Shown here: positions 1-64,000 of the stretch, one piece after another
Numbering within the stretch: position 1 is the stretch's first letter
Layout: each line of letters begins with the position of its first letter
Assembly: GCA_046706745.1 (NCBI GenBank)
Contig: JBJKPC010000034.1
Coordinates: forward strand, 18,263 to 82,262
From: Candidatus Kryptoniota bacterium
GTDB taxonomy: Bacteria; Bacteroidota; Ignavibacteria; Kryptoniales; JAKASW01
Reading direction: 5' to 3'
Length of the DNA stretch: 64,000 bases
Program-made: the position numbers and the translations under genes
The notes under the pieces: generated by a model
Database searches by the model: none
What the model was told of the DNA's origin: nothing
What the model saw: the letters and a program-made list of their open reading frames with translations, nothing else

Positions 1-1842
1 TTTGCGCAGTCGCCTCATGGGAAGCAGCTGAAGATAGACTGCTCGTCGTGCCACGTTCCGACTTCGTGGAAGATAGATCCGTCTAAAATGAAGTTCGACC
101 ACAACACGCAGACATCCTTCAAGCTCACGGGTCAGCATAGCGCACTCGCCTGTATGTCGTGTCACAAGAGCCTGGTGTTCTCGCAGGCCAGTCCGACCTG
201 CAGCTCATGCCATAGAGACGTTCACCAGGGAAGCCTCGGTTCCAATTGCGCGAGTTGCCACAACACGAAGTCGTGGCTGATAGTAAACATCCAGCAAATC
301 CATCAGGACACCAGATTCCCGCTCGTGGGCGCGCATCAAAACGTCGACTGCCAGAGCTGCCATTCCGGTTATTCCAGACTGTACTTCCCTCCCGTGAGCG
401 TGCAGTGTATCAGCTGCCACTCGCAACAATACTATTCTACTACAGCGCCAAACCATGTTCAGGCCGGCTTTTCCACAAAATGCCAGAGTTGTCACAACGT
501 CATAGACGTGAGCTGGGGGCCTACGCATTTCAATCACGACTTCTTCCCTCTTGTGGCGGGACACGCGATTCAAAACTGCTTCGCCTGTCACAAACAAGGG
601 ACTATGAATTTCGGCGGACTATCGACCAACTGCTACAGCTGTCACAAATCGGACTACATGAAGGTGTCGTTCCCTAACCATGTATCGAACAATTTTTCCA
701 CCAATTGCAAGACCTGTCACACTATCAACGGCTGGGCACCGGCGGCATTCGATCATTCAACGACCGGTTTCCCTCTTACCGGCGCGCATGCCTCGTTGCA
801 ATGCGCCTCCTGTCACACCAACCAGACAGCCAAGCTGAGTACAAACTGTTATTCTTGCCACGTGAACGATTTCAACAATACAACGAACCCGAGCCATACG
901 AAGCTTGGTTTTCCAACCAACTGTGCCCAATGCCACAATACTACAAACTGGACGGACGCCACTTTTAATCATAACACGACGGGGTTTCCTCTGACGGGCG
1001 CTCATGTCACCGTACAATGCGCACAGTGTCATACCAACGGCTACACGACACCGCCGCCGACAGACTGTTACTCTTGTCACACAAAGGATTTCAACAATAC
1101 TACCGATCCCAATCACGTCGCCCAGGGATTCCCGCACAACTGCGCCCAGTGCCACAACACCACGAGCTGGGACGACGCAACTTTCGATCACAGCACGACG
1201 GGTTTTCCTCTGACCGGCGCTCACACCAGCCTGCAATGCGCGCAATGTCATACCAACGGCTACACGACACCGCCGCCGACAGACTGTTACTCTTGTCACA
1301 CAAAGGATTACAACAATACCACCGACCCGAATCACGCAAAGCAAGGATTCCCGACCACCTGTGCCCAGTGCCACAACACCACGAGCTGGGACGACGCGAC
1401 ATTCGATCACAGCACAACGGGTTTTCCTCTGACCGGCGCTCACACCAGCTTGCAATGTGCTCAATGCCATACCAACGGGTACACGACGCCGCCACCGACA
1501 GACTGCTATTCATGCCATACGAATGACTACAACAATACCAACGATCCGAACCATCTGCAGATGGGATACCCGCATAATTGCGCCCAATGCCATAACACCA
1601 CGAGTTGGGACAATTCGACATTCGATCATACTCAGTTCCCGATCACGTCAGGCAATCATGCGGCTCCGCCTCTTACGTGCTCTCAGTGCCACACGAGTCC
1701 TTCGAATTTCGCCGTATTCTCCTGCACCACGAGCGGGTGTCACACACAAGCCGAGACCGATCCGCACCATACGGACGTAAATGGGTATGTTTACAGCCCC
1801 ACGTCCTGCTATTCATGTCACCCGACGGGAAAGGGAGATTAG
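1..1842 (+). CDS. Multiheme cytochrome c with tandem triheme (c7-like) repeats; 5' end lies outside the window
   Basis: Frame is open from base 1 (FAQSPHGKQLKIDCSSCH...). 24 CxxCH motifs plus one CxxxxCH (CTTSGCH); repeated FDH..GFPLTGAH..CxxCH..CxxCH..PNH..CxxCH units. Confidence 0.95.
   Translation, partial: FAQSPHGKQLKIDCSSCHVPTSWKIDPSKMKFDHNTQTSFKLTGQHSALACMSCHKSLVFSQASPTCSSCHRDVHQGSLGSNCASCHNTKSWLIVNIQQIHQDTRFPLVGAHQNVDCQSCHSGYSRLYFPPVSVQCISCHSQQYYSTTAPNHVQAGFSTKCQSCHNVIDVSWGPTHFNHDFFPLVAGHAIQNCFACHKQGTMNFGGLSTNCYSCHKSDYMKVSFPNHVSNNFSTNCKTCHTINGWAPAAFDHSTTGFPLTGAHASLQCASCHTNQTAKLSTNCYSCHVNDFNNTTNPSHTKLGFPTNCAQCHNTTNWTDATFNHNTTGFPLTGAHVTVQCAQCHTNGYTTPPPTDCYSCHTKDFNNTTDPNHVAQGFPHNCAQCHNTTSWDDATFDHSTTGFPLTGAHTSLQCAQCHTNGYTTPPPTDCYSCHTKDYNNTTDPNHAKQGFPTTCAQCHNTTSWDDATFDHSTTGFPLTGAHTSLQCAQCHTNGYTTPPPTDCYSCHTNDYNNTNDPNHLQMGYPHNCAQCHNTTSWDNSTFDHTQFPITSGNHAAPPLTCSQCHTSPSNFAVFSCTTSGCHTQAETDPHHTDVNGYVYSPTSCYSCHPTGKGD
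763..1630 (+). repeat. Intragenic 219-bp (73-aa) tandem repeat, about 4 well-conserved copies
   Basis: The G-F-P-L-T-G-A-H coding block recurs at 982, 1201 and 1420 (period 219 bp), with a more diverged copy at ~766; the later copies are nearly identical at DNA level. Confidence 0.92.
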
Positions 1843-1845
1843 TTC

Positions 1846-3492
1846 ATGTCAGGTTATAGAATCAACTTTTTGACATATTCCTTCGGGTTTCTTGCCCTCC
1901 TTTACGGAAGCGCGGCTGCACGGCAATCAAAAATCGTGAGAAAGACCGGTTCGGTAACATACGTGTCGCCGATGAACATCTATGTAGGGTTCAAAAACTC
2001 CGATGGCATCGATAAAGGCGATACGTTATATGCTTATCGGCGCGGAACATTGACTCCCGTTCTGACCGCGAAGTACATATCGACTTCTTCGGTAGCCGGA
2101 CCGATAATAGGCAAGCCCTTTGTCAAAGTCGGTGACCATATCTTCGCCTTCGTTCGGCCGATATACCGGACAAAAAGCAACACGCCTGTTGCCGGGGAGG
2201 AGGTCGACACGAGCCTGGCCGCTCAAACGAAACCGGCAGAAACCGTCCAGGTGAGTTCCACCCCCGATACGACTTCACTCGGGCCTCGTCTATACGGCGG
2301 CATCACAGTCAACTCATATTCGAATATTTCCAACTACACGGGCGCGAGCAGAATTCAGAGATGGAATTACACGATCAACCTGAACGCTGACAGAATAGCC
2401 GGGTCGCAATTCTACTTCACGAACTACATGTACGTCAGTTATGTCGCTTCGCAATGGAAACAGTTGAGCATCAGCCCTTTTAACAGTCTTCGCATCTACA
2501 GCCTTTCCCTTGCCTACAAGACACCCGGGCTGGAGATGCGGGTCGGTCGAATCGCCAGCGACCGTCTGTCGGGGATCGGCCCGTTCGACGGGTTCCAGGC
2601 AGAGGAGAAGTTCGGAGACTTAGCGGTGGGTGAAATCATCGGATCGAGGCCCGATTTTTACAGTCTCGCGTTTAACCCTAATCTTTTTCAGTTCGGGGGA
2701 TATGTCAGCGATGCAGAAAAGATGGGCGCCGGTCTGATGACTAATACGTTATGCTTCCTCCAGGAATACAACCGCTTTAGTACGGACCGGCGCTTCATCT
2801 ATTTTCAGCACAACAGCACCCCGATCCGAAATGTCAACCTCTATGCATCCGGCGATATCGACCTCTTCAGAATCAACAACGGCAAACCGGTGAATGACCT
2901 GTCACTGACCGACTTGTACATGTCCGCCAGCTATTACCCCGTGAATATGGTCACCTTCAATTTCTCTTACAGCGCACAAAGGAACATAATATACTATCAG
3001 AGTTTCGGCAGCGTCCTCGACAGCATTCTGGAAAGCAATAACCAGCTCAGGCAGGATGTCAGGCTCGAGACCCAACTCAGACCCCTTCCCTACACTTTCA
3101 TAGCCGTGGGAGGAGATTACAGTTTTCAAATGGGAGACATTGCACCGACGAGAAACGCTAATGCTTCCATTACCCAGTCAAATATTCCTTTCTTAAGGGT
3201 CACCGCCACCGTTTCGTACAGCCGCATCTTTAGCAGCTACGTCGACGGATCGGTTTATGGGGTTTCGATATCCAAGTATATCCCCTTCAATTCCAGCTAT
3301 ATCATGGTCAATTATTCGCTGCTCAATTACGGGTTCGGATCGGGATCGATGCGACTAATACAGAAACAGCCGAGCGTCCAGGCCACCACCAGACTGCTCG
3401 GCAACGTCTTCTTGAACCTTTACTACCAGGGGACTTTTAGCGGTCCGACGAGCTACAATACCTTCATGGGAGGCATAACGGAACGATTTTGA
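1846..3492 (+). CDS. Putative outer-membrane beta-barrel (porin partner of the multiheme cytochrome)
   Basis: Signal peptide, ~140-aa N-terminal domain and linker, then ~400 aa of alternating aromatic/hydrophobic strands ending in a terminal Phe (GGITERF); starts 3 bp after the cytochrome stop. Confidence 0.7.
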   Translation: MSGYRINFLTYSFGFLALLYGSAAARQSKIVRKTGSVTYVSPMNIYVGFKNSDGIDKGDTLYAYRRGTLTPVLTAKYISTSSVAGPIIGKPFVKVGDHIFAFVRPIYRTKSNTPVAGEEVDTSLAAQTKPAETVQVSSTPDTTSLGPRLYGGITVNSYSNISNYTGASRIQRWNYTINLNADRIAGSQFYFTNYMYVSYVASQWKQLSISPFNSLRIYSLSLAYKTPGLEMRVGRIASDRLSGIGPFDGFQAEEKFGDLAVGEIIGSRPDFYSLAFNPNLFQFGGYVSDAEKMGAGLMTNTLCFLQEYNRFSTDRRFIYFQHNSTPIRNVNLYASGDIDLFRINNGKPVNDLSLTDLYMSASYYPVNMVTFNFSYSAQRNIIYYQSFGSVLDSILESNNQLRQDVRLETQLRPLPYTFIAVGGDYSFQMGDIAPTRNANASITQSNIPFLRVTATVSYSRIFSSYVDGSVYGVSISKYIPFNSSYIMVNYSLLNYGFGSGSMRLIQKQPSVQATTRLLGNVFLNLYYQGTFSGPTSYNTFMGGITERF

Positions 3493-3573
3493 AATGGAGG
3501 GCCTGCCTGCCTTTTAGGAGAGAGGTTGTCCGGCCGTAAGTACGATTCACCACATAACAGGGAGGAGAACGAA

Positions 3574-3984
3574 ATGAACGGAAAGAAGAAATACCTCGCC
3601 GTCGCAATCGCAGTTGCTGTCACGGCTATCGTGGGAATAGGTGTCATTGCTCCATCGAATGGCATTACAGCAACTTCGGCAAAAAGGATCATACCAGTTA
3701 AGTACGCGGGGAACGCTCAGCGCTGCGCGAACAGCTGCCCGGCCGGAGCAGTTCAATGTCCCTATCTGGAATGCCCCTATCTTAACCATCTCCGCCAGAT
3801 GGAAAAAGGCCACGGCGTTCAACTTGAGGAAGCAGCTGGTCGCTGTCCTTATGAAATGCAATCGGGGCGTCGCACGATGAAGCCGGCAACACCCAGGACT
3901 TCCATTGTCCTTGCGGACGAGGCCCTCATCCATCGGTCTGCCGACGCAAATATGAAAACGGTTAGATTGAACGGGAATCGGTAG
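3574..3984 (+). CDS. Small exported or membrane-anchored protein with Cys-Pro motifs
   Basis: GGAGG RBS before ATG 3574; MNGKKKYLAVAIAVAV hydrophobic N-terminus; CANSCPAGAVQCPYLECPY...RCPY. Confidence 0.6.
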   Translation: MNGKKKYLAVAIAVAVTAIVGIGVIAPSNGITATSAKRIIPVKYAGNAQRCANSCPAGAVQCPYLECPYLNHLRQMEKGHGVQLEEAAGRCPYEMQSGRRTMKPATPRTSIVLADEALIHRSADANMKTVRLNGNR

Positions 3985-4028
3985 AGCTAGGTCAATCAGA
4001 GAGAACGATCGAGGGGAGGAGATAGCCA

Positions 4029-6416
4029 ATGATCGGAAATTATCTTGTCGTTGTCGCGTTTTGCGGCATGGTTGCTGCAACTGCAGCGTACACTTTCAGC
4101 TTCTTCAGTGGAAATGAAGAATATTTGAAAATCGCCAGGGCCGGGTTCCATGTCGGCGCGGTCGGAGTAATCCTCACGGCCGGCTACTTCATGGGGCTCA
4201 TCCTGACTCATCAGTTCCAATACACTTACGTCTGGAGCTACAGTTCCTACGAACTGCACCCTCCCCTCCTCGTATCGACGTTCTATGTCGGGCAGCAGGG
4301 AAGCTTCATGTTGTGGACGATGTACACATGTATAATCGGACTTATACTGATGGCGTACTCGAGGAAGCACAACTATGAAGCTTCGGTGATGGGGATATAT
4401 TCAGCCATCGCGACTTTCCTGATCCTTCTTGCCCTTGTTAAGAGCCCGTTCGAAAGGGTCTGGCAAACCTGGCCTAACGACGTTCATGCCGGATTTATGC
4501 CGACAGACGGGAGGGGGCTCAATCCACTCCTGGAGAATCTCTGGATAGTAATTCACCCTCCTATCCTTTTTCTCGGGTTCGCTTCGACGGCGGTACCCTT
4601 CGCCCACGCATTTTCAGGAATGCTTAAACGGGATTACGACAGATGGATCAAAGTAGCGGTTCCCTGGACGCTCTTCACTTCCGCGATACTCGGATTCGGG
4701 ATAACGCTCGGAGGATTCTGGGCTTATGAGACTCTCGGATGGGGCGGTTTCTGGGGATGGGACCCGGTGGAAAACTCGTCCTTCATTCCCTGGCTCATTG
4801 CCGTCGCGTCAGTGCACACCCTTCTCGTCCAAAGACGCACCGGCGGATTCAAGCGAGCAAATATAATCATGGGGATGTTGCCGTTTCTCCTCGTATTGTA
4901 CAGCACTTTTCTCACAAGGAGCGGTGTGCTCGGCGATACCTCGGTCCACAGTTTCGAGAAGCCGGGGATGTGGGTTTACGTTTACCTTGTCCTCCTGATA
5001 ACTTTCTTCGTGATTCTTGGAACGGCGCTGTACCTCATCCGCGTCAAAGAGATTCCGCACGTGAAGATCAGCTATTCGGTAACGTCCAGAGAATTTGCCC
5101 TTTTTCTCGGAGCCGCATCGCTGGTCATAGTTGCTTTCTTCACTCTCGTCGGAACAAGTGCGCCTCTCATCACAAACATATTGAAGGGAAAGCCCAGCGC
5201 CGTGGATCCGAGCTATTACATAAAGACCAACCTTCCTTTGGCAATATTCATGGCGGCGATGATAGGATTCGGGCAGCTGCTATGGTGGAAGAAAACTAAT
5301 TCACAGTCACTGTACAGAACGGCCCGTATGCCTGCCATCGCCGCAATTATTCTCACGGGAATCGTGATATTCGCCGGCATGCATAACATATGGATGATAT
5401 TGTTCTTTATCTCCAGTGCCTTTGCGCTCTTCGTGAATTTCCAGATTGCTCAGAAAATTGCCAGGGGAAACCCCAAGTTTCTCGGGGCATCTCTCGCACA
5501 CATCGGAATTGCCATTTTGTTCATCGGCATCATTGCATCAACACACTACGACAAACAGGTAGTCCTTTCCTTGCCGAAGAACGAGCCGGCTCAGGCATTC
5601 GGCTATAAACTCACGTATGTCGGGACCTCTCAGATGAGTCTTGGGAGAACTGCTTATAACGTCGTTGTCAGCAACGGAAAAAGCAGCTTCGATGCACCTC
5701 TGGTCATGTATTCCAGCATGTACGAAGGAGGGGCGATTATACGAAACCCGTATATATTCAGTCTTGTGAACTATAATGCGTTCACTCATCCAGCTCTTCT
5801 CGCCTTCATAGGGAAGAATATGCTTACCCGGGACCTGTACCTCTCGCCGCAGTCCGTCGAAGAGGAGCACGGCAGCAGCGGCAGCAGTCTGCAGACCTCA
5901 CCGGGCGGCATACTGATACCTCTGGATTTGAACGAGCCTGTAACCGCAGGCAAATATACTTTTACCTTTGAAGGCTTCTCCATTCCACAAGGCCAGAAGG
6001 CTGCAATGATGAGCGGGCAGCCATTCAATATCACCTCGAAAGTCAAACTCTCACAGGCCGGGGGAACGGGATTCACGATCGATCTGACGAACGAGGTCAA
6101 CGGCGGAGGTCAGAACAAAGCCAGGACTTTACGCACCAAATCGGGAGATCGGTTCACGGTAAGCCGGATCCACGTCGATAACAAGACCGGGCAATCCGGA
6201 ATTCTTTTGAATTATCTGCCCGCTCGAAACTCATCGGACGCGGCTCTCCTGAAGAAATCCACCGGTCCCCGGGGCCCCGAGAAGCAGGTGCTGATCATAC
6301 AGGCCACGATCAAACCCTTTATCAACCTGGTTTGGGGTGGCGTAATAATAATGGTGATCGGTTTCATCGTCACGTGGAGGAGAAGGCGGGAGGATCTAGC
6401 AAAACTTCATGCGTAG
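4029..6416 (+). CDS. ccmF: Cytochrome c biogenesis heme lyase CcmF/NrfE family
   Basis: WGGFWGWDPVEN (WWD) motif, GLNPLLEN..IHPP, FLTRSG..SVHSF, LAHIG, KPFINLVWGG; many TM helices; GGAGG RBS. Confidence 0.95.
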   Translation: MIGNYLVVVAFCGMVAATAAYTFSFFSGNEEYLKIARAGFHVGAVGVILTAGYFMGLILTHQFQYTYVWSYSSYELHPPLLVSTFYVGQQGSFMLWTMYTCIIGLILMAYSRKHNYEASVMGIYSAIATFLILLALVKSPFERVWQTWPNDVHAGFMPTDGRGLNPLLENLWIVIHPPILFLGFASTAVPFAHAFSGMLKRDYDRWIKVAVPWTLFTSAILGFGITLGGFWAYETLGWGGFWGWDPVENSSFIPWLIAVASVHTLLVQRRTGGFKRANIIMGMLPFLLVLYSTFLTRSGVLGDTSVHSFEKPGMWVYVYLVLLITFFVILGTALYLIRVKEIPHVKISYSVTSREFALFLGAASLVIVAFFTLVGTSAPLITNILKGKPSAVDPSYYIKTNLPLAIFMAAMIGFGQLLWWKKTNSQSLYRTARMPAIAAIILTGIVIFAGMHNIWMILFFISSAFALFVNFQIAQKIARGNPKFLGASLAHIGIAILFIGIIASTHYDKQVVLSLPKNEPAQAFGYKLTYVGTSQMSLGRTAYNVVVSNGKSSFDAPLVMYSSMYEGGAIIRNPYIFSLVNYNAFTHPALLAFIGKNMLTRDLYLSPQSVEEEHGSSGSSLQTSPGGILIPLDLNEPVTAGKYTFTFEGFSIPQGQKAAMMSGQPFNITSKVKLSQAGGTGFTIDLTNEVNGGGQNKARTLRTKSGDRFTVSRIHVDNKTGQSGILLNYLPARNSSDAALLKKSTGPRGPEKQVLIIQATIKPFINLVWGGVIIMVIGFIVTWRRRREDLAKLHA

Positions 6417-6503
6417 TCGGTGGAAGAGCGTCCACAACCGCGTTTGCGTTTAAGAGGAGGATTCGGGTTTCCTAACATTGAAAAAATCGGAAAGGAAAAC
6501 ATA

Positions 6504-7085
6504 ATGCGCAGAACGATCATAGTACTCGCAATATTCATATTCTCCACGGCCGTCGAAAGCCGTGCACAGACGCTTAACGTCGCCCAACAGGGCGACAAAG
6601 CCGTATTGTTCAATTTCGTCGGACTCAGCAATCTCGGATTGGACGGTTACAACGGAGGAATAGGAGGGAAATATTTCATTTCTGACGGTATGGCTGTTCG
6701 TGCCATGCTTCTCTTCAGCATCGACAACAACACTTCTAACTCCATACCACAGACATCGTCAAATTCTTTCGACTTCGGCATCCAGGGAGGACTAGAGTAT
6801 CACCTTCCACTGGCTTCCAGGATCAGCCCTTATGTCGGAGGACTGCTCTCGTTTGGTACGAATGCAAACACGACCAACCCGGGCGCAAACAAGAACAGCA
6901 GCACCAGCTTCGGTCTTGGCGCCGTCGGAGGGATAGAGTATTTTTTCAACAGCAACATCAGTCTCAGCGCGGAATACCAGTTCGGCTTCACGAGCACAAA
7001 CAATTCTACCAGCGGAGCTCCCGGCAACAACCGGTTCCAGCTTGGTTTCCAGACGGCGGGTCTTACTCTTGCCGCCTATTTCTAG
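6504..7085 (+). CDS. Small outer-membrane beta-barrel protein (OMP_b-brl/OmpA-like 8-strand)
   Basis: Signal peptide MRRTIIVLAIFIFSTAVESRA-Q; ISPYVGG, GIEYFF..ISLSAEYQ; C-terminal YF. Confidence 0.8.
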   Translation: MRRTIIVLAIFIFSTAVESRAQTLNVAQQGDKAVLFNFVGLSNLGLDGYNGGIGGKYFISDGMAVRAMLLFSIDNNTSNSIPQTSSNSFDFGIQGGLEYHLPLASRISPYVGGLLSFGTNANTTNPGANKNSSTSFGLGAVGGIEYFFNSNISLSAEYQFGFTSTNNSTSGAPGNNRFQLGFQTAGLTLAAYF

Positions 7086-7190
7086 AATGACTGTGGTCGC
7101 ACGGGATCCCGCTGTCGACCGCGTGCGTGCAAGCGCGTGATTGTAGGGGAGTACAGGTAAGCCTCAGCCACAATCGTGGAACACCAGACA

Positions 7191-7235
7191 GGAAGCCGGT
7201 TCGCCGCCGGCTTCCACTCTCCTTTCACCCCGTTT
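7191..7235. terminator. Hairpin between convergent genes (likely intrinsic terminator)
   Basis: GGAAGCCGG-ttcgccg-CCGGCTTCC stem followed by a pyrimidine-rich tract. Confidence 0.5.
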
Positions 7236-7237
7236 TC

Positions 7238-8818
7238 CTACTTGATGTATACCATCTTCTTGGTGTCGCTTATGTGAGGCGTCTGCATCCTGTAGAAGTA
7301 GACGCCGGAAGCCAGACCCCGTGCGTTGAATACAACCTCGTGCGTCCCTGCAGACTTGAATCCGTCGACCAGAGTCGTCACCTCTCTTCCCAGGTCGTCG
7401 TATACTTTGATGCTTACACGCTGAGGAGAAGGTATCTCGTACCGGATATTTGTCGAGGGATTGAACGGGTTGGGATAATTCTGATACAAGTTGAATTCCT
7501 TCGGCACGTTTTGGTTCTTCACGCCTGTTAGATTGCTGAATATCGGAAGAGTGTCGAACTGCCTTTGCATCGTGGAAGTCAGTTCGTCCGTACCCGCACC
7601 GAACCATTCGCCTAGCACGGAACTGTAGACCTGACGGAAGTCATATTGGAGCCCGAGATTGTCGTTGACGTTGATCTGGGTGGGGATCGTGGGGTTCACG
7701 CCATAGACTCCTCCGTTGATTTTCGATCCGAAAATGAAAACGGGCTCGGAGGTCCCATGGTCGGTGCCGTAACTGGCATTGGACTTGATCCGTCTTCCGA
7801 ACTCTGTGAACGTCATGCCAACGACGCGCTCCCTGACACCCAGGAGGTTCAGATCATCCATGAACGCGCCGATAGCTGCCGACATATTACCCAAAAGCTT
7901 AGCGTGTTCGCCGGTGGTCGGGTCGGTTACGGAGACCTGTCCCGAATGCGTGTCGAATCCGCCGATATTTGCAACGTAGATCCGGGTCTGCAGGCCGCCT
8001 GCTATCAACCTTGCAATGATTGCGAACTGGTCGGCCAGGTAGTTCGTACCCTGGGTCGGGTATTTATCGGAAAGGTTCTTCGTCGCATTGTATGCCGATT
8101 TCACCACGGCGGTATACTGCTGTGTTTGAGAGTTCACCGCGCGCACGTAGGCGACCTGCGTGCCGGCCAGCGAGTTTGGAGGCTGACCTTGTTCGCTCGG
8201 CGCTAGAAAACTTCCGTTGGGATTGGTAATAGCCGTCCCGGTACTGGCCGTCTGCCCCTGAAGTGCGTTCAGTACAACCGAGCTAATTTGTATTGCTACC
8301 GGGTCAGGCACCGCCTGAGTCGGGTAGCCGGCAGGGAAACCAGGATACTCATAGTCCAGATAGCGCCCCAGCCACCCCGTCTCGAGGTACTGGTTGTAAT
8401 CGGCGGCAGTGAGCCAAATATCCGTCGCGCGGAAATGAGACAGGTTCGGATTAGGGTAAGACACACCCTGGACCACAGCGAGCATCCCGTCATCGTACAG
8501 CGCTTTCATGTCGGTCATTGCAGGATGTAGTGCGGTCGCGTTTGAGAGTTTGGTTGCAGTCAGGCTCGACTCAGGCAGGGCGATGTTCGGCCTTGCTGCC
8601 TGGTAGGCACTGTATTGGTCCAGCGGAATTACGGTGTTGAGTCCGTCGTTTCCGCCGCTCATCTGAAGAAGGACGAAGACACGATCGGTCTCTACTGCGG
8701 TCTTGAAAACTCTATCCATTAATGCAGTCCTGGCGTAGGCTTTGACCGACAGTCCGTTCAACAGCAAAGGAAGGGACGCAACCGGCGCACTCAGCTTCAG
8801 AAATTCTCTTCTATTCAT
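7238..8818 (-). CDS. DUF1501 family protein with twin-arginine-type signal and T9SS CTD
   Basis: MNRREFLK; LQMSGGNDGLNTVIP, PNLSHFRATDIW, GGFDTH, TEFGRR..GTDHG; C-terminal QNYPNPFNP...KKMVYIK. Confidence 0.9.
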   Translation of the reverse strand: MNRREFLKLSAPVASLPLLLNGLSVKAYARTALMDRVFKTAVETDRVFVLLQMSGGNDGLNTVIPLDQYSAYQAARPNIALPESSLTATKLSNATALHPAMTDMKALYDDGMLAVVQGVSYPNPNLSHFRATDIWLTAADYNQYLETGWLGRYLDYEYPGFPAGYPTQAVPDPVAIQISSVVLNALQGQTASTGTAITNPNGSFLAPSEQGQPPNSLAGTQVAYVRAVNSQTQQYTAVVKSAYNATKNLSDKYPTQGTNYLADQFAIIARLIAGGLQTRIYVANIGGFDTHSGQVSVTDPTTGEHAKLLGNMSAAIGAFMDDLNLLGVRERVVGMTFTEFGRRIKSNASYGTDHGTSEPVFIFGSKINGGVYGVNPTIPTQINVNDNLGLQYDFRQVYSSVLGEWFGAGTDELTSTMQRQFDTLPIFSNLTGVKNQNVPKEFNLYQNYPNPFNPSTNIRYEIPSPQRVSIKVYDDLGREVTTLVDGFKSAGTHEVVFNARGLASGVYFYRMQTPHISDTKKMVYIK

Positions 8819-8825
8819 GATAGCC

Positions 8826-10553
8826 TCACATGACCTGATATTCCGCCATACGGGCTATTGCGTCGAGAAGCAGGAGCAATTTGTCCCTAACGGCGTTTCG
8901 GTTGGTTACGTTGGTTGGATCGTTCGTATAAAGTGACCAAGCGGCAGTCCACTCGTAATCGGGTAGCTGGTCCAGCATAACTTGTTTGAGATAGGCGGTC
9001 TGAGTAGCCGAGAGAGAAATGCCAAGCATGTGGCTGATGATCCCGGCCAGGAGAGCATTTGGATCTTCGGGCGAAGGGAAGGAAGCCGCATAGGCCAGCG
9101 GATCGACTATCAACTGGAACGAGCTGCTGTCTATGCCGTTCGCACTGATAACCCTGGTCGCAAAACTCGAACGAGGCGGCAGCGTATCGGTATTGATCCA
9201 TAACTGGTAATAGTTTGGATCTATGTAGTACGCCTTCCAGCCGGCAACATCCGGAGTATCGAGCAGGTCCATGCCGTTCGACGCCATGAGGCCCCGCACG
9301 TAATTCCACGAGGAATAAGAGGCGACCGTTCCGGAGGGAATTGTCGCCTGCAGTGAGCGCAGGAGACCTGCATGAAAGTCGGCCGGAGACTTTATCATCG
9401 CTCCAATGAACCCGGCTGCGGAGCTGTCAAAGAAGTGCTGGCTGCCCAGAAGCTGTTTCAGAACAGGTCCGATTTCATAAGAGTTCGAAATTAGAGTATC
9501 GGCAAGGGGACCGATAATGTTCTGTTCGATCGTGTCGTCAATCGTCGAAAACACAAACCATCTGTAAAGCTTCCTGCATATAAACCTCGCTGTCTCGTTC
9601 TGGTTGAAAATCATGTCTATCAGCTGGTCGGTCTCATTGGCCCCCGCTGATCCTGTTTGTCCCTTGATTACGGTATTCTGGTAGTGGGCAGAAAATTGTT
9701 TATCGGTGGTGTCGTGCTTCGTCGGATCGAATGAGGAAGATAAGGTGATACGGTTGTCGATCCAGCCTGTCAGCACTCGCGATGCGGCTTTGACGTCCGC
9801 TTCCGTGTAATAGGTATAATCGCCGGGCGCGATCTCCGGTCCCTTTCCGATTGTGAACAGTTCCTGCAGCTCCCGGCCATAGTTCTCGTTTGCGCTCGCC
9901 TTGGTATTGGTGTCGCCGTTCAGGTAGACCAGCATTGCCGGGTTTGTCGTTATAGACCTGGTTAGAACCTTGAAATTCCCATACGCGTTGCGGCGTAGAA
10001 GGTCAAGGTACTGGTACATGTAGCACGCATCCTTGACGGTTGAAGTTTGCACCGAAAAGTGATTGTGCCAGAAAAGCGTCATCTTCTCCCTCAGGGAAAG
10101 TCCCTGCGATATCATCAGGCCGAGCCACCAGGCTTTGAGAGAAATCTCCCATGAATATTCCTGCCTGCCGTTGTACTGTTGCTGAACCCAGGACTGGTTG
10201 AACATTGCGTCGGCCTGATTGAAGTCTACCGGCGGAGACGGAAGCGGCGGATCCGACACAAGCTGGTCCACCACCCCCTGTGCCGACTGCCCGACGACGG
10301 CGCTGATCTCGGTGTGAGTGGGTCCAAACAGCGTGCGGCGAAGAAGATGTGCCGCGTGCTGGTAGTCAAGCGGTGCAGTGTACGGGTCGAGCCCCAAAGT
10401 CGATACTCTCCTCCTGCCGGCTCTCGTCGTGGATGAATTCACAGAACTTGCCGAAGAGACGGCCGAAGAAAGTTCGGACCTGATGCTTTTCACATCACGG
10501 TTCAGCTTCCTCACCGCACCCTGCGCTTCATCTATAAAGGATCGGCGATTCAT
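8826..10553 (-). CDS. DUF1800 family protein
   Basis: HLLRRTLFG, LREKMTLFWHNHF, PAMLVYL, NENYGRELQELFTIG, IKSP; GGAGG RBS before MNRRSF; usual pairing with DUF1501. Confidence 0.9.
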   Translation of the reverse strand: MNRRSFIDEAQGAVRKLNRDVKSIRSELSSAVSSASSVNSSTTRAGRRRVSTLGLDPYTAPLDYQHAAHLLRRTLFGPTHTEISAVVGQSAQGVVDQLVSDPPLPSPPVDFNQADAMFNQSWVQQQYNGRQEYSWEISLKAWWLGLMISQGLSLREKMTLFWHNHFSVQTSTVKDACYMYQYLDLLRRNAYGNFKVLTRSITTNPAMLVYLNGDTNTKASANENYGRELQELFTIGKGPEIAPGDYTYYTEADVKAASRVLTGWIDNRITLSSSFDPTKHDTTDKQFSAHYQNTVIKGQTGSAGANETDQLIDMIFNQNETARFICRKLYRWFVFSTIDDTIEQNIIGPLADTLISNSYEIGPVLKQLLGSQHFFDSSAAGFIGAMIKSPADFHAGLLRSLQATIPSGTVASYSSWNYVRGLMASNGMDLLDTPDVAGWKAYYIDPNYYQLWINTDTLPPRSSFATRVISANGIDSSSFQLIVDPLAYAASFPSPEDPNALLAGIISHMLGISLSATQTAYLKQVMLDQLPDYEWTAAWSLYTNDPTNVTNRNAVRDKLLLLLDAIARMAEYQVM

Positions 10554-10902
10554 AGGTGGTCCTCCTCCTGTTGTGGACTGAAACAACTTATTTTCACGCA
10601 GAATTCTTGTGGTCGGCACGCATGCGGTGTGCAAACCTCCCCTCCTGGCTCGCTCATGGGAAGGCTGACGCAGCCTTCCTCTACCTCGAATGGGTAACAC
10701 CTACAGGCAGGTATTTTGTTCCGCAGCGGGAGAATGGAAATTAGGGGGAATACAGATATGCCAAGGCCGTTCAAATGATGAGAATCGAAGGCGAATCCAC
10801 GGATTGTGCACCGAGGGTGGTCCGCCTCCGATTAGACCGACAATTCCGAGCTGAACTGCGGCCTTGCCCAGCCGACCGGTCAGCTCCGAAAGTTCAACAC
10901 CT

Positions 10903-11484
10903 CTAGAAGTACACGCCCAGCGTCAAGCCGGCTGTCTGGAATCCTAACTGGAACTCGCTGGTGTTCGGGGATCCTGAAGTGGTATTGGTCGAGCTGGTAA
11001 ATCCGAACTGGTATTCTGCAGCAAGGCTCAGATTCTGGTTGAAGAAGTACTCCACACCGCCGAGTGCCCCAACGCCAAAGCTAGAATTCGTGGTCTTGCT
11101 CGATCCCGGATTCCTGGTTTCTCCAGTGCTATTGAAGAAAATCCCCCCGCCGAAATACGGGCTGACCTGGGAAAAGAGAGGCAAATGATATTCCAGGGCG
11201 GCGGCTATGCCGAAAGAAAGAGTGTTGTCGGTGAATTTGGGGTTAGTGTTGGTGGTCTGGTTGTTTATTCCAAACATCAGCATTCCCCGCACGGCGACAC
11301 CATCAGATATGAAATACTTCCCGCCGAAACCGCCTTCATACGCCCCCAGATTGAGATTACTCAAACCTGAAAAGTTAAATAACACTGCCTTCTCCCCCTT
11401 CTGCGCTACAGAAATCGTGTTTGATTGAGCATGGGCCGCAGTTGCGAGGAAAAGGGTACAAAGTAGGACCGTAAGTCTTCGCAT
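10903..11484 (-). CDS. Small outer-membrane beta-barrel protein, paralog of 6504..7085
   Basis: Signal peptide ending AHA-Q; VAQKGEKAVLFNFSGLSNL and FQLGFQTAGLTLGVYF nearly match the 6504 protein. Confidence 0.8.
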   Translation of the reverse strand: MRRLTVLLCTLFLATAAHAQSNTISVAQKGEKAVLFNFSGLSNLNLGAYEGGFGGKYFISDGVAVRGMLMFGINNQTTNTNPKFTDNTLSFGIAAALEYHLPLFSQVSPYFGGGIFFNSTGETRNPGSSKTTNSSFGVGALGGVEYFFNQNLSLAAEYQFGFTSSTNTTSGSPNTSEFQLGFQTAGLTLGVYF

Positions 11485-11625
11485 GATTATTCTCCTTTTT
11501 AGTTTGACAATCGGTGCTGCTTCGGGAAAAAGAATATAATAACAGCTTCTGTGGATGACAACATGAATCGGTTGCGGCGCATTCACTCATGAAAAAGGGA
11601 ACCTTGGCAGAGTCGTATGGCGGTG

Positions 11626-12578
11626 GCGAAGCGATGACATTTTTCTATCGCGATCCAAAACGTAATATTCATCCCAGAAGGGGGTGACATTATTCTACCT
11701 TCTCATATCCTCCCCCCTTTTTCAATGTCACCCCTTCGGGGTTTCAACCTAAATTCATGGAAACGTTCCAGAATTATTTCACCCCTTCGGCTTTCGGGAA
11801 AGCACTGGGCGCGGTAATCAAGCGATGGTAATGTTGTAACACAGGCCAACGCACATTTTTCAATCCCGAGGGGATGGCATTACCCCACCTTCTCCTACGC
11901 TCCCCCCTTTTCCAATGTCACCCCTTCGGGGTTCCAACTAAAATTTATGCGACCCATCTACAATAATTCTACCCCTTCGGGGTTTTGGAAAATCTCCAAC
12001 AGCAGTCACGAAGAGACGTCCTATAATAATTCTAACCCTCATTCTCCGGCTAAGCTGGAGTTTAACAGGAGTAGTACAAACCGCGAATCGATGACACTGC
12101 TATAGCACGAACCAATACTCCCTCTGCAACCCCGAATGAGGTGGTATGATCCAACACATCCGAGATACACCCTTCTGTTCCAACGCCACCCCTTCGGGGT
12201 TCCAACCAAAATTTTTGCGACCCATCTACAATGATTCTACCCCTTCGGGGTTTTGGAAAATCTCCAACAGCAGTCGCGAAGAGACGTTCTATAATAATTC
12301 TAACCCTCATTCTCCGGCCAAGCGGGAGCTTAACAGGAGTAGTGCAAATCGCGAAGCGATGACATTATCGTAGTATGAGCCGAAGTAACCCATTCAACCA
12401 CGAAGGGTGACATTATTTTCTGAAAGCTATTGCTTCGACGCCGGCGAGGATCACGAAACAGAGCTCGAGCCATCCACCTGACAAGCAGAAAATTCGCAGG
12501 TGCAGCGCGAATCGCGAAGCGATGATATTATCGTAGTATGAGCTAACGCATTCTCTTCAACCCCGAAGGGGTGGCATT
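11626..12578. repeat. Array of REP-like 20-bp palindromes (consensus AACCCCGAAGGGGTGACATT, variant AATCGCGAAGCGATGACATT) in doublets, containing a ~185-bp direct repeat
   Basis: About 16 copies in both orientations, ~50 bp apart within doublets; 11912-12096 recurs at 12180-12364 (offset 268). Confidence 0.85.
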
Positions 12579-12631
12579 ATTCCCTCTGTCGAGATGCCAC
12601 GTCGCTCACAGGTCGAGAAAGGGCGTGAGAC

Positions 12632-14749
12632 TTACTTCATCAGCAACATTTTCCTGATGATGACATGGCCGCCAGCGGCCAGTCTGTAGAAGTATACTCC
12701 GCTTGCAAGCTGTGACCCATTGAACCGAACCTCGTAGCTCCCGGGGCTCTTTACTCCGTTGACGAGAGTTTTCACGAGTCTGCCAAGCACATCGTAGACC
12801 TTCAGACTCACCAATCTAGAACTACGAACCCCGTATTGTATAACCGTCGTGGGATTGAATGGGTTTGGGAAATTCTGTGAAAGAGAGAAGGTTTCAGGAA
12901 CTGGATTTGCGCTCCCGTTGACTTCCGTGATCATCTCCGGCAGCGGCCTACGCCACACACCATTGCTATTTCCGCTGCCCGGCGCGAGCCCGACAAATAG
13001 GTAGTCGCCGTTAGCAGCTATCGAAGTTATCTGGCATCCAACAGGCAAACCTTCACTAACATTGCTCCATGTACTCCCCGCGTTCTTAGAAAGGAATACT
13101 CCGGCGTCTGCCCCCACAAAAATGTTCGCCCCTTCGGTCACAAACCCGCCGATTTTGGAATTGCCCATTCCATCGTTCAAACCGCTCCTCGTCCATGTCC
13201 TGCCGCTGTCGGCCGAGACCGCAATCCCCTCCCCATCCGTTCCGGCGATCAGCGTATCACCGATGAGGGCCAGTGACACGAGTGGATAGATCCCTATTTC
13301 TGCAGCGGACCATGTCGTACCGTTGTTCGACGTGCGATAGACGTAGGATGTCGTTTGATTCGAGATGTTAACTCCGGCAAACACTAGTCCAAATCCTGCC
13401 GCTAGTGCCACAATGGTATTCGAAGGTAATCCGACCGAGGTCCACGTTTTCCCGGTGTCGCTGGACAAATAGACGCCACTGCTCGTTCCGGCATAGAGGT
13501 CGCTGTCTGTGGAAGCAAGCGCATAGGTGTAGTAGGGTGGATTGACGCCGGCGGGCTTCCACCTGTTGCCGCCGTCAGTTGAAGAGTATAGAGGATTGAA
13601 CGCGCCGTACTTCGCGTAGAATAGTTGCGTTCCGCAGAATCCCAAAACACCGGCACCACTCAGGACGGGTCCGGTAGACCAGTCGGCCCCCTCGTTTGTC
13701 GACACATATATTCCCGCTGAAGAATCTGTAGCAAGATCTGAAGTATTGACCGCTATAATGTTTGTTCCAATAGCCGCCAGAGACGACACGAACGCGCGGC
13801 TCATAGCGGAAACAGTCAGTCCGGCCGATTCCCAATGCGAGCCGCTGTCGGTTGAACGATACATCCCGGCGCCCGTGCCCGCAAATACGTCCGGTCCCAA
13901 TGCGCCAAGTGCAGTAACGATCGTGTCCGCAAGGCCGCTGCCAATCCCTTCCCAGGAGTTCCCGTTATCACTCGAACGGTAGAGCGCTCCCATAGTGCCG
14001 ACAACGACATCCTCCCCGCTCATCGCAAGCGCAGTGACTCCCTCTATACCGAGCCCGAGCCCTCCGCCAATTGTGGTCCACTTAATCCCCGCATCTGTTG
14101 ACCGGTAAAGCCCCCTCGGACCTCCCGCGAAGACGTTGTTTCCACTGACGGCAAACGTCGATATGTACATACTGTCCACTGACCCCCAACTCACTCCGCC
14201 ATCGGTCGAATACGACAGAACATCGTTGGATGCAGCAAGTATGGTTGATCCGGTAAACGTCACCGCGTTGATTCTCAAACCAAGGAGCCCCGTAGTGGTC
14301 CAGGTCTTCCCATCGTCAGTCGACTCGTACAGCCCGCCAGATAAGCCGGCAAGGAGTTTACTCCCGTTATCGGCCAGACTCACGCTTCCGATCCCGCCTG
14401 GCCCTCTCAGTGTTGAATCGACTTCCTCCCAGGTACTTCCAAAGTCAGTGGTGACAAAAATGCCGTATGAATTCCCCGCGAAAATTGCTCCATTTCCGAC
14501 CGCCAGTGAGAAACTTCCCGAAGAAGTGGGGAGTGCGCTGTCGATACTTCCCCATTTCGCACCTGCGTCCGTTGATAGATAAACGCGGTGGTCCGTCGAT
14601 GTTCCTGCGACAATATCACCGTCAATGAACTGAATGGCAGTGACAGGATACGCGAGCGCAACCCCAGTCTGTGTCCATTGGGCGTGAGCCCCCATACTAC
14701 AAAAATTCAAAACAACAAGAACTGTGATGAATAAACTCGTGCTTTTCAT
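12632..14749 (-). CDS. T9SS-secreted Asp-box/BNR beta-propeller protein (YCF48/sortilin-like repeats)
   Basis: GGAGG RBS, signal MKSTSLF...AHA-QW; many (Y/F)xSxDxGxTW motifs; CTD SQNFPNPFNP...KMLLMK. Confidence 0.9.
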   Translation of the reverse strand: MKSTSLFITVLVVLNFCSMGAHAQWTQTGVALAYPVTAIQFIDGDIVAGTSTDHRVYLSTDAGAKWGSIDSALPTSSGSFSLAVGNGAIFAGNSYGIFVTTDFGSTWEEVDSTLRGPGGIGSVSLADNGSKLLAGLSGGLYESTDDGKTWTTTGLLGLRINAVTFTGSTILAASNDVLSYSTDGGVSWGSVDSMYISTFAVSGNNVFAGGPRGLYRSTDAGIKWTTIGGGLGLGIEGVTALAMSGEDVVVGTMGALYRSSDNGNSWEGIGSGLADTIVTALGALGPDVFAGTGAGMYRSTDSGSHWESAGLTVSAMSRAFVSSLAAIGTNIIAVNTSDLATDSSAGIYVSTNEGADWSTGPVLSGAGVLGFCGTQLFYAKYGAFNPLYSSTDGGNRWKPAGVNPPYYTYALASTDSDLYAGTSSGVYLSSDTGKTWTSVGLPSNTIVALAAGFGLVFAGVNISNQTTSYVYRTSNNGTTWSAAEIGIYPLVSLALIGDTLIAGTDGEGIAVSADSGRTWTRSGLNDGMGNSKIGGFVTEGANIFVGADAGVFLSKNAGSTWSNVSEGLPVGCQITSIAANGDYLFVGLAPGSGNSNGVWRRPLPEMITEVNGSANPVPETFSLSQNFPNPFNPTTVIQYGVRSSRLVSLKVYDVLGRLVKTLVNGVKSPGSYEVRFNGSQLASGVYFYRLAAGGHVIIRKMLLMK

Positions 14750-15162
14750 CGTAACCTCCCGCTCTTGCCGGAATATACGAGAGCTAAGTCGAAGTACAAA
14801 TGTAGCCTTCAGTCTCTTCACGTGGTCGGCGTGTCCCGCTGTCCCGATTGATTTCAGGCGTTCGTTTTCCCGGGGATGCCGCAACTATTGGTTGGTAAAA
14901 ATGGACTATTAACCTATCGGAAGGCAAGGACCCCCTCAAGCCCCTATGCACCAATTCACAAACTCAGCCACGCGCTTGACCCGAATCCGCCGATCAGGCG
15001 CCGCCGCTTTTCTCCCAGCTGTCCGCTGCGGGATCGCCAGATTGGCCGGCGCATCTTTCCACCGCCTGCCGGCAGCCCCTTCGATACAGGTTCTCAATCG
15101 GCGACATCAAACCCCTCCAGTCCGATGAGACTGAATGCCGACGGCTGAACGCTTGCGTAGGA

Positions 15163-15756
15163 CTAATTGAACTGATATGCCCCTATCAAGGACGAAGCCA
15201 GTTTGGATTCCAGTCCGATCGTTCGACGGTAGGTCGCCTGACCGGGTTGGTAACCATTCGCCTCGAAGCAGGGGAAGTAGATCTCATATGTGGTCCCTTC
15301 TCCGGCCTTGCTCCGAACTTCCATACGGCCGTTGCATTCTTCTACTATCTCGTTGACGACGGACAGTTCCCTTCCCTTGCCTGCTCCATTCCCTCCAGCT
15401 GCCGAGTTGGAGTCAAGCACGCTGTCAATCGAGGAATTATCCGTCGCGCTGCCGGTGAACGTAACCGACAACATCACGGAGTCATCACTTCCGCCCGCCG
15501 GAAGCGACTGAGACATGCCGGGATTGCTCTTTACACTTCTTGTGAGAATTACAAGATCTCCGCCCTCGGGCATCGAAGTGCTCGCATTGGAAAATAGGAA
15601 TGTCAGGACCTGTCCGAGGTGCGCAGGATCCGCGTACACGTCTTTAAGTCCTTCTTCGGACATGAAGTTTACGGAGACTTTCTCTCCTATTATATGCCGA
15701 AAAGATTCAAGCTGATTGACGATCAGTTGATTTAAGTCCACGTGTTTCTGTTGCAC
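15163..15756 (-). CDS. Stand-alone degenerate HATPase_c (histidine kinase ATPase-like) domain
   Basis: GGAGG RBS before GTG; DLNQLI, ADPAHLGQVLTFLFSNA..MPEGG, GRMEVRSKAGEGTTYEIYFP; G1/G2 boxes are altered. Confidence 0.65.
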   Translation of the reverse strand: MQQKHVDLNQLIVNQLESFRHIIGEKVSVNFMSEEGLKDVYADPAHLGQVLTFLFSNASTSMPEGGDLVILTRSVKSNPGMSQSLPAGGSDDSVMLSVTFTGSATDNSSIDSVLDSNSAAGGNGAGKGRELSVVNEIVEECNGRMEVRSKAGEGTTYEIYFPCFEANGYQPGQATYRRTIGLESKLASSLIGAYQFN

Positions 15757-16179
15757 GGGAGCCTCCTTTGAAGTCTTAGATTGTTCTTGGTAAATGGCTC
15801 AGGTTCTTCATGAAGCCGCGTCCGGCGATCATCGATTCAACACCGGATGAAGCTCTAACAAAGATCCCGGTCATTGGGTAACGAGTACCCTGCTTTTCAA
15901 AGAATGGATCGCTCCCTATCTGTTCCCTGGCGGGTCTCTCCTGATGATCACCACCCGCCGCTGCAGTGGCTGACTAGAACAACAACTTATTTCAAGTGAC
16001 TCTTGGACGACTCTCTTGGCTGCATTATATATAATGCAATCGGATTCCGATGTGACGTTCGTCACCGTATGAGGCCCCGTGCACTCGTACGGGAAAAGGG
16101 ACTATACACCTGCAAAAGTCCCCGGCTAGTGCAATTTGAACCGATCACCGGATTGAAGGAATGGCCTCGAAAACGAGGA

Positions 16180-16209
16180 GTCCCGCCGTGATTCCTCATG
16201 GCGGGACCC
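16180..16209 (-). terminator. Hairpin just after the 16231 stop
   Basis: GTCCCGCCGTGA-ttcc-TCATGGCGGGAC stem. Confidence 0.45.
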
Positions 16210-16230
16210 GACTAGAATTGCTTAACCGAA

Positions 16231-17715
16231 TTATTTCATCAACAGGAGCTTCTTCGTTTCCGAATATGCACCCGCTGTCATTCGGTAGAAGTATACTCCG
16301 CCTGCCAGGTTCGATCCGTTGAATTGGACCTCGTAGCTCCCCGGCCTCTTTACTTCGCTGACGAGAGTCTTCACGAGTCTTCCAAGAATATCGTAAACTT
16401 TCAGACTTACAAACTCCGAACTACGAACTACGAACCACGAACCACGAACCGTATGACCGTCGTCGGATTAAACGGGTTGGGATAGTTTTGATAAAGCACC
16501 CAGTTTGATGGCACAGGGATATTCCCGACCATCCCCGTCCCCGCAGAATACGTTTTGACTTTCAATGTACCATTTTCAATAAATGCAACGGTCGGGCTCC
16601 CCCGATAGGTGGTGAGTGAAATCGATGTTATGGTGGAAGTACTATCATCTTCGACCGGGCCGTCATAATAGACCAGATCTTTGCCGTCATACCTGAATAC
16701 TGACAATCTTGGGTTCCACCCGGTATCGCCATAGGCTACATAAAGGTTCGAGTCCGCGGTCGCCGCTGAAATATCGAAGTACTTTCCCTGAGCCGGCCCG
16801 CTTGCCACCATTACCCAACTGGAGTCATGCCACTCGGCGATGTAGAGCGTGTCCAAGTCGGTCCATATCGCGGTCGGTATTCCGCCACGAAGAACTACTT
16901 GCTGAGGTTGAGGATCGCCTGTACTATAAAGGTCGCAGAACGGTTTGTCATTATAAGGCCAACCGCTGCATCCTGATCCGCTTCCGTACGCATATAGCCA
17001 ACCGTTCTCGCCATAGAATGTGACCACCCGCTGTCATCCGCAGTGAATTGAGGGTTGACAACAGTGCCGATATTTGAACTGTGGCCATTCATTATACAGC
17101 CGTAGTCGGACGGAGGACAATGCACACAGACTCCCGTTTGCCCGAATCCGGGGGTGTATTCTATGTAGCTCTTGTCCTTCTCAGCAATCGCCACATGAAC
17201 ATTATATTCCTTATAAAGCGAGTTACCGACCACTCCCCACGAATTGCCGTTCTTGTCTACAGAAAACCCGTAGTGGCCGTCGCTCTGTTCCCACCCTTTG
17301 ACAACGACGCTGTCCTTGACCGCGATTTTAGGTGCGTTACAATCAATTACCTGGCCTCCCGGATCACTCCAGTTGTCTCCAGTCCATTCTCTGGTAAAGC
17401 CTACGTTATTGCCCATATCTTCAGGATGGTAATTCTCGTAAAACACAAACAGACGCTTGCGATCGCCGGCTATGGAGCATTCGTTGACTGTGGTAGTCTC
17501 CGGAGTCCCAAGAGATATCCAGGCGCCGGCATAAGAAGTGCGTTTAAGTCTGTGCTCGTCGTCTTTTGCAATTACGTGACAAGGACCCGACAAAGTCAGA
17601 AAGTTTCTGATCGCGGCCCTTTGAGATATTTGGCATCTTCCCGGCTTAGGCCATACCGCAAAAAAACGGCCCCTACCATAGAAAGCAGGATCCGTAATAT
17701 GTAACTTGTTTTCAT
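16231..17715 (-). pseudogene. T9SS cargo gene (~490 aa if repaired) broken by three frameshifts at simple-sequence tracts
   Basis: MKTSYILRILLSMVGAVF signal shifts at A7 (17660-17666); second shift at CCC (17027-17029); the CTD is interrupted by 5 heptamers (16416-16450) and an intact CTD tail (..VSLKVYDILGRLV..KKLLLMK*) continues in another frame. Confidence 0.8.
16416..16450. repeat. Heptamer tandem repeat (ACGAACY)x5 inside CTD coding sequence
   Basis: ccgaact-acgaact-acgaacc-acgaacc-acgaacc read directly. Confidence 0.9.
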
Positions 17716-17848
17716 TTTGATTACTGGCCTCACATTCCTTAAACCAGGTATGGCGTAGAAGAAGGTTTCCTCCCGCCAAGCTCGACCGAGTCGAGACGAA
17801 GCAGAAGGAAACGGTCTTCAGCCCTACCTTTGCGAGGTTTTATCGTTG

Positions 17849-19987
17849 TTACTTCATCAATAGCAATTTCTTTGCTTGAGAATAAGACCCCGCAGTGATG
17901 CGATAGAAATAAACTCCGCTCGACAAACCGCTCGCATCAAACATCACTTCATAAGTACCGGAGCTCTTCCTTTCGTTGACCAGTGTCCTAACCAACCTCC
18001 CCAGCACATCATAGACATTAAGGCTCACGAGCCCGGAACTAGGAACCGCGAACCGGATAGTTGTGGTCGGGTTGAACGGGTTGGGATAATTCTGCGAAAG
18101 AGAAAAGCCCGACGGCATTACTGGAGATTGGTGTGTGCCCGTCAATACCTGAGACCAAGGCGTTTCCCAAACTCCATTCGAAGTCCCTGCATAGAGGTTG
18201 CCGTCTTTCAGCACGAAACAGTTTGCAGGGAGATTCGACAAACCAGCATTTCTCCAGGTTGTATCGCTGTTGGCCAGGACGAAGACTCCTTCTCCAGAAC
18301 CGAACCCTATCCAGCTGTCGGCAAGAAGATAATTGTCTATAACGTCGAAACCGTTGACGTCCAGAAGATTCGGCACTTCGGTCCAGGTGGCACCGTAGTC
18401 GGTTGAATGATAGATCCCGAAACCGTACGACGCTGCGAACAGCTCGGTTCCCCTGACGGCGAGGGAATTGATCCACTTCACACCCGTATTAATTCCGATT
18501 CCGTTGTTAACAGCTACCCAGCTGTCTCCGTTGTCACCGGATCTATACACACCATGTGGAGTGGCTGCAAAGAGATAAGTTCCCAAATGTACGAGCGAAC
18601 TCACATCGGTGTTCGTGTCCGCGAGTGTCGGCAGTCCGTTACTTACGCGAGTCCAACTTGTCCCGCTGTTTGTTGATCTATAGACGCCACCCCCTCCTTC
18701 CGTGATATTCACAAGATATGGCTTGGTTGAAGCAAACATGTCGCTCCCCGCAAACACCAGCGCGGTGACGGTGGCGCCCCACTGGACCTGGTGGCGAGGG
18801 TACCAAAGGTCTCCATTATCTGACGAGTAATAGACATAGCCGTTGACATCGCCGACATACAGGGTGTCGGAGTGTAAGGTCATTGCTGTTACGTCGACAA
18901 ACTGTCTGAAATGAGAATGTCCCATCCTTTCCATCCATGTCGAGCCGCCGTCGGATGATGAAAACACTCCTCCATTTGTCCCGGCAAGCAATGAGTCCCC
19001 CTTCACCAACAGGACGTTCGTTCCATATCTCGGCAGGCCTGAGTTTGAGTTTCTCCATGTTGCGCCGTTGTCGGATGATACGAACACCCCGCTGTCTGTA
19101 ACCCCGGCGACGAGATTTCCACCGCAAAGAGCCAGAGCATTTACTTCCCTGTAGCTCGGGAACCCGTTATCAGCTTCCGTCCAGTTCGCTCCCGCGTCGG
19201 TCGACTGATAGACTCCTTCTGCGCCGCCGGCGAAAACTTTGCCTCCCGCGGCGACAATTGAATAAAAATGGTGATCGCTGCTCTGGGAGAGCCCGCCGTT
19301 GGATTCGACCCAGTTTGCTCCTCCATCGGTTGAAGAGTATAAACCGCTTGCCCAGAGGCTGGCATATAACTTCGCACCGTCGGAGGCCAGCGCGTACGGA
19401 CAACTTCCCGAGAGACCATTGTTTGCCTGAGTCCAATTTGCGCCGTTGTCGGTAGACATGAAAAGTCCCTGATCCGTTGTGCCCACATATATATTCGACC
19501 CCAATGCCATAATAGAACGAACGTAGGTGTCTTTCAGTCCGTTATTCATCTGGGTCCAGGTGGCACCGTTGTCGGTGGACATATACACGCCAGCATAACT
19601 GCAACCGGCGAAAATATTCGTACCGCTGGTAGCGAATGCATAGACGCTTTCGTTTAAAGACGTTCGAGCCCAGACCTGGCCCGAGTTTTCTTTGAAGTAC
19701 ACTCCGCTGTCGGCGGTTGCAGCGAAAACCCTGTTGCCGCAGACTCCCACCGCCTGCACATAGGTATCCGTCAGGCCGAAATTATCCACATGCCAGGTTG
19801 TTCCACCATCGTTCGTATAGCATACTCCGGCATCGGTTCCAAGGTACGTCCGTGTTGGAGTTACCGCAATTGAATACACGGTTCCGCCGTAAGGCCCTTT
19901 CTGAACCCACTGGGCAAAAGTGAATGCCGGCAGCGTCAGCACGATCGAGACCGCAACCCATATAATGAGTCGACACACTTTTTTCAT
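17849..19987 (-). CDS. T9SS-secreted Asp-box/BNR beta-propeller protein
   Basis: Signal ending TFA-QW; repeated STDNGATW/SSDGGSTW motifs; CTD QNYPNPFNP..KKLLLMK. Confidence 0.92.
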   Translation of the reverse strand: MKKVCRLIIWVAVSIVLTLPAFTFAQWVQKGPYGGTVYSIAVTPTRTYLGTDAGVCYTNDGGTTWHVDNFGLTDTYVQAVGVCGNRVFAATADSGVYFKENSGQVWARTSLNESVYAFATSGTNIFAGCSYAGVYMSTDNGATWTQMNNGLKDTYVRSIMALGSNIYVGTTDQGLFMSTDNGANWTQANNGLSGSCPYALASDGAKLYASLWASGLYSSTDGGANWVESNGGLSQSSDHHFYSIVAAGGKVFAGGAEGVYQSTDAGANWTEADNGFPSYREVNALALCGGNLVAGVTDSGVFVSSDNGATWRNSNSGLPRYGTNVLLVKGDSLLAGTNGGVFSSSDGGSTWMERMGHSHFRQFVDVTAMTLHSDTLYVGDVNGYVYYSSDNGDLWYPRHQVQWGATVTALVFAGSDMFASTKPYLVNITEGGGGVYRSTNSGTSWTRVSNGLPTLADTNTDVSSLVHLGTYLFAATPHGVYRSGDNGDSWVAVNNGIGINTGVKWINSLAVRGTELFAASYGFGIYHSTDYGATWTEVPNLLDVNGFDVIDNYLLADSWIGFGSGEGVFVLANSDTTWRNAGLSNLPANCFVLKDGNLYAGTSNGVWETPWSQVLTGTHQSPVMPSGFSLSQNYPNPFNPTTTIRFAVPSSGLVSLNVYDVLGRLVRTLVNERKSSGTYEVMFDASGLSSGVYFYRITAGSYSQAKKLLLMK

Positions 19988-20795
19988 CGCAACCTCCAGG
20001 TTTTGTTATGAAAATCTATCCACATGCTGCCCCCCGACAGGCATGTGATTTCGCCGCGTTTAGACAACACACATTCCCGAATTAGAGAAAGGAGCACTAC
20101 CTCGCTTCGAAATCTGATAGAAAAAATATTCCGGGGAGAGAAATAGCACAATCCTTGTTTTCGTGGATTTTACGCACGAAATCCATGCTCAAATGCTTCA
20201 TGGTATCCGAAATCAATCGAAATAGGCGAGGGTTGAGTCAACGGTAAGCTGTCGAGACAACGTAGTTGATCTTGGCGGATTCGTTGCCGTCACGCGAGGG
20301 ATTCTCCAAATTGATTTTCTCAAAGCCTCCCATACGCTTCATGGAAGACAATATGATGGCCGCAGCAGCCATGCCCGACTCGAACGAGATGTTCCGACAT
20401 TAACGGAACCCATTTTACACCACTCACTTAGCCCGCATTCCGGCATATGAACTCCGGTTCCGAAGCGCGAGTGAACGCATGGTTGAAGTAAGATTTTTGC
20501 AACTTCCTGGATGAGCCGCTTTCGAAGTCATGATCGATTGGGATTTAGTCGGCGAGAAAAGTCCCGCGATGTTGCGAGGGGAATTGGGAGTCTTCCGTAG
20601 TTGCAAGGCGCTCGACCCCTCTTTGATCGGATGCTTTCCAAACTTCATTGACATGATAGGGACCGTTAAACGGGAACTGCGCGAATTTGAAGAGTGTTGT
20701 CGAGTAGTCAGCCCGGGAAGTCAGGAGGCTTACAGTTTGTCAGATGCAAGAGAAATCACAAGTTTCTAAACATGCAAGGGAGGTAGAGCAGAACG

Positions 20796-23700
20796 ATGAT
20801 TCCGAATTTCATATACAAGAGTTTACCCATCTTTTTGATCGCCGCAGCTATGTCGGCGGGTACCGGCACGGTCTTTGCGGAGAAGTATCAACGTCCACAG
20901 AACCCGTCTTCGATTCCCGGCGCCGGACTCAACAAGATATTCTCGTCGGGCTCCGCTTACGGCCCGCTCGGTCAGGATCGCACGATTGCGGCCGAAGATC
21001 AGCTTCTTCTTTTCTGGAGTGAGCCGCCTTCACCCAGCAGTAACGTCAACTACGCGGCTTATCATTTTCAGATCATGAACTACCTTAACACACCATCCCT
21101 TCCGTCCAGCCAGCGGCTTTACGCGGACGGTTCGCTCACGGGAGATTCCGTCACCGATGCGGCATCAGGAGCGAAAATCCCGGCGATCGGAGGAAGCGAG
21201 TACTCGGTCATACTGGCAGGAGACATGATCGGGAGCGGTTACGACCAGCCTGTGTCCGTGTGGGAAACGTATGACTCCGCAGCTTCGGTACCGGGTTATA
21301 AGATATTCGCCGCGGCACTTACCGTGAACAGCTCCACTCTGAAATTCCAGGACAGCGGAATAACGGGTGATATCGTAGGAGCGGTGGAATCAAACACCGG
21401 CAATATACTTAACGCCCACATTCGTGCTACGATGGCGGACCTTACCGGCAGTGGCAGAAAAGATCTCGTTATCGCTTGGCAGGATTCAAACTATATTGAA
21501 ATTGCCGTCTACGGATGGAGCTCTTCGTCAGCTTCGCATCTTACGTTGCTCGGTTCGCTTTCAACGGCTGCGACAGCACCTACAACCACGACGGAATACA
21601 GCTATTTCGCGCTCGGTGCAGGAAACTTCACCGAAGACAGTACGAGTCAGATTGCCCTCGCCGGATTCAACGGCAACGGCACGTTATACATCAAACTCTT
21701 CAAGTTCGAAAACAGCGGCGCGATAGTCCCGGAGGGAGCCGCCAGTTTCCCGGCACTTTACAACGGATTACTGTCCCAAATGGTGATGGCAACGGGCGAC
21801 TTCACCGGCAACAACTACAAGGACTGCATCGCGCTCGCACTGACAGACAACGCGGATGTTGGGTCCAACAACACGGCGCTGTACATAGCCCGGCCTTCTC
21901 CAGATCTACAATCGATTTCGGTTTCCTCAGACTCGAGCGCCAAGCAGTATCAATTCCAACCTAACGCGAATCCGATGGCAGCTAGCATCGGATGCGGTGA
22001 TCTAAACGGAGACGGCAAGGACGAAATAGTCCTGGATGTCGGCAATGAGGTAATTGTATTCGAGCCTGTTCAGAACGGGAGTTATCTCACTCCTCATGAA
22101 AAGAGCAATACCTTTGTCAACGGGACGACGGATGAGACCGATTACCAGTACTCGAGCAGCTTCCTGAAAGTGGCGTCCGTAGAGCAAAGCAGGAGTGCAG
22201 ACATCACCGTCGCCCGGAACGAATACAGCGACGACGGATCCGGAAACATCTACCAGTCGCTGGACGTGGCAGTCATCGAGGCCATCGATTCGAATTTTAC
22301 TCTCAACACCGTTGCGGAAGACAACACCACTTTATCGGAGAATATCACTTACACCAGCGGAAGTGTCGGCTTAAGGCGCCATTATGCTCTTGCGCTGGGA
22401 AATTTCGGCGGGGCCAGCCTTACTCTGGGCCAACCCACTCACTATTATGAAACCGACATAACACAGCCGCTGGTAATACTGAACGCCCCGCCGGTTCAGT
22501 TTGACATATTCAACGACACCACCTACGATATATGCAATGTCTTCAACGGCGGCGGCAACTCGGGTAATTTCTCGACGACATACAGCCAGTCGACCTCCAA
22601 CACAGACATGATGGAAACAAACGTGACATCTTCATGGGGTGTGGGCGCCTCGCTTTCCGGCAGTGCCTCATATCTTGGCGCGAAGGTCGAGGCCAGCCTC
22701 AGCACTCACTACGGCCAGGATTTCAACCGCGTCAGCAATTCATCGTACACAAACACCGTCAGCGTGGATGTCAGCGCCCAGCAGGAAGATGAGATATACG
22801 CGATAGTCAATAACTACGATATATGGGAATATCCAGTTATCGACAGCGGACACGTGCGGGGGCACGTGCTCGTGACGGTTCCAAGTCCTCCGCAGGGCGA
22901 GTGGTTCGATACAGAGAGCTGGACCGCATACTCGTTTATACCGGATCATGTAGTCGGGAACGTGCTTTCGTATCTCACTTACGATTCGCTGGCCGATAAT
23001 CCATACATGATGCAGAAGATCAAAGGCTCGCTCTCCGATGGATTCGAATTGGGCACGGGAAAATTCACATGGTCCCTGACCACGAGCGATTTTACAAGCA
23101 ACAAGGTGTCTCAAACCGAGACCTTCAAGCTGAATGTCGATGCAAAGGCCACCGTGGGAGGAGAGTTCGGCGGCTTCGGCGCTTCAGTAACAGCCGGCGT
23201 AAGCGGGGACTACAGCAATTCCAATCTGACATCGCACACATCGACCGTCACCAGCACACTCGGCCTAACGGTCAATCTCAGCTCGATCAACCAGTCGCTG
23301 GGCGAGGACCAGTATATCGTCACTCCTTATTCCTATTGGGGTGACAACGGTGCTCTTGTAATCGACTACGCTGTGCAGCCGGTACTTTCTGCGCCGGGCG
23401 GCACCGAGACCTGGTGGCAGCAGCGTTACGGACACGCGCCGGACCCTGCCCTGGCATTGCCGTATCTGTACTGGCCGCAGGAAGGATTCGCCGTCCAGAA
23501 TCCGGAAAAGATCTATCAGACAAAGGAAATCTTCAACTCACCGAGCAGTGTGGCCCCCGGGGACACGATCACCACGACCATACGAATACACAACTATAGC
23601 CTCATACCAACCGATACAACCGTGCAGGTAAAGTGCTACGTCGGCGATCCAAACAGCGGCGGGACTCTCATAAAGAGCATCAACGGCGACAGCGTTTTCT

Positions 23701-24194
23701 CGACACCATCGTACATACCCTCAAGAGGCTCTCAGATACTGTCGTTCAAATGGATTGCTCCATCACAGGTGAATGCGCGATTCATTCACTCGGGAGATTT
23801 TGTCCATGTGTGGGCCGACGTCGACCCAAACGGGACCATGAAGGAAATCCATACCAACAATAACTTGGGCTGGAGTATACTCGAAGTTCCCGGTATCGTG
23901 ACAGGAGTAAACGAGGCACAGCTTCGTCCGGCACATTTCGGTTTAAGTCAGAATTACCCCAACCCCTTCAATCCTACGACGATGATTAACTACCAGATTC
24001 CTAAGGACACGCATGTTACGATAAGCATATACAATGTTCTGGGTGAGCGTGTAGCCACAATTGTCGATGGCGATGAATCCGCAGGCTACCACCAGGCCAT
24101 TTTCAACGGTGCGCGTTTCGCCAGCGGTATATACTTCTACAGGATGACGACACCGTCGTTTTCAAGAGTGGACAAGATGCTGCTTTTGAAATAG
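20796..24194 (+). CDS. Large T9SS cargo: FG-GAP repeats, Ser/Thr-rich hairpin region, CARDB-like domain, CTD
   Basis: GGAGG RBS, signal peptide; GDLNGDGKDEIV, GDFTGN, ADLTGSGRKDLV; VDPNGTMKEIHTNNN; CTD QNYPNPFNP..KMLLLK. Confidence 0.88.
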   Translation: MIPNFIYKSLPIFLIAAAMSAGTGTVFAEKYQRPQNPSSIPGAGLNKIFSSGSAYGPLGQDRTIAAEDQLLLFWSEPPSPSSNVNYAAYHFQIMNYLNTPSLPSSQRLYADGSLTGDSVTDAASGAKIPAIGGSEYSVILAGDMIGSGYDQPVSVWETYDSAASVPGYKIFAAALTVNSSTLKFQDSGITGDIVGAVESNTGNILNAHIRATMADLTGSGRKDLVIAWQDSNYIEIAVYGWSSSSASHLTLLGSLSTAATAPTTTTEYSYFALGAGNFTEDSTSQIALAGFNGNGTLYIKLFKFENSGAIVPEGAASFPALYNGLLSQMVMATGDFTGNNYKDCIALALTDNADVGSNNTALYIARPSPDLQSISVSSDSSAKQYQFQPNANPMAASIGCGDLNGDGKDEIVLDVGNEVIVFEPVQNGSYLTPHEKSNTFVNGTTDETDYQYSSSFLKVASVEQSRSADITVARNEYSDDGSGNIYQSLDVAVIEAIDSNFTLNTVAEDNTTLSENITYTSGSVGLRRHYALALGNFGGASLTLGQPTHYYETDITQPLVILNAPPVQFDIFNDTTYDICNVFNGGGNSGNFSTTYSQSTSNTDMMETNVTSSWGVGASLSGSASYLGAKVEASLSTHYGQDFNRVSNSSYTNTVSVDVSAQQEDEIYAIVNNYDIWEYPVIDSGHVRGHVLVTVPSPPQGEWFDTESWTAYSFIPDHVVGNVLSYLTYDSLADNPYMMQKIKGSLSDGFELGTGKFTWSLTTSDFTSNKVSQTETFKLNVDAKATVGGEFGGFGASVTAGVSGDYSNSNLTSHTSTVTSTLGLTVNLSSINQSLGEDQYIVTPYSYWGDNGALVIDYAVQPVLSAPGGTETWWQQRYGHAPDPALALPYLYWPQEGFAVQNPEKIYQTKEIFNSPSSVAPGDTITTTIRIHNYSLIPTDTTVQVKCYVGDPNSGGTLIKSINGDSVFSTPSYIPSRGSQILSFKWIAPSQVNARFIHSGDFVHVWADVDPNGTMKEIHTNNNLGWSILEVPGIVTGVNEAQLRPAHFGLSQNYPNPFNPTTMINYQIPKDTHVTISIYNVLGERVATIVDGDESAGYHQAIFNGARFASGIYFYRMTTPSFSRVDKMLLLK

Positions 24195-24262
24195 TGCCGG
24201 ATGTCGTCTCCGACACATTGAAGCGCAACGTGTTTTCTAGATATTGTAAGTGTACTTACTCT

Positions 24263-24302
24263 CCCCTCCCCCTCTCTTTTCACAGAGAGGGGGGGAATGG
24301 GG
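24263..24302. terminator. GC-rich hairpin between convergent genes (terminator or REP-like)
   Basis: CCCCCTCTCT-tttcac-AGAGAGGGGG. Confidence 0.4.
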
Positions 24303-24460
24303 ATACGTTCAACTGATAAAACCCTTTTTACATTGTATCTTGCGGAGGTTTGGGACGGCCCATGGACTGTGATGATTTTCCTCGCTGCAAAAAAGGAACA
24401 CCGGCAGGATCGCTGCAGGCAAGATTGAAGGCCGACAGACTCACCCAGTATCGTTCGATA

Positions 24461-25756
24461 CTATTTGAGCAAAAGCATTTTCTTCGTCGCGACATGAGAT
24501 CCGGCGACCAGCTCGTAGAAGTATACCCCACTCGGGAATTCGCTTGCATCGAAAGAGACTGAATAAGTCCCCGGCTGTTCAACCTTATCCACCAGAGTCC
24601 TGACCAATCTTCCGAGTACATCGTATACTTTCAGACTTACTGCTCCCGTACTACGAACGCCGAACCTGATAACCGTAGATGGGTTGAATGGGTTCGGATA
24701 GTTCTGCGAAAGGGCAAAATGCTCGGGTTCAGTATCCTCTCGCTTGATCCCATCTATACCACCGGCGCTCGACGTATGGAAGATTGCTCCGTTATCACCA
24801 ACCACAAATCCGTTATTCTTATTCCAAAAACTGATCGCATTGAAATTCGGCATATAATCCCGTCCGTAAGGCCACGGATACTGGTTCCAGGAGTCTCCCC
24901 CATCCGTCGACTCGACAAGTAATCCGCCTGAACCGCATGCGTATATCACCTCGGCAGAGGGTGCCGAAACAGCAAAGACGGAGCCACCTGAGATCGTCGT
25001 GTCTTCTCGCCAGGTGGTGTCTGACATCTCCTTCCGTATAATTATGCCCGAAGTAATTGCCCCGTCTTGAGCCCCGACGATGAAACCCGGTCCCCCGCCA
25101 TAAGAAAACCCGGCGTCGTATGCCTGTGAGTTCGTTTCCTGAAATTGGGCCAACGGAGACTCCGTCCAAGAGTCCTGACCCGGCTGGAGGCTACGCGAAC
25201 AGATGGAGTGCGAGGTCAGCGCATAGAGGGGGGTCTGATATATGGCGATAATTGCGCCGGTCCATTCAAAAATCTTCCGAACCCCCCACCTGCTAATCTT
25301 TTGGGCGGACCACTTCCGCCCGGTATCTGAGGTGAGGTATATCCACCCGGCATCGGCGCCGACGTAGAAGGCACCCGGCGACACGCAAAGGACCGAAAGA
25401 AGGCTGTCACTAGAAGGCACATCACAGAGCGACCACGTGGTGCCTCTGTCGGTCGTGAACTCAACACGGTGATAACCCACGATCACCCCGTTTTGGGAAT
25501 CACAAAAAGAAATGGCGCTCCAGTCATAGACAGCGCTTATGTGTGCCGTTTCATTGAACCACGTTGCGCCGGCATCAGTAGTCCGAAGAATTGCGTTCCT
25601 GCTGCCGATTACAACTGCCGTTGTCGAATCCAGCATTGCAACACCAACCAGGGCCTCCGTTGTCCCGCTGTTTTGCTGAACCCATTGCGCACGTGACGAC
25701 GACGCAAGTCCAAGAATTTGTGTCGCAAAACCCATAAACAAAAACAACATCCTCAT
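24461..25756 (-). CDS. T9SS-secreted YCF48-like beta-propeller protein
   Basis: SRA-QWVQQNSGT, ILRTTDAGATW, GFVVGDNGAIFHTS; CTD. Confidence 0.9.
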   Translation of the reverse strand: MRMLFLFMGFATQILGLASSSRAQWVQQNSGTTEALVGVAMLDSTTAVVIGSRNAILRTTDAGATWFNETAHISAVYDWSAISFCDSQNGVIVGYHRVEFTTDRGTTWSLCDVPSSDSLLSVLCVSPGAFYVGADAGWIYLTSDTGRKWSAQKISRWGVRKIFEWTGAIIAIYQTPLYALTSHSICSRSLQPGQDSWTESPLAQFQETNSQAYDAGFSYGGGPGFIVGAQDGAITSGIIIRKEMSDTTWREDTTISGGSVFAVSAPSAEVIYACGSGGLLVESTDGGDSWNQYPWPYGRDYMPNFNAISFWNKNNGFVVGDNGAIFHTSSAGGIDGIKREDTEPEHFALSQNYPNPFNPSTVIRFGVRSTGAVSLKVYDVLGRLVRTLVDKVEQPGTYSVSFDASEFPSGVYFYELVAGSHVATKKMLLLK

Positions 25757-25827
25757 GACTTTGCCTCCTTGCCGTAAACTTGGTCAAGCATTTCCTTGGC
25801 TGATTCATGTCGGAATTAAGTTTGGGC

Positions 25828-27945
25828 TCATTTAATGAGAAGAGCTTTCTTCGTAAGCGATGTGGTGCCTTCCCTTAGCGTATAAAAATACACACCGCTC
25901 GGCAAATTGCCCGAATCAAAAGTAACTGAATAGGTCCCCGGCTGTTCAACCTTATCCACCAACGTCCTGACCGATCTCCCAAGAACATCATATACTTTCA
26001 AAATGACCAACCCGGTACTCCGGACCCCGAACCTGATAACCGTCGACGGGTTGAATGGGTTCGGATAATTCTGCGAGAGCTGGAAGGCTGACGGCAGGAG
26101 ATTTTGTTCCGAGTTGCGCACCCCCGTGACGACCTCCGTCAGCGGGAAGCGCCACATCCGTCCATAAGAAGCAGCGAAAAGAGTGGAGTCACTTGCCGCA
26201 AGACTGCTCACCGGACGGTCTAAATTTGAAGCCGCGATGCCTACCGCGCGCCACCGGGTTGCAGATCCGGGTAGCACAAAGACACCGGAGCCGGTTCCGG
26301 CAAAAACATACCTGCCATGAAAGCTAAAACAGTTGACAGTCTCGTTTGAATCGAGCGGGAGCCCGGCGTCGACGCTTTCCCACTCTGCACCGTAGTCCGT
26401 CGAACGGAATACGCCGTGTCCATTTGTTCCCGCAAAGACTTCCGAGTCCCTGGCGGCTATCGTATTAAAAAAAGCCACCGGCGCTTTGACCGACTGCCAT
26501 GTTGAGCCGTTGTCGAGCGACCGTACCAGCGGACCGCCCTGGTAGATCGCGTAGACCGCCGTTGCTGTTGCAGCAATCTTCACCACATTCGCGAGGCCTT
26601 TTGCATTCCAGGTTGCACCTTTGTCCGTGGAAAGGTAGATGCCGCCCTGGCTGCACAGCCCGCAAATTCCGGCGGCCCCCAGATATAGATTATTGCCGCC
26701 GGCAGCGAGAGCGAGATACTGCACGCCCTCCGGCGAATTCCGGTTCGCAGGTTCCATCCAGGTCGTGCCGCCGTCCGTCGTGTACTCAACGCCGTCCCCC
26801 GCTGTGGCAAACACGGTCGAATCATCCGAAGCAAGTATCGGGGCCTCGGTCATGATCTGAGTCCAGGTTGATCCGTCGTCCGATGAGCGGAAGAGGCAGG
26901 TGCCGTAGCTTGCAAGGACGGTCTTTCCGTCGGTAACCAGCGAAGCGATGCCGGAAGTGCGAATGCCCGTGTTCGAAGGGCTCCATGTCGCAGAAGTTAT
27001 CGTGGAACGGTATATTCCGAAATCGAAGAAGCCGAGGATGAAGTTTCTTCCAATCGGAACGTAGGCGTCGGGACCGGCCCAGCTTGCGGGGAAGCCTCCG
27101 GCGGTCAGGCTGTCCCAGGTCGCACCGTTGTCGTCGGAAAAATAGAAGCGTTGACCGGAAGTGCTTACCATGACTTCACCCCCGTTAGCGGAGAGACTGC
27201 CGATGTCCCCCTTCGGTAAACCGGCATCCGCAGATGACCAGGAAGATCCGTCGTTCGAAGAGACAAACACAGAAAAACGAGTTGCTGCAAAAAGGTATGA
27301 TCCGTCAACCGCGAGGGAAACTATCGTGCTGTCCACGAGACCGGCCCTTGCCCAATTCGCACCGGCATCCGAAGATACGTAGACTCCGTCGCTGTCTCCG
27401 ACGAAGAAATCGTTCCCGTCGACAGCGATGGCAGAGATGCCATACAACGAACCGGTGTTGGCATCGACCCAACTTGATCCGTTGTCGGTGGAAAGGTATG
27501 CAGGCGGAGAGAGGCGCATCGTGATGAAGACGTTACGGCCTGACGCCGCAATTCTATCTATAACTCCGGTGCGCCCGGATACCCATGGGTTCGGAGGCAG
27601 TCCGTTGTTGTCGACCTTCCAGCTCGCGCCTCCGTCGGTGGAAATGCTGATCCCCTCACCTATCCCCGATCCGGCATAAAGGTAGTTGCCGCTTCCCGCC
27701 ATGCTCAATGCATACGTAGTCGCTCCGGTGCTGTCGCATGGCGCCCAGGACATACCGCCGTCTCTCGAGCTGAAGACTCCATAGCCTACTGTACCGGCAT
27801 AGACAAAGGAGTCGGTGACACCTAGAGAACAGACCGGCCCACCATCGTATGGACCGTTTGTCGGCACCCATTGCGCAAATCCCTCATTCCCAAACAGAAT
27901 GACCATGGTTGAGAGGGCCAATCCAAAAATGCATCCCTTTTTCAT
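25828..27945 (-). CDS. T9SS-secreted Asp-box/BNR beta-propeller protein
   Basis: GFA-QWVPTNGP; many SxDxGxSW motifs; CTD. Confidence 0.92.
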   Translation of the reverse strand: MKKGCIFGLALSTMVILFGNEGFAQWVPTNGPYDGGPVCSLGVTDSFVYAGTVGYGVFSSRDGGMSWAPCDSTGATTYALSMAGSGNYLYAGSGIGEGISISTDGGASWKVDNNGLPPNPWVSGRTGVIDRIAASGRNVFITMRLSPPAYLSTDNGSSWVDANTGSLYGISAIAVDGNDFFVGDSDGVYVSSDAGANWARAGLVDSTIVSLAVDGSYLFAATRFSVFVSSNDGSSWSSADAGLPKGDIGSLSANGGEVMVSTSGQRFYFSDDNGATWDSLTAGGFPASWAGPDAYVPIGRNFILGFFDFGIYRSTITSATWSPSNTGIRTSGIASLVTDGKTVLASYGTCLFRSSDDGSTWTQIMTEAPILASDDSTVFATAGDGVEYTTDGGTTWMEPANRNSPEGVQYLALAAGGNNLYLGAAGICGLCSQGGIYLSTDKGATWNAKGLANVVKIAATATAVYAIYQGGPLVRSLDNGSTWQSVKAPVAFFNTIAARDSEVFAGTNGHGVFRSTDYGAEWESVDAGLPLDSNETVNCFSFHGRYVFAGTGSGVFVLPGSATRWRAVGIAASNLDRPVSSLAASDSTLFAASYGRMWRFPLTEVVTGVRNSEQNLLPSAFQLSQNYPNPFNPSTVIRFGVRSTGLVILKVYDVLGRSVRTLVDKVEQPGTYSVTFDSGNLPSGVYFYTLREGTTSLTKKALLIK

Positions 27946-28096
27946 CGCTCACTCCGCCTCATACTCTTTCAATTTCCATTCTACCCGAGGCTGCCGAGAC
28001 GTCCCTATTCGTGCAAAGTATACTATCGGCGTATAAACCAGTCAATGTCACAAACCTGACCTGACCCCGATAGACGACCAGGAGCGCGTCAGGGCC

Positions 28097-28380
28097 CTAA
28101 ACCATCGCTGATGATTTGCAATGCAGTGGGGACAGGTGAGAAATGAAGCGCACGGTGAAAAGCGTTAGCCGCCGTCCACAGCTAGATTCGGGAGACCGAA
28201 TGACTGCCGCCTCCGCCACTTCCGGGGACTCTGTCAACTCGCTCTCTATTTCGAAGAGACTTATCCGGTAATCGCAACTCTTGAACACACCGTCCGCCCT
28301 GCCCACGAACCAGAAGCATCCCTCCGAATCCCCTGTGGCGACATCACCCGTTCCGTAATAATCGCCGGGAATCACAGTTC
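28097..28380 (-). pseudogene. Remnant of an AMP-dependent acyl-CoA synthetase (C-terminal part only)
   Basis: YGTGDVA..D.EGCFWFVGRADGVFKSCDYRISLFEIES..P.VAEAAVI; the N-terminal adenylation core is absent. Confidence 0.75.
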
Positions 28381-28416
28381 TTAATATGGTCAAACCGCTC
28401 CTCTTCTCGGAGCAAA

Positions 28417-29319
28417 TCAGTTCGTTTGCTGCAGCCTGTATTTGTTCCAATACCGTATCAATCCCGGCACGTTCATCCAGAACGGATCGGCATTCCTGTA
28501 TTCTTCTATCAGATCGGTGCTCACTCCGGCATCTTTCAGGTCGGTCACAACATACGATTCAAACTCTGAAGCGATAGTTGCTTCGTCTTTCTTCTCGCGC
28601 AGTCTGTCGCCTACCCACTCGGTCCAACGGAGAAGTCTCCACTTCAGCTCATCGAGGTATGATTCGACGGCGGTCGACTTCCCGAAGTGTGTCGGATAAA
28701 TTGCGGTCGGTCCGGCGTTTCTGATCTTCTCGATCGAATCGAGCCAGACTTCCACGTTGATATCGGGCGCCGGCGTCGGAGGCAACACGGGTCCTTCTTT
28801 TATCCGCACACCGCCGACGTCGCCGGTAAAGATATTGTCTTCCACGAGATACGAATTGTGGTGCGAGGCATGGCCCTGTGTGTCGAGAACCTTCACGCGC
28901 ACTTCACCGGCCGCAATCTCTTCGCCGTCAGAGGTAGGATGAAGGCGGGCTTCCGGTATAGCCTTCATGGTTCCCCAAAGCTCATTCATCCGATTCTTAT
29001 AGATCTTTCCCGCGGATGCAAGGAGTTTGGCCGGATCGGAGAGATGACGCGCCCCGTTTTGATGCACATACACCGTCGCACCCATTTCCGCAAAGTGCCA
29101 TGCAGCCCCTGCATGATCCAGGTGGACGTGGGTGACGAGGACTTTCCGAATCTCCTGCGGATCGAAACCGAGTTTCTTTATGCCGGCGACCAGATTGCCA
29201 AACGTGGAATCGGGCCCACTTTCGATGAGCACGAGCTCGGAGCCGCCCTCGATGAGGTATCCCGCGATTGTCTCAGGGGTGAAGAACTTAAGATCGATGG
29301 TATGAATAATCATCTGCAT
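28417..29319 (-). CDS. MBL-fold metallo-hydrolase
   Basis: THVHLDHAG, GHASHH, FTGD, PTHFG. Confidence 0.92.
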   Translation of the reverse strand: MQMIIHTIDLKFFTPETIAGYLIEGGSELVLIESGPDSTFGNLVAGIKKLGFDPQEIRKVLVTHVHLDHAGAAWHFAEMGATVYVHQNGARHLSDPAKLLASAGKIYKNRMNELWGTMKAIPEARLHPTSDGEEIAAGEVRVKVLDTQGHASHHNSYLVEDNIFTGDVGGVRIKEGPVLPPTPAPDINVEVWLDSIEKIRNAGPTAIYPTHFGKSTAVESYLDELKWRLLRWTEWVGDRLREKKDEATIASEFESYVVTDLKDAGVSTDLIEEYRNADPFWMNVPGLIRYWNKYRLQQTN

Positions 29320-29592
29320 CCCGGCTTTAGATTAGGTGTCATGCCGCTTCTTCTGTTGATGAGCGCTAGAGGGCAGATAGAATTTAGAGGCACAAAACAA
29401 GTAAGTCAAGAAAGAACCGGGTGCGTCAACCGCGCAAATGGTACAAGGACCTTGTGATTCTGTTTCACATTTTGCTTACGCTCAATCGTTATACATACGA
29501 GAATTTCTTATGGTATTGGGGCCCTTTTCAGCAAACTCCTTTGAACTCCGACCCCGGATCGGGTATGTTATGGCATGAAAAGGAAGAAGACA

Positions 29593-30216
29593 ATGGCGGC
29601 GGATAAAGCCCCTCGCAACGGAGAGGAAGGAATCATGCTTGCAGATTTCGGGACTTACCACCATTCCACGCCGGAACAATCAAATAGATTACGCGCATGG
29701 GCCGAAAAGGAATTCACCGCAATTCTTCTGTCGCTTCATCGATCCGACTCAGCGCTCAGAATCCTGGATGCCGGGTGTGGGCTGGGTTTTCTCGTATCCG
29801 TAACCGCAAAGTGCTTTCCCCGAGCCAGGATCACCGGCGTCGACCTGTTTGCTCATAAGAGCCTGTATGGAGTGTCGATAGACAAGGCAAGGCAAAACAT
29901 GAAAGCGCTGCGGATAGCATCAAGGGTAACACTGCGGATACATGATTTGACGGAACCGTTGAATTCACGAGTGAAGTACGATCTTGCGGTTTCGAATCTT
30001 GTGTTCCACAATTTGGGGAAGAGGAGGTTTGACGCGTACGAGCACGTTCTCTCAGCATTGAAGCCCGGAAGTCATCTAATCATCGCAGACTTATTCCCGA
30101 ACGATAGCGCGGACGTGCATTTCTTCCGCAAGCATTCCAAAGTGGTTCGTGAAGTGGGGAAGTACGGTTCCGGCAGGTGGAGTCCGAAGATCATGGCTTT
30201 GCGGAAGACGAAATGA
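29593..30216 (+). CDS. Class I SAM-dependent methyltransferase
   Basis: ILDAGCGLG, ITGVD, YDLAVSNLVFH, LKPG. Confidence 0.88.
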   Translation: MAADKAPRNGEEGIMLADFGTYHHSTPEQSNRLRAWAEKEFTAILLSLHRSDSALRILDAGCGLGFLVSVTAKCFPRARITGVDLFAHKSLYGVSIDKARQNMKALRIASRVTLRIHDLTEPLNSRVKYDLAVSNLVFHNLGKRRFDAYEHVLSALKPGSHLIIADLFPNDSADVHFFRKHSKVVREVGKYGSGRWSPKIMALRKTK

Positions 30217-30304
30217 AGGCGGGTGAAATCATCTTCTTCCCGTGAACTCGGATCCGGGAAGGGTTCACGATTTGCTCACTACAATATGTTGCTTATATTC
30301 GAGG

Positions 30305-31231
30305 ATGATAACCACGTCCGTATCCGTTCATTCTCTCGCCGGCAAATACACGGGTCCCCTGCACATAGGCACATGTTCCTGGAATTATCCCGAATGGAAG
30401 GAAATAGGAATTTATTCCCAGAAACAGAAGAGACACTACGACTACCTCCCCGAATATGCCGAACATTTCAATTCGGCCGAAGTCGATCAATGGTTCTGGA
30501 GTTTGGAATCCCCCGACATTGTCAGGCTGCCCAAAGCAGAAGACGTGGAAGCATATGGGAAGTTGACGCCGGATCTTTTCAAGTTTACTGTCAAAGCACC
30601 TAACGCGATTACGCTGACACACTTTTACAAGCAGGCCGCAAAGGAATTTGCTGAAAAGCCAAACCCGTACTTCCTGAGCAGTAAGGTGATGACAGAGTTT
30701 CTAAAATCGATTGCTCCTTTGAAAAAGAAAATCGGCGTCGTAATGTTCGAGTTCGAATATCTCAATAAGACCAAGATGGCTTCCATCGAAGCGTTCTTCG
30801 ATCAGGTCGGCACATTTCTGGATGAGCTGCCCAATGATAATGCCTATGCCATTGAGATACGGAATCCGAATTATTTGAAAGAAGAATACTTCGATTTCCT
30901 GAAGAGACACAACACAGGCCATGTTTTTGTTGACGGATATTACATGCCGCCGGCCTTTGAAGTGTTCGAGAAATTCGGTACAGCTTCCCTGCCGACAAAA
31001 ACTGTTGTTGTACGGCTTCTTGGAACCGACCGTCAGGGCATAGAGAAAAGGACGCGCAAGCACTGGACTGAAATTGTGGATCCGCGGGACAAGACCATTA
31101 AAGAGATATCGGAAATTGTGAAGAAGCTGATTCCGAAGAAGTTCGATGTCTACGCGAACTTCAACAACCATCTGGAAGGAAGCGCGCCGTTGTCGATAGA
31201 GAAGTTTATCAAAGCATTGATGAAGTCATGA
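30305..31231 (+). CDS. DUF72 (YecE-like) family protein
   Basis: IGTCSWNYPEW, FKFTVKAP, AIEIRN, VRLLG, NFNNHLEGSAP; exact start uncertain. Confidence 0.88.
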   Translation: MITTSVSVHSLAGKYTGPLHIGTCSWNYPEWKEIGIYSQKQKRHYDYLPEYAEHFNSAEVDQWFWSLESPDIVRLPKAEDVEAYGKLTPDLFKFTVKAPNAITLTHFYKQAAKEFAEKPNPYFLSSKVMTEFLKSIAPLKKKIGVVMFEFEYLNKTKMASIEAFFDQVGTFLDELPNDNAYAIEIRNPNYLKEEYFDFLKRHNTGHVFVDGYYMPPAFEVFEKFGTASLPTKTVVVRLLGTDRQGIEKRTRKHWTEIVDPRDKTIKEISEIVKKLIPKKFDVYANFNNHLEGSAPLSIEKFIKALMKS

Positions 31232-31345
31232 GAAACTCTCACGGCCTCGCGATGAGCACTGAGGAGGCTCATGCGCGACGATCCCCCCAGCTTGCAGCAC
31301 GGTCCATTTCAAGCCATGTGTTGCTTTGCCCGGGTCAAATCACGG

Positions 31346-32005
31346 TCACAAATCCCCCGCTCTCGTGGTGAGCCAGACCGCGAGAACAAGGCCCACGACG
31401 GCAAACTTCTGGGCAACAATTTCTGCCGGCTCCTGCAGGGCGAACAATACCGCGTACGGTACGACAGTTGGCTGCAATATGACTTGCGATATGATCGCTT
31501 TCGACTTCCGGTGTGAATGATTCAGCTCGATTGAGCGCAATACGACGAAGGCCCAGAACATCCCGAAAACAGATACCCCACCTATGATGTGCAACCATTC
31601 ATAATAATTGTACGGCAATATCAGCAGCAAGAACCCGGCAGCGCTGGCGAGCGAGATTACCTTCTTTGATCCGCTGTGGCTCGATGATTTGTCCGAGGAG
31701 AAAAGAGAATACATCGTCGCCATCAGTATTCCGGATGTCAACATGGTAGCATCGAAGATCGCCCGCGCCAGTACGTTCGGGTTTCCGTTCTCGGTCAGCG
31801 GCTCTCCCAGGTCGCTAAGCTGATATTGCCAGACTAGAAACGGCCCTTTGTAAGCTATGATGGAGAGGGTTACTCCAAGGCAGGTACATAAGATAAAAAT
31901 AGAGAAGCGTCTGGAAATTTTTCGAGCCGAAGCGGTCCGACTGCGTCCCGGGAAGAGTTCATCCATTTGTACAAAATCAAAGTTTCTAAAATTAAATAAT
32001 GCCAT
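31346..32005 (-). CDS. Membrane protein (DUF998-like)
   Basis: About 6 hydrophobic helices; LSDLG motif; conserved-looking His in WLHIIG; start may be 31966. Confidence 0.55.
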   Translation of the reverse strand: MALFNFRNFDFVQMDELFPGRSRTASARKISRRFSIFILCTCLGVTLSIIAYKGPFLVWQYQLSDLGEPLTENGNPNVLARAIFDATMLTSGILMATMYSLFSSDKSSSHSGSKKVISLASAAGFLLLILPYNYYEWLHIIGGVSVFGMFWAFVVLRSIELNHSHRKSKAIISQVILQPTVVPYAVLFALQEPAEIVAQKFAVVGLVLAVWLTTRAGDL

Positions 32006-32374
32006 CCGGCATTCTTGATAACATCGGTCATAGAATAAAGTTCAAAAGATCGTTGAAATATGTATTGGAACCCTGGTTCAGAGCAGGAGCACAGAGAATG
32101 GATAGGAAACGATGAGGTTTGCATTCGGAACCTAAGACTAGTTCTATGATGTCAGAAGGTTTATTTCCATGGCTAGAAACCGGGAACGATAGAATTGAGA
32201 CGCCGATCGTAGGAAGTTGTAATCATAATATAGTGCTTTAGAGTTGCGAACGGCGTTGACAAACCTGCAGAAGTCCGGCGATTCCGAGCGGCCAAGCGCG
32301 CAACGAGGTGATTTTCGTAACTGCTTATCGGGAAATGCAGGGGGAATTTTCAGCCGAATCGAGAGCCCCGCCAC

Positions 32375-32575
32375 TCAATCCCACGTAAGACTGAGATCCG
32401 GACCATTTGCACACATACATTTCCGCTGGAAGTTCTTCGAGACCTGGAATACAATATACTTGCCATCCGGCGAGATCTGAGGATCAAGAACCATTTCATC
32501 AATTTCCGGCAGGGTATAGATCTTCTTCAGGCTGTTGCCTGACGTATCCATGAAGCACATACTCAACTTCCACAA
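32375..32575 (-). pseudogene. Fragment with a TolB/PD40-like repeat
   Basis: DPQISPDGKYIVF in a short ORF with no intact flanking frame. Confidence 0.45.
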
Positions 32576-32905
32576 ACCGCCCCCGCCTTTGGATGATGAC
32601 CGAGAATTGATTCAGTGTACGCGACTTTCCCGCATGATGCAACTTGCTCCGGATGGTCGGCGTTTTTTGCGATAAGCATTGTGCGCGGGTAATTCGGCCT
32701 TGAATTAAGCTGAAGCGACGGTGCACTTGAAGTTCGATGTCTTCACAGTTCCTGATTTGCCCGCAGATCTTGATTTGAATGTCGGGCCAATTTGTTTCAA
32801 CATAGCGCCACTTGCAATCTCATTATTCAAACAACCCACCGTTCAATCGCTCCGGGAATTCACCAAGCAGTGCGGTCTGCCCGCATTGCCCCCTTTCGAC
32901 TTTCG

Positions 32906-34609
32906 TCACCCGTTCTCCACTTGCTTCAGTGTTGGCTCAGCGGAACGTCGGGCTTGCCGGCCGGAGTGCTTGCTTGTGCGGGCTGCATTCTTCTTGGGTG
33001 TCTTCAAAAGGAGAATCGGGATGATGCATAGAAGCATTATGGCACACGCAAACAGAAAAGTATCGTCGGTAGCCTGCACAATCGCCTGTTTGGTGACGTT
33101 CGATATGATCAACGCCTTTGCCCTTTGAAGTTCAGTCGGGATCGGGCCGGCCACCGCATAGGTGGCAAAATTCTTGATCCCGTCGAGGATATTCTTATAT
33201 GTAGAAGAATACTGCGAGACCACCTGACTGTCGATTGCAGTGTGAAAAGTTGTCCTTTCTGTGAAGATAGTTCCAATCAGGGCGACACCGAAGGCGCCGC
33301 CGACCTGGCGAACGACATTGAACAATCCCGAGGCCTGTGTCATGTCTTTTCCCTTGATATCTTTCAATCCCAACGCGGTTAATGGAGTGAACATCAGGCC
33401 CATCCCGATGCCCCGGAGATACATAGGGAGCATAACCTGCGCGTGCATCGAGAAAAGAGAAAGAAAACCATTCAGGTACCAACTCCAACCCAGGACAACG
33501 ATTCCAACGAAGGTTATTATCTTCGGGTTGATCCTGTCGGTGAGAATGCCGGATATGGGTGCGGCAACGCCCTGTATCAACCCTGTCGGAAGGTATATGG
33601 CACCCGCCTGATAGGCAGTGTAACCTAGCGAAGTCTGAAGATAGAGCGGCAAAAGGAAGGTACTGCCAAAGACGGAAAGCCCGAAAATGAATCTTATGAT
33701 ATTCGACATCGAATAATTGAAACTCTTGAAGAGCCTGAGTTCAATCAGCGGGTGCCTCGCGGTGAATTCCCTCACCAGAAATACGGCAAGAGCCACGATA
33801 GAAATCGCAAAGTTCGTTAAAATGAAAGTCGATGTCCAGCCGCCGGTATTCCAGTCTGCATTCCCGTCGGCAAGCGCAAGAAGGAGAGAAACCGTGAAGA
33901 TAGTCATGGACAGGAACCCGAGGACGTCGAATGACCGAGACTTCTCAGTCTTGTGCTCCTTGAGGATTAGCCATGTAGCAAATATTCCGAGTATCCCGAT
34001 CGGTACATTGACGAAGAATATGGAACTCCAGTCAAATCTGTCCACGAGGTATCCTCCGACAAGTGGCCCGAGCGAAACCGAACCTGCCGAAGCCACCGAC
34101 CAGAAACCGAGCGCCGTTCCGCGCTGCTCCCTCGGAAATTCCCGGAGCACGATAGCCATACCTACCGGCATCAGGAAACCGCCGCCCATTCCCTGCAAAA
34201 CGCGAAAGAATATCAAAACGCTCTCGTTCCATGCAATGCCGCAGAGAAACGATCCTGTCGTGAAGATTATCAGAGACAACATGTAAATCTTCTTGTGTCC
34301 GAAGTGGTCGGCGAACCATGCAGATGTCGACAGCATGACGGAAAATGCTATCAGATATCCGTTGAGGACCCATTCCGCGGTGTCTATCGTGATGCCGAAG
34401 GCCGCCATGATCTTCGGAAGCGCGACGTTTACGATGGTTGCATCCAGGACAACCATCGCAGTGCCGATCATTACGTTTGCCAGTACCCACCATTTGTAGC
34501 TTCCGTGCCCCGGGCTGCCGAACACGCTTGTCTCGCGTGCAGAACCGTTCCCGTTCGACCTTCCGTTACCACGCCTAATAAGACTTTCGTTATTGCTATC
34601 TCTCAGCAT
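32906..34609 (-). CDS. DHA2 (EmrB/QacA) family MFS efflux permease
   Basis: LDATIVNVALP, RVLQGMGGG, GPLVGG, FFVNVPIG, ASGLFNVVRQVGG; ~14 TM. Confidence 0.95.
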   Translation of the reverse strand: MLRDSNNESLIRRGNGRSNGNGSARETSVFGSPGHGSYKWWVLANVMIGTAMVVLDATIVNVALPKIMAAFGITIDTAEWVLNGYLIAFSVMLSTSAWFADHFGHKKIYMLSLIIFTTGSFLCGIAWNESVLIFFRVLQGMGGGFLMPVGMAIVLREFPREQRGTALGFWSVASAGSVSLGPLVGGYLVDRFDWSSIFFVNVPIGILGIFATWLILKEHKTEKSRSFDVLGFLSMTIFTVSLLLALADGNADWNTGGWTSTFILTNFAISIVALAVFLVREFTARHPLIELRLFKSFNYSMSNIIRFIFGLSVFGSTFLLPLYLQTSLGYTAYQAGAIYLPTGLIQGVAAPISGILTDRINPKIITFVGIVVLGWSWYLNGFLSLFSMHAQVMLPMYLRGIGMGLMFTPLTALGLKDIKGKDMTQASGLFNVVRQVGGAFGVALIGTIFTERTTFHTAIDSQVVSQYSSTYKNILDGIKNFATYAVAGPIPTELQRAKALIISNVTKQAIVQATDDTFLFACAIMLLCIIPILLLKTPKKNAARTSKHSGRQARRSAEPTLKQVENG

Positions 34610-35558
34610 TGCTTCCTTTGGTGCTTCGTTTCAAAATTTCATTCGGACGAGACTGCGAGCGAATCTGTTTAGCCGGTCAGGTCACCGTCCGCGACGCTCG
34701 CAGCCTTCGGTATCCCTCGCTTATTCCCGTTCGGCGTTGACTTTATCGTCCCTGAGATATCTCAAGGGATGTACCTGCAAAAGGCAACAGGCAAAACAGG
34801 GAATGAATCTTTTTCGAGATCGCCGTTCTTGAGGTTCGGCAAGGCTTCTAATTGATGGTTTCCCCTGAAGGATTTTGGGAATGATCCGCTAAGTCCAGAT
34901 CACAGCCGAGGACTACGTTCAAGCGCGAGAGGCTCGTAGAAGTTTCAACGACCTTACGTTCTCGGCCGAGACTTGCCCGGCTGGGGGCCGGGCAACCATC
35001 TTGCTCCCCTTCTTCAAGGTAAGTGAGAAATGTTCCTGTCGTTCTCAGGGGACTTCAAGAGAAGGATATTGCCGTAAGAAGAAGGCGCTGTCAATATCGA
35101 CCTGTGTCTACTCGGTCGACTCACACATACTGCCGGCAAAACGGCGCGCGTCTTCTTTGCTATTATTTCCCTCTCAACTATGTCTTGGTTGAATATTCAT
35201 GTTCTTCTTTAGCCAAAAATGCCGTGGTGTGCCAAAATAATGATACAAAATGTTCATTCAGAGGACTTCCCCAATCATTTCCGGGGCTGCTTTCCCCCGG
35301 GCAATCTGAAGTTCTTTCCTTTGAGATTACTCTTCTTATGCCTGATGATCCACAGTTGTAGAATTAATTTAACCGGTAAAGGGCTCAATTGCCAATTCGA
35401 GTGTGTGTCGCATGGCTACTCCTTCACGTTTCGGCACGTTAGAAATGCCGAATGGCCCCTTCTCACATGACTATCCACGGAATTTTCTTCGGCCAGCGCG
35501 GCTGTCGATCCGATCGACCCGGATTTTACTTAGCGAGTTCGAAAGTTAAATTCAGCGC

Positions 35559-36233
35559 ATGAACAGCCCTAAGTCGAGGATCTGGTTCACTCTTGTTATG
35601 ACTTTCGTCGTTATTGCACTTGCATTATTTGCTTCGGCCGGATCGGTCGATTACTGGCAGGCATGGGTATTTCTCGGGATAGGCTTCGCGTCGAGCGCAC
35701 TTCTCACATCATTTATATCAAGAGATCCTGCCCTTCTTGAACGGAGAACAAAGGGCGGCCCGACATCTGAGCAGCGACCTGCTCAGAAAATCATAGTGCT
35801 GTTTGCGGGTCTTCCGGCAATCGCTGCTTTCCTCATTCCGGGATTCGATCGTCGTTTCCACTGGTCGAGCGTGCCACCATCGCTATCCATATTTGGTGAG
35901 CTCTTAATAACGGTGAGCCTCTGGATGGTGTACCGCGTATTCAGAGAGAACTCGTTCGGATCAGCGACCGTCGAGATTGCCAATGATCAAAAAGTGATTT
36001 CAACCGGTCCCTACGCAATAATCCGGAACCCTATGTATGCTTGCGCGGCGGTGTACTTCATAGGGTTATCTTTGGCGCTCGGTTCCTGGTGGGGACTTAT
36101 CCCGTCATTCCTCACGATCCTCGGACTCGTCTGGCGCCTTCTGGACGAAGAGAGATTCCTTTGCAAAAACCTGTCAGGTTACAAGGAATATTGCGACAAA
36201 GTCCGCTGGCATTTGATACGTGGGGTATTCTAG
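35559..36233 (+). CDS. Isoprenylcysteine carboxylmethyltransferase/PEMT family membrane protein
   Basis: ENSFGS..QKVISTGPYAIIRNPMY, R..DEERFL..L.GY.EY..KVRW. Confidence 0.9.
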   Translation: MNSPKSRIWFTLVMTFVVIALALFASAGSVDYWQAWVFLGIGFASSALLTSFISRDPALLERRTKGGPTSEQRPAQKIIVLFAGLPAIAAFLIPGFDRRFHWSSVPPSLSIFGELLITVSLWMVYRVFRENSFGSATVEIANDQKVISTGPYAIIRNPMYACAAVYFIGLSLALGSWWGLIPSFLTILGLVWRLLDEERFLCKNLSGYKEYCDKVRWHLIRGVF

Positions 36234-36275
36234 ACAGGCGCTTCAGAGTCCCTAGTGAAGCTTCACCCGTCCGGT

Positions 36276-36947
36276 TCACTTATGAACTAAATTGGTTATC
36301 CCGCCGACCGTGATCTGCAAGCCGACACAGAAAATTAGAAACGCCATCAGGCGGTTGACGATCTTCTCATTGTGAGAGCCCATGTATTTGATCAGGCGCC
36401 CGGCATTCATATAGAAAATGAAAATCAGTATACAGATACCAAGTATGGAAATTAAAAGGGCCGCATTATTGAGCATATAGCCGGAGAAGGTTTTTGCCTG
36501 TACCTGAGCACTCAACGTGAAGAGAACGGCGATGGTTCCGGCACCTGTGGTAATCGGGAAGGTGATGGGGTAGAAAAGCTTGCTCTCCAGCTGAGCCATC
36601 TCCTCAGCTTCAGACTCCTGAGGCACCGGAGAGGGGGAGTCGCTCGATTTGTCCGTCGTAAGAAACTCCCATCCGATTTTGCAGATCATGATCCCGCCGC
36701 CAAGCTGGATAATCGGTACAGACAACCCAAAGAGCTCAAGAATCCAATGGCCGGTGAACAATGTAACAACGCAGATACCGAGTGCGTAAACGGAAATTCT
36801 TCTGGCCGCACTAGATCTTTCCTTTCTCGATAAGCCCGCGAAATACGGGTCGACCATAAGCGCCGTGCCGATCGGGTTTACAACAGGAAACAAGGCAATG
36901 AAGCCGAGGAAGACTATCTCAAGAAATGATTGAATATGTGTGAGCAT
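36276..36947 (-). CDS. marC: MarC family membrane protein
   Basis: LFPVVNPIG, LFGLSVP.IQLGGG, PITFPITTGAGTI, RLMAFLIFCVGLQ. Confidence 0.9.
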   Translation of the reverse strand: MLTHIQSFLEIVFLGFIALFPVVNPIGTALMVDPYFAGLSRKERSSAARRISVYALGICVVTLFTGHWILELFGLSVPIIQLGGGIMICKIGWEFLTTDKSSDSPSPVPQESEAEEMAQLESKLFYPITFPITTGAGTIAVLFTLSAQVQAKTFSGYMLNNAALLISILGICILIFIFYMNAGRLIKYMGSHNEKIVNRLMAFLIFCVGLQITVGGITNLVHK

Positions 36948-37373
36948 GGTACAACCGATTTTCTTCAAGTTTACAAGAAGCCCACATAGCCTACAAGCCA
37001 ATGATCGCTACTCATGATGGAGCATGGCTCGAAAGAGGCTGTTCCGGACCAGCCTCGGGCAATTAGCATCCGTACCGCTCCGTGTGGCAGCATGCCCAAT
37101 GCGTTTGTTTGGTACCGTATTAGAAAAAGTCCCGCCACGATTACTAATAACGGGATTGCACATCGAGTGTTTGTACAACTACTACCTCCGATAAATCATA
37201 TTCCTGACAGAGGCATAATTTTGAGAGTAAGTAGTCTATCGTTGCCGATGGATTGAACCGGTGGCGAGCCTCTAGTTATTGATCCTGCTGGGCATTGTCA
37301 ACCACGCGCATCCTCAGGCCACGCCCCAAGGCGGCCCGAAATGCTCTGCGACATAGCAGCCTTTGTCAACCCG

Positions 37374-38687
37374 CTAAGAAAAGATATCTCCCTTTTTGAA
37401 TTGCCAGACACTCACGAAGTTTATGACAGCTCCCATCGCAAGAAGGATCCCTATCTCGGGAAGAATGCTCACCGTTCCCACCCCGCGCCACAAAACCTGC
37501 AGGAATCCTTCCATCGCCCAGTACACAAATGTAAGCTTACTCAAAGTCTGAATCGCATGAGGCATCAGAAAAGATGGGAACCACGCACCTCCGATCGCAC
37601 TCATCGTCAGGATCAACAAAGTCCCGAGCCCATTAGCCTGTTGACGTGTCTTCGAGACTGCGGCTAGCAGCATTCCGAAAGAAGTGCAGGCTATCGAGGC
37701 TGACAAGATTATCAACATCAGATTCAGGAAATTTGAGAATATATCCACCTGGAACATCAGCCATCCGACAATGAACATGAACAAGAGCTGAACGACGGCA
37801 AGCGACATGTTGAACATGTACTTGCTCCATAGTATGTGGACGCGCGAAACGGGAGACGTAAGTATTCTGAGCATCACGCCAGATTTCCTCTCGTCGAACA
37901 GTGACGACGAAGATGCCGTCACCGCAAACAATAGGAAGGTAAGTGCCCACCCGCCGATACTTCTCGTTGCCCACTGATTCTTGACGTTTTCTCCCACCAC
38001 CTGCTTCTTGTCGATGCGGATGAAACTGCTCATGAAATTCTTCGCACCGTTCACGGTATCATTACGTCCCCCCGAGGCTACCCACCTGCCGGGGTTGAGG
38101 AAACTGGCAGTATCCACCCTAAAGTACTTGTGCACTAGTGTTGCAAGCCCTACGTTGAAAGCGGAACCGGAATCAGAGCCCAGGTACTTCTTGGCGAGAC
38201 GAAGGCCGCTCTGCGCCATGATCGAGGGGAAGTTGCTGAACACCGCCTGTTGAACCAGCCCGGTAACCATCTGCATCTCCATCTCATTCTTGGGATCATA
38301 ATAGAACTTCAATTTGAGAGCAGATGATGTATCCGTGTAAGCATCCGAAGGAATTACTATTCCCGCCGTTGCCTTCCCGCTTTTGACATATTCTACTATC
38401 GACGCCGTATCAAAAGGTGCGGACTTCCCGTTGCTCTCTATAACCGAATCGACTACCCGAAAAGCCTCCATCGTATCGAGAGTCGAGAGAATCCTTCCTG
38501 CAACCTCCGATTTGCTCTGATTCAAGACTGCAATGGGAATCCCCTGCGGTCCCGAGTTTCCTCCATTGAACACCGATCCGAAAATATACATAAGGACGAA
38601 AGGAACGACGAAGGTCAATAGGACCGCCATCCTGTCGTTCAGGAAAATCCTGCATGAGTTGCGGAAGAGACGAAGGGTCGGTTTCAG
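37374..38687 (-). CDS. ABC-2 type transporter permease
   Basis: LTFVVPF, large periplasmic loop, DERKSG..RILTSP, GGAWFP; probable CTG start overlapping the upstream TGA. Confidence 0.88.
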   Translation of the reverse strand: MKPTLRLFRNSCRIFLNDRMAVLLTFVVPFVLMYIFGSVFNGGNSGPQGIPIAVLNQSKSEVAGRILSTLDTMEAFRVVDSVIESNGKSAPFDTASIVEYVKSGKATAGIVIPSDAYTDTSSALKLKFYYDPKNEMEMQMVTGLVQQAVFSNFPSIMAQSGLRLAKKYLGSDSGSAFNVGLATLVHKYFRVDTASFLNPGRWVASGGRNDTVNGAKNFMSSFIRIDKKQVVGENVKNQWATRSIGGWALTFLLFAVTASSSSLFDERKSGVMLRILTSPVSRVHILWSKYMFNMSLAVVQLLFMFIVGWLMFQVDIFSNFLNLMLIILSASIACTSFGMLLAAVSKTRQQANGLGTLLILTMSAIGGAWFPSFLMPHAIQTLSKLTFVYWAMEGFLQVLWRGVGTVSILPEIGILLAMGAVINFVSVWQFKKGDIFS

Positions 38688-39601
38688 TCTCTCAACCTCC
38701 TTCCTGTCAACTGAAGGAACAGCGCCTCCAGCGTCGGACGATGCAGTTCGACCCACTGGTATTTCAAGCCGTTTGATTCGACTGTCGCGAAGAAATTTGA
38801 AAGGGTGAAACCATCCGACGGCTTCAATTCGAAGTGGTCATCTTCTTCCGTGAGAGTTCCGAGGCTGCGAAATGCCGCCAGATGCTCCAGGGTAGCCGGA
38901 TTCTTCAGGATGGAGATCGTTTCGTCGTACGGAAGCATTCCGAGCAATTCGTCCGTAGTCCCGAGCGCAATGATGGTTCCATGGTCGATTATTCCGACAC
39001 GACTGCAGAGGCGTTCGGCCTCCTCCATGTAATGAGTCGTGTAAACGATCGTCTTCCCCTGCCGGTTGAGATCCGCGAGGAAGTCAAAGATTGCGTTTCG
39101 GGACTGCGGATCCACTCCGACAGTGGGCTCGTCGCACAATAGAATCTTCGGATCATGGAGCATGCTCGCGACAAGATTCAATCGACGCTTCATCCCGCCG
39201 GAGAAAGTTCTTACTCTGTCCTTTCGTCTTTCGTAAAGACCCACTGAGTTGAGTCTCTCACCAATCCGCTCGCCGAGCTCTCGTGACGGGATATCGAATA
39301 ACTGTCCGAACATTTCGAGGTTCTGGACTGCGCTCATCTCGTCGTAGAGTGCGAGAGACTGCGGAACATATCCAATTTGCTTTCTCAGCGGAAGATTATC
39401 CCGCCTGACAATTTCTCCATTCACTGAAATTTGTCCTTCGTCGGCGTCCATATAACCGACAAGAAGACTCATCAACGTGGTTTTTCCCGCGCCGTTAGGT
39501 CCCAGGAGCCCAAAGAATTCGCCGTCCCCTATTTCGAGGGAAACTCCTTTCAGGGCGGTAACCTCCGGAAAACCCTTGGTAAGTCGCTCTACCTTTATCA
39601 A
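38684..39601 (-). CDS. ABC transporter ATP-binding protein
   Basis: GPNGAGKT, FSGGMKRR, LLCDEPT, TTHY. Confidence 0.96.
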   Translation of the reverse strand: MIKVERLTKGFPEVTALKGVSLEIGDGEFFGLLGPNGAGKTTLMSLLVGYMDADEGQISVNGEIVRRDNLPLRKQIGYVPQSLALYDEMSAVQNLEMFGQLFDIPSRELGERIGERLNSVGLYERRKDRVRTFSGGMKRRLNLVASMLHDPKILLCDEPTVGVDPQSRNAIFDFLADLNRQGKTIVYTTHYMEEAERLCSRVGIIDHGTIIALGTTDELLGMLPYDETISILKNPATLEHLAAFRSLGTLTEEDDHFELKPSDGFTLSNFFATVESNGLKYQWVELHRPTLEALFLQLTGRRLRD

Positions 39602-39828
39602 CTTATCCTGTCGTTGTTCATAACTGAGTTGGCGGCCAAAGCGGTTAAGCCTTCCATAAAATCAAGTCGAAGCAGCCTACGCTGCGTTCCCCGGTAAGTT
39701 ACACGCAGGTTTCGACTACTTACATTTGCCTTGAGCACCGACCTGGGGAACATCGCGGCTTCGAACAGTTGCCGACAATCGTTCTTCTTTCCTGTTCTCT
39801 CCCGTGTGTCCCGAAGTCCACCGGGGCC

Positions 39829-41172
39829 CTAAGAGAGCCCACCATCTAAAGAGCGGTCATTTACTTTCCCGAATCTCCCTCTCGTTACATAGAGAAGCAC
39901 AACGGCGGCAGCAAGGCTTGAGAAGGACAGGATCAGGAACGGGATCAGCATCTGGTTGTGAGTCATCTGGCGAATCTCACCTATTAACGATGGGCCGAGG
40001 TATCCGCCCAGATTTCCTATCGAGTTTATCCAGGCAATTCCGGCTGCAACAGCTGCACCGGAAAGGATTTCTGCCGGGATAGCCCAGAAACAAGAGAAGG
40101 CAGACATGAAACCGATGGCGGCGACAGTGATGGCGGCTAGGGATTCAACGGGCGTCAGACCGGGGATACCCGCGACTGCAAAGCCTGCAGCTGCAAGGAG
40201 GATCGCCCCTGCCAGATGCCAGCGTCTTTCCCCTGTCTTGTCGGAATGGTGACCATATAGGATCATTGCAATGGCCGAAAGCCCCCAAGGAATTGTGGAG
40301 ATGAGCCCTATATCCCAATAATTCCGGGTGATGCCGTCCTTTATTATTTCAGGGAGCCAGAATGTCAAGCCGTAATTTCCAATAATTATCCCGAGGTAGA
40401 CTATGCAAAAGGCCCATACAGTTTTGCTTCGAAAAGCATCCGAGAATCGGTGATCCGTCACGCCTCGCGTTTTCTTGGCCAGTTCCTCTTCCTCGAGTCG
40501 CTGTGTCAAAAGGTCTTTCTCATCCTGGCTGAGCCATTTCGCATGGGCCGGATCATCACTCAGAATGAAATATGTCGAAAGCCCCGCCAGGACTGCGGGG
40601 ATAGCCTCGATGACGAACAGCCACTGCCACGCCTTCAACGAACCGACAGAACTCATCTCTTCGAGGATCCAGCCTGAAACCGCGCCCCCGAGTGCACTCG
40701 ACAAAGCCATCGCACTCATAAAATATCCCGTGATTTTCGCACGGGATTTTACCGTGTACCAGAATGTCAGATACAAAATTACGCCGGGGAAGAAACCAGA
40801 CTCAACCACTCCCAACGCGAAACGCAATATATAGAACGATGCCTCGGTATATGCAAACATAGTAGCGGCCGAAACGAGGCCCCAGATTATCATTACGGGG
40901 GTGATAAGAGCTCTCGCACCTATTCTTCTCATTATCATGTTGCTGGGCACTTCAAAAATGAAGTAGCCTATAAAAAAAATCCCGGCGCCGATCCCATATA
41001 CCGTATCTGTGAAATAGCGGAGATCCGAATGCATTTGAAGCTCCGCGAAGCCCACATTGACGCGAGAGATATACGAGACCACGTAGCACAAGAACAAAAA
41101 CGGCATGAGTCTCAGCGTGACTTTCCGATACGTCGCCTTTTCAAATTCCGGAGTGAAAGTTTTTCCTTCCAT
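39829..41172 (-). CDS. MFS transporter, anion:cation symporter (TtuB-like) family
   Basis: RVNVGFA, GIFFIGY.IFEVPSN, ESGFFPG, WQWLFVIEAIP, INSIGNLGG. Confidence 0.93.
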   Translation of the reverse strand: MEGKTFTPEFEKATYRKVTLRLMPFLFLCYVVSYISRVNVGFAELQMHSDLRYFTDTVYGIGAGIFFIGYFIFEVPSNMIMRRIGARALITPVMIIWGLVSAATMFAYTEASFYILRFALGVVESGFFPGVILYLTFWYTVKSRAKITGYFMSAMALSSALGGAVSGWILEEMSSVGSLKAWQWLFVIEAIPAVLAGLSTYFILSDDPAHAKWLSQDEKDLLTQRLEEEELAKKTRGVTDHRFSDAFRSKTVWAFCIVYLGIIIGNYGLTFWLPEIIKDGITRNYWDIGLISTIPWGLSAIAMILYGHHSDKTGERRWHLAGAILLAAAGFAVAGIPGLTPVESLAAITVAAIGFMSAFSCFWAIPAEILSGAAVAAGIAWINSIGNLGGYLGPSLIGEIRQMTHNQMLIPFLILSFSSLAAAVVLLYVTRGRFGKVNDRSLDGGLS

Positions 41173-41629
41173 TCCTGTCTCCTCTGATGTCCTCCGAATT
41201 ATTGACTACCGGCCACATGTACTGGCATGCTTCGTCAAGAGCGGCATGAAGCACCACCGCCGCCACCCAGCAGTTCGGTCTGTCAAAGTTGTGTTGATCT
41301 TGGATCCCCTTTTCATCATTGGTACGCCGGGTTCACTGACAATGCTCCCTTTCAACTCTCTCACGTTTTGCGAAAGCCGTATCTTCCTCACGCTTAAATA
41401 TCTTGCCCGGAGTATCTTGTACCCTGAATGCATAAGGTTAGGTAATTCGAATCGAAATTCCAATTTCTCCAACATTGACGGCACAGATTGTTGCTCGAAC
41501 TCGACTGCCCCGGTATTCTCGTAAATTACAAAGCATTGCCTCTCTCCTCCGGCCGACGAGTTGAAACCTATCACGACTAATCCCGTAAACTGGGACATAG
41601 ACATTGAAGCTTACAGGAGGACGAAAGAA

Positions 41630-42739
41630 ATGCCCAAGAAGAAGGGGAAAAAGAAGTGGTTGGTATTCGGCACGCTGACCTTATTTGCTTTGAGCTTAAT
41701 CACTCTCTTCATTATTAAGTCGGCTTCCGGGAAAAATTCCGGAAGCCTGCCCGCCGTTACGGTAAAAAGAGGAACGATAGCAGTAAAGGCTCTCGCAGTC
41801 GGCACAATAGAGCCGGAAAATGAAATCTCGATCAAGTCCCGCGTCAGCGGCGTCGTGGGGAAACTTTATGTCGATGTCGGATCTTACGTGCATGCAGGGG
41901 ATCCATTGATAGAGGTCAGACCCGATCCGACACCGGTAGAACTCGCCGACGCCAAACGCCAGGTCGAGCTGGCCCGGGTCGATTTCAATAACATAAAAGC
42001 TCAGGAACACCGGCAGAAACTGCTTTATCAGAAATCGCTCCTCTCCGTTCAGGACTACGACAACACTGTCATGGCGTACAAGGAGGCCGAGCTGCATCTG
42101 AAGATGGCGAAGGAATCGCTCCAACTCATGCAATCCGGATCGGTTACCATAGACGGCACTAAGATTCAGTCAATAATATATGCACCTATAACCGGTTACA
42201 TATTGACCCGGTCGGTCGAAGTCGGGGACCCTGTCATTCCTCTCACATCTTACCAGGAGGGGACCGTGCTCATGCAGATGGCAAACATGAGCCACCTCGT
42301 ATTCAAAGGGACGGTAGATGAGATCGACGTCGGCAGCCTCAAAGTGGGGATGCCGGCCGAGTTGAGCATTGGTGCGCTTCCTGGCGACACGATAAGCGGG
42401 ACTCTTTCGAAGATTTGGCTTCAGGGTGAGACCAAAGAAAACTCGACAGTATTTCCCGTGGAAATCTCGATCTCAAACGCCAGACATGTCACCTTGCGAG
42501 CGGGCTATTCAGCCAATGCCGCCATCATCACGCAGAAAAAGACCGACATTCTCTATATCCCCGAGCGCGTGGTAACATTCAGGAACGACTCTTCATTTGT
42601 CAGGCTGCCGTCTAACGGAAACAAACCGGTGGAACGAGCCATCAGGACAGGGATCAGCGACGCCATAAACATACAGGTCGTCTCAGGTCTGGAAAAAGGA
42701 GAGAAAGTCCTCGAGAAACCCGTAGTCAAGATCCAGTGA
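41630..42739 (+). CDS. Efflux periplasmic adaptor subunit (MacA-like)
   Basis: GGAGG RBS; N-terminal TM; IKSRVSGVV, IYAPITG, VDEIDVG, TGISD..IQVVSGL. Confidence 0.92.
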   Translation: MPKKKGKKKWLVFGTLTLFALSLITLFIIKSASGKNSGSLPAVTVKRGTIAVKALAVGTIEPENEISIKSRVSGVVGKLYVDVGSYVHAGDPLIEVRPDPTPVELADAKRQVELARVDFNNIKAQEHRQKLLYQKSLLSVQDYDNTVMAYKEAELHLKMAKESLQLMQSGSVTIDGTKIQSIIYAPITGYILTRSVEVGDPVIPLTSYQEGTVLMQMANMSHLVFKGTVDEIDVGSLKVGMPAELSIGALPGDTISGTLSKIWLQGETKENSTVFPVEISISNARHVTLRAGYSANAAIITQKKTDILYIPERVVTFRNDSSFVRLPSNGNKPVERAIRTGISDAINIQVVSGLEKGEKVLEKPVVKIQ

Positions 42740-42748
42740 CGGTATAAG

Positions 42749-43984
42749 ATGGCGATGTTCACAAGCTTTCTCGCTGAGTTTTTTGCCGACCTCCGTGCGC
42801 AGAAGATGCGGACCTTCCTGACGATGTTCGGGATCATATGGGGCACCGTAACCATCATAGTTCTGATTTCGGTGGGACTCGGATTCAAGAAGCAGTCGAT
42901 GATAAACATGCACGGAATAGGAGAGGACATCTCTATCCTTTTTCCCGGCAAGACTACAAAGCCCTATCAGGGCTTCGGAATCGGAAGAGAGATCCACCTT
43001 ACCGAAGAAGCGGTTTCCGTTATCCGCGCGAAGGTGCCGGATATCAGCGAGATCTGCCCGGAATATATCCGTACACAGACTCCGATCCGTTACGGGACGG
43101 ACATAATGAACCCGGGAATTACCGGAATCTATCCGGTTTACGGAAAGATGAGAAACATCATACCGGCGGAGGGAGGAAGGTTCATCGATACGCTGGACGT
43201 GGCGGGAAGAAAGCGAGTCGTTGTGCTCGGTAACAGAGTGAAGGACTACCTGTTTGACAGTACAAATGCTGTCGGGAAAACTGTCTACATAGGCGCAACT
43301 CCTTTCATTGTGATCGGAGTGATGATGCCGAAGGTTCAGAATTCTTCCTACTACACACAGGACGCCGACAGAGTGTTCATTCCCGCTCCGACATACACCG
43401 CCCTTTTCGGGACTCAATACCTGACGGACATCATATACAAAACGTCAAGGATGTCAGAAACCGCTCTTGTCGAGAAAAATGTGCGCCGGGCGCTAAGCCA
43501 GGAATACCGTTTCGATCCGACAGACCACGACGCCCTCCAGATCTGGAACACTGCAGATTTCGAGAAGATACTCGATTATATCACGATCGGGTTCACTCTC
43601 TTCCTCGGCATAATCGGGAGTTTCACCCTGGGCGTCGCCGGACTCGGAGTGGCGAACATAATGCTTATCGTCGTCCAGGAACGCACCAAGGAAATCGGAG
43701 TCAAGAGAGCGGCGGGCGCAAAGAGGTCGACGATACTCTTTCAATTTTTTGCTGAGACATTCATGATCGTTGGATTGGGTGCGGCAATCGGCTTTCTCAT
43801 CGGCTGGGGAATAGTGTCGCTTCTTCAGCTTGTTCCCGTCAAGGAATATGTCGGAACACCGCAGATGTCCCTGCCCGTGATAGCGGTAACGATTCTGATA
43901 CTCGGCATCATTGGGATAACGTCGGGTATGATGCCTGCCCGTCGGGCTGCGGACATGAACGTCGTAGAAAGCCTGAGAGACTGA
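42749..43984 (+). CDS. MacB/FtsX-like ABC permease
   Basis: RTFLTMFGIIWG, GRFI, VQERTKEIGVKRAAGA, PARRAA. Confidence 0.92.
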   Translation: MAMFTSFLAEFFADLRAQKMRTFLTMFGIIWGTVTIIVLISVGLGFKKQSMINMHGIGEDISILFPGKTTKPYQGFGIGREIHLTEEAVSVIRAKVPDISEICPEYIRTQTPIRYGTDIMNPGITGIYPVYGKMRNIIPAEGGRFIDTLDVAGRKRVVVLGNRVKDYLFDSTNAVGKTVYIGATPFIVIGVMMPKVQNSSYYTQDADRVFIPAPTYTALFGTQYLTDIIYKTSRMSETALVEKNVRRALSQEYRFDPTDHDALQIWNTADFEKILDYITIGFTLFLGIIGSFTLGVAGLGVANIMLIVVQERTKEIGVKRAAGAKRSTILFQFFAETFMIVGLGAAIGFLIGWGIVSLLQLVPVKEYVGTPQMSLPVIAVTILILGIIGITSGMMPARRAADMNVVESLRD

Positions 43985-44009
43985 TGAATTCACAGGAAGG
44001 CAAACCGTC

Positions 44010-45251
44010 ATGATGATCGAGCTGATTAAGGAATTTCTTCACGATATGGGCAACCATAGAATGAGGACCGCGTTGACATTGATTGCGATTGCCTGGGGGA
44101 CGCTTTCCGTGGTATTGCTCCTGGCTTTCGGTTCCGGTTTCGGCGAAGCAATGGAAGAGGGTATGGTAAATGCCTGGAACAGGGTTGTAATCCTGTACGG
44201 CGGCGAAACCGGGGAAGTCTTTCACGGTCTGCCGAAAGACCGACCTATACGACTTACTGAGGCAGATGCCGCGCTGCTAAAAGAGACAGTGCCGGATATA
44301 GTCATGATCAGTCCGGAGTACGAAAAGAACGTCGAGCTTCAATACGGCAAGACACACTTGACGACGGAATGCGAGGGAGCTGGTCCGTCGTTCGAGGTGA
44401 TGCGCACGATGTATCCGCAAGCCGGCGGCCGGTTCATCGATGCGAACGATATCAAGTACAGGAAGCGCAGTCTTTTTCTCGGGCCCACTGTGGCCCACCA
44501 CCTTTTCAAAGGAGCAAACCCGGTCGGGAAAACGGTAATGCTGGATAAAGTCCCGTTTACCGTTATAGGCATCATGGAAAAGAAACTGCAGACTTCGATG
44601 AACAACGGTCCGGATTCATGGAGGGCAATAATACCTTATTCGACCTTCAGAATTATTTACGGAATGAAGTATGTCAACTCGATTCTCATCCGAGGCTTCG
44701 CGCCGAGCACACAGGCTCGAATGATAAACGATATCAGGAAAGTACTTGCGGCGAAATACAGGTTCGATCCCACCGACGACCGCGCGCTCAACATGTTCGA
44801 TACCATGAGAATCGACGAGATGATCAAGAAGATTACGCTTGGACTCGAAATCTTTCTCGGTGCGGTCGGATTCTTCACGCTAATGATAGCGGGAGTGGGC
44901 GTTGCCAATGTTATGTACGTGGTGGTAAAAGAAAGAACACGCGAAATAGGTATTAAATTGGCAGTGGGAGCGAAAAAGACTTACGTGCTTTGGCAATTCG
45001 TCTTCGAGACTCTTCTTATATCACTCCTCGGAGGAACGACGGGCCTCCTTCTCTCATGGGGAATAGTGGCAGCGACAGGCCTTCTCAATACAAGCAGCGG
45101 CGCTTTGAGATTCCTGGGGAGGCCGGCGCTTTCTGTCGGAATCATGTTATTTACGGTGATCGCTTTGACATTGATAGGACTGCTGGCGGGAGTGTTCCCT
45201 GCGCGGCGGGCAGCAAGTGTCGATCCGGTCGAATCTTTGCGGTACGAATAG
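44010..45251 (+). CDS. MacB/FtsX-like ABC permease
   Basis: RTALTLIAIAWG, VKERTREIGIKLAVGA, PARRAASVDPVESLRYE. Confidence 0.92.
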   Translation: MMIELIKEFLHDMGNHRMRTALTLIAIAWGTLSVVLLLAFGSGFGEAMEEGMVNAWNRVVILYGGETGEVFHGLPKDRPIRLTEADAALLKETVPDIVMISPEYEKNVELQYGKTHLTTECEGAGPSFEVMRTMYPQAGGRFIDANDIKYRKRSLFLGPTVAHHLFKGANPVGKTVMLDKVPFTVIGIMEKKLQTSMNNGPDSWRAIIPYSTFRIIYGMKYVNSILIRGFAPSTQARMINDIRKVLAAKYRFDPTDDRALNMFDTMRIDEMIKKITLGLEIFLGAVGFFTLMIAGVGVANVMYVVVKERTREIGIKLAVGAKKTYVLWQFVFETLLISLLGGTTGLLLSWGIVAATGLLNTSSGALRFLGRPALSVGIMLFTVIALTLIGLLAGVFPARRAASVDPVESLRYE

Positions 45252-45856
45252 AATATCGGGAATTGAAATCCACTGCGTACACCGAGGCATTGTGCTGCGA
45301 ATTTGGGGTCATCAATTACGGACTGTCAGAATAGGGGGAAGTCGCCGTAATAATCTGAGATGACGAGACTACCGGGTCTATGACACGGGAATTGGGCGCT
45401 GGGCCACTTCCTTCAGTCAAAGCAAGAAAAACATCAGGGGTCTGTTGGTATTAGCGCTGTTGGGACATGTTGTTTTGTCGACGCCATCTCTCCACGATCT
45501 TTGAATCCTAACCGCAGATTGCTTAATTTTCTAACGTGATGGGGAAGAGAACAGTGGTGCACACAGAACCTCAGCTTGAAATATGGCACGGCATCGCCCG
45601 CCTTTAAGAAACCCGTTAGACCCGCTCATTGTCACACTAGGTGCCGGGAGCAGGTGTAGACGACGGAATATACTACTTATAATCATGTGTACTCCCGATA
45701 GCTGCCGCGGGGGGCGGTAACTGCACTGTCAATAGCACGGATCTAAAGGTACACTTTACAATAAAATTACCGGCTTGATGCCGGCCTTGCACTGAAGCTC
45801 CAAAATAAGCAGCACGAAAAGCACAAAAAAAACTCGACCGGGAAAATTACGCGGCA

Positions 45857-47308
45857 ATGAAACCAGAACATGAACAAAGAAACCAGGTTGCAGCAGCACT
45901 CGATGAAGCTACTTTAAGTCTGTTCCATTTGCGGGCCGTCTTGATATCTGGTGTCGGCTTCTTCACAGATGCATACGATTTATTCGTCATTGGGGCGGCA
46001 ATGCTCTTGATCCAGAGCCAATGGCATTTGAATAGCGCGACTATTGGACTTCTGGGAAGCACTTCACTCATCGCCGCCTTTGTCGGCGCGTTTGTTTTCG
46101 GACGCCTGGCCGATTTGTGGGGACGGAAGAAGATGTACGGCCTAGAAGCCACCATCATGGCTGTTGGTTCCCTGGCATCGGCCTTTTCGCCTAATATCGC
46201 CTGGCTCATCGTCACCCGGTTTGTCCTCGGTTTGGGAATTGGAGGCGATTATCCGGTGAGCGCCGTTATCATGAGTGAATATGCGAATCGGAAAGACCGT
46301 GGAAAACTTGTGGGAATGGTGTTTTCCATGCAGGCCGTGGGCCTGATCCTCGGCCCGATCGTCGCCTTGACACTGGTGGCAAGCGGAATGAGTCATGATT
46401 TAGCGTGGCGCTTGATGTTGGCACTCGGCGCGCTGCCGGCTTTGTCCGTCATATATTTTCGCCGTAGAATGCCGGAGTCGCCACGCTATGTCAGCCAGGT
46501 TTTGGGCCGCGAACAGGACGCGGCAGAAAGTCTGCGCACATATTCCGGCGGTCAGGTCAAAGTCCATGAAATGAACGACGGTGAAGGCCGCATACGGCTT
46601 TCAGCATGGAGTTTCTTGACTGATCGGCGATTGTTAAAGACATTGATCGGAACGGCCGGAGCATGGTTCCTGTTCGACTACGCTTATTATGGAAATTCAA
46701 TTTCCACACCGTTAATTATGAAATTGATTGCTCCCCACGCCGGCCTGGTTACGAATTTAGCCTGGTCGGTCATTATTTTTTCCGTCGCCGCTGTCCCGGG
46801 TTACGTTCTCGCCTTCTTGAATATCGACCGGATCGGGCACAGGCGGCTCCAGCTTATCGGCTTTGCCGTCATGGGCCTGGCATTCCTGGCTATCGCGACA
46901 ATTCCGGGTATAACTTCGATGGCGATCCCATTCCTCCTGCTCTACGGCATCAGTTACTTCTTCGCGGAATTCGGTCCGAATACCACAACTTTTGTACTCC
47001 CTGCAGAACTCTTCCCGGTAAGCCTACGGACAACGGGGCACGGGTTATCGGCCGGCATTGCCAAACTGGGCGCATTTGTCGGAGTCTTCGCCTTCCCGAT
47101 TTTGACGGAAAGCCTCGGCCTGAGCGGTACTCTGAGGGTGACCTTTGTGTTTGCCGTAGCCGGTTTCCTGGTGACTCTCCTGCTTCCTGAGCCGGCCATG
47201 AAATCCATGGAAAGTATTAGCGCAAGAATGGGAAGCGCCGAGCCGACACTGGGAAGTCATAATACAAGGAAAGTAAGTGGTGAGAAGGCCGCCGTGGAGC
47301 AAGACTAG
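45857..47308 (+). CDS. MFS transporter, phosphate:H+ symporter (Pho84-like) family
   Basis: GFFTDAYDLF, GIGGDYPVSAVIMSEYA, WFLFDYAYYG, FGPNTTTFVLPAELFP, R.TGHGLSA..AK.G. Confidence 0.88.
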   Translation: MKPEHEQRNQVAAALDEATLSLFHLRAVLISGVGFFTDAYDLFVIGAAMLLIQSQWHLNSATIGLLGSTSLIAAFVGAFVFGRLADLWGRKKMYGLEATIMAVGSLASAFSPNIAWLIVTRFVLGLGIGGDYPVSAVIMSEYANRKDRGKLVGMVFSMQAVGLILGPIVALTLVASGMSHDLAWRLMLALGALPALSVIYFRRRMPESPRYVSQVLGREQDAAESLRTYSGGQVKVHEMNDGEGRIRLSAWSFLTDRRLLKTLIGTAGAWFLFDYAYYGNSISTPLIMKLIAPHAGLVTNLAWSVIIFSVAAVPGYVLAFLNIDRIGHRRLQLIGFAVMGLAFLAIATIPGITSMAIPFLLLYGISYFFAEFGPNTTTFVLPAELFPVSLRTTGHGLSAGIAKLGAFVGVFAFPILTESLGLSGTLRVTFVFAVAGFLVTLLLPEPAMKSMESISARMGSAEPTLGSHNTRKVSGEKAAVEQD

Positions 47309-47413
47309 CGCAAATTACCCCGGCTCTGCCCCCTGTCTGCTCTAGTCAGGGATTCGTCTTCGGTGCAGAGGCGCGACCGTATTCCCTCGGCTCGCCCGGC
47401 CGGCTTAGCTCAT

Positions 47414-47524
47414 CCTTCGACTTCGGTTCGCGCCGCTCAGGATGACGATGTTGGGGGGCGAGGCACCCAAAGCAAAGTAAGCAACCGTCACCCTGAGCGA
47501 GGCACTTCAGTGCCGAGTCGAAGG
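47414..47524. repeat. REP/MITE-like inverted repeat between convergent genes
   Basis: CCTTCGACT..CGCTCAGGATGACG pairs with CGTCACCCTGAGCG..AGTCGAAGG. Confidence 0.6.
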
Positions 47525-47547
47525 GCGACGACATTCCAACCGCCGCA

Positions 47548-50271
47548 TCATTTCTTCTTCGTCATGCTCTGCAAAATACCCTTGAGCTTATTCAACTCCT
47601 GGCCATAGTTTGCCCAGTCACCTTTCTTCATATAATTTAGGGCCTTATTATAATGGTCCAGAGCCTCCTGTGCCATGCCGGTCAGTGGTCCTGTCGGAAG
47701 TCCGCTGATGGCTGCCTGTGTCTGGCCGGAGGAAACGGTATCCGCGGAGAATACGGCTCGCAACGCATCGTCCAGGTTATCGCGCATCTGCAGTTTATCC
47801 CCGAGGGCAACGATGACACGTTTTAGTTCCGGCATCTTGCTTTGTTCCGACTGGAGGTAAACAGGCTCCACGTACAGGAAAGAATGCTCAATTGGGATGA
47901 CGAGCAAATTCCCCCGAATCACGCTGGACCCCATTTGATTCCAGAGAGTCAACTCCGAAGAGATATCGGGTTTCTGGTTTATCCGAGCGTCGATTTGGAG
48001 CGGGCCGTAAATCAATTTGTCCTTCGAAAGGCTGTATTCCAGCAGTTGTCCGTAATTGCTGCCGTCGCACCGCGCACACAGCCATGCCACCATGTTATTC
48101 TTGTTTGAGGGCGTGAAAGGCACCATCAGAATAAACTCCTCCGATTTGGTGCCCGGCAATCTCATGATAATGTAATATGGCAGCATCTGCTGCTCTTCCT
48201 GGTGGTAGACTTCTTTCGGCAGACTCCACAAATCTTCCTGGTTGTAGAAGACCTGAGGGTTTGTCATATGGAATGTCCTGAACATGTCTGCCTGGATTTG
48301 GAACAGATCCATGGGGTAACGTATATGCGTCCTCAAAAACGCAGGCATCTCGCTGATAGGTTTGAACAGGGTAGGAAAGATTTTCTCGTACGTCCGGATC
48401 AGCGGATCGGAAGGGTCGATAACGTAATAGGAAACGTCTCCGTTGTAAGCATCGATGACTACCTTTACGGAGTTACGAATGTAATTGATTCCATAGAAGT
48501 TTTGTGCCCCATAGAAAGGCTGCGAATAAGGAAACATGCTCGATGTTGTGTATGCGTCATGAATCCAGTACAACTTGCCGTCCTTGCCCACTACCAGGTA
48601 GGGATCGGAATCGTATCGAAGAAACGGCGCTATGGTCCGATCACGGTCGGTGATGATCCTGTGAAACATGATACGGCTCTCGCTTGTAAGGTAGCCGGTC
48701 AGCAGGATGTTTATGTCCTGAAATTTCCAGGCATAAACCAGTCTTCGAAAGAGGTTTGAGAGCAGGACGCCCCCCCTTCCATGATAGGAGGTGTACACAT
48801 CCTGACTGCCGCTCGGGTAATCGAACTCCTTTGTCTTCGTGTTGACAAGAACATACTGATTGGTCTGCTCACCGTAGTAGATTTGTGGACGGGTAATGGA
48901 TAAGGCGCTCGAGCTGGGAGGGATGTTTTGCACGATCAGATTGGGCATTCCGGCTTCCGTGATCTCGTTTACAGGACTCATGACCAGGCCGTAACCGTGA
49001 GTGTATTTCATATGGATGTTGAGCCATGTTTGCGCGCGGGCAGGAAGCTCCGAAGCAGGAAGTTCTCTGGCCGCGACCGCCACCTCCGTATACTTCCCAT
49101 GGAAATGATACCGGTCCACCTGCACATTACTGAAATTGTAATACAGGCGAATCTCCTGCAATTGCCTGTAAGTTTCGATGAGCGGCCTGGTATCCCAGAG
49201 CCTGATATTGTGTATCGTGGAATCGTTCGCCTGCATCTCGGCGTAGGTCATGGGCTGCCCGACCGGGAAAGGTTCCTCTTCAACCTTATTCAACCCGAAT
49301 CCCAGGCGGGTAAATTTTATGTTATTGAGAATATACGGTGTCTCCATTGTCAGTTCGCTCGGCTTGACCACATACTGTTCGATCAAGCTGGGATAGATCC
49401 AGGAAAAACCTATGAGAACGACAAAGAACAGCCCGACCGAATAGAGGACGTATTTCCATTTGTTGAAGAAAGGGACCAGGAAGAAGAGAATCGCAACAAT
49501 CAGGGATGTGACCAAGACAGTCCAGTAGGCAGGAATCTGTGCATGGACATCCGCGTATGAGGCGCCGTATGCCACACCTGCACTCGAATACATCAAATTG
49601 TAAAGGTTCAGTCGGAACACCAGGGCAATCCCCAGAAAAAACAAACCGCCCAGGACCGCCAGATGAGACCGGGTCTTCTGGTTGACATAGAAACGGTTTC
49701 CTTGGAGGCCGATGGCCTGGTCCATGAAATAGGAAATCACAACTCCCAAGGAGACGATGACCACTGCAAACAAATACCACCCCTGGAAGAAATCATATAG
49801 AGGTAAGCTGAAAACATAGAATCCCGCATCCTTTGAAAAGATCGGGTCGGCTATTCCAAACTTGGAGGCATGCAGAAACTTCAAGAACGTTTCCCATGAG
49901 CCGGATGCCTGTGAACCCATTACAAATGAAAAGAACAGGATAATTGCTGCCCACGAATATTTGGCGAATCTATCACTGAAAGCGATATCGGAGATTCTGA
50001 TGGGACGCTCAGCGGAAGGCATTCTCAAAGAGCGGGTATAGCCTCCGCGTTTCCTCGCAATCGCGATATTTCCCCAGGCAAAGAGCCCGAACAAGATGAA
50101 GAAGATAATGAACAACAGGATCTTTGCCGACAGGATGGTAGTAAATACCGCGCCGTAGCCCAAACTCTGAAACCACAGCCAGTCGCCATAATATCCCACA
50201 AAGAGGGAGAATAGAAGAAGAAGCGCTATAAGAAGGAGGGCAGATGAGACAATTACTAATTTTGTTTTCAT
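47548..50271 (-). CDS. UPF0182 family membrane protein
   Basis: DWLWFQSLGY, DPIFSKDAGFYVF.LP, NIRLWD.RP, YTHGYG, PQIYYGE, NYIRNSVK, RGNLLVIP, LYVEPVY, PELKRVI. Confidence 0.95.
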   Translation of the reverse strand: MKTKLVIVSSALLLIALLLLFSLFVGYYGDWLWFQSLGYGAVFTTILSAKILLFIIFFILFGLFAWGNIAIARKRGGYTRSLRMPSAERPIRISDIAFSDRFAKYSWAAIILFFSFVMGSQASGSWETFLKFLHASKFGIADPIFSKDAGFYVFSLPLYDFFQGWYLFAVVIVSLGVVISYFMDQAIGLQGNRFYVNQKTRSHLAVLGGLFFLGIALVFRLNLYNLMYSSAGVAYGASYADVHAQIPAYWTVLVTSLIVAILFFLVPFFNKWKYVLYSVGLFFVVLIGFSWIYPSLIEQYVVKPSELTMETPYILNNIKFTRLGFGLNKVEEEPFPVGQPMTYAEMQANDSTIHNIRLWDTRPLIETYRQLQEIRLYYNFSNVQVDRYHFHGKYTEVAVAARELPASELPARAQTWLNIHMKYTHGYGLVMSPVNEITEAGMPNLIVQNIPPSSSALSITRPQIYYGEQTNQYVLVNTKTKEFDYPSGSQDVYTSYHGRGGVLLSNLFRRLVYAWKFQDINILLTGYLTSESRIMFHRIITDRDRTIAPFLRYDSDPYLVVGKDGKLYWIHDAYTTSSMFPYSQPFYGAQNFYGINYIRNSVKVVIDAYNGDVSYYVIDPSDPLIRTYEKIFPTLFKPISEMPAFLRTHIRYPMDLFQIQADMFRTFHMTNPQVFYNQEDLWSLPKEVYHQEEQQMLPYYIIMRLPGTKSEEFILMVPFTPSNKNNMVAWLCARCDGSNYGQLLEYSLSKDKLIYGPLQIDARINQKPDISSELTLWNQMGSSVIRGNLLVIPIEHSFLYVEPVYLQSEQSKMPELKRVIVALGDKLQMRDNLDDALRAVFSADTVSSGQTQAAISGLPTGPLTGMAQEALDHYNKALNYMKKGDWANYGQELNKLKGILQSMTKKK

Positions 50272-50724
50272 GATAGACGTCCTTACCGGTCTGTTTCGTA
50301 GCGACCCGTGCCCGGGTTGAAAGCCCATGATAAGTTAGCGCTCCTGTCGAGCATTGGCAAACATAAGTTCGGCGGAGTTTCACTTTGTTCGAGCTACAAA
50401 TTCCCCCGCTCTGCGATGCGCCAAGCGCCTAGAGAATGGGGTTACCGCTTTGCCTCCTCTCGTGTTTAACAGTATCTTGGCGGTCCTTGTGCCAGGGACG
50501 CCTCGCGCCGTCAAGTTCAGATAGATGCATCACAATAATGCCTGTCAGGCGATAACTAATACGTACGAAGGAAGTCCTACTGAGAATTCCCTAGTAGAAT
50601 CTATAACTAGGACGCTGCATGTTTGTGCCTTCGGTCGCAAAGCAGGTTGATTCATGAAGAGGATTCCCCGCCGGGGGTGGTTCTGACGGATCCGACAGGC
50701 GGGGACATCCTTTCTGCGCTGATT

Positions 50725-51423
50725 TTACTGACTTCTCCACGGCGAATCTACTGTCAATCCGATATTGAATATCAGTCCGCGATCACCCGATTCCCCTCCC
50801 ATGAGCGAATTGAATGTCCCGATCGCAAATCCAACTTTAGGGATCCACTTTGTCTGGTTGGGCTTTGTGAGGTTTATTTCGGCTCCGAGACTCCAGGTAC
50901 TTCTTGGATCTTCCAGGCTCAGCGGAATAAACTCTTTACCAATCAGCTCATGTCGATAGGTGAGGGTTGGAGTCACATAATCGTTAATCGGAAGGCTCAA
51001 CATGATCGGAAGTGTCGTGACGTGGAACATCGCCGATTCGTCGTAAACGTATCCTTTCATCAGGCCAAGTGAAATGATGGGCTTGCCTGCCGAGTTATCT
51101 AGATTTGTAAGCTGCCATTTCACATCGCCCCATATCGTGGCGTACGTGTTTTTGTTGCCCTGCGTAATGTCCCACGTATGCATTATTCCTCCATCCAGGC
51201 CTTTTGTAATGCCGATTCGGCCGTCAAGCGACAGGAGTTGAACAGGTGTCTCGCCGCTGCTTTGAGCGTCTTCCGCTCGAAGGTAAGAAGCTCCGATCGA
51301 GGCCTGCCCGCTATGAAGAGTTTTCGCCGTTCTGACCGAAGAGGCAATACATCCGAAGAAGAAACCACCGATGCCGACAACAACCAAAACGTCAAGCCAG
51401 CAAAGATTCCTTGACCGTTTCAT
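50725..51423 (-). CDS. Hypothetical lipoprotein / probable OM barrel-like protein
   Basis: Lipobox-like FFGC; SVRTAKTL..GQ..G; amphipathic strands. Confidence 0.6.
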   Translation of the reverse strand: MKRSRNLCWLDVLVVVGIGGFFFGCIASSVRTAKTLHSGQASIGASYLRAEDAQSSGETPVQLLSLDGRIGITKGLDGGIMHTWDITQGNKNTYATIWGDVKWQLTNLDNSAGKPIISLGLMKGYVYDESAMFHVTTLPIMLSLPINDYVTPTLTYRHELIGKEFIPLSLEDPRSTWSLGAEINLTKPNQTKWIPKVGFAIGTFNSLMGGESGDRGLIFNIGLTVDSPWRSQ

Positions 51424-51424
51424 T

Positions 51425-52024
51425 TCAACCTCCATTTGAAATTGTTTTCGATTTGGGATTAAGCATACCTAAAGCGATAGCCGACAGTGTATGAACCGCG
51501 ATGAGACTGTTGCCCAGAACACAGGTGAACATTATCAATGTCACCATCAGCCAGCTGGTCAACGACGCCAGGGTGCTTCCTGCTAATTCAGCAACCGCGA
51601 CAACTGCGAGTGCCGGAACGATACTCATCTTCAGGCGGTCGCCGGAAATCCGGCCGCTCTTCCTCGCGAGGTAAGCATCCAGCAATACTGCCAGCGCCGC
51701 ACCGCTTCCAAGGCCGGACGCCAACCGCATGGCGGAGCTCGGAACGATTATCCCAACGCGGCAAAGCGCCCAGTGGAAGGGAGCCAGCAGGGCAAAGAAA
51801 ATCATAACTACGAGAGCCGGCGAACCGACTGAATTCCACCTGGATCGTTTTTCCAACGCCGTAACAAGAGTGAAAGCGCAGAGAAAACCAAATTGCAGGC
51901 CCATGCAACGTGGACAGAGCGTTACAGCTTTGCCATCGATATACAGGAGTTCCGTCGGATTTTGGTGACAGATCAACCCGAAGAAAGGGCTCGTTATCTT
52001 GTCACAGATTGATTCCCAGTTCAT
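51425..52024 (-). CDS. DUF2085-like membrane protein
   Basis: ICHQ...LCPRCMG motif, R..SGL; 5-6 TM helices. Confidence 0.75.
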   Translation of the reverse strand: MNWESICDKITSPFFGLICHQNPTELLYIDGKAVTLCPRCMGLQFGFLCAFTLVTALEKRSRWNSVGSPALVVMIFFALLAPFHWALCRVGIIVPSSAMRLASGLGSGAALAVLLDAYLARKSGRISGDRLKMSIVPALAVVAVAELAGSTLASLTSWLMVTLIMFTCVLGNSLIAVHTLSAIALGMLNPKSKTISNGG

Positions 52025-52629
52025 CTTTCAAAATCCGGTCGACGTCGACATTCGCAAGTGTCTCATTCTCATTCATGATGTCAACTTACAGGAGATGCGG
52101 TCGTCGATTGTCAGAAAGATGTGCAGACTTCGTCAAGTCTCTGTCATGACGACCAACAGAGATGAAGAAGTTTTATTTGAAACGAGAAAACGGTTAGCAT
52201 CCATCGTCATAGGGGGTCCTTATGTTTAATGAGACTGCTCTAAAGTGAAGTCTTGATGCTCGATACCCGATTTATTGAGCTGGTCCAAAATTATCATGGC
52301 ACACTTCCACGTCCCGTTACAAGAATCCCGGTTTAGCCCCATTCTCCGACACAGACTCCTACCCGTTCCACGATACCTATAAAGCAGTTATTAGAGAAGG
52401 AGCCGAGTCAGTGTGGCTGGATCCGATGTCTGAAGAGGTTAGATTCCATGGCTCACTCGGTCACAGAATTACAGCTCAGGAGACCTTTTGTCCCTGTGAG
52501 GTTGCCAATACGCAGCCAGATCAGTAACTTGTAATCGGTGCATTCAGAGTAGGTCGATGATGAGGACCACCATATCTAGCGAGCAACCTCCGACATATCA
52601 ATCGATTGTGACTGAGAAGGGAATATCTA

Positions 52630-53358
52630 GTGAAGTTCTCGGTGGTGATACCGGTATTTAACGAAGAAGGCTACATCCAAACAGCTATACAAGCGGTTCA
52701 CTCGCAGACTCTGGAAAAAGAAGATACGATCGAAATTATCGTGGTCGATAACAATTCGAGTGATCGCACAGTCCAGAAGGCCCAATTAGCTCTCGGAAAC
52801 GGCAGAGGAAAAATCGTCTCTGAAGAAGAACAGGGTACAAACTATGCCCGACAGCGCGGCTTTTCCGAATCGACGGGCGAAGTAATTTGTTTTCTGGATG
52901 CAGACTGCTTATGCCCGAACGATTGGTTGCTAAACATAAAGCGCGAAATTGAAAGAGGGTTCGTCGGGGTAAGCGGACCATATTATTACGACTTCAAAGC
53001 ATGGTACAAGATTGTCCTCAATCTTCTATATGCATGGATAGTACTCCCATCTATCCCGCGCATCCTGCAGTTCGTTTTCAGGCGCAAGGCCGCAGTCATG
53101 CTGGGAGGCAATATCGCCGTTACACGCGAGGCACTGCACACGATTGGCGGCGTTCCCCCGGTCAAGTTTTGGGGTGACGACGCGACGATCGCCACAACGC
53201 TCGCACGAAAAGCCGGAAAGGTTAAGTTCACCAGAAAGGTCTGGGTTGAAACTTCATCCAGACGTTACCACAAAAGTGGATTTTGGTCCGTGAACTGGAA
53301 ATATACCAAGTTTTACTTCCGCACTTATTTTTCAAGGGATGACGAAAAGCCCCGTTGA
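52630..53358 (+). CDS. Glycosyltransferase family 2
   Basis: SVVIPVFNEE, IIVVDNNSSD, FLDAD, TSSRR. Confidence 0.93.
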   Translation: MKFSVVIPVFNEEGYIQTAIQAVHSQTLEKEDTIEIIVVDNNSSDRTVQKAQLALGNGRGKIVSEEEQGTNYARQRGFSESTGEVICFLDADCLCPNDWLLNIKREIERGFVGVSGPYYYDFKAWYKIVLNLLYAWIVLPSIPRILQFVFRRKAAVMLGGNIAVTREALHTIGGVPPVKFWGDDATIATTLARKAGKVKFTRKVWVETSSRRYHKSGFWSVNWKYTKFYFRTYFSRDDEKPR

Positions 53359-53742
53359 ATCCACCCCACCAGATATCGGTGGCCGCGCCCATGAATTATC
53401 TGCCTACGATGCGCTGCCCCAGACCGAGTAATTGTCGCTCAATTTACTGCAATCGTATCTACTTGAATTACGATCCACCTCAGCTCGTATCTTCTTTCCC
53501 TTTAGATGATACTGCCTTCATACCCCGGTTCTGGCAATCATTGAAATTAGCCTCCGGACAATTTATGTCGCAAGTTCCTTCGCCGCGAACCCGGTTCTTC
53601 GGACAGGCGGCGGGGAGTGATACCCGTACCTCTCATCCGTACGAGTCCGCCTAGGCAGGAGCGGTCTGAGTCATTTCACTTCCTTCGAAACAGGTTGCAC
53701 ATCGGCGATGAGAAATTCGAAGGTATAATCTAGAGTCTTCCC

Positions 53743-54279
53743 TCAGTACTGAATGGGCATTTCGATGCTGAATGTCTTCCCTCTCGATTTCAGTATCGCA
53801 TCCCTGCGCTCAGGGTTATTGAAGTCAAGCGTCGGAAATAGATCTGTCTCGCCCCAGCCGCCAGGATGTGAATAGTAGATTCCATAATATTCCTCACGCC
53901 GGCAAACGTTGTCAACCGTCAACATCAATTAACCGATAGATGCACCCGGACGGATTGACGTCGGCAGATGAGGCTCATTCCGATCCAGGTGCGCGACCCC
54001 CGCGTGCATAATCTTCTCAGCTTTCCCGAACTCGACGATAGTAGCTCTATCCCGGAGAAGCTTCATCACGTTATTTGTATTGTCCAGAAGTGTGAAGTCG
54101 ATCTCCTTATTAGAAACCCGGAAAGATACCGCACTCTTGTCGTCTTGGCATTGCATTCGGTTTGCCGAATGGGACTTTATCAGTTTGTAGGAGTACTGGT
54201 ACCTGGTCCCCATGCTCAGCGTCATACAAGCCGACAAAGCCAGAAGTGAAAGAACCGGGAGAAGTACTTTGTATTTCAT
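53743..54279 (-). pseudogene. Hypothetical lipoprotein interrupted by an in-frame TAA
   Basis: MKYKVLLPVLSLLALSAC lipobox; ORFs 53929..54309 and 53743..53928 abut in the same frame. Confidence 0.55.
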
Positions 54280-54945
54280 TTGACCGAGCCCCCCAACTTG
54301 ATAGTCCATGCCTGCCCCGATGCGCGATCTTATGACAGGGTACCTTGATCGTATTGTGTTCGCACCTTCCTCTGCTCGACCACATATTCAAAGAAACGCA
54401 ATACCGTCCCGTTACCTTCATGTCCGGACTGAAGTGAGGTCCTCGTCCCAATCCGGTCTGGCACCCGCAAACTTTTCGGTTGAGTACCCTTTTGCTTTGG
54501 ACAGTCATTTGTGCCGTCAGCCTGAATCCGATGCTGATGTTCCCATCGGAACATCGCCCTGGAATATGTCTGAGACAAGCCATGTCATTACAGGGCTTCG
54601 CGGTCCCGATCTCCGTGGTTAGAGTATAGGCCTTCCCTCGCATACCCGTTCTTCGTGTTTAAGTAAGGTTAGGAAATGACCTGGATAATTGCAGATTGCG
54701 CGGCATAACACATATTTCCGGCCGCCACGTGTCCCACAGTAAAGGCATTCTTTGACGGCTCGGCACTCATGAAATGGTATTTTGGCGGGGGGCACTTTTC
54801 AGTCAGGCAAGTCTCTTACTCCGACCATTCGAAAATCATCGCGTTTATCGTATGGCTCCATACCGACGGTCTTAGCGCCGAATCAGATTGAACTTTCAAG
54901 CAAGCAAAGCAGTCTAAACAGGAAAAGAGAAAGAGGGCAGTTACT

Positions 54946-55302
54946 TTGAAATCCGCAGCGTCCGTTCTTACTCTGATTGTGTTGACCGCGTTCAACTTGT
55001 CGGGCTGCTATACGGTATTCGTGAGCTCCCCTGCCACATCTTTGCCGCCCCCGATACCGAACCAGAGATACCATCACATTCGCAGCCAAATGCCAGGCTA
55101 CATACCGCCACCACAACCTTATGTTCAGCCGGCTGCTTTGTACGACCAGCCATCAGCTGTCAGGCAGACAGTACCGGGATACGTGGCCCCGCCTCAGCCG
55201 CAGGCCAACCCGACCCCCGCGCAGCAGCCTCGGGTTCGCACTCAGTCGCCCAATCCCACTAGTCCGCCTCGAAAAGCTGCGCCTTCAAGGACAAGGAAGT
55301 AG
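54946..55302 (+). CDS. Small Pro/Gln-rich lipoprotein
   Basis: LSGC lipobox followed by YT and a low-complexity tail. Confidence 0.5.
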   Translation: MKSAASVLTLIVLTAFNLSGCYTVFVSSPATSLPPPIPNQRYHHIRSQMPGYIPPPQPYVQPAALYDQPSAVRQTVPGYVAPPQPQANPTPAQQPRVRTQSPNPTSPPRKAAPSRTRK

Positions 55303-55464
55303 TATGGAACGCAACGGCGACAACCGCAGAAACGAAAGCCGGTGACGAACTGCGAATTACAAGTATTCTAAGAAGGCTTGTCTGACAGCGGATTACACAA
55401 CCGCGTATATACTCGAGAAATTTAGCCGAATAAACTTCATTGCCAACATCGATAGGAATTTACT

Positions 55465-56556
55465 ATGACAACACGACACGGAGCGCTGAAAACGAAGAGT
55501 ATTATGTTTCTACTCTCTTTGCCTCTTTTCGTCGCATACTCAACGGCTTTTGGACAGACTGCCGATAGCCTTTTTGACTTCTCCGAAGATGTCAGACTCT
55601 TCACAGCCTATGCTATGATGAATGCAGCAGGAAACGGTGGCGAATGGCGTACTGCAGGAATGGATCCAATTAGAATCCAGTTGCGAGCCGATCTCGCAGG
55701 CTGCCTTGACACCGCCTTTCAATCGAAGATCAGAGCCTTTAATCGGAGTCACGGAAGAGTCTTGGAGACTTACGAAGCTGCTCTCTTGACTGCCGGGCCG
55801 CCCGACTTTGGGTGGAGCTACAACCGACAAAACACCGGGGAAATCGCGGAGATAGCGTTCGCAGATTCAACTTTCCCGGCGCTTCTGGCGGAATTCTACA
55901 GAACAGCAAACGTGGCTCAACTATGGAAAGAATACCGCCCGCTGATCCAGGCAAAGAACGATGAATACAGACCATTCGCGGACAAGGCAATGGATGATAT
56001 CATATCATACTGCCGGCTCGACTCGAATTACTTTTATTCAGACAGCAGAATGATCCATTTTGAATTCATGCCACTCCTCCCATATTTCATCTCTATGACC
56101 GCATGGGTAAACGGTCAAGTTTACTTCATTGTAGGTCCGCAGGAAGAGAGGCCCGACCAGTCGATATTCTACTACCTTCTTCTGAACCGCGTGACCTTTC
56201 CACTTGCGAGAAAGGATTCTGAAGACGTGCAGAGGCTCGCCGGCCTGTTTGACGCGGTGAAGTCAAAGATCGAAATCAGAGAAGGCAACTGGAGAAGGCT
56301 TGTCGCAGAATGCTTCTCCGAGGCGATGGACATAAGATTGCAGAAAAGACTCTATGGCCTGGACGACTCTACCGTCCAGACGTCACTTGCTGCCGAGTAC
56401 AAGTATGGTTATATACTTTGCCCGGCAATTTACGGTGAGCTTGGGAAATATGAGAGTTCAGGGATCAGTATCAGTGAATACTTCCCAAGAATTTTGCGGT
56501 CAATTGATTACAAGCGAGAAGTCAAAGAGTGGAACGACTTCTGGTCCAGACAGTAG
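55465..56556 (+). CDS. Secreted hypothetical protein (DUF4932-like, helical)
   Basis: Signal ending AFG-Q; LAEFYR, E.FP.IL pattern; no intact HExxH seen. Confidence 0.65.
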   Translation: MTTRHGALKTKSIMFLLSLPLFVAYSTAFGQTADSLFDFSEDVRLFTAYAMMNAAGNGGEWRTAGMDPIRIQLRADLAGCLDTAFQSKIRAFNRSHGRVLETYEAALLTAGPPDFGWSYNRQNTGEIAEIAFADSTFPALLAEFYRTANVAQLWKEYRPLIQAKNDEYRPFADKAMDDIISYCRLDSNYFYSDSRMIHFEFMPLLPYFISMTAWVNGQVYFIVGPQEERPDQSIFYYLLLNRVTFPLARKDSEDVQRLAGLFDAVKSKIEIREGNWRRLVAECFSEAMDIRLQKRLYGLDDSTVQTSLAAEYKYGYILCPAIYGELGKYESSGISISEYFPRILRSIDYKREVKEWNDFWSRQ

Positions 56557-56815
56557 GACATGAACCACGGGCATCCTGAACACGGAAACAATACATCTCT
56601 AACGCAGCCTTTTGTCTCAAAGATATTCTGACTGCGAGATAATCTACGCCGTATACAGGGATCAACCAATTTCAGCTCAACGTGGACACTTCTCTTTAGC
56701 CCCTGTAAATGTTTACCGCGTTTCCACAGACACTTGCAGCGTTTTGGTTGCTGCGGTACAAGTTGGCATGGAGCGGCAACAGCAACGTTCGCATCCGGTG
56801 GCTCAAATTGAATAG

Positions 56816-56843
56816 TCCCGTCACGCTTGCGCATGACGGGACC
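56816..56843. terminator. Hairpin between convergent genes
   Basis: GTCCCGTCA-cgcttgcgca-TGACGGGAC. Confidence 0.4.
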
Positions 56844-56925
56844 AAATTGAACTATGTCGCGAATTCTTGATCTAGCTCCGGTTCGCCATGAAGGCCGGCG
56901 GATCCCTGTTGAATTGACCTCGTGG

Positions 56926-59900
56926 TCACTTTATAAGCACCATCTTCTTTACCAAGATATAGCTTCCTGCCGTAAGCCGATAAAAATAGACTCCGCTGGC
57001 CAGCCTAGAGGCATCAAATGTGACGGAGTACCTTCCCGGAGTCTTGTTTCCGTTCGCTAATGTAGCCACCTGCTGTCCGAGCACGTTATAGATTTTTAGT
57101 GTCACATGTGTCGCCGTTGGGAGAATGTAGCTTATCGTCGTAGTAGGATTGAACGGGTTCGGAAAGTTTTGGCTAAGCTCAAACGAAACGGGCTTCCCTG
57201 CCTCGTTTCCTTTTATGCCGGTGGCGATGCCGGGTACTTCCAGTATGCTCCAGCCCATGTCGTTGCCTTTATGAATCTCCGTCATCGTATGCAGCGGATT
57301 TAGCAGGCCCCATACATGCACGTAGTTGCCTGCGTAAATAAACCTGCTGTTAACCTTGCTCGGTGCTATCCATTTAAAGGACAGTATCTGCGAACCTCTG
57401 GCAGGTATGATGCCAGGAGTTGAGAAGACGGTATCGCCGTTTATGCTTCGGATGATAGTGCCGCCATTGTGGGGGTCGCCAATGTAAAAACTCACCGCGA
57501 CCGAGGTGTCGGTCGGTACAAGGCTGTAATTATGAATCCGAACAGTAGTGGTAACCGTGTCGCCCGGTGCGGGATTCTGGGGACTGCAGTAAATTTCTTT
57601 CGTCTGATAAATCTTCTGCGGGCTCTCAACAGTGAACCCCTCCTGAGGCCAGTGAAGGTACGGAAGAGCAAAGGCAGGGTCGGGTGCCGCCCCGTAGTAC
57701 TTCTGCCACCAGGTTGGAGTGCCTCCCGGGCCGGATACCTGCGGCTCGACAGCGTAGTCTACCACCAGAGCGCCGCTCTTGCCCCAATACGCGTAAGGTA
57801 TCACCGTGTACTCATCCTCGCCGATGGAGGTGTTCAGAGAACCAAAGTTTACAGAGAGGTCCAATTCATTCGTGACCGTCGAAGTGTGAGACACAAGATC
57901 TGAGTTGCTGTAATTTCCGCTGACGCTGGCTTTGACGGAAGCTCCGAAACCGCCAAACTCGCCTCCGACCTCAAGGCTTGCCGAGACGTTAAGGCCGAAC
58001 GTCTTGGTGGTGTCCGCTTCATCGCTAGTGAAATCCTGTGTCGACAAGCTCCAGCCATAGCTGCCTGTGCCAAGCTGGAAGCCGGTAGACATAGACCCTT
58101 TGACAAGCTGAAGGAGGTAAGGGTTGTTCTGGAGCGAGTCGGAATAAGTGCGATAGGAGAGAATATTGCCGACGACATGGTCGGGCACAAATGAATACGC
58201 GGTCCAGCTGTCCGTATCGAACCACTCCCCGAGCGGCGGATCTGGAACGGTAACTAGCACATGGCCTTTCACCTGGCCGCTGTCCAGAACCGGGTATTCC
58301 CAAATATCATATCCGTTTACGAGAGCGTAAATTTTGTCATCCTCTTCGGCATTGACGTTAATCGTGACGGACGTTTGATAGGAAGAGCTCTGCACCTTGC
58401 TGAAGTTCTGACCATACTGAGCGTCGAGACTAGCGCTGACTTTCACCGCTTCGTAACTGAAATCGGCGGACAGCGACGCATCTATGCCCCACGACGAGTT
58501 CAGCGTTGTTTGCATCTCATCCGTATTGGTAGTTTGCTTCGTGTATGACGCGACGAAACTCCCGCTGTTGCTGCCGCCGTTGAAAACATTGCAAATGTCG
58601 TATGAAGTATCGTTGAATACATCGAAGTGAACGGGAGGTGCATTCAATATTACCAGCGGTTGAAAGACGCTGTCCACATGAAAATATGTGGGCGTGCCGA
58701 GCGTTAGGTCGCTCCCGTCGAAATCTCCGAGCGCCAGAGAATAATGACGACGGAATTCGGGACTGTTGCTGGTCGTTTCGGACATCAACCCGGTTGCAGT
58801 GGCTTCCTGCGCGAGATTGAAGGAGCTGTTGGTCGAACCAAGTACGGTAACATCCAGTGACTGGGATGCAGTGGTCGCATTTTCACTGTACACATCTCGC
58901 ATAACTACTATCTCGTCCTTCCGGCTCTGGTCAAGGTCGGCCACTTTCAGGAAGGTGTTTGAGTATTTGAAATTGGCCGTGTCGAGATCGTTACCGCCCT
59001 GGACGGGCGTTGAATAGGAGACGGTATTGTACTCCAGAACCGGAGCCAAACCTTGCCCGCTTGCAGATGCACTGAAGATTGCGACGTCGTTCCATTCACC
59101 CAGTACGATCTGGTCTGTCCCGGTCCCGTTGAGATCGCCGCACGCAAGGCTGAGTTGAGGCGAGCGCTGGATTCCTATATTATCGGCGTAGTTCGTATTG
59201 AAAGACGGCAGGCGTTGACTGCTTGGGATGTAGACATTATTGAGGCTGGAATCAGTGGCCGCTATATATACGTCCGCAAAAATGTAGTCCGTTAATGGCC
59301 CTGTTCCCCCGTTGCCGAGCGCGATTACGGCCTCGTCACGACCGTTTCCGGTAAGATCGCCGGTAGCCATTACTAATTCCGCCGGCGGAACGTAAATGCT
59401 GGAATAGATATTTGAATAATACTGGAAGTCAGATTCTCCCTTAGGAATGATAGTATAGCTGCTGTCCACGTCGTAGAACTTTGCATACATGGTCGTTGTG
59501 TCTGACGGACTGGTAGGGGGCTTGAACCCTGACAGCGCAATTTGGTCGCGCCCGTTCCCGGCAAAGTCGCCTGTTGCCAGTCCGATCAAGGACATATAAG
59601 CCGGCGACGTGCTCACGGGCATGTCGGAAATCGATCCGAGCAGCGCAAGGTGAGAAGATGCCGATGCGCTCCAGCCGTAGATCGCGATGTGGATTTTGTT
59701 GTCGGTGGTGTCGTGCCAGGCGACGACAAGTTCTTTCCGGCCGTTGCCCTGGAGATCGCCGAGGCATGCAGATATTTTTCCGTCGTAGGAGGAAGCAGCC
59801 GACGGGACATAACCGACAAGCGTGCCAGTGACCGGACCGCTCTGGAATGTCAGGTTGCTTGCGTCGACTTGTTGGGCAGAGGCGAACACGGCGTGATTTG

Positions 59901-60372
59901 AAGTTTCCCAGACGGATACCACATCCGCGTAACCGTCGCCGCTCATGTCTCCGGCGAGAACGACCGGGTTTTTGTTTCCGGAAATCGCGGGGTACTCCGC
60001 GCTGTTCGCGGCGTTCACCACCGTGTCGCCGGAAAGCGTCCCGTCGGTGTGGAGTTTTTGGCTTACAGGCAATCCGGAATTGTTCAGGTAATTCATAATC
60101 TGGTAATGGTATGCGTCATAGCTGCCGTTTGTTCCCTGAGGAGGTTCACTCCAAAAAAGGAGGAGCTGATCAGCCGCGGCAATGGTGTGAGTCCCGGCGA
60201 GCGGGCCGCCAGGATTGCTTGCAGAAAATATCCTGTTTAGATGAACAGGTGTCGGCTCGGTTGCGGTGCGCATGATCGGTCTCTGCTGTGCACTGCACAC
60301 TCCCGTGACCGCGAAGAGAACCGCGAACCGCAGAAACAGTTTGTGTGCACGTAGTGAATTGGTACTTCTCAT
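56926..60372 (-). CDS. Large T9SS cargo, paralog of 20796..24194
   Basis: Shared TIAA.DQLLLFWSEPP, QPLVILNAPPV.FD, DIWEYPV, PDHVVGN.LSY, GGEFGGFGASV; FG-GAP motifs; CTD. Confidence 0.9.
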   Translation of the reverse strand: MRSTNSLRAHKLFLRFAVLFAVTGVCSAQQRPIMRTATEPTPVHLNRIFSASNPGGPLAGTHTIAAADQLLLFWSEPPQGTNGSYDAYHYQIMNYLNNSGLPVSQKLHTDGTLSGDTVVNAANSAEYPAISGNKNPVVLAGDMSGDGYADVVSVWETSNHAVFASAQQVDASNLTFQSGPVTGTLVGYVPSAASSYDGKISACLGDLQGNGRKELVVAWHDTTDNKIHIAIYGWSASASSHLALLGSISDMPVSTSPAYMSLIGLATGDFAGNGRDQIALSGFKPPTSPSDTTTMYAKFYDVDSSYTIIPKGESDFQYYSNIYSSIYVPPAELVMATGDLTGNGRDEAVIALGNGGTGPLTDYIFADVYIAATDSSLNNVYIPSSQRLPSFNTNYADNIGIQRSPQLSLACGDLNGTGTDQIVLGEWNDVAIFSASASGQGLAPVLEYNTVSYSTPVQGGNDLDTANFKYSNTFLKVADLDQSRKDEIVVMRDVYSENATTASQSLDVTVLGSTNSSFNLAQEATATGLMSETTSNSPEFRRHYSLALGDFDGSDLTLGTPTYFHVDSVFQPLVILNAPPVHFDVFNDTSYDICNVFNGGSNSGSFVASYTKQTTNTDEMQTTLNSSWGIDASLSADFSYEAVKVSASLDAQYGQNFSKVQSSSYQTSVTINVNAEEDDKIYALVNGYDIWEYPVLDSGQVKGHVLVTVPDPPLGEWFDTDSWTAYSFVPDHVVGNILSYRTYSDSLQNNPYLLQLVKGSMSTGFQLGTGSYGWSLSTQDFTSDEADTTKTFGLNVSASLEVGGEFGGFGASVKASVSGNYSNSDLVSHTSTVTNELDLSVNFGSLNTSIGEDEYTVIPYAYWGKSGALVVDYAVEPQVSGPGGTPTWWQKYYGAAPDPAFALPYLHWPQEGFTVESPQKIYQTKEIYCSPQNPAPGDTVTTTVRIHNYSLVPTDTSVAVSFYIGDPHNGGTIIRSINGDTVFSTPGIIPARGSQILSFKWIAPSKVNSRFIYAGNYVHVWGLLNPLHTMTEIHKGNDMGWSILEVPGIATGIKGNEAGKPVSFELSQNFPNPFNPTTTISYILPTATHVTLKIYNVLGQQVATLANGNKTPGRYSVTFDASRLASGVYFYRLTAGSYILVKKMVLIK

Positions 60373-61010
60373 TCGATTATCCGTCCTCTATACAAATTAG
60401 CCGTATCCCCCGTTCCGGGTCGTCAATCTCCGCCGAGTCAGGTACGTAAGGATAACGATGGCTGCGTAGTTGATTTGAAATTCCGATTTTGCTGCCGCGG
60501 GACCCATTGGCGGGAGCCAGTCTGATCACCCGCTTCGTAGTTCGGCGCGTCCAAAACTGATAACACCGTTTGTTGAGTTCTCCAGTGATGTCACTGTTCC
60601 GGTTCCAGGCGAAGGACAGACAGGAGCGCCGTGAATCTTTCAATGACCGCCGCATATTCAGTTATCGGCTGCCCGTCTATTCCTGGCCTCATAGAAGCGC
60701 AACAGATAAGTCGGGCGCCCGGTTCCCGACTAATGCGCGCAAAAACACATAGAATCAGCATTGCACATTTCGGACCGGGTAGTTCCGTCATTCCGGATTT
60801 AACTTACTCGAGAAGTCTTTTCTTGATTCGAAGCTTGCGGTTGAGAAACCTTCCTGGACTCTCGCGTTTCCTTGATCGGAGATCGTGCAAGTCCAGGTAT
60901 CTTCCTTGATCACAAGACGACTAAAGCCAGCATTGAGATCACGTGGATTTTACCCAGATTTAGATTCTCAAAGACGGTAAGCTTCCTCTGAGTCAGCCAA
61001 GCCGCTTTTT

Positions 61011-62231
61011 CTATTCATATCTCAACGCATCAATCGGATTCAAATTTGCTGCCCTCCGGGCGGGATACCAGCCGAAGAATGTCCCGATCATGGCAGCGAA
61101 GAAGAACCCAAGTCCTACGGATTGCGGAGAGATGACAATCGGCCATTGCTGGATATTAGAAACCACGTTGGAAGTCAGCACGCCGAGCAATATCCCGGCA
61201 ATGCCGCCGGCAAGGCTAAGCGAAACGGCTTCAACCAGAAATTGAGTCAGCACATCGTTTCCCCTGGCACCCACCGCCATTCTTATTCCTATCTCGCGTG
61301 TCCTTTCTGTGACGGAGACCAACATGATATTCATTATTCCGATGCCACCTACCAGTAGAGAGATTGCCGCGACACTCGCGAGCAGGATAGTCATAGTCTG
61401 AGTTGTAGCCTCAGCCGCGCTGGCAATCTCAGTCTGCGTATTGACCGTGAAATCATTTGGGTTCCAGGACCTAAGGTTATGTTTGATCCTAAGGAATTGA
61501 GTGATTTCATCCACTGCGGCGTTGACCGCTTCCGGGGAAAGTGCCGACGCGAAGAAATAATTGGCATAAATAGTGCCCGCAAGCTTTTTCTGTACGGTCG
61601 AAAAAGGCGCGATGATAATGTCGTCATTATCCTGACCCATGGAACTTTGGCCTTTCGGTGCGAGGACACCCACGACCTTGAACGGGACGTCCCTTATCTG
61701 GACAGTCGCACCCAATGGAATCGTGCCCGTTCCGAAGAGGTTGTTGGCAACCGTCTGGCCGAGGATGCAGACCTTTGCCGAGGTCTGTTCATCCTGACTC
61801 GTAAAATAGCCACCGCTCTGCACAGGCCAGTTCCGGATCTGCTCGAAGCTGGGATAGACTCCGAGTATCTGAGTTTGCCAATTTTGAGTACCTGCTATTA
61901 TCTGGGCAATAACTCTGACCGCGGGCGAAATATATTTCACCGCGGGGCACTGCGCGCCGATCGCATCCGCATCGCTTTTTGTGAGACGAGAGGTGGCGCC
62001 CGCCTGGAAACGGACGTGACCTTGGGATGAGGCAAATGGAAAGACCATGACTACATTCGTGCCAAGACCAGCAATTTGCTGGTCAATGGCCCGGCTTGCT
62101 CCCTGTCCGATGGCAAGCATGGCGATGACCGCCGCAACTCCGATAATAATTCCAAGCATGGTCAGGAAAGATCGCATCTTGTTCCTTCCCAATGACCGGT
62201 ACGAAACTTTCATGACATTTGAAATATTCAT
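61011..62231 (-). CDS. MacB-like ABC permease
   Basis: RSFLTMLGIIIGVAAVI, LLVGGIGIMNIMLVSVTERTREIGIRMAVGA, NPIDALRYE. Confidence 0.95.
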   Translation of the reverse strand: MNISNVMKVSYRSLGRNKMRSFLTMLGIIIGVAAVIAMLAIGQGASRAIDQQIAGLGTNVVMVFPFASSQGHVRFQAGATSRLTKSDADAIGAQCPAVKYISPAVRVIAQIIAGTQNWQTQILGVYPSFEQIRNWPVQSGGYFTSQDEQTSAKVCILGQTVANNLFGTGTIPLGATVQIRDVPFKVVGVLAPKGQSSMGQDNDDIIIAPFSTVQKKLAGTIYANYFFASALSPEAVNAAVDEITQFLRIKHNLRSWNPNDFTVNTQTEIASAAEATTQTMTILLASVAAISLLVGGIGIMNIMLVSVTERTREIGIRMAVGARGNDVLTQFLVEAVSLSLAGGIAGILLGVLTSNVVSNIQQWPIVISPQSVGLGFFFAAMIGTFFGWYPARRAANLNPIDALRYE

Positions 62232-62282
62232 AACCTCCCCCTAATCAATCATCCTTCCAAGCGCGTGTGGGACGACAAGATG

Positions 62283-62639
62283 TTAATTGAGTCTCCCGAC
62301 GTTCCAATCAGCCTGTCCCGAGCTGAATTTGCCAAGCAAATTGTCCAAAAAGGTGTGAAACCTGCCAATCACCTTTTGCTTCACAACCTTGATATTCCAA
62401 TCGGCGTACAACCTTGCGACCATGCTCGCAATCCGAGTCTCAATTTGGGCTTTCGCATCGGCCGAAATGGTGCCGACGGCGGTCACTACAACATCTAAAT
62501 CGCCGCGACCTGTATTTAGAGCAATCCATTGTGAGGCTGGAGAAATACGCGAACGAACAAGCAAAGCGGAGCCGCCGCACAGGATAAGGACGGCCATCAC
62601 GGTCCCTGCCACTCTCTTCATCATCTTCTTTTGTCTCAT
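62283..62639 (-). pseudogene. Truncated MacA-like adaptor (N-terminal ~110 aa only)
   Basis: TM anchor then RGDLDVVVTAVGTI..AQI..RI...VARLYADW; ends before the helical hairpin. Confidence 0.7.
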
Positions 62640-63589
62640 CGGCCCCTCACTAACTGTAGGAAATCGAGTTTCATCATACCAACATCTTATTTCCAGTTAG
62701 ACATCGCGAGTCTCAAAAAAGTTTGGCCGCGGGATGTGACATATCGAGCCGGGAATATGCGGACCAAAACCGCGATATCAATGGCAGTTTCGCAGAAAAT
62801 GTACAAGATGGCGGAACCCACTAAGAAGGCTACTCCTTGTTCATTTGCAGATCCGTTTTCAAGGTCTTCCTTTATGGAAAATTTCTTATTGACAGGACCT
62901 AACCTATGTAGAAGGATATAACACCGATGATCAAGCCGAAAAGACACTGGTTGAATTGACCCCGATCGGCCAGGCAGACAAAAAGGAACCACGTTGGAAT
63001 GTTGATGCCCAAACCGGCGTAGGCAATGCTGTTGGGGGAACTGACGGATCATCCATAATGCCCCCGCTACTGTGACGAGATGTTAGGCGATCATACCCTC
63101 GCCATCACAACGCGTATTGAAGATTGCGCCGACGATGAAGAAGATGACCGGTGCCACAAGTCCGATTAGCAGTGCGAGGCTTGAGTGTGTAAGACGTGCT
63201 TTCATGCAGCACTCCTATCAAACCGCCGAAGGACAGACGGGGCGACAGTGCGAAGCTGGTGCATTTCTGCGGCTCGGCTTTCTTAACATACGTCATATGA
63301 GGAGGGGGGTGCCGGTCGCGTTCGGAGTCTTAATAGAAGAAGGCGAAGCCGCGTTCAAACAGGATTCACTCGGTCAGAACCGCGATGTTTTTATAAACAG
63401 GCTCGGCCAACACTTCGGACAGGCGTTACGCAACGGACGCGCCGTTTTGCCTTCCGACTTCCTTCGGTTACAGTATCTGAGAATGGACCGCAATTGACGG
63501 ACAAAACCGGCCTGTCCTCCAAAAGCGATCCGGTGTCGAGTGAGTAGTCCGAATAATGCCGGTCAAAAGAGTCCATGACTGGCATAAGG

Positions 63590-63615
63590 CGGGCAGGAGA
63601 TAACAATCCTGCCCC
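63590..63615 (-). terminator. Hairpin after the 63629 stop
   Basis: GGGCAGGA-gataacaa-TCCTGCCC. Confidence 0.45.
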
Positions 63616-63628
63616 GATTCAACTCCGG

Positions 63629-64000
63629 CTACTTCAAAAGGAGTAGCTTCTTCACAGCAGTATAGTTACCGGCCTGTATCCGGTAGAAGTACACTCCGCT
63701 TGGAAGTTCTGCGCCATTGAACGTCGCTTCATACCGGCCCGGAGATTTCTCGGCGTTAACCAGCGTTGCCGCTAGTCTGCCGAGCAAGTCGTAGACCCTC
63801 AACCTGACGAATGAGTCGGTCGGCAATTGATAGACAATAGTTGTCGATGGGTTAAATGGATTCGGGTAGTTCTGAAGCAGCGCGAACGTCTTGGGTACGC
63901 TCACGGTAACGGAGAGAGTGACCAGGTCTTTCGTCGCGCCGCTCGTCGATACCTCCTCGATTTTATACGCGTACGTATCCCCCGAGATCACATGGCAGTC
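63629..64000 (-). CDS. 3' end of a T9SS CTD-containing protein (start outside the window)
   Basis: YAYKIEEVSTSG...VPKTFALLQNYPNPFNP...KKLLLLK. Confidence 0.9.
   Translation of the reverse strand, partial: DCHVISGDTYAYKIEEVSTSGATKDLVTLSVTVSVPKTFALLQNYPNPFNPSTTIVYQLPTDSFVRLRVYDLLGRLAATLVNAEKSPGRYEATFNGAELPSGVYFYRIQAGNYTAVKKLLLLK

What the first reader, a model, noticed from the sequence alone, without database searches (positions are those of the whole stretch)
16416..26033. Heptamer microsatellite built into T9SS sorting domains: a possible secretion ON/OFF switch
Seen: right after NPFNPxTxI, five cargo genes encode the same CTD segment with degenerate ACGAACY-like heptamers: 12817-12837, 18034-18054, 24646-24666 and 26013-26033 (3 units = 21 bp, in frame) and 16416-16450 (5 near-perfect units, frameshift and TAG). 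Removing two units restores RFVVRSSEFVSLKVYDILGR..KKLLLMK. The other four CTDs lack this heptamer. Established: slipped-strand changes in non-triplet repeats drive phase variation, and an intact CTD is required for T9SS export. Inference: repeat number toggles export of an otherwise complete passenger, i.e. phase variation aimed at the sorting signal. Alternatively, a heptamer-seeding process targets this site. I know of no description of this, but could not search.
Basis: partly seen in the sequence, partly recalled or inferred. Interest (0 to 1): 0.72.

Follow-up and report, generated by a model that had tools for sequence, protein, structure and literature searches.

The report
Seven-base repeats inside secretion tags
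A seven-base DNA repeat sits in frame in one flexible stretch of many bacterial type IX secretion tags; the copy that has slipped out of frame here lies in a gene with two other frameshifts, so it is likely decay of a dead gene rather than an on/off switch for export.

Summary
The repeats are real at the stated coordinates. Period-7 structure at this CTD site exceeds synonymous-recoding and column-shuffle controls in this genome and in relatives. The switch reading fails at this locus. The 5-unit gene is not otherwise complete: it has a frameshift in the signal peptide (stop after 39 codons) and another mid-gene; an intact 512-aa homologue maps onto it in three frames. Across 201 related genomes, 5,975 CTDs are in frame; 3 are broken by heptamer-unit changes (this one included) and 7 by ±1/2-base indels. 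The unit belongs to a genome-wide heptamer family that also forms intergenic arrays, one beside a four-helix-bundle (S23p-like) gene. In relatives the same loop holds other heptamers and REP-like hairpins. Best reading: a tolerant loop likely colonised by repeats, kept in frame by selection, slipping rarely. No reads were listed. The scan noted heptamers and REPs in CTDs before, on other DNA.

The parts
16409..16450 (-). Expanded heptamer array (GGTTCGT x3, AGTTCGT, AGTTCGG, then AGTTTGT) in the CTD beta2/loop stretch; +14 nt against the standard CTD, frameshift, TAG at 16428-16430
16231..17715 (-). Broken T9SS cargo gene (signal peptide, uncharacterised passenger, type A CTD) in four pieces, with three frameshifts
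   Evidence: intact homologue P0014 (512 aa) aligns in frames -1, -3 and -2
17660..17666 (-). T7 run where the signal-peptide frame (ATG 17715) leaves the passenger frame; that frame stops at 17596-17598 after 39 codons
   Evidence: homologue N-terminus
17022..17029 (-). Second frameshift (GGGTGGTC), splitting the passenger into ORFs 16895-17779 and 16428-17027
16231..16410 (-). Disconnected 3' part of the CTD (beta3 to the C-terminal KKLLLMK), 59% identical to P0014 residues 454-512
18034..18054 (-). In-frame degenerate heptamers (RFAVPSS) in the CTD of intact BNR-repeat gene 17849-19987; individually significant
26013..26033 (-). In-frame degenerate heptamers (RFGVRST) in the CTD of intact gene 25828-27945
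24646..24666 (-). In-frame degenerate heptamers (RFGVRST) in the CTD of intact gene 24461-25756; not individually significant
12817..12837 (-). In-frame segment (QYGVRSS) with two good units in the CTD of intact gene 12632-14884; not individually significant

Best explanation
The heptamers belong to a genome-wide seven-base repeat family that occupies, in frame, the predicted end of strand beta2 and the following variable loop of many type IX secretion tags, where selection likely keeps them at a frame-preserving length, and the five-unit copy is likely a slippage product in a gene already dead or dying from two other frameshifts. Shown: the period-7 excess; the same unit in intergenic arrays; several unit families and REP-like hairpins at the same site in relatives; three frameshifts in this gene; the rarity of out-of-frame alleles. 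Inferred: the strand pattern I-x-[FY]-x-[VLI] puts T bases 7 nt apart and gives a two-unit seed. Three units equal seven codons and fit the strand-turn. The arrays then spread partly by descent or exchange among CTD paralogues and are probably refreshed from the genome's repeat pool, by slippage or conversion; which process writes them is not shown. The unit order G,G,G,A,A' cannot come from one 14-nt duplication of a three-unit array without a further substitution, so it likely records two separate slips left uncorrected.
For: Gene broken in three places: ATG 17715 frame stops after 39 codons; homologues from two same-genus genomes and six more proteins span both window ORFs; P0014 aligns in three frames. 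Census of 201 same-class genomes by the distance from NPFNP to the [YF][DN]xLG motif: in frame 5,975; +7/+8: 2, both +7 at heptamer arrays; +13/+14: 1, the window; -7/-8: 0; -13/-14: 0; +1/+2: 4; -1/-2: 3. GTDB-wide scan for three GTTCnnn units at the site: 51 loci, 50 in frame, 1 not. Period-7 excess replicates: G023, 56 CTDs, z 7.9 (synonymous) and 5.9 (column); G046+G047, 31 CTDs, z 3.0 and 2.7; units TCAGCTA, TCAGATA, TCGAATT, CAAAGTT in one register. Of 25 triple GTTY-nnn arrays in this genome, 7 are at the CTD site and 11 others lie outside long ORFs. One array follows a four-helix-bundle gene. One CTD loop shares 22 exact bases with an intergenic array. The AlphaFold model puts the segment at the end of a strand plus a 3-residue turn; PMC11285876 (passages) reports this loop variable in length and the C-terminus and loop beta3-beta4 essential. 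At least three other cargo genes in this genome are broken by ordinary lesions.
Against: Two genes in other genomes lose their CTD by unit change while the passenger looks whole: G061:C29:158652, 5 to 3 units, 478 aa with an N-terminal signal-like stretch; G362:C319, +1 unit, 196 aa. Only about 13-29% of CTDs in the samples carry an array (11 of 75, 16 of 56, 4 of 31), so per array the unit-slip frequency is several-fold above the ordinary indel background. Assemblies give consensus alleles and hide minority OFF alleles. In this genome the 12 GTTC-type CTDs cluster on a tree (6 changes against 11.4 shuffled; 0 of 500 as low) and one origin is not rejected (p-AU 0.19), so repeated seeding within this genome is not shown. 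Only 1 of 10 four-helix-bundle genes is flanked by this unit family. The order of the three frameshifts is unknown.
Confidence: 0.75

Rival explanations
1. Low-rate contingency across the paralogue family: the arrays are kept because occasional unit slips switch off export of single cargoes, an advantage when a surface protein becomes a liability. The window gene is a case where the OFF state came first and decay followed.
For: Unit-change frameshifts with intact passengers in G061 and G362. Offsets +7 and +14 occur while +8 and +13 do not. The close homologue cluster of this very gene has 7 sequences, 1 joined to its CTD and 6 cut off just before it; the two read as DNA have an A-run of 6 and 8. 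Repeated loss of export in this family fits selection for OFF.
Against: 2 heptamer-unit frameshifts outside the window genome against 7 ordinary +-1/2 indels in the same 54-nt stretch. In-frame arrays in the window are degenerate, with no two identical adjacent units, which lowers slippage (established knowledge of simple repeats, recalled). The homologue's lesion is in an A-run, not a heptamer, and its CTD has no array.
Confidence: 0.12
2. One reading: 16416-16450 is a working phase-variable ON/OFF switch for export of this protein.
For: The array is nearly perfect, lies upstream of the essential CTD motifs, and its length sets the frame. T9SS core genes are present (SprA, C25 peptidase, PorV).
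Against: Two upstream frameshifts would have to revert as well. Five units is two steps from the standard length.
Confidence: 0.05
3. Assembly or sequencing error produced some or all of the three frameshifts.
For: All three sit in simple repeats; the N-terminal ORF is on record from this one contig only; no runs could be checked.
Against: Neighbouring genes are long open frames; the genome is 95.9% complete with 59 standard in-frame CTDs; the added units differ from each other in a way a single duplication would not give.
Confidence: 0.05
4. The periodicity is only a by-product of CTD amino acids and codon usage.
For: F-x-V and Y-x-L codons give two units by themselves; 2 of 4 in-frame window copies do not beat synonymous recoding.
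Against: The genome-level excess survives both controls in three data sets, period 7 gives the largest excess in each, and it is confined to this segment in G000. Length variants come in units of 7.
Confidence: 0.03

Closest known systems
Bacterial heptamer tandem repeats (long simple sequence repeats): GGGAATC in Xanthomonas and GGGGA(C/T)T in Nostoc (PMC4692102, passages read); TAACTGA in Beggiatoaceae, cyanobacteria and some Bacteroidetes (PMC4679880, abstract and passages read)
   Same: Degenerate period-7 arrays, length-variable, many intergenic next to start or stop codons, function unresolved; the same unit family does this here.
   Different: Here a large share of the arrays sits in frame at one fixed position of a many-copy secretion tag, and several unit families use the same register. 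The passages read do not describe that.
Heptamer repeats upstream of the S23p (four-helix-bundle, PF05635) ORF in the Coxiella 23S rRNA intervening sequence (PMC4990558, passages read)
   Same: Tandem heptamers beside a four-helix-bundle gene, with unit number differing between strains. This genome has 10 PF05635 matches, 5 with period-7 runs on a flank by my marking rule, no shuffle control.
   Different: No four-helix-bundle gene or inverted partner arm lies at the window's CTD array, it is not in rRNA, and only one of the ten genes has this unit family.
In-frame intragenic repeats: Rickettsia palindromic elements and GTAG/CGTC REPs inside ORFs (PMC3733652, passages read)
   Same: Short repeats of an intergenic family tolerated in frame inside proteins; GTAG-type and other hairpins fill the same CTD loop in relatives.
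   Different: The heptamers are direct tandem repeats, not palindromes, and mostly replace loop codons without adding length (35 of 51 at standard length).
Simple-sequence-repeat phase variation by slipped-strand mispairing (contingency loci; recalled, general knowledge)
   Same: A non-triplet repeat whose unit number sets the reading frame.
   Different: Contingency repeats are long and perfect and sit in otherwise intact genes with frequent OFF alleles. Here the in-frame arrays are short and degenerate, the gene is broken elsewhere, and OFF alleles are about 0.05% of CTDs.

Membership tests
SSR phase-variable (contingency) locus | Repeat unit number changes the reading frame | tested here: met
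SSR phase-variable (contingency) locus | Gene otherwise intact, so that a slip restores function | tested here: not met
   two further frameshifts
SSR phase-variable (contingency) locus | Long perfect repeat tract in the ON state | tested here: not met
   the four in-frame window copies have no two identical adjacent units
SSR phase-variable (contingency) locus | OFF alleles common among related genomes | tested here: not met
   3 against 5,975 in-frame CTDs in 201 genomes; 1 of 51 in the GTDB scan; these compare paralogues and distant homologues, not alleles of this gene
SSR phase-variable (contingency) locus | Reversible high-frequency switching within a population | not testable with these tools
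   no sequencing run was listed
T9SS type A CTD cargo | C-terminal Por_Secre_tail (PF18962) domain | tested here: met
   over cut-off in the four intact array-bearing window genes and in homologue P0014; split in the broken gene
T9SS type A CTD cargo | T9SS machinery in the genome | tested here: met
   SprA_N, Peptidase_C25 and PorV matches over cut-off; other components not searched
T9SS type A CTD cargo | N-terminal Sec signal peptide | tested here: inconclusive
   signal-like hydrophobic N-terminus seen by eye at 17715; no predictor run
T9SS type A CTD cargo | Export and CTD cleavage shown | not testable with these tools
   needs experiment
Bacterial heptamer repeat arrays | Period-7 degenerate tandem arrays dispersed in the genome, many intergenic near start or stop codons | tested here: met
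   also in G061
S23p / four-helix-bundle repeat-flanked element | Array flanks a PF05635 gene as one arm of an inverted pair | tested here: not met
   no such gene or partner arm at the window array; the unit family flanks 1 of 10 such genes elsewhere
RPE / intragenic REP | In-frame copy of an intergenic repeat family | tested here: met
RPE / intragenic REP | Palindromic stem-loop | tested here: not met
   direct repeat; no local inverted partner among the 25 of 32 inverted pairs shown

The most novel reading that the evidence does not exclude
An active repeat-writing process tied to four-helix-bundle (S23p/Avd-like) elements keeps overwriting the beta2 loop of T9SS sorting tags with heptamers across the Ignavibacteria-, Kryptonia- and Zixibacteria-like lineages. 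This makes the tag a mutable cassette whose unit slips, together with A-runs just upstream, uncouple individual cargoes from export: family-wide, low-rate phase variation aimed at the sorting signal.
Probability: 0.14. Interest if true: 0.72.

Novelty: new variant of a known kind. Interest (0 to 1): 0.38.

Why it matters
The locus itself is a pseudogene, not a switch. The wider pattern has value. One loop of a secretion tag present in up to about 160 copies per genome holds several unrelated repeat families in frame, which gives a fixed, alignable site at which to study how bacterial heptamer arrays arise, an open question since their over-representation was noticed. Practically, motifs such as FVVRSSGF, YQLSAISQ and FRISNSGF in these CTDs are translated DNA repeats and should not be read as protein-level signals. 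If read data showed frequent unit switching, it would be a new way to regulate type IX export.

Tried and rejected
Reads: no run was listed for 15900-18300, so allele counts could not be made; this is no evidence either way. The metagenome pattern scan gave 3 loci, none of this gene. Word-indexed protein searches found no longer homologue of the N-terminal ORF and only the query for P0003; the exhaustive search and genome search did find homologues. The single-sequence model of P0014 was unusable (pLDDT 37), so the passenger's fold stays open; Pfam names only its CTD. The control column was faulty (self-matches) and is not used. The higher synonymous identity inside GTTC loops (0.61 against 0.42) is inflated because the group was defined by its DNA, and is not used as evidence. 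Repeated independent seeding in this genome was tested by tree and not shown (two long-branch rows dropped in 69). Programmed ribosomal frameshifting at the homologue's A-run was rejected because the two alleles need opposite shifts. An inverted partner arm near the window array was not seen. The +7 copy in G182 has only 31 open codons upstream near a contig end and was not counted as an intact passenger. Offsets other than those listed (for example +-4, +-5, +-10, +-11) were not counted, and the census misses CTDs that deviate from the two anchor motifs. Literature: searches gave no paper on repeats or phase variation within T9SS CTDs (judged from listings; 25 of 58 hits listed). Term searches in PMC5524665 and bioRxiv 10.64898/2026.09.22.753630 gave nothing relevant. 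The library lacks most subscription journals and no supplements were read.
Full report
Observation. Four are in frame. The fifth, 16416-16450, reads GGTTCGT GGTTCGT GGTTCGT AGTTCGT AGTTCGG, adds 14 nt and ends the frame at TAG 16428-16430; the rest of the CTD follows in another frame. TRF finds 6.0 copies of period 7. The four other window CTDs lack the unit. The genome encodes SprA, two C25 peptidases and PorV-like proteins, and the intact genes score over the PF18962 cut-off, so these are type IX sorting tags by sequence. An earlier scan note on this genome calls the lineage Kryptoniota (e1-2410347; not checked by me).

Is it more than chance? For 75 standard-length CTDs of this genome, period-7 matches over codons 8-16 total 551, against 494+-13 under synonymous recoding and 504+-13 under column shuffling. 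No other period from 4 to 12 passes |z| 1.9, and the excess is confined to this segment. It replicates in CTDs fetched without regard to repeats: 56 from G023 (z 7.9 and 5.9; 16 of 56 with at least 11 of 20 matches) and 31 from G046 and G047 (z 3.0 and 2.7; 4 of 31). These are subsets of each genome's CTDs, and paralogues are not independent. Different units (TCAGCTA, TCAGATA, TCGAATT, CAAAGTT) use the same register. Only 2 of the 4 in-frame window copies are significant singly.

The gene with five units is not otherwise complete. The ORF list already shows two ORFs, 16895-17779 and 16428-17027. A search of 61 genomes found homologues in 2 same-genus genomes, and an exhaustive protein search listed 10 proteins. 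The two genome homologues and six listed proteins align across both ORFs in two frames. The intact 512-aa homologue P0014 aligns in three frames: residues 20-242, 222-446 and 454-512. The signal-peptide-like frame starts at ATG 17715, leaves the passenger frame at a T7 run (17660-17666) and stops after 39 codons. The mid-gene shift is at about 17022-17029. The heptamer count therefore cannot control export of this protein. The unit order also needs two slips, or one slip plus a substitution (inference from the sequence). At least three other cargo genes in the genome are broken by ordinary lesions: C54:14011 by a frameshift, C37:1144 and C16:288618 by nonsense codons.

How often does unit number break a CTD? 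I counted, in the same 201 same-class genomes, the distance between the NPFNP codons and the [YF][DN]xLG codons. In frame at standard length: 5,975 in 142 genomes. +7/+8: 2, both +7 and both at heptamer arrays. +13/+14: only the window, whose genome is in the set by design. -7/-8 and -13/-14: none. +1/+2: 4. -1/-2: 3. A phylum-level sample of 261 genomes gave one +7, the same G182 copy. A GTDB-wide scan for three GTTCnnn units at the site gave 51 loci, possibly overlapping the census genomes: 35 at standard length, 11 at +15 nt in Zixibacteria-titled records with five units in frame, four other in-frame cases, and one out of frame. Out-of-frame alleles exist and come in units of seven, but they are no commoner than ordinary small indels. 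Assemblies hide minority alleles, and no runs were listed.

G061:C29:158652 has lost two of five units while its 478-aa passenger aligns full length with two intact tandem paralogues. G362:C319 has gained one unit behind a 196-aa open passenger. With arrays in roughly 13-29% of sampled CTDs, the slip frequency per array is several times the indel background, so the arrays are mild hot spots. Separately, the 90% cluster of the window gene's homologue holds 7 sequences with whole passengers: one runs into its CTD and six leave frame just before it; the two read as DNA have an A-run of 6 and 8 bases. That is the closest thing to a sorting-signal switch I found, and it involves no heptamer.

Where the unit comes from. 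The strongest period-7 arrays in the genome are mostly of the same GTTCnnn family and lie mostly between genes, often ending at a start codon. Of 25 triple arrays, 7 are at the CTD site, 11 others outside long ORFs, 4 antisense and 3 sense in other ORFs. One follows a four-helix-bundle gene; the genome has 10 PF05635 matches, 5 with period-7 flanks by my rule, mostly of other units. PMC4990558 (passages) describes tandem heptamers of variable number upstream of the S23p ORF in Coxiella. PMC4692102 and PMC4679880 (passages) describe intergenic heptamer arrays of unknown origin and cite Mrazek 2007, which I did not read. G061 also has its CTD unit outside CTDs. One CTD loop shares 22 exact bases with an intergenic array, the longest of 82 loops. 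On a tree built without the loop, the 12 GTTC-type CTDs cluster and a single origin is not rejected, so descent or paralogue exchange explains part of the spread here. The different units at the same register across genomes are what point to repeated seeding.

Why this site. An AlphaFold model of a window CTD (pLDDT 88.8) places the segment at the end of strand 15-22 and the turn before strand 26-34, which I read as beta2 and loop beta2-beta3. PMC11285876 (passages) reports that loop as variable and the C-terminus and loop beta3-beta4 as essential; a frameshift here would remove both. In 121 genomes, 399 matches have a longer spacer (some are chance matches outside CTDs); the 150 listed include GTAG-type hairpins, CCCCTC..GGGGAG hairpins and further heptamers at this loop (read by eye). 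In-frame intragenic REPs are known in general (PMC3733652, passages).

Verdict. A real, replicated pattern: a tolerant loop of the T9SS tag filled in frame by heptamer repeats. The flagged out-of-frame copy is best read as slippage in a pseudogene. I found no paper on repeats in T9SS CTDs in seven searches. Earlier scan notes report heptamers in CTD segments (e1-4502438) and REP hairpins in CTD loops (e1-5219150, e1-971112) on other DNA. New here are the frameshift census and the controls. Interest 0.38.

Noticed in passing
L002 (G023:C61) and L003 (G011:C255); proteins P0003, P0011-P0016: The homologue of the broken window gene is cut off from its CTD in 6 of 7 cluster sequences, with whole passengers; the two read as DNA have an A-run of 6 and 8 in the linker, and P0014 is in frame. 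A better candidate for repeat-controlled export than the heptamer.
   Followed up: partly
G061:C29:156884-160667 (L075): Three tandem cargo paralogues; two have five heptamer units in frame, the middle one has three and is frameshifted with an intact 478-aa passenger.
   Followed up: yes
G362:C319:7921 (L080): One extra heptamer unit frameshifts the CTD of a 196-aa signal-bearing protein.
   Followed up: yes
G151, G112, G182, G155, G159, G362, G318 (L094-L106): The same CTD loop carries in-frame REP-like hairpins of several unrelated families; G151 has 52 matches with a lengthened spacer.
   Followed up: partly
G000:C2:6361, C31:28854, C51:1944: Three GTTC-type CTDs carry a further 9-codon insert (SKIGPDRGG / SQIQPGSGR / SQIRPGRGG) right after the heptamers.
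   Followed up: no
G000:C83:6631-6678: A long GTTCnnn array lies in frame inside a membrane-protein gene unrelated to T9SS.
   Followed up: no
G000:C86:4280, C11:5552, C86:7720, C87:2197, C93:116744, C9:81589: Four-helix-bundle (PF05635) genes with degenerate repeat flanks, some as purine-rich and pyrimidine-rich inverted arms.
   Followed up: partly
window 15163-15756 (-): Lone HATPase_c fragment without the rest of a histidine kinase, just downstream of the broken gene; the region may be decaying.
   Followed up: partly
window 88-6416 (+): Multiheme cytochrome c with 219-nt internal repeats, followed by a 548-aa unknown protein and a CcmF-like gene.
   Followed up: no
window 7238-10700 (-): DUF1800 / DUF1501 pair in which the DUF1501 protein carries a T9SS CTD.
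   Followed up: no
window 34777-34796: Another short period-7 repeat (GCAAAAG, 2.9 copies) outside the CTD genes.
   Followed up: no
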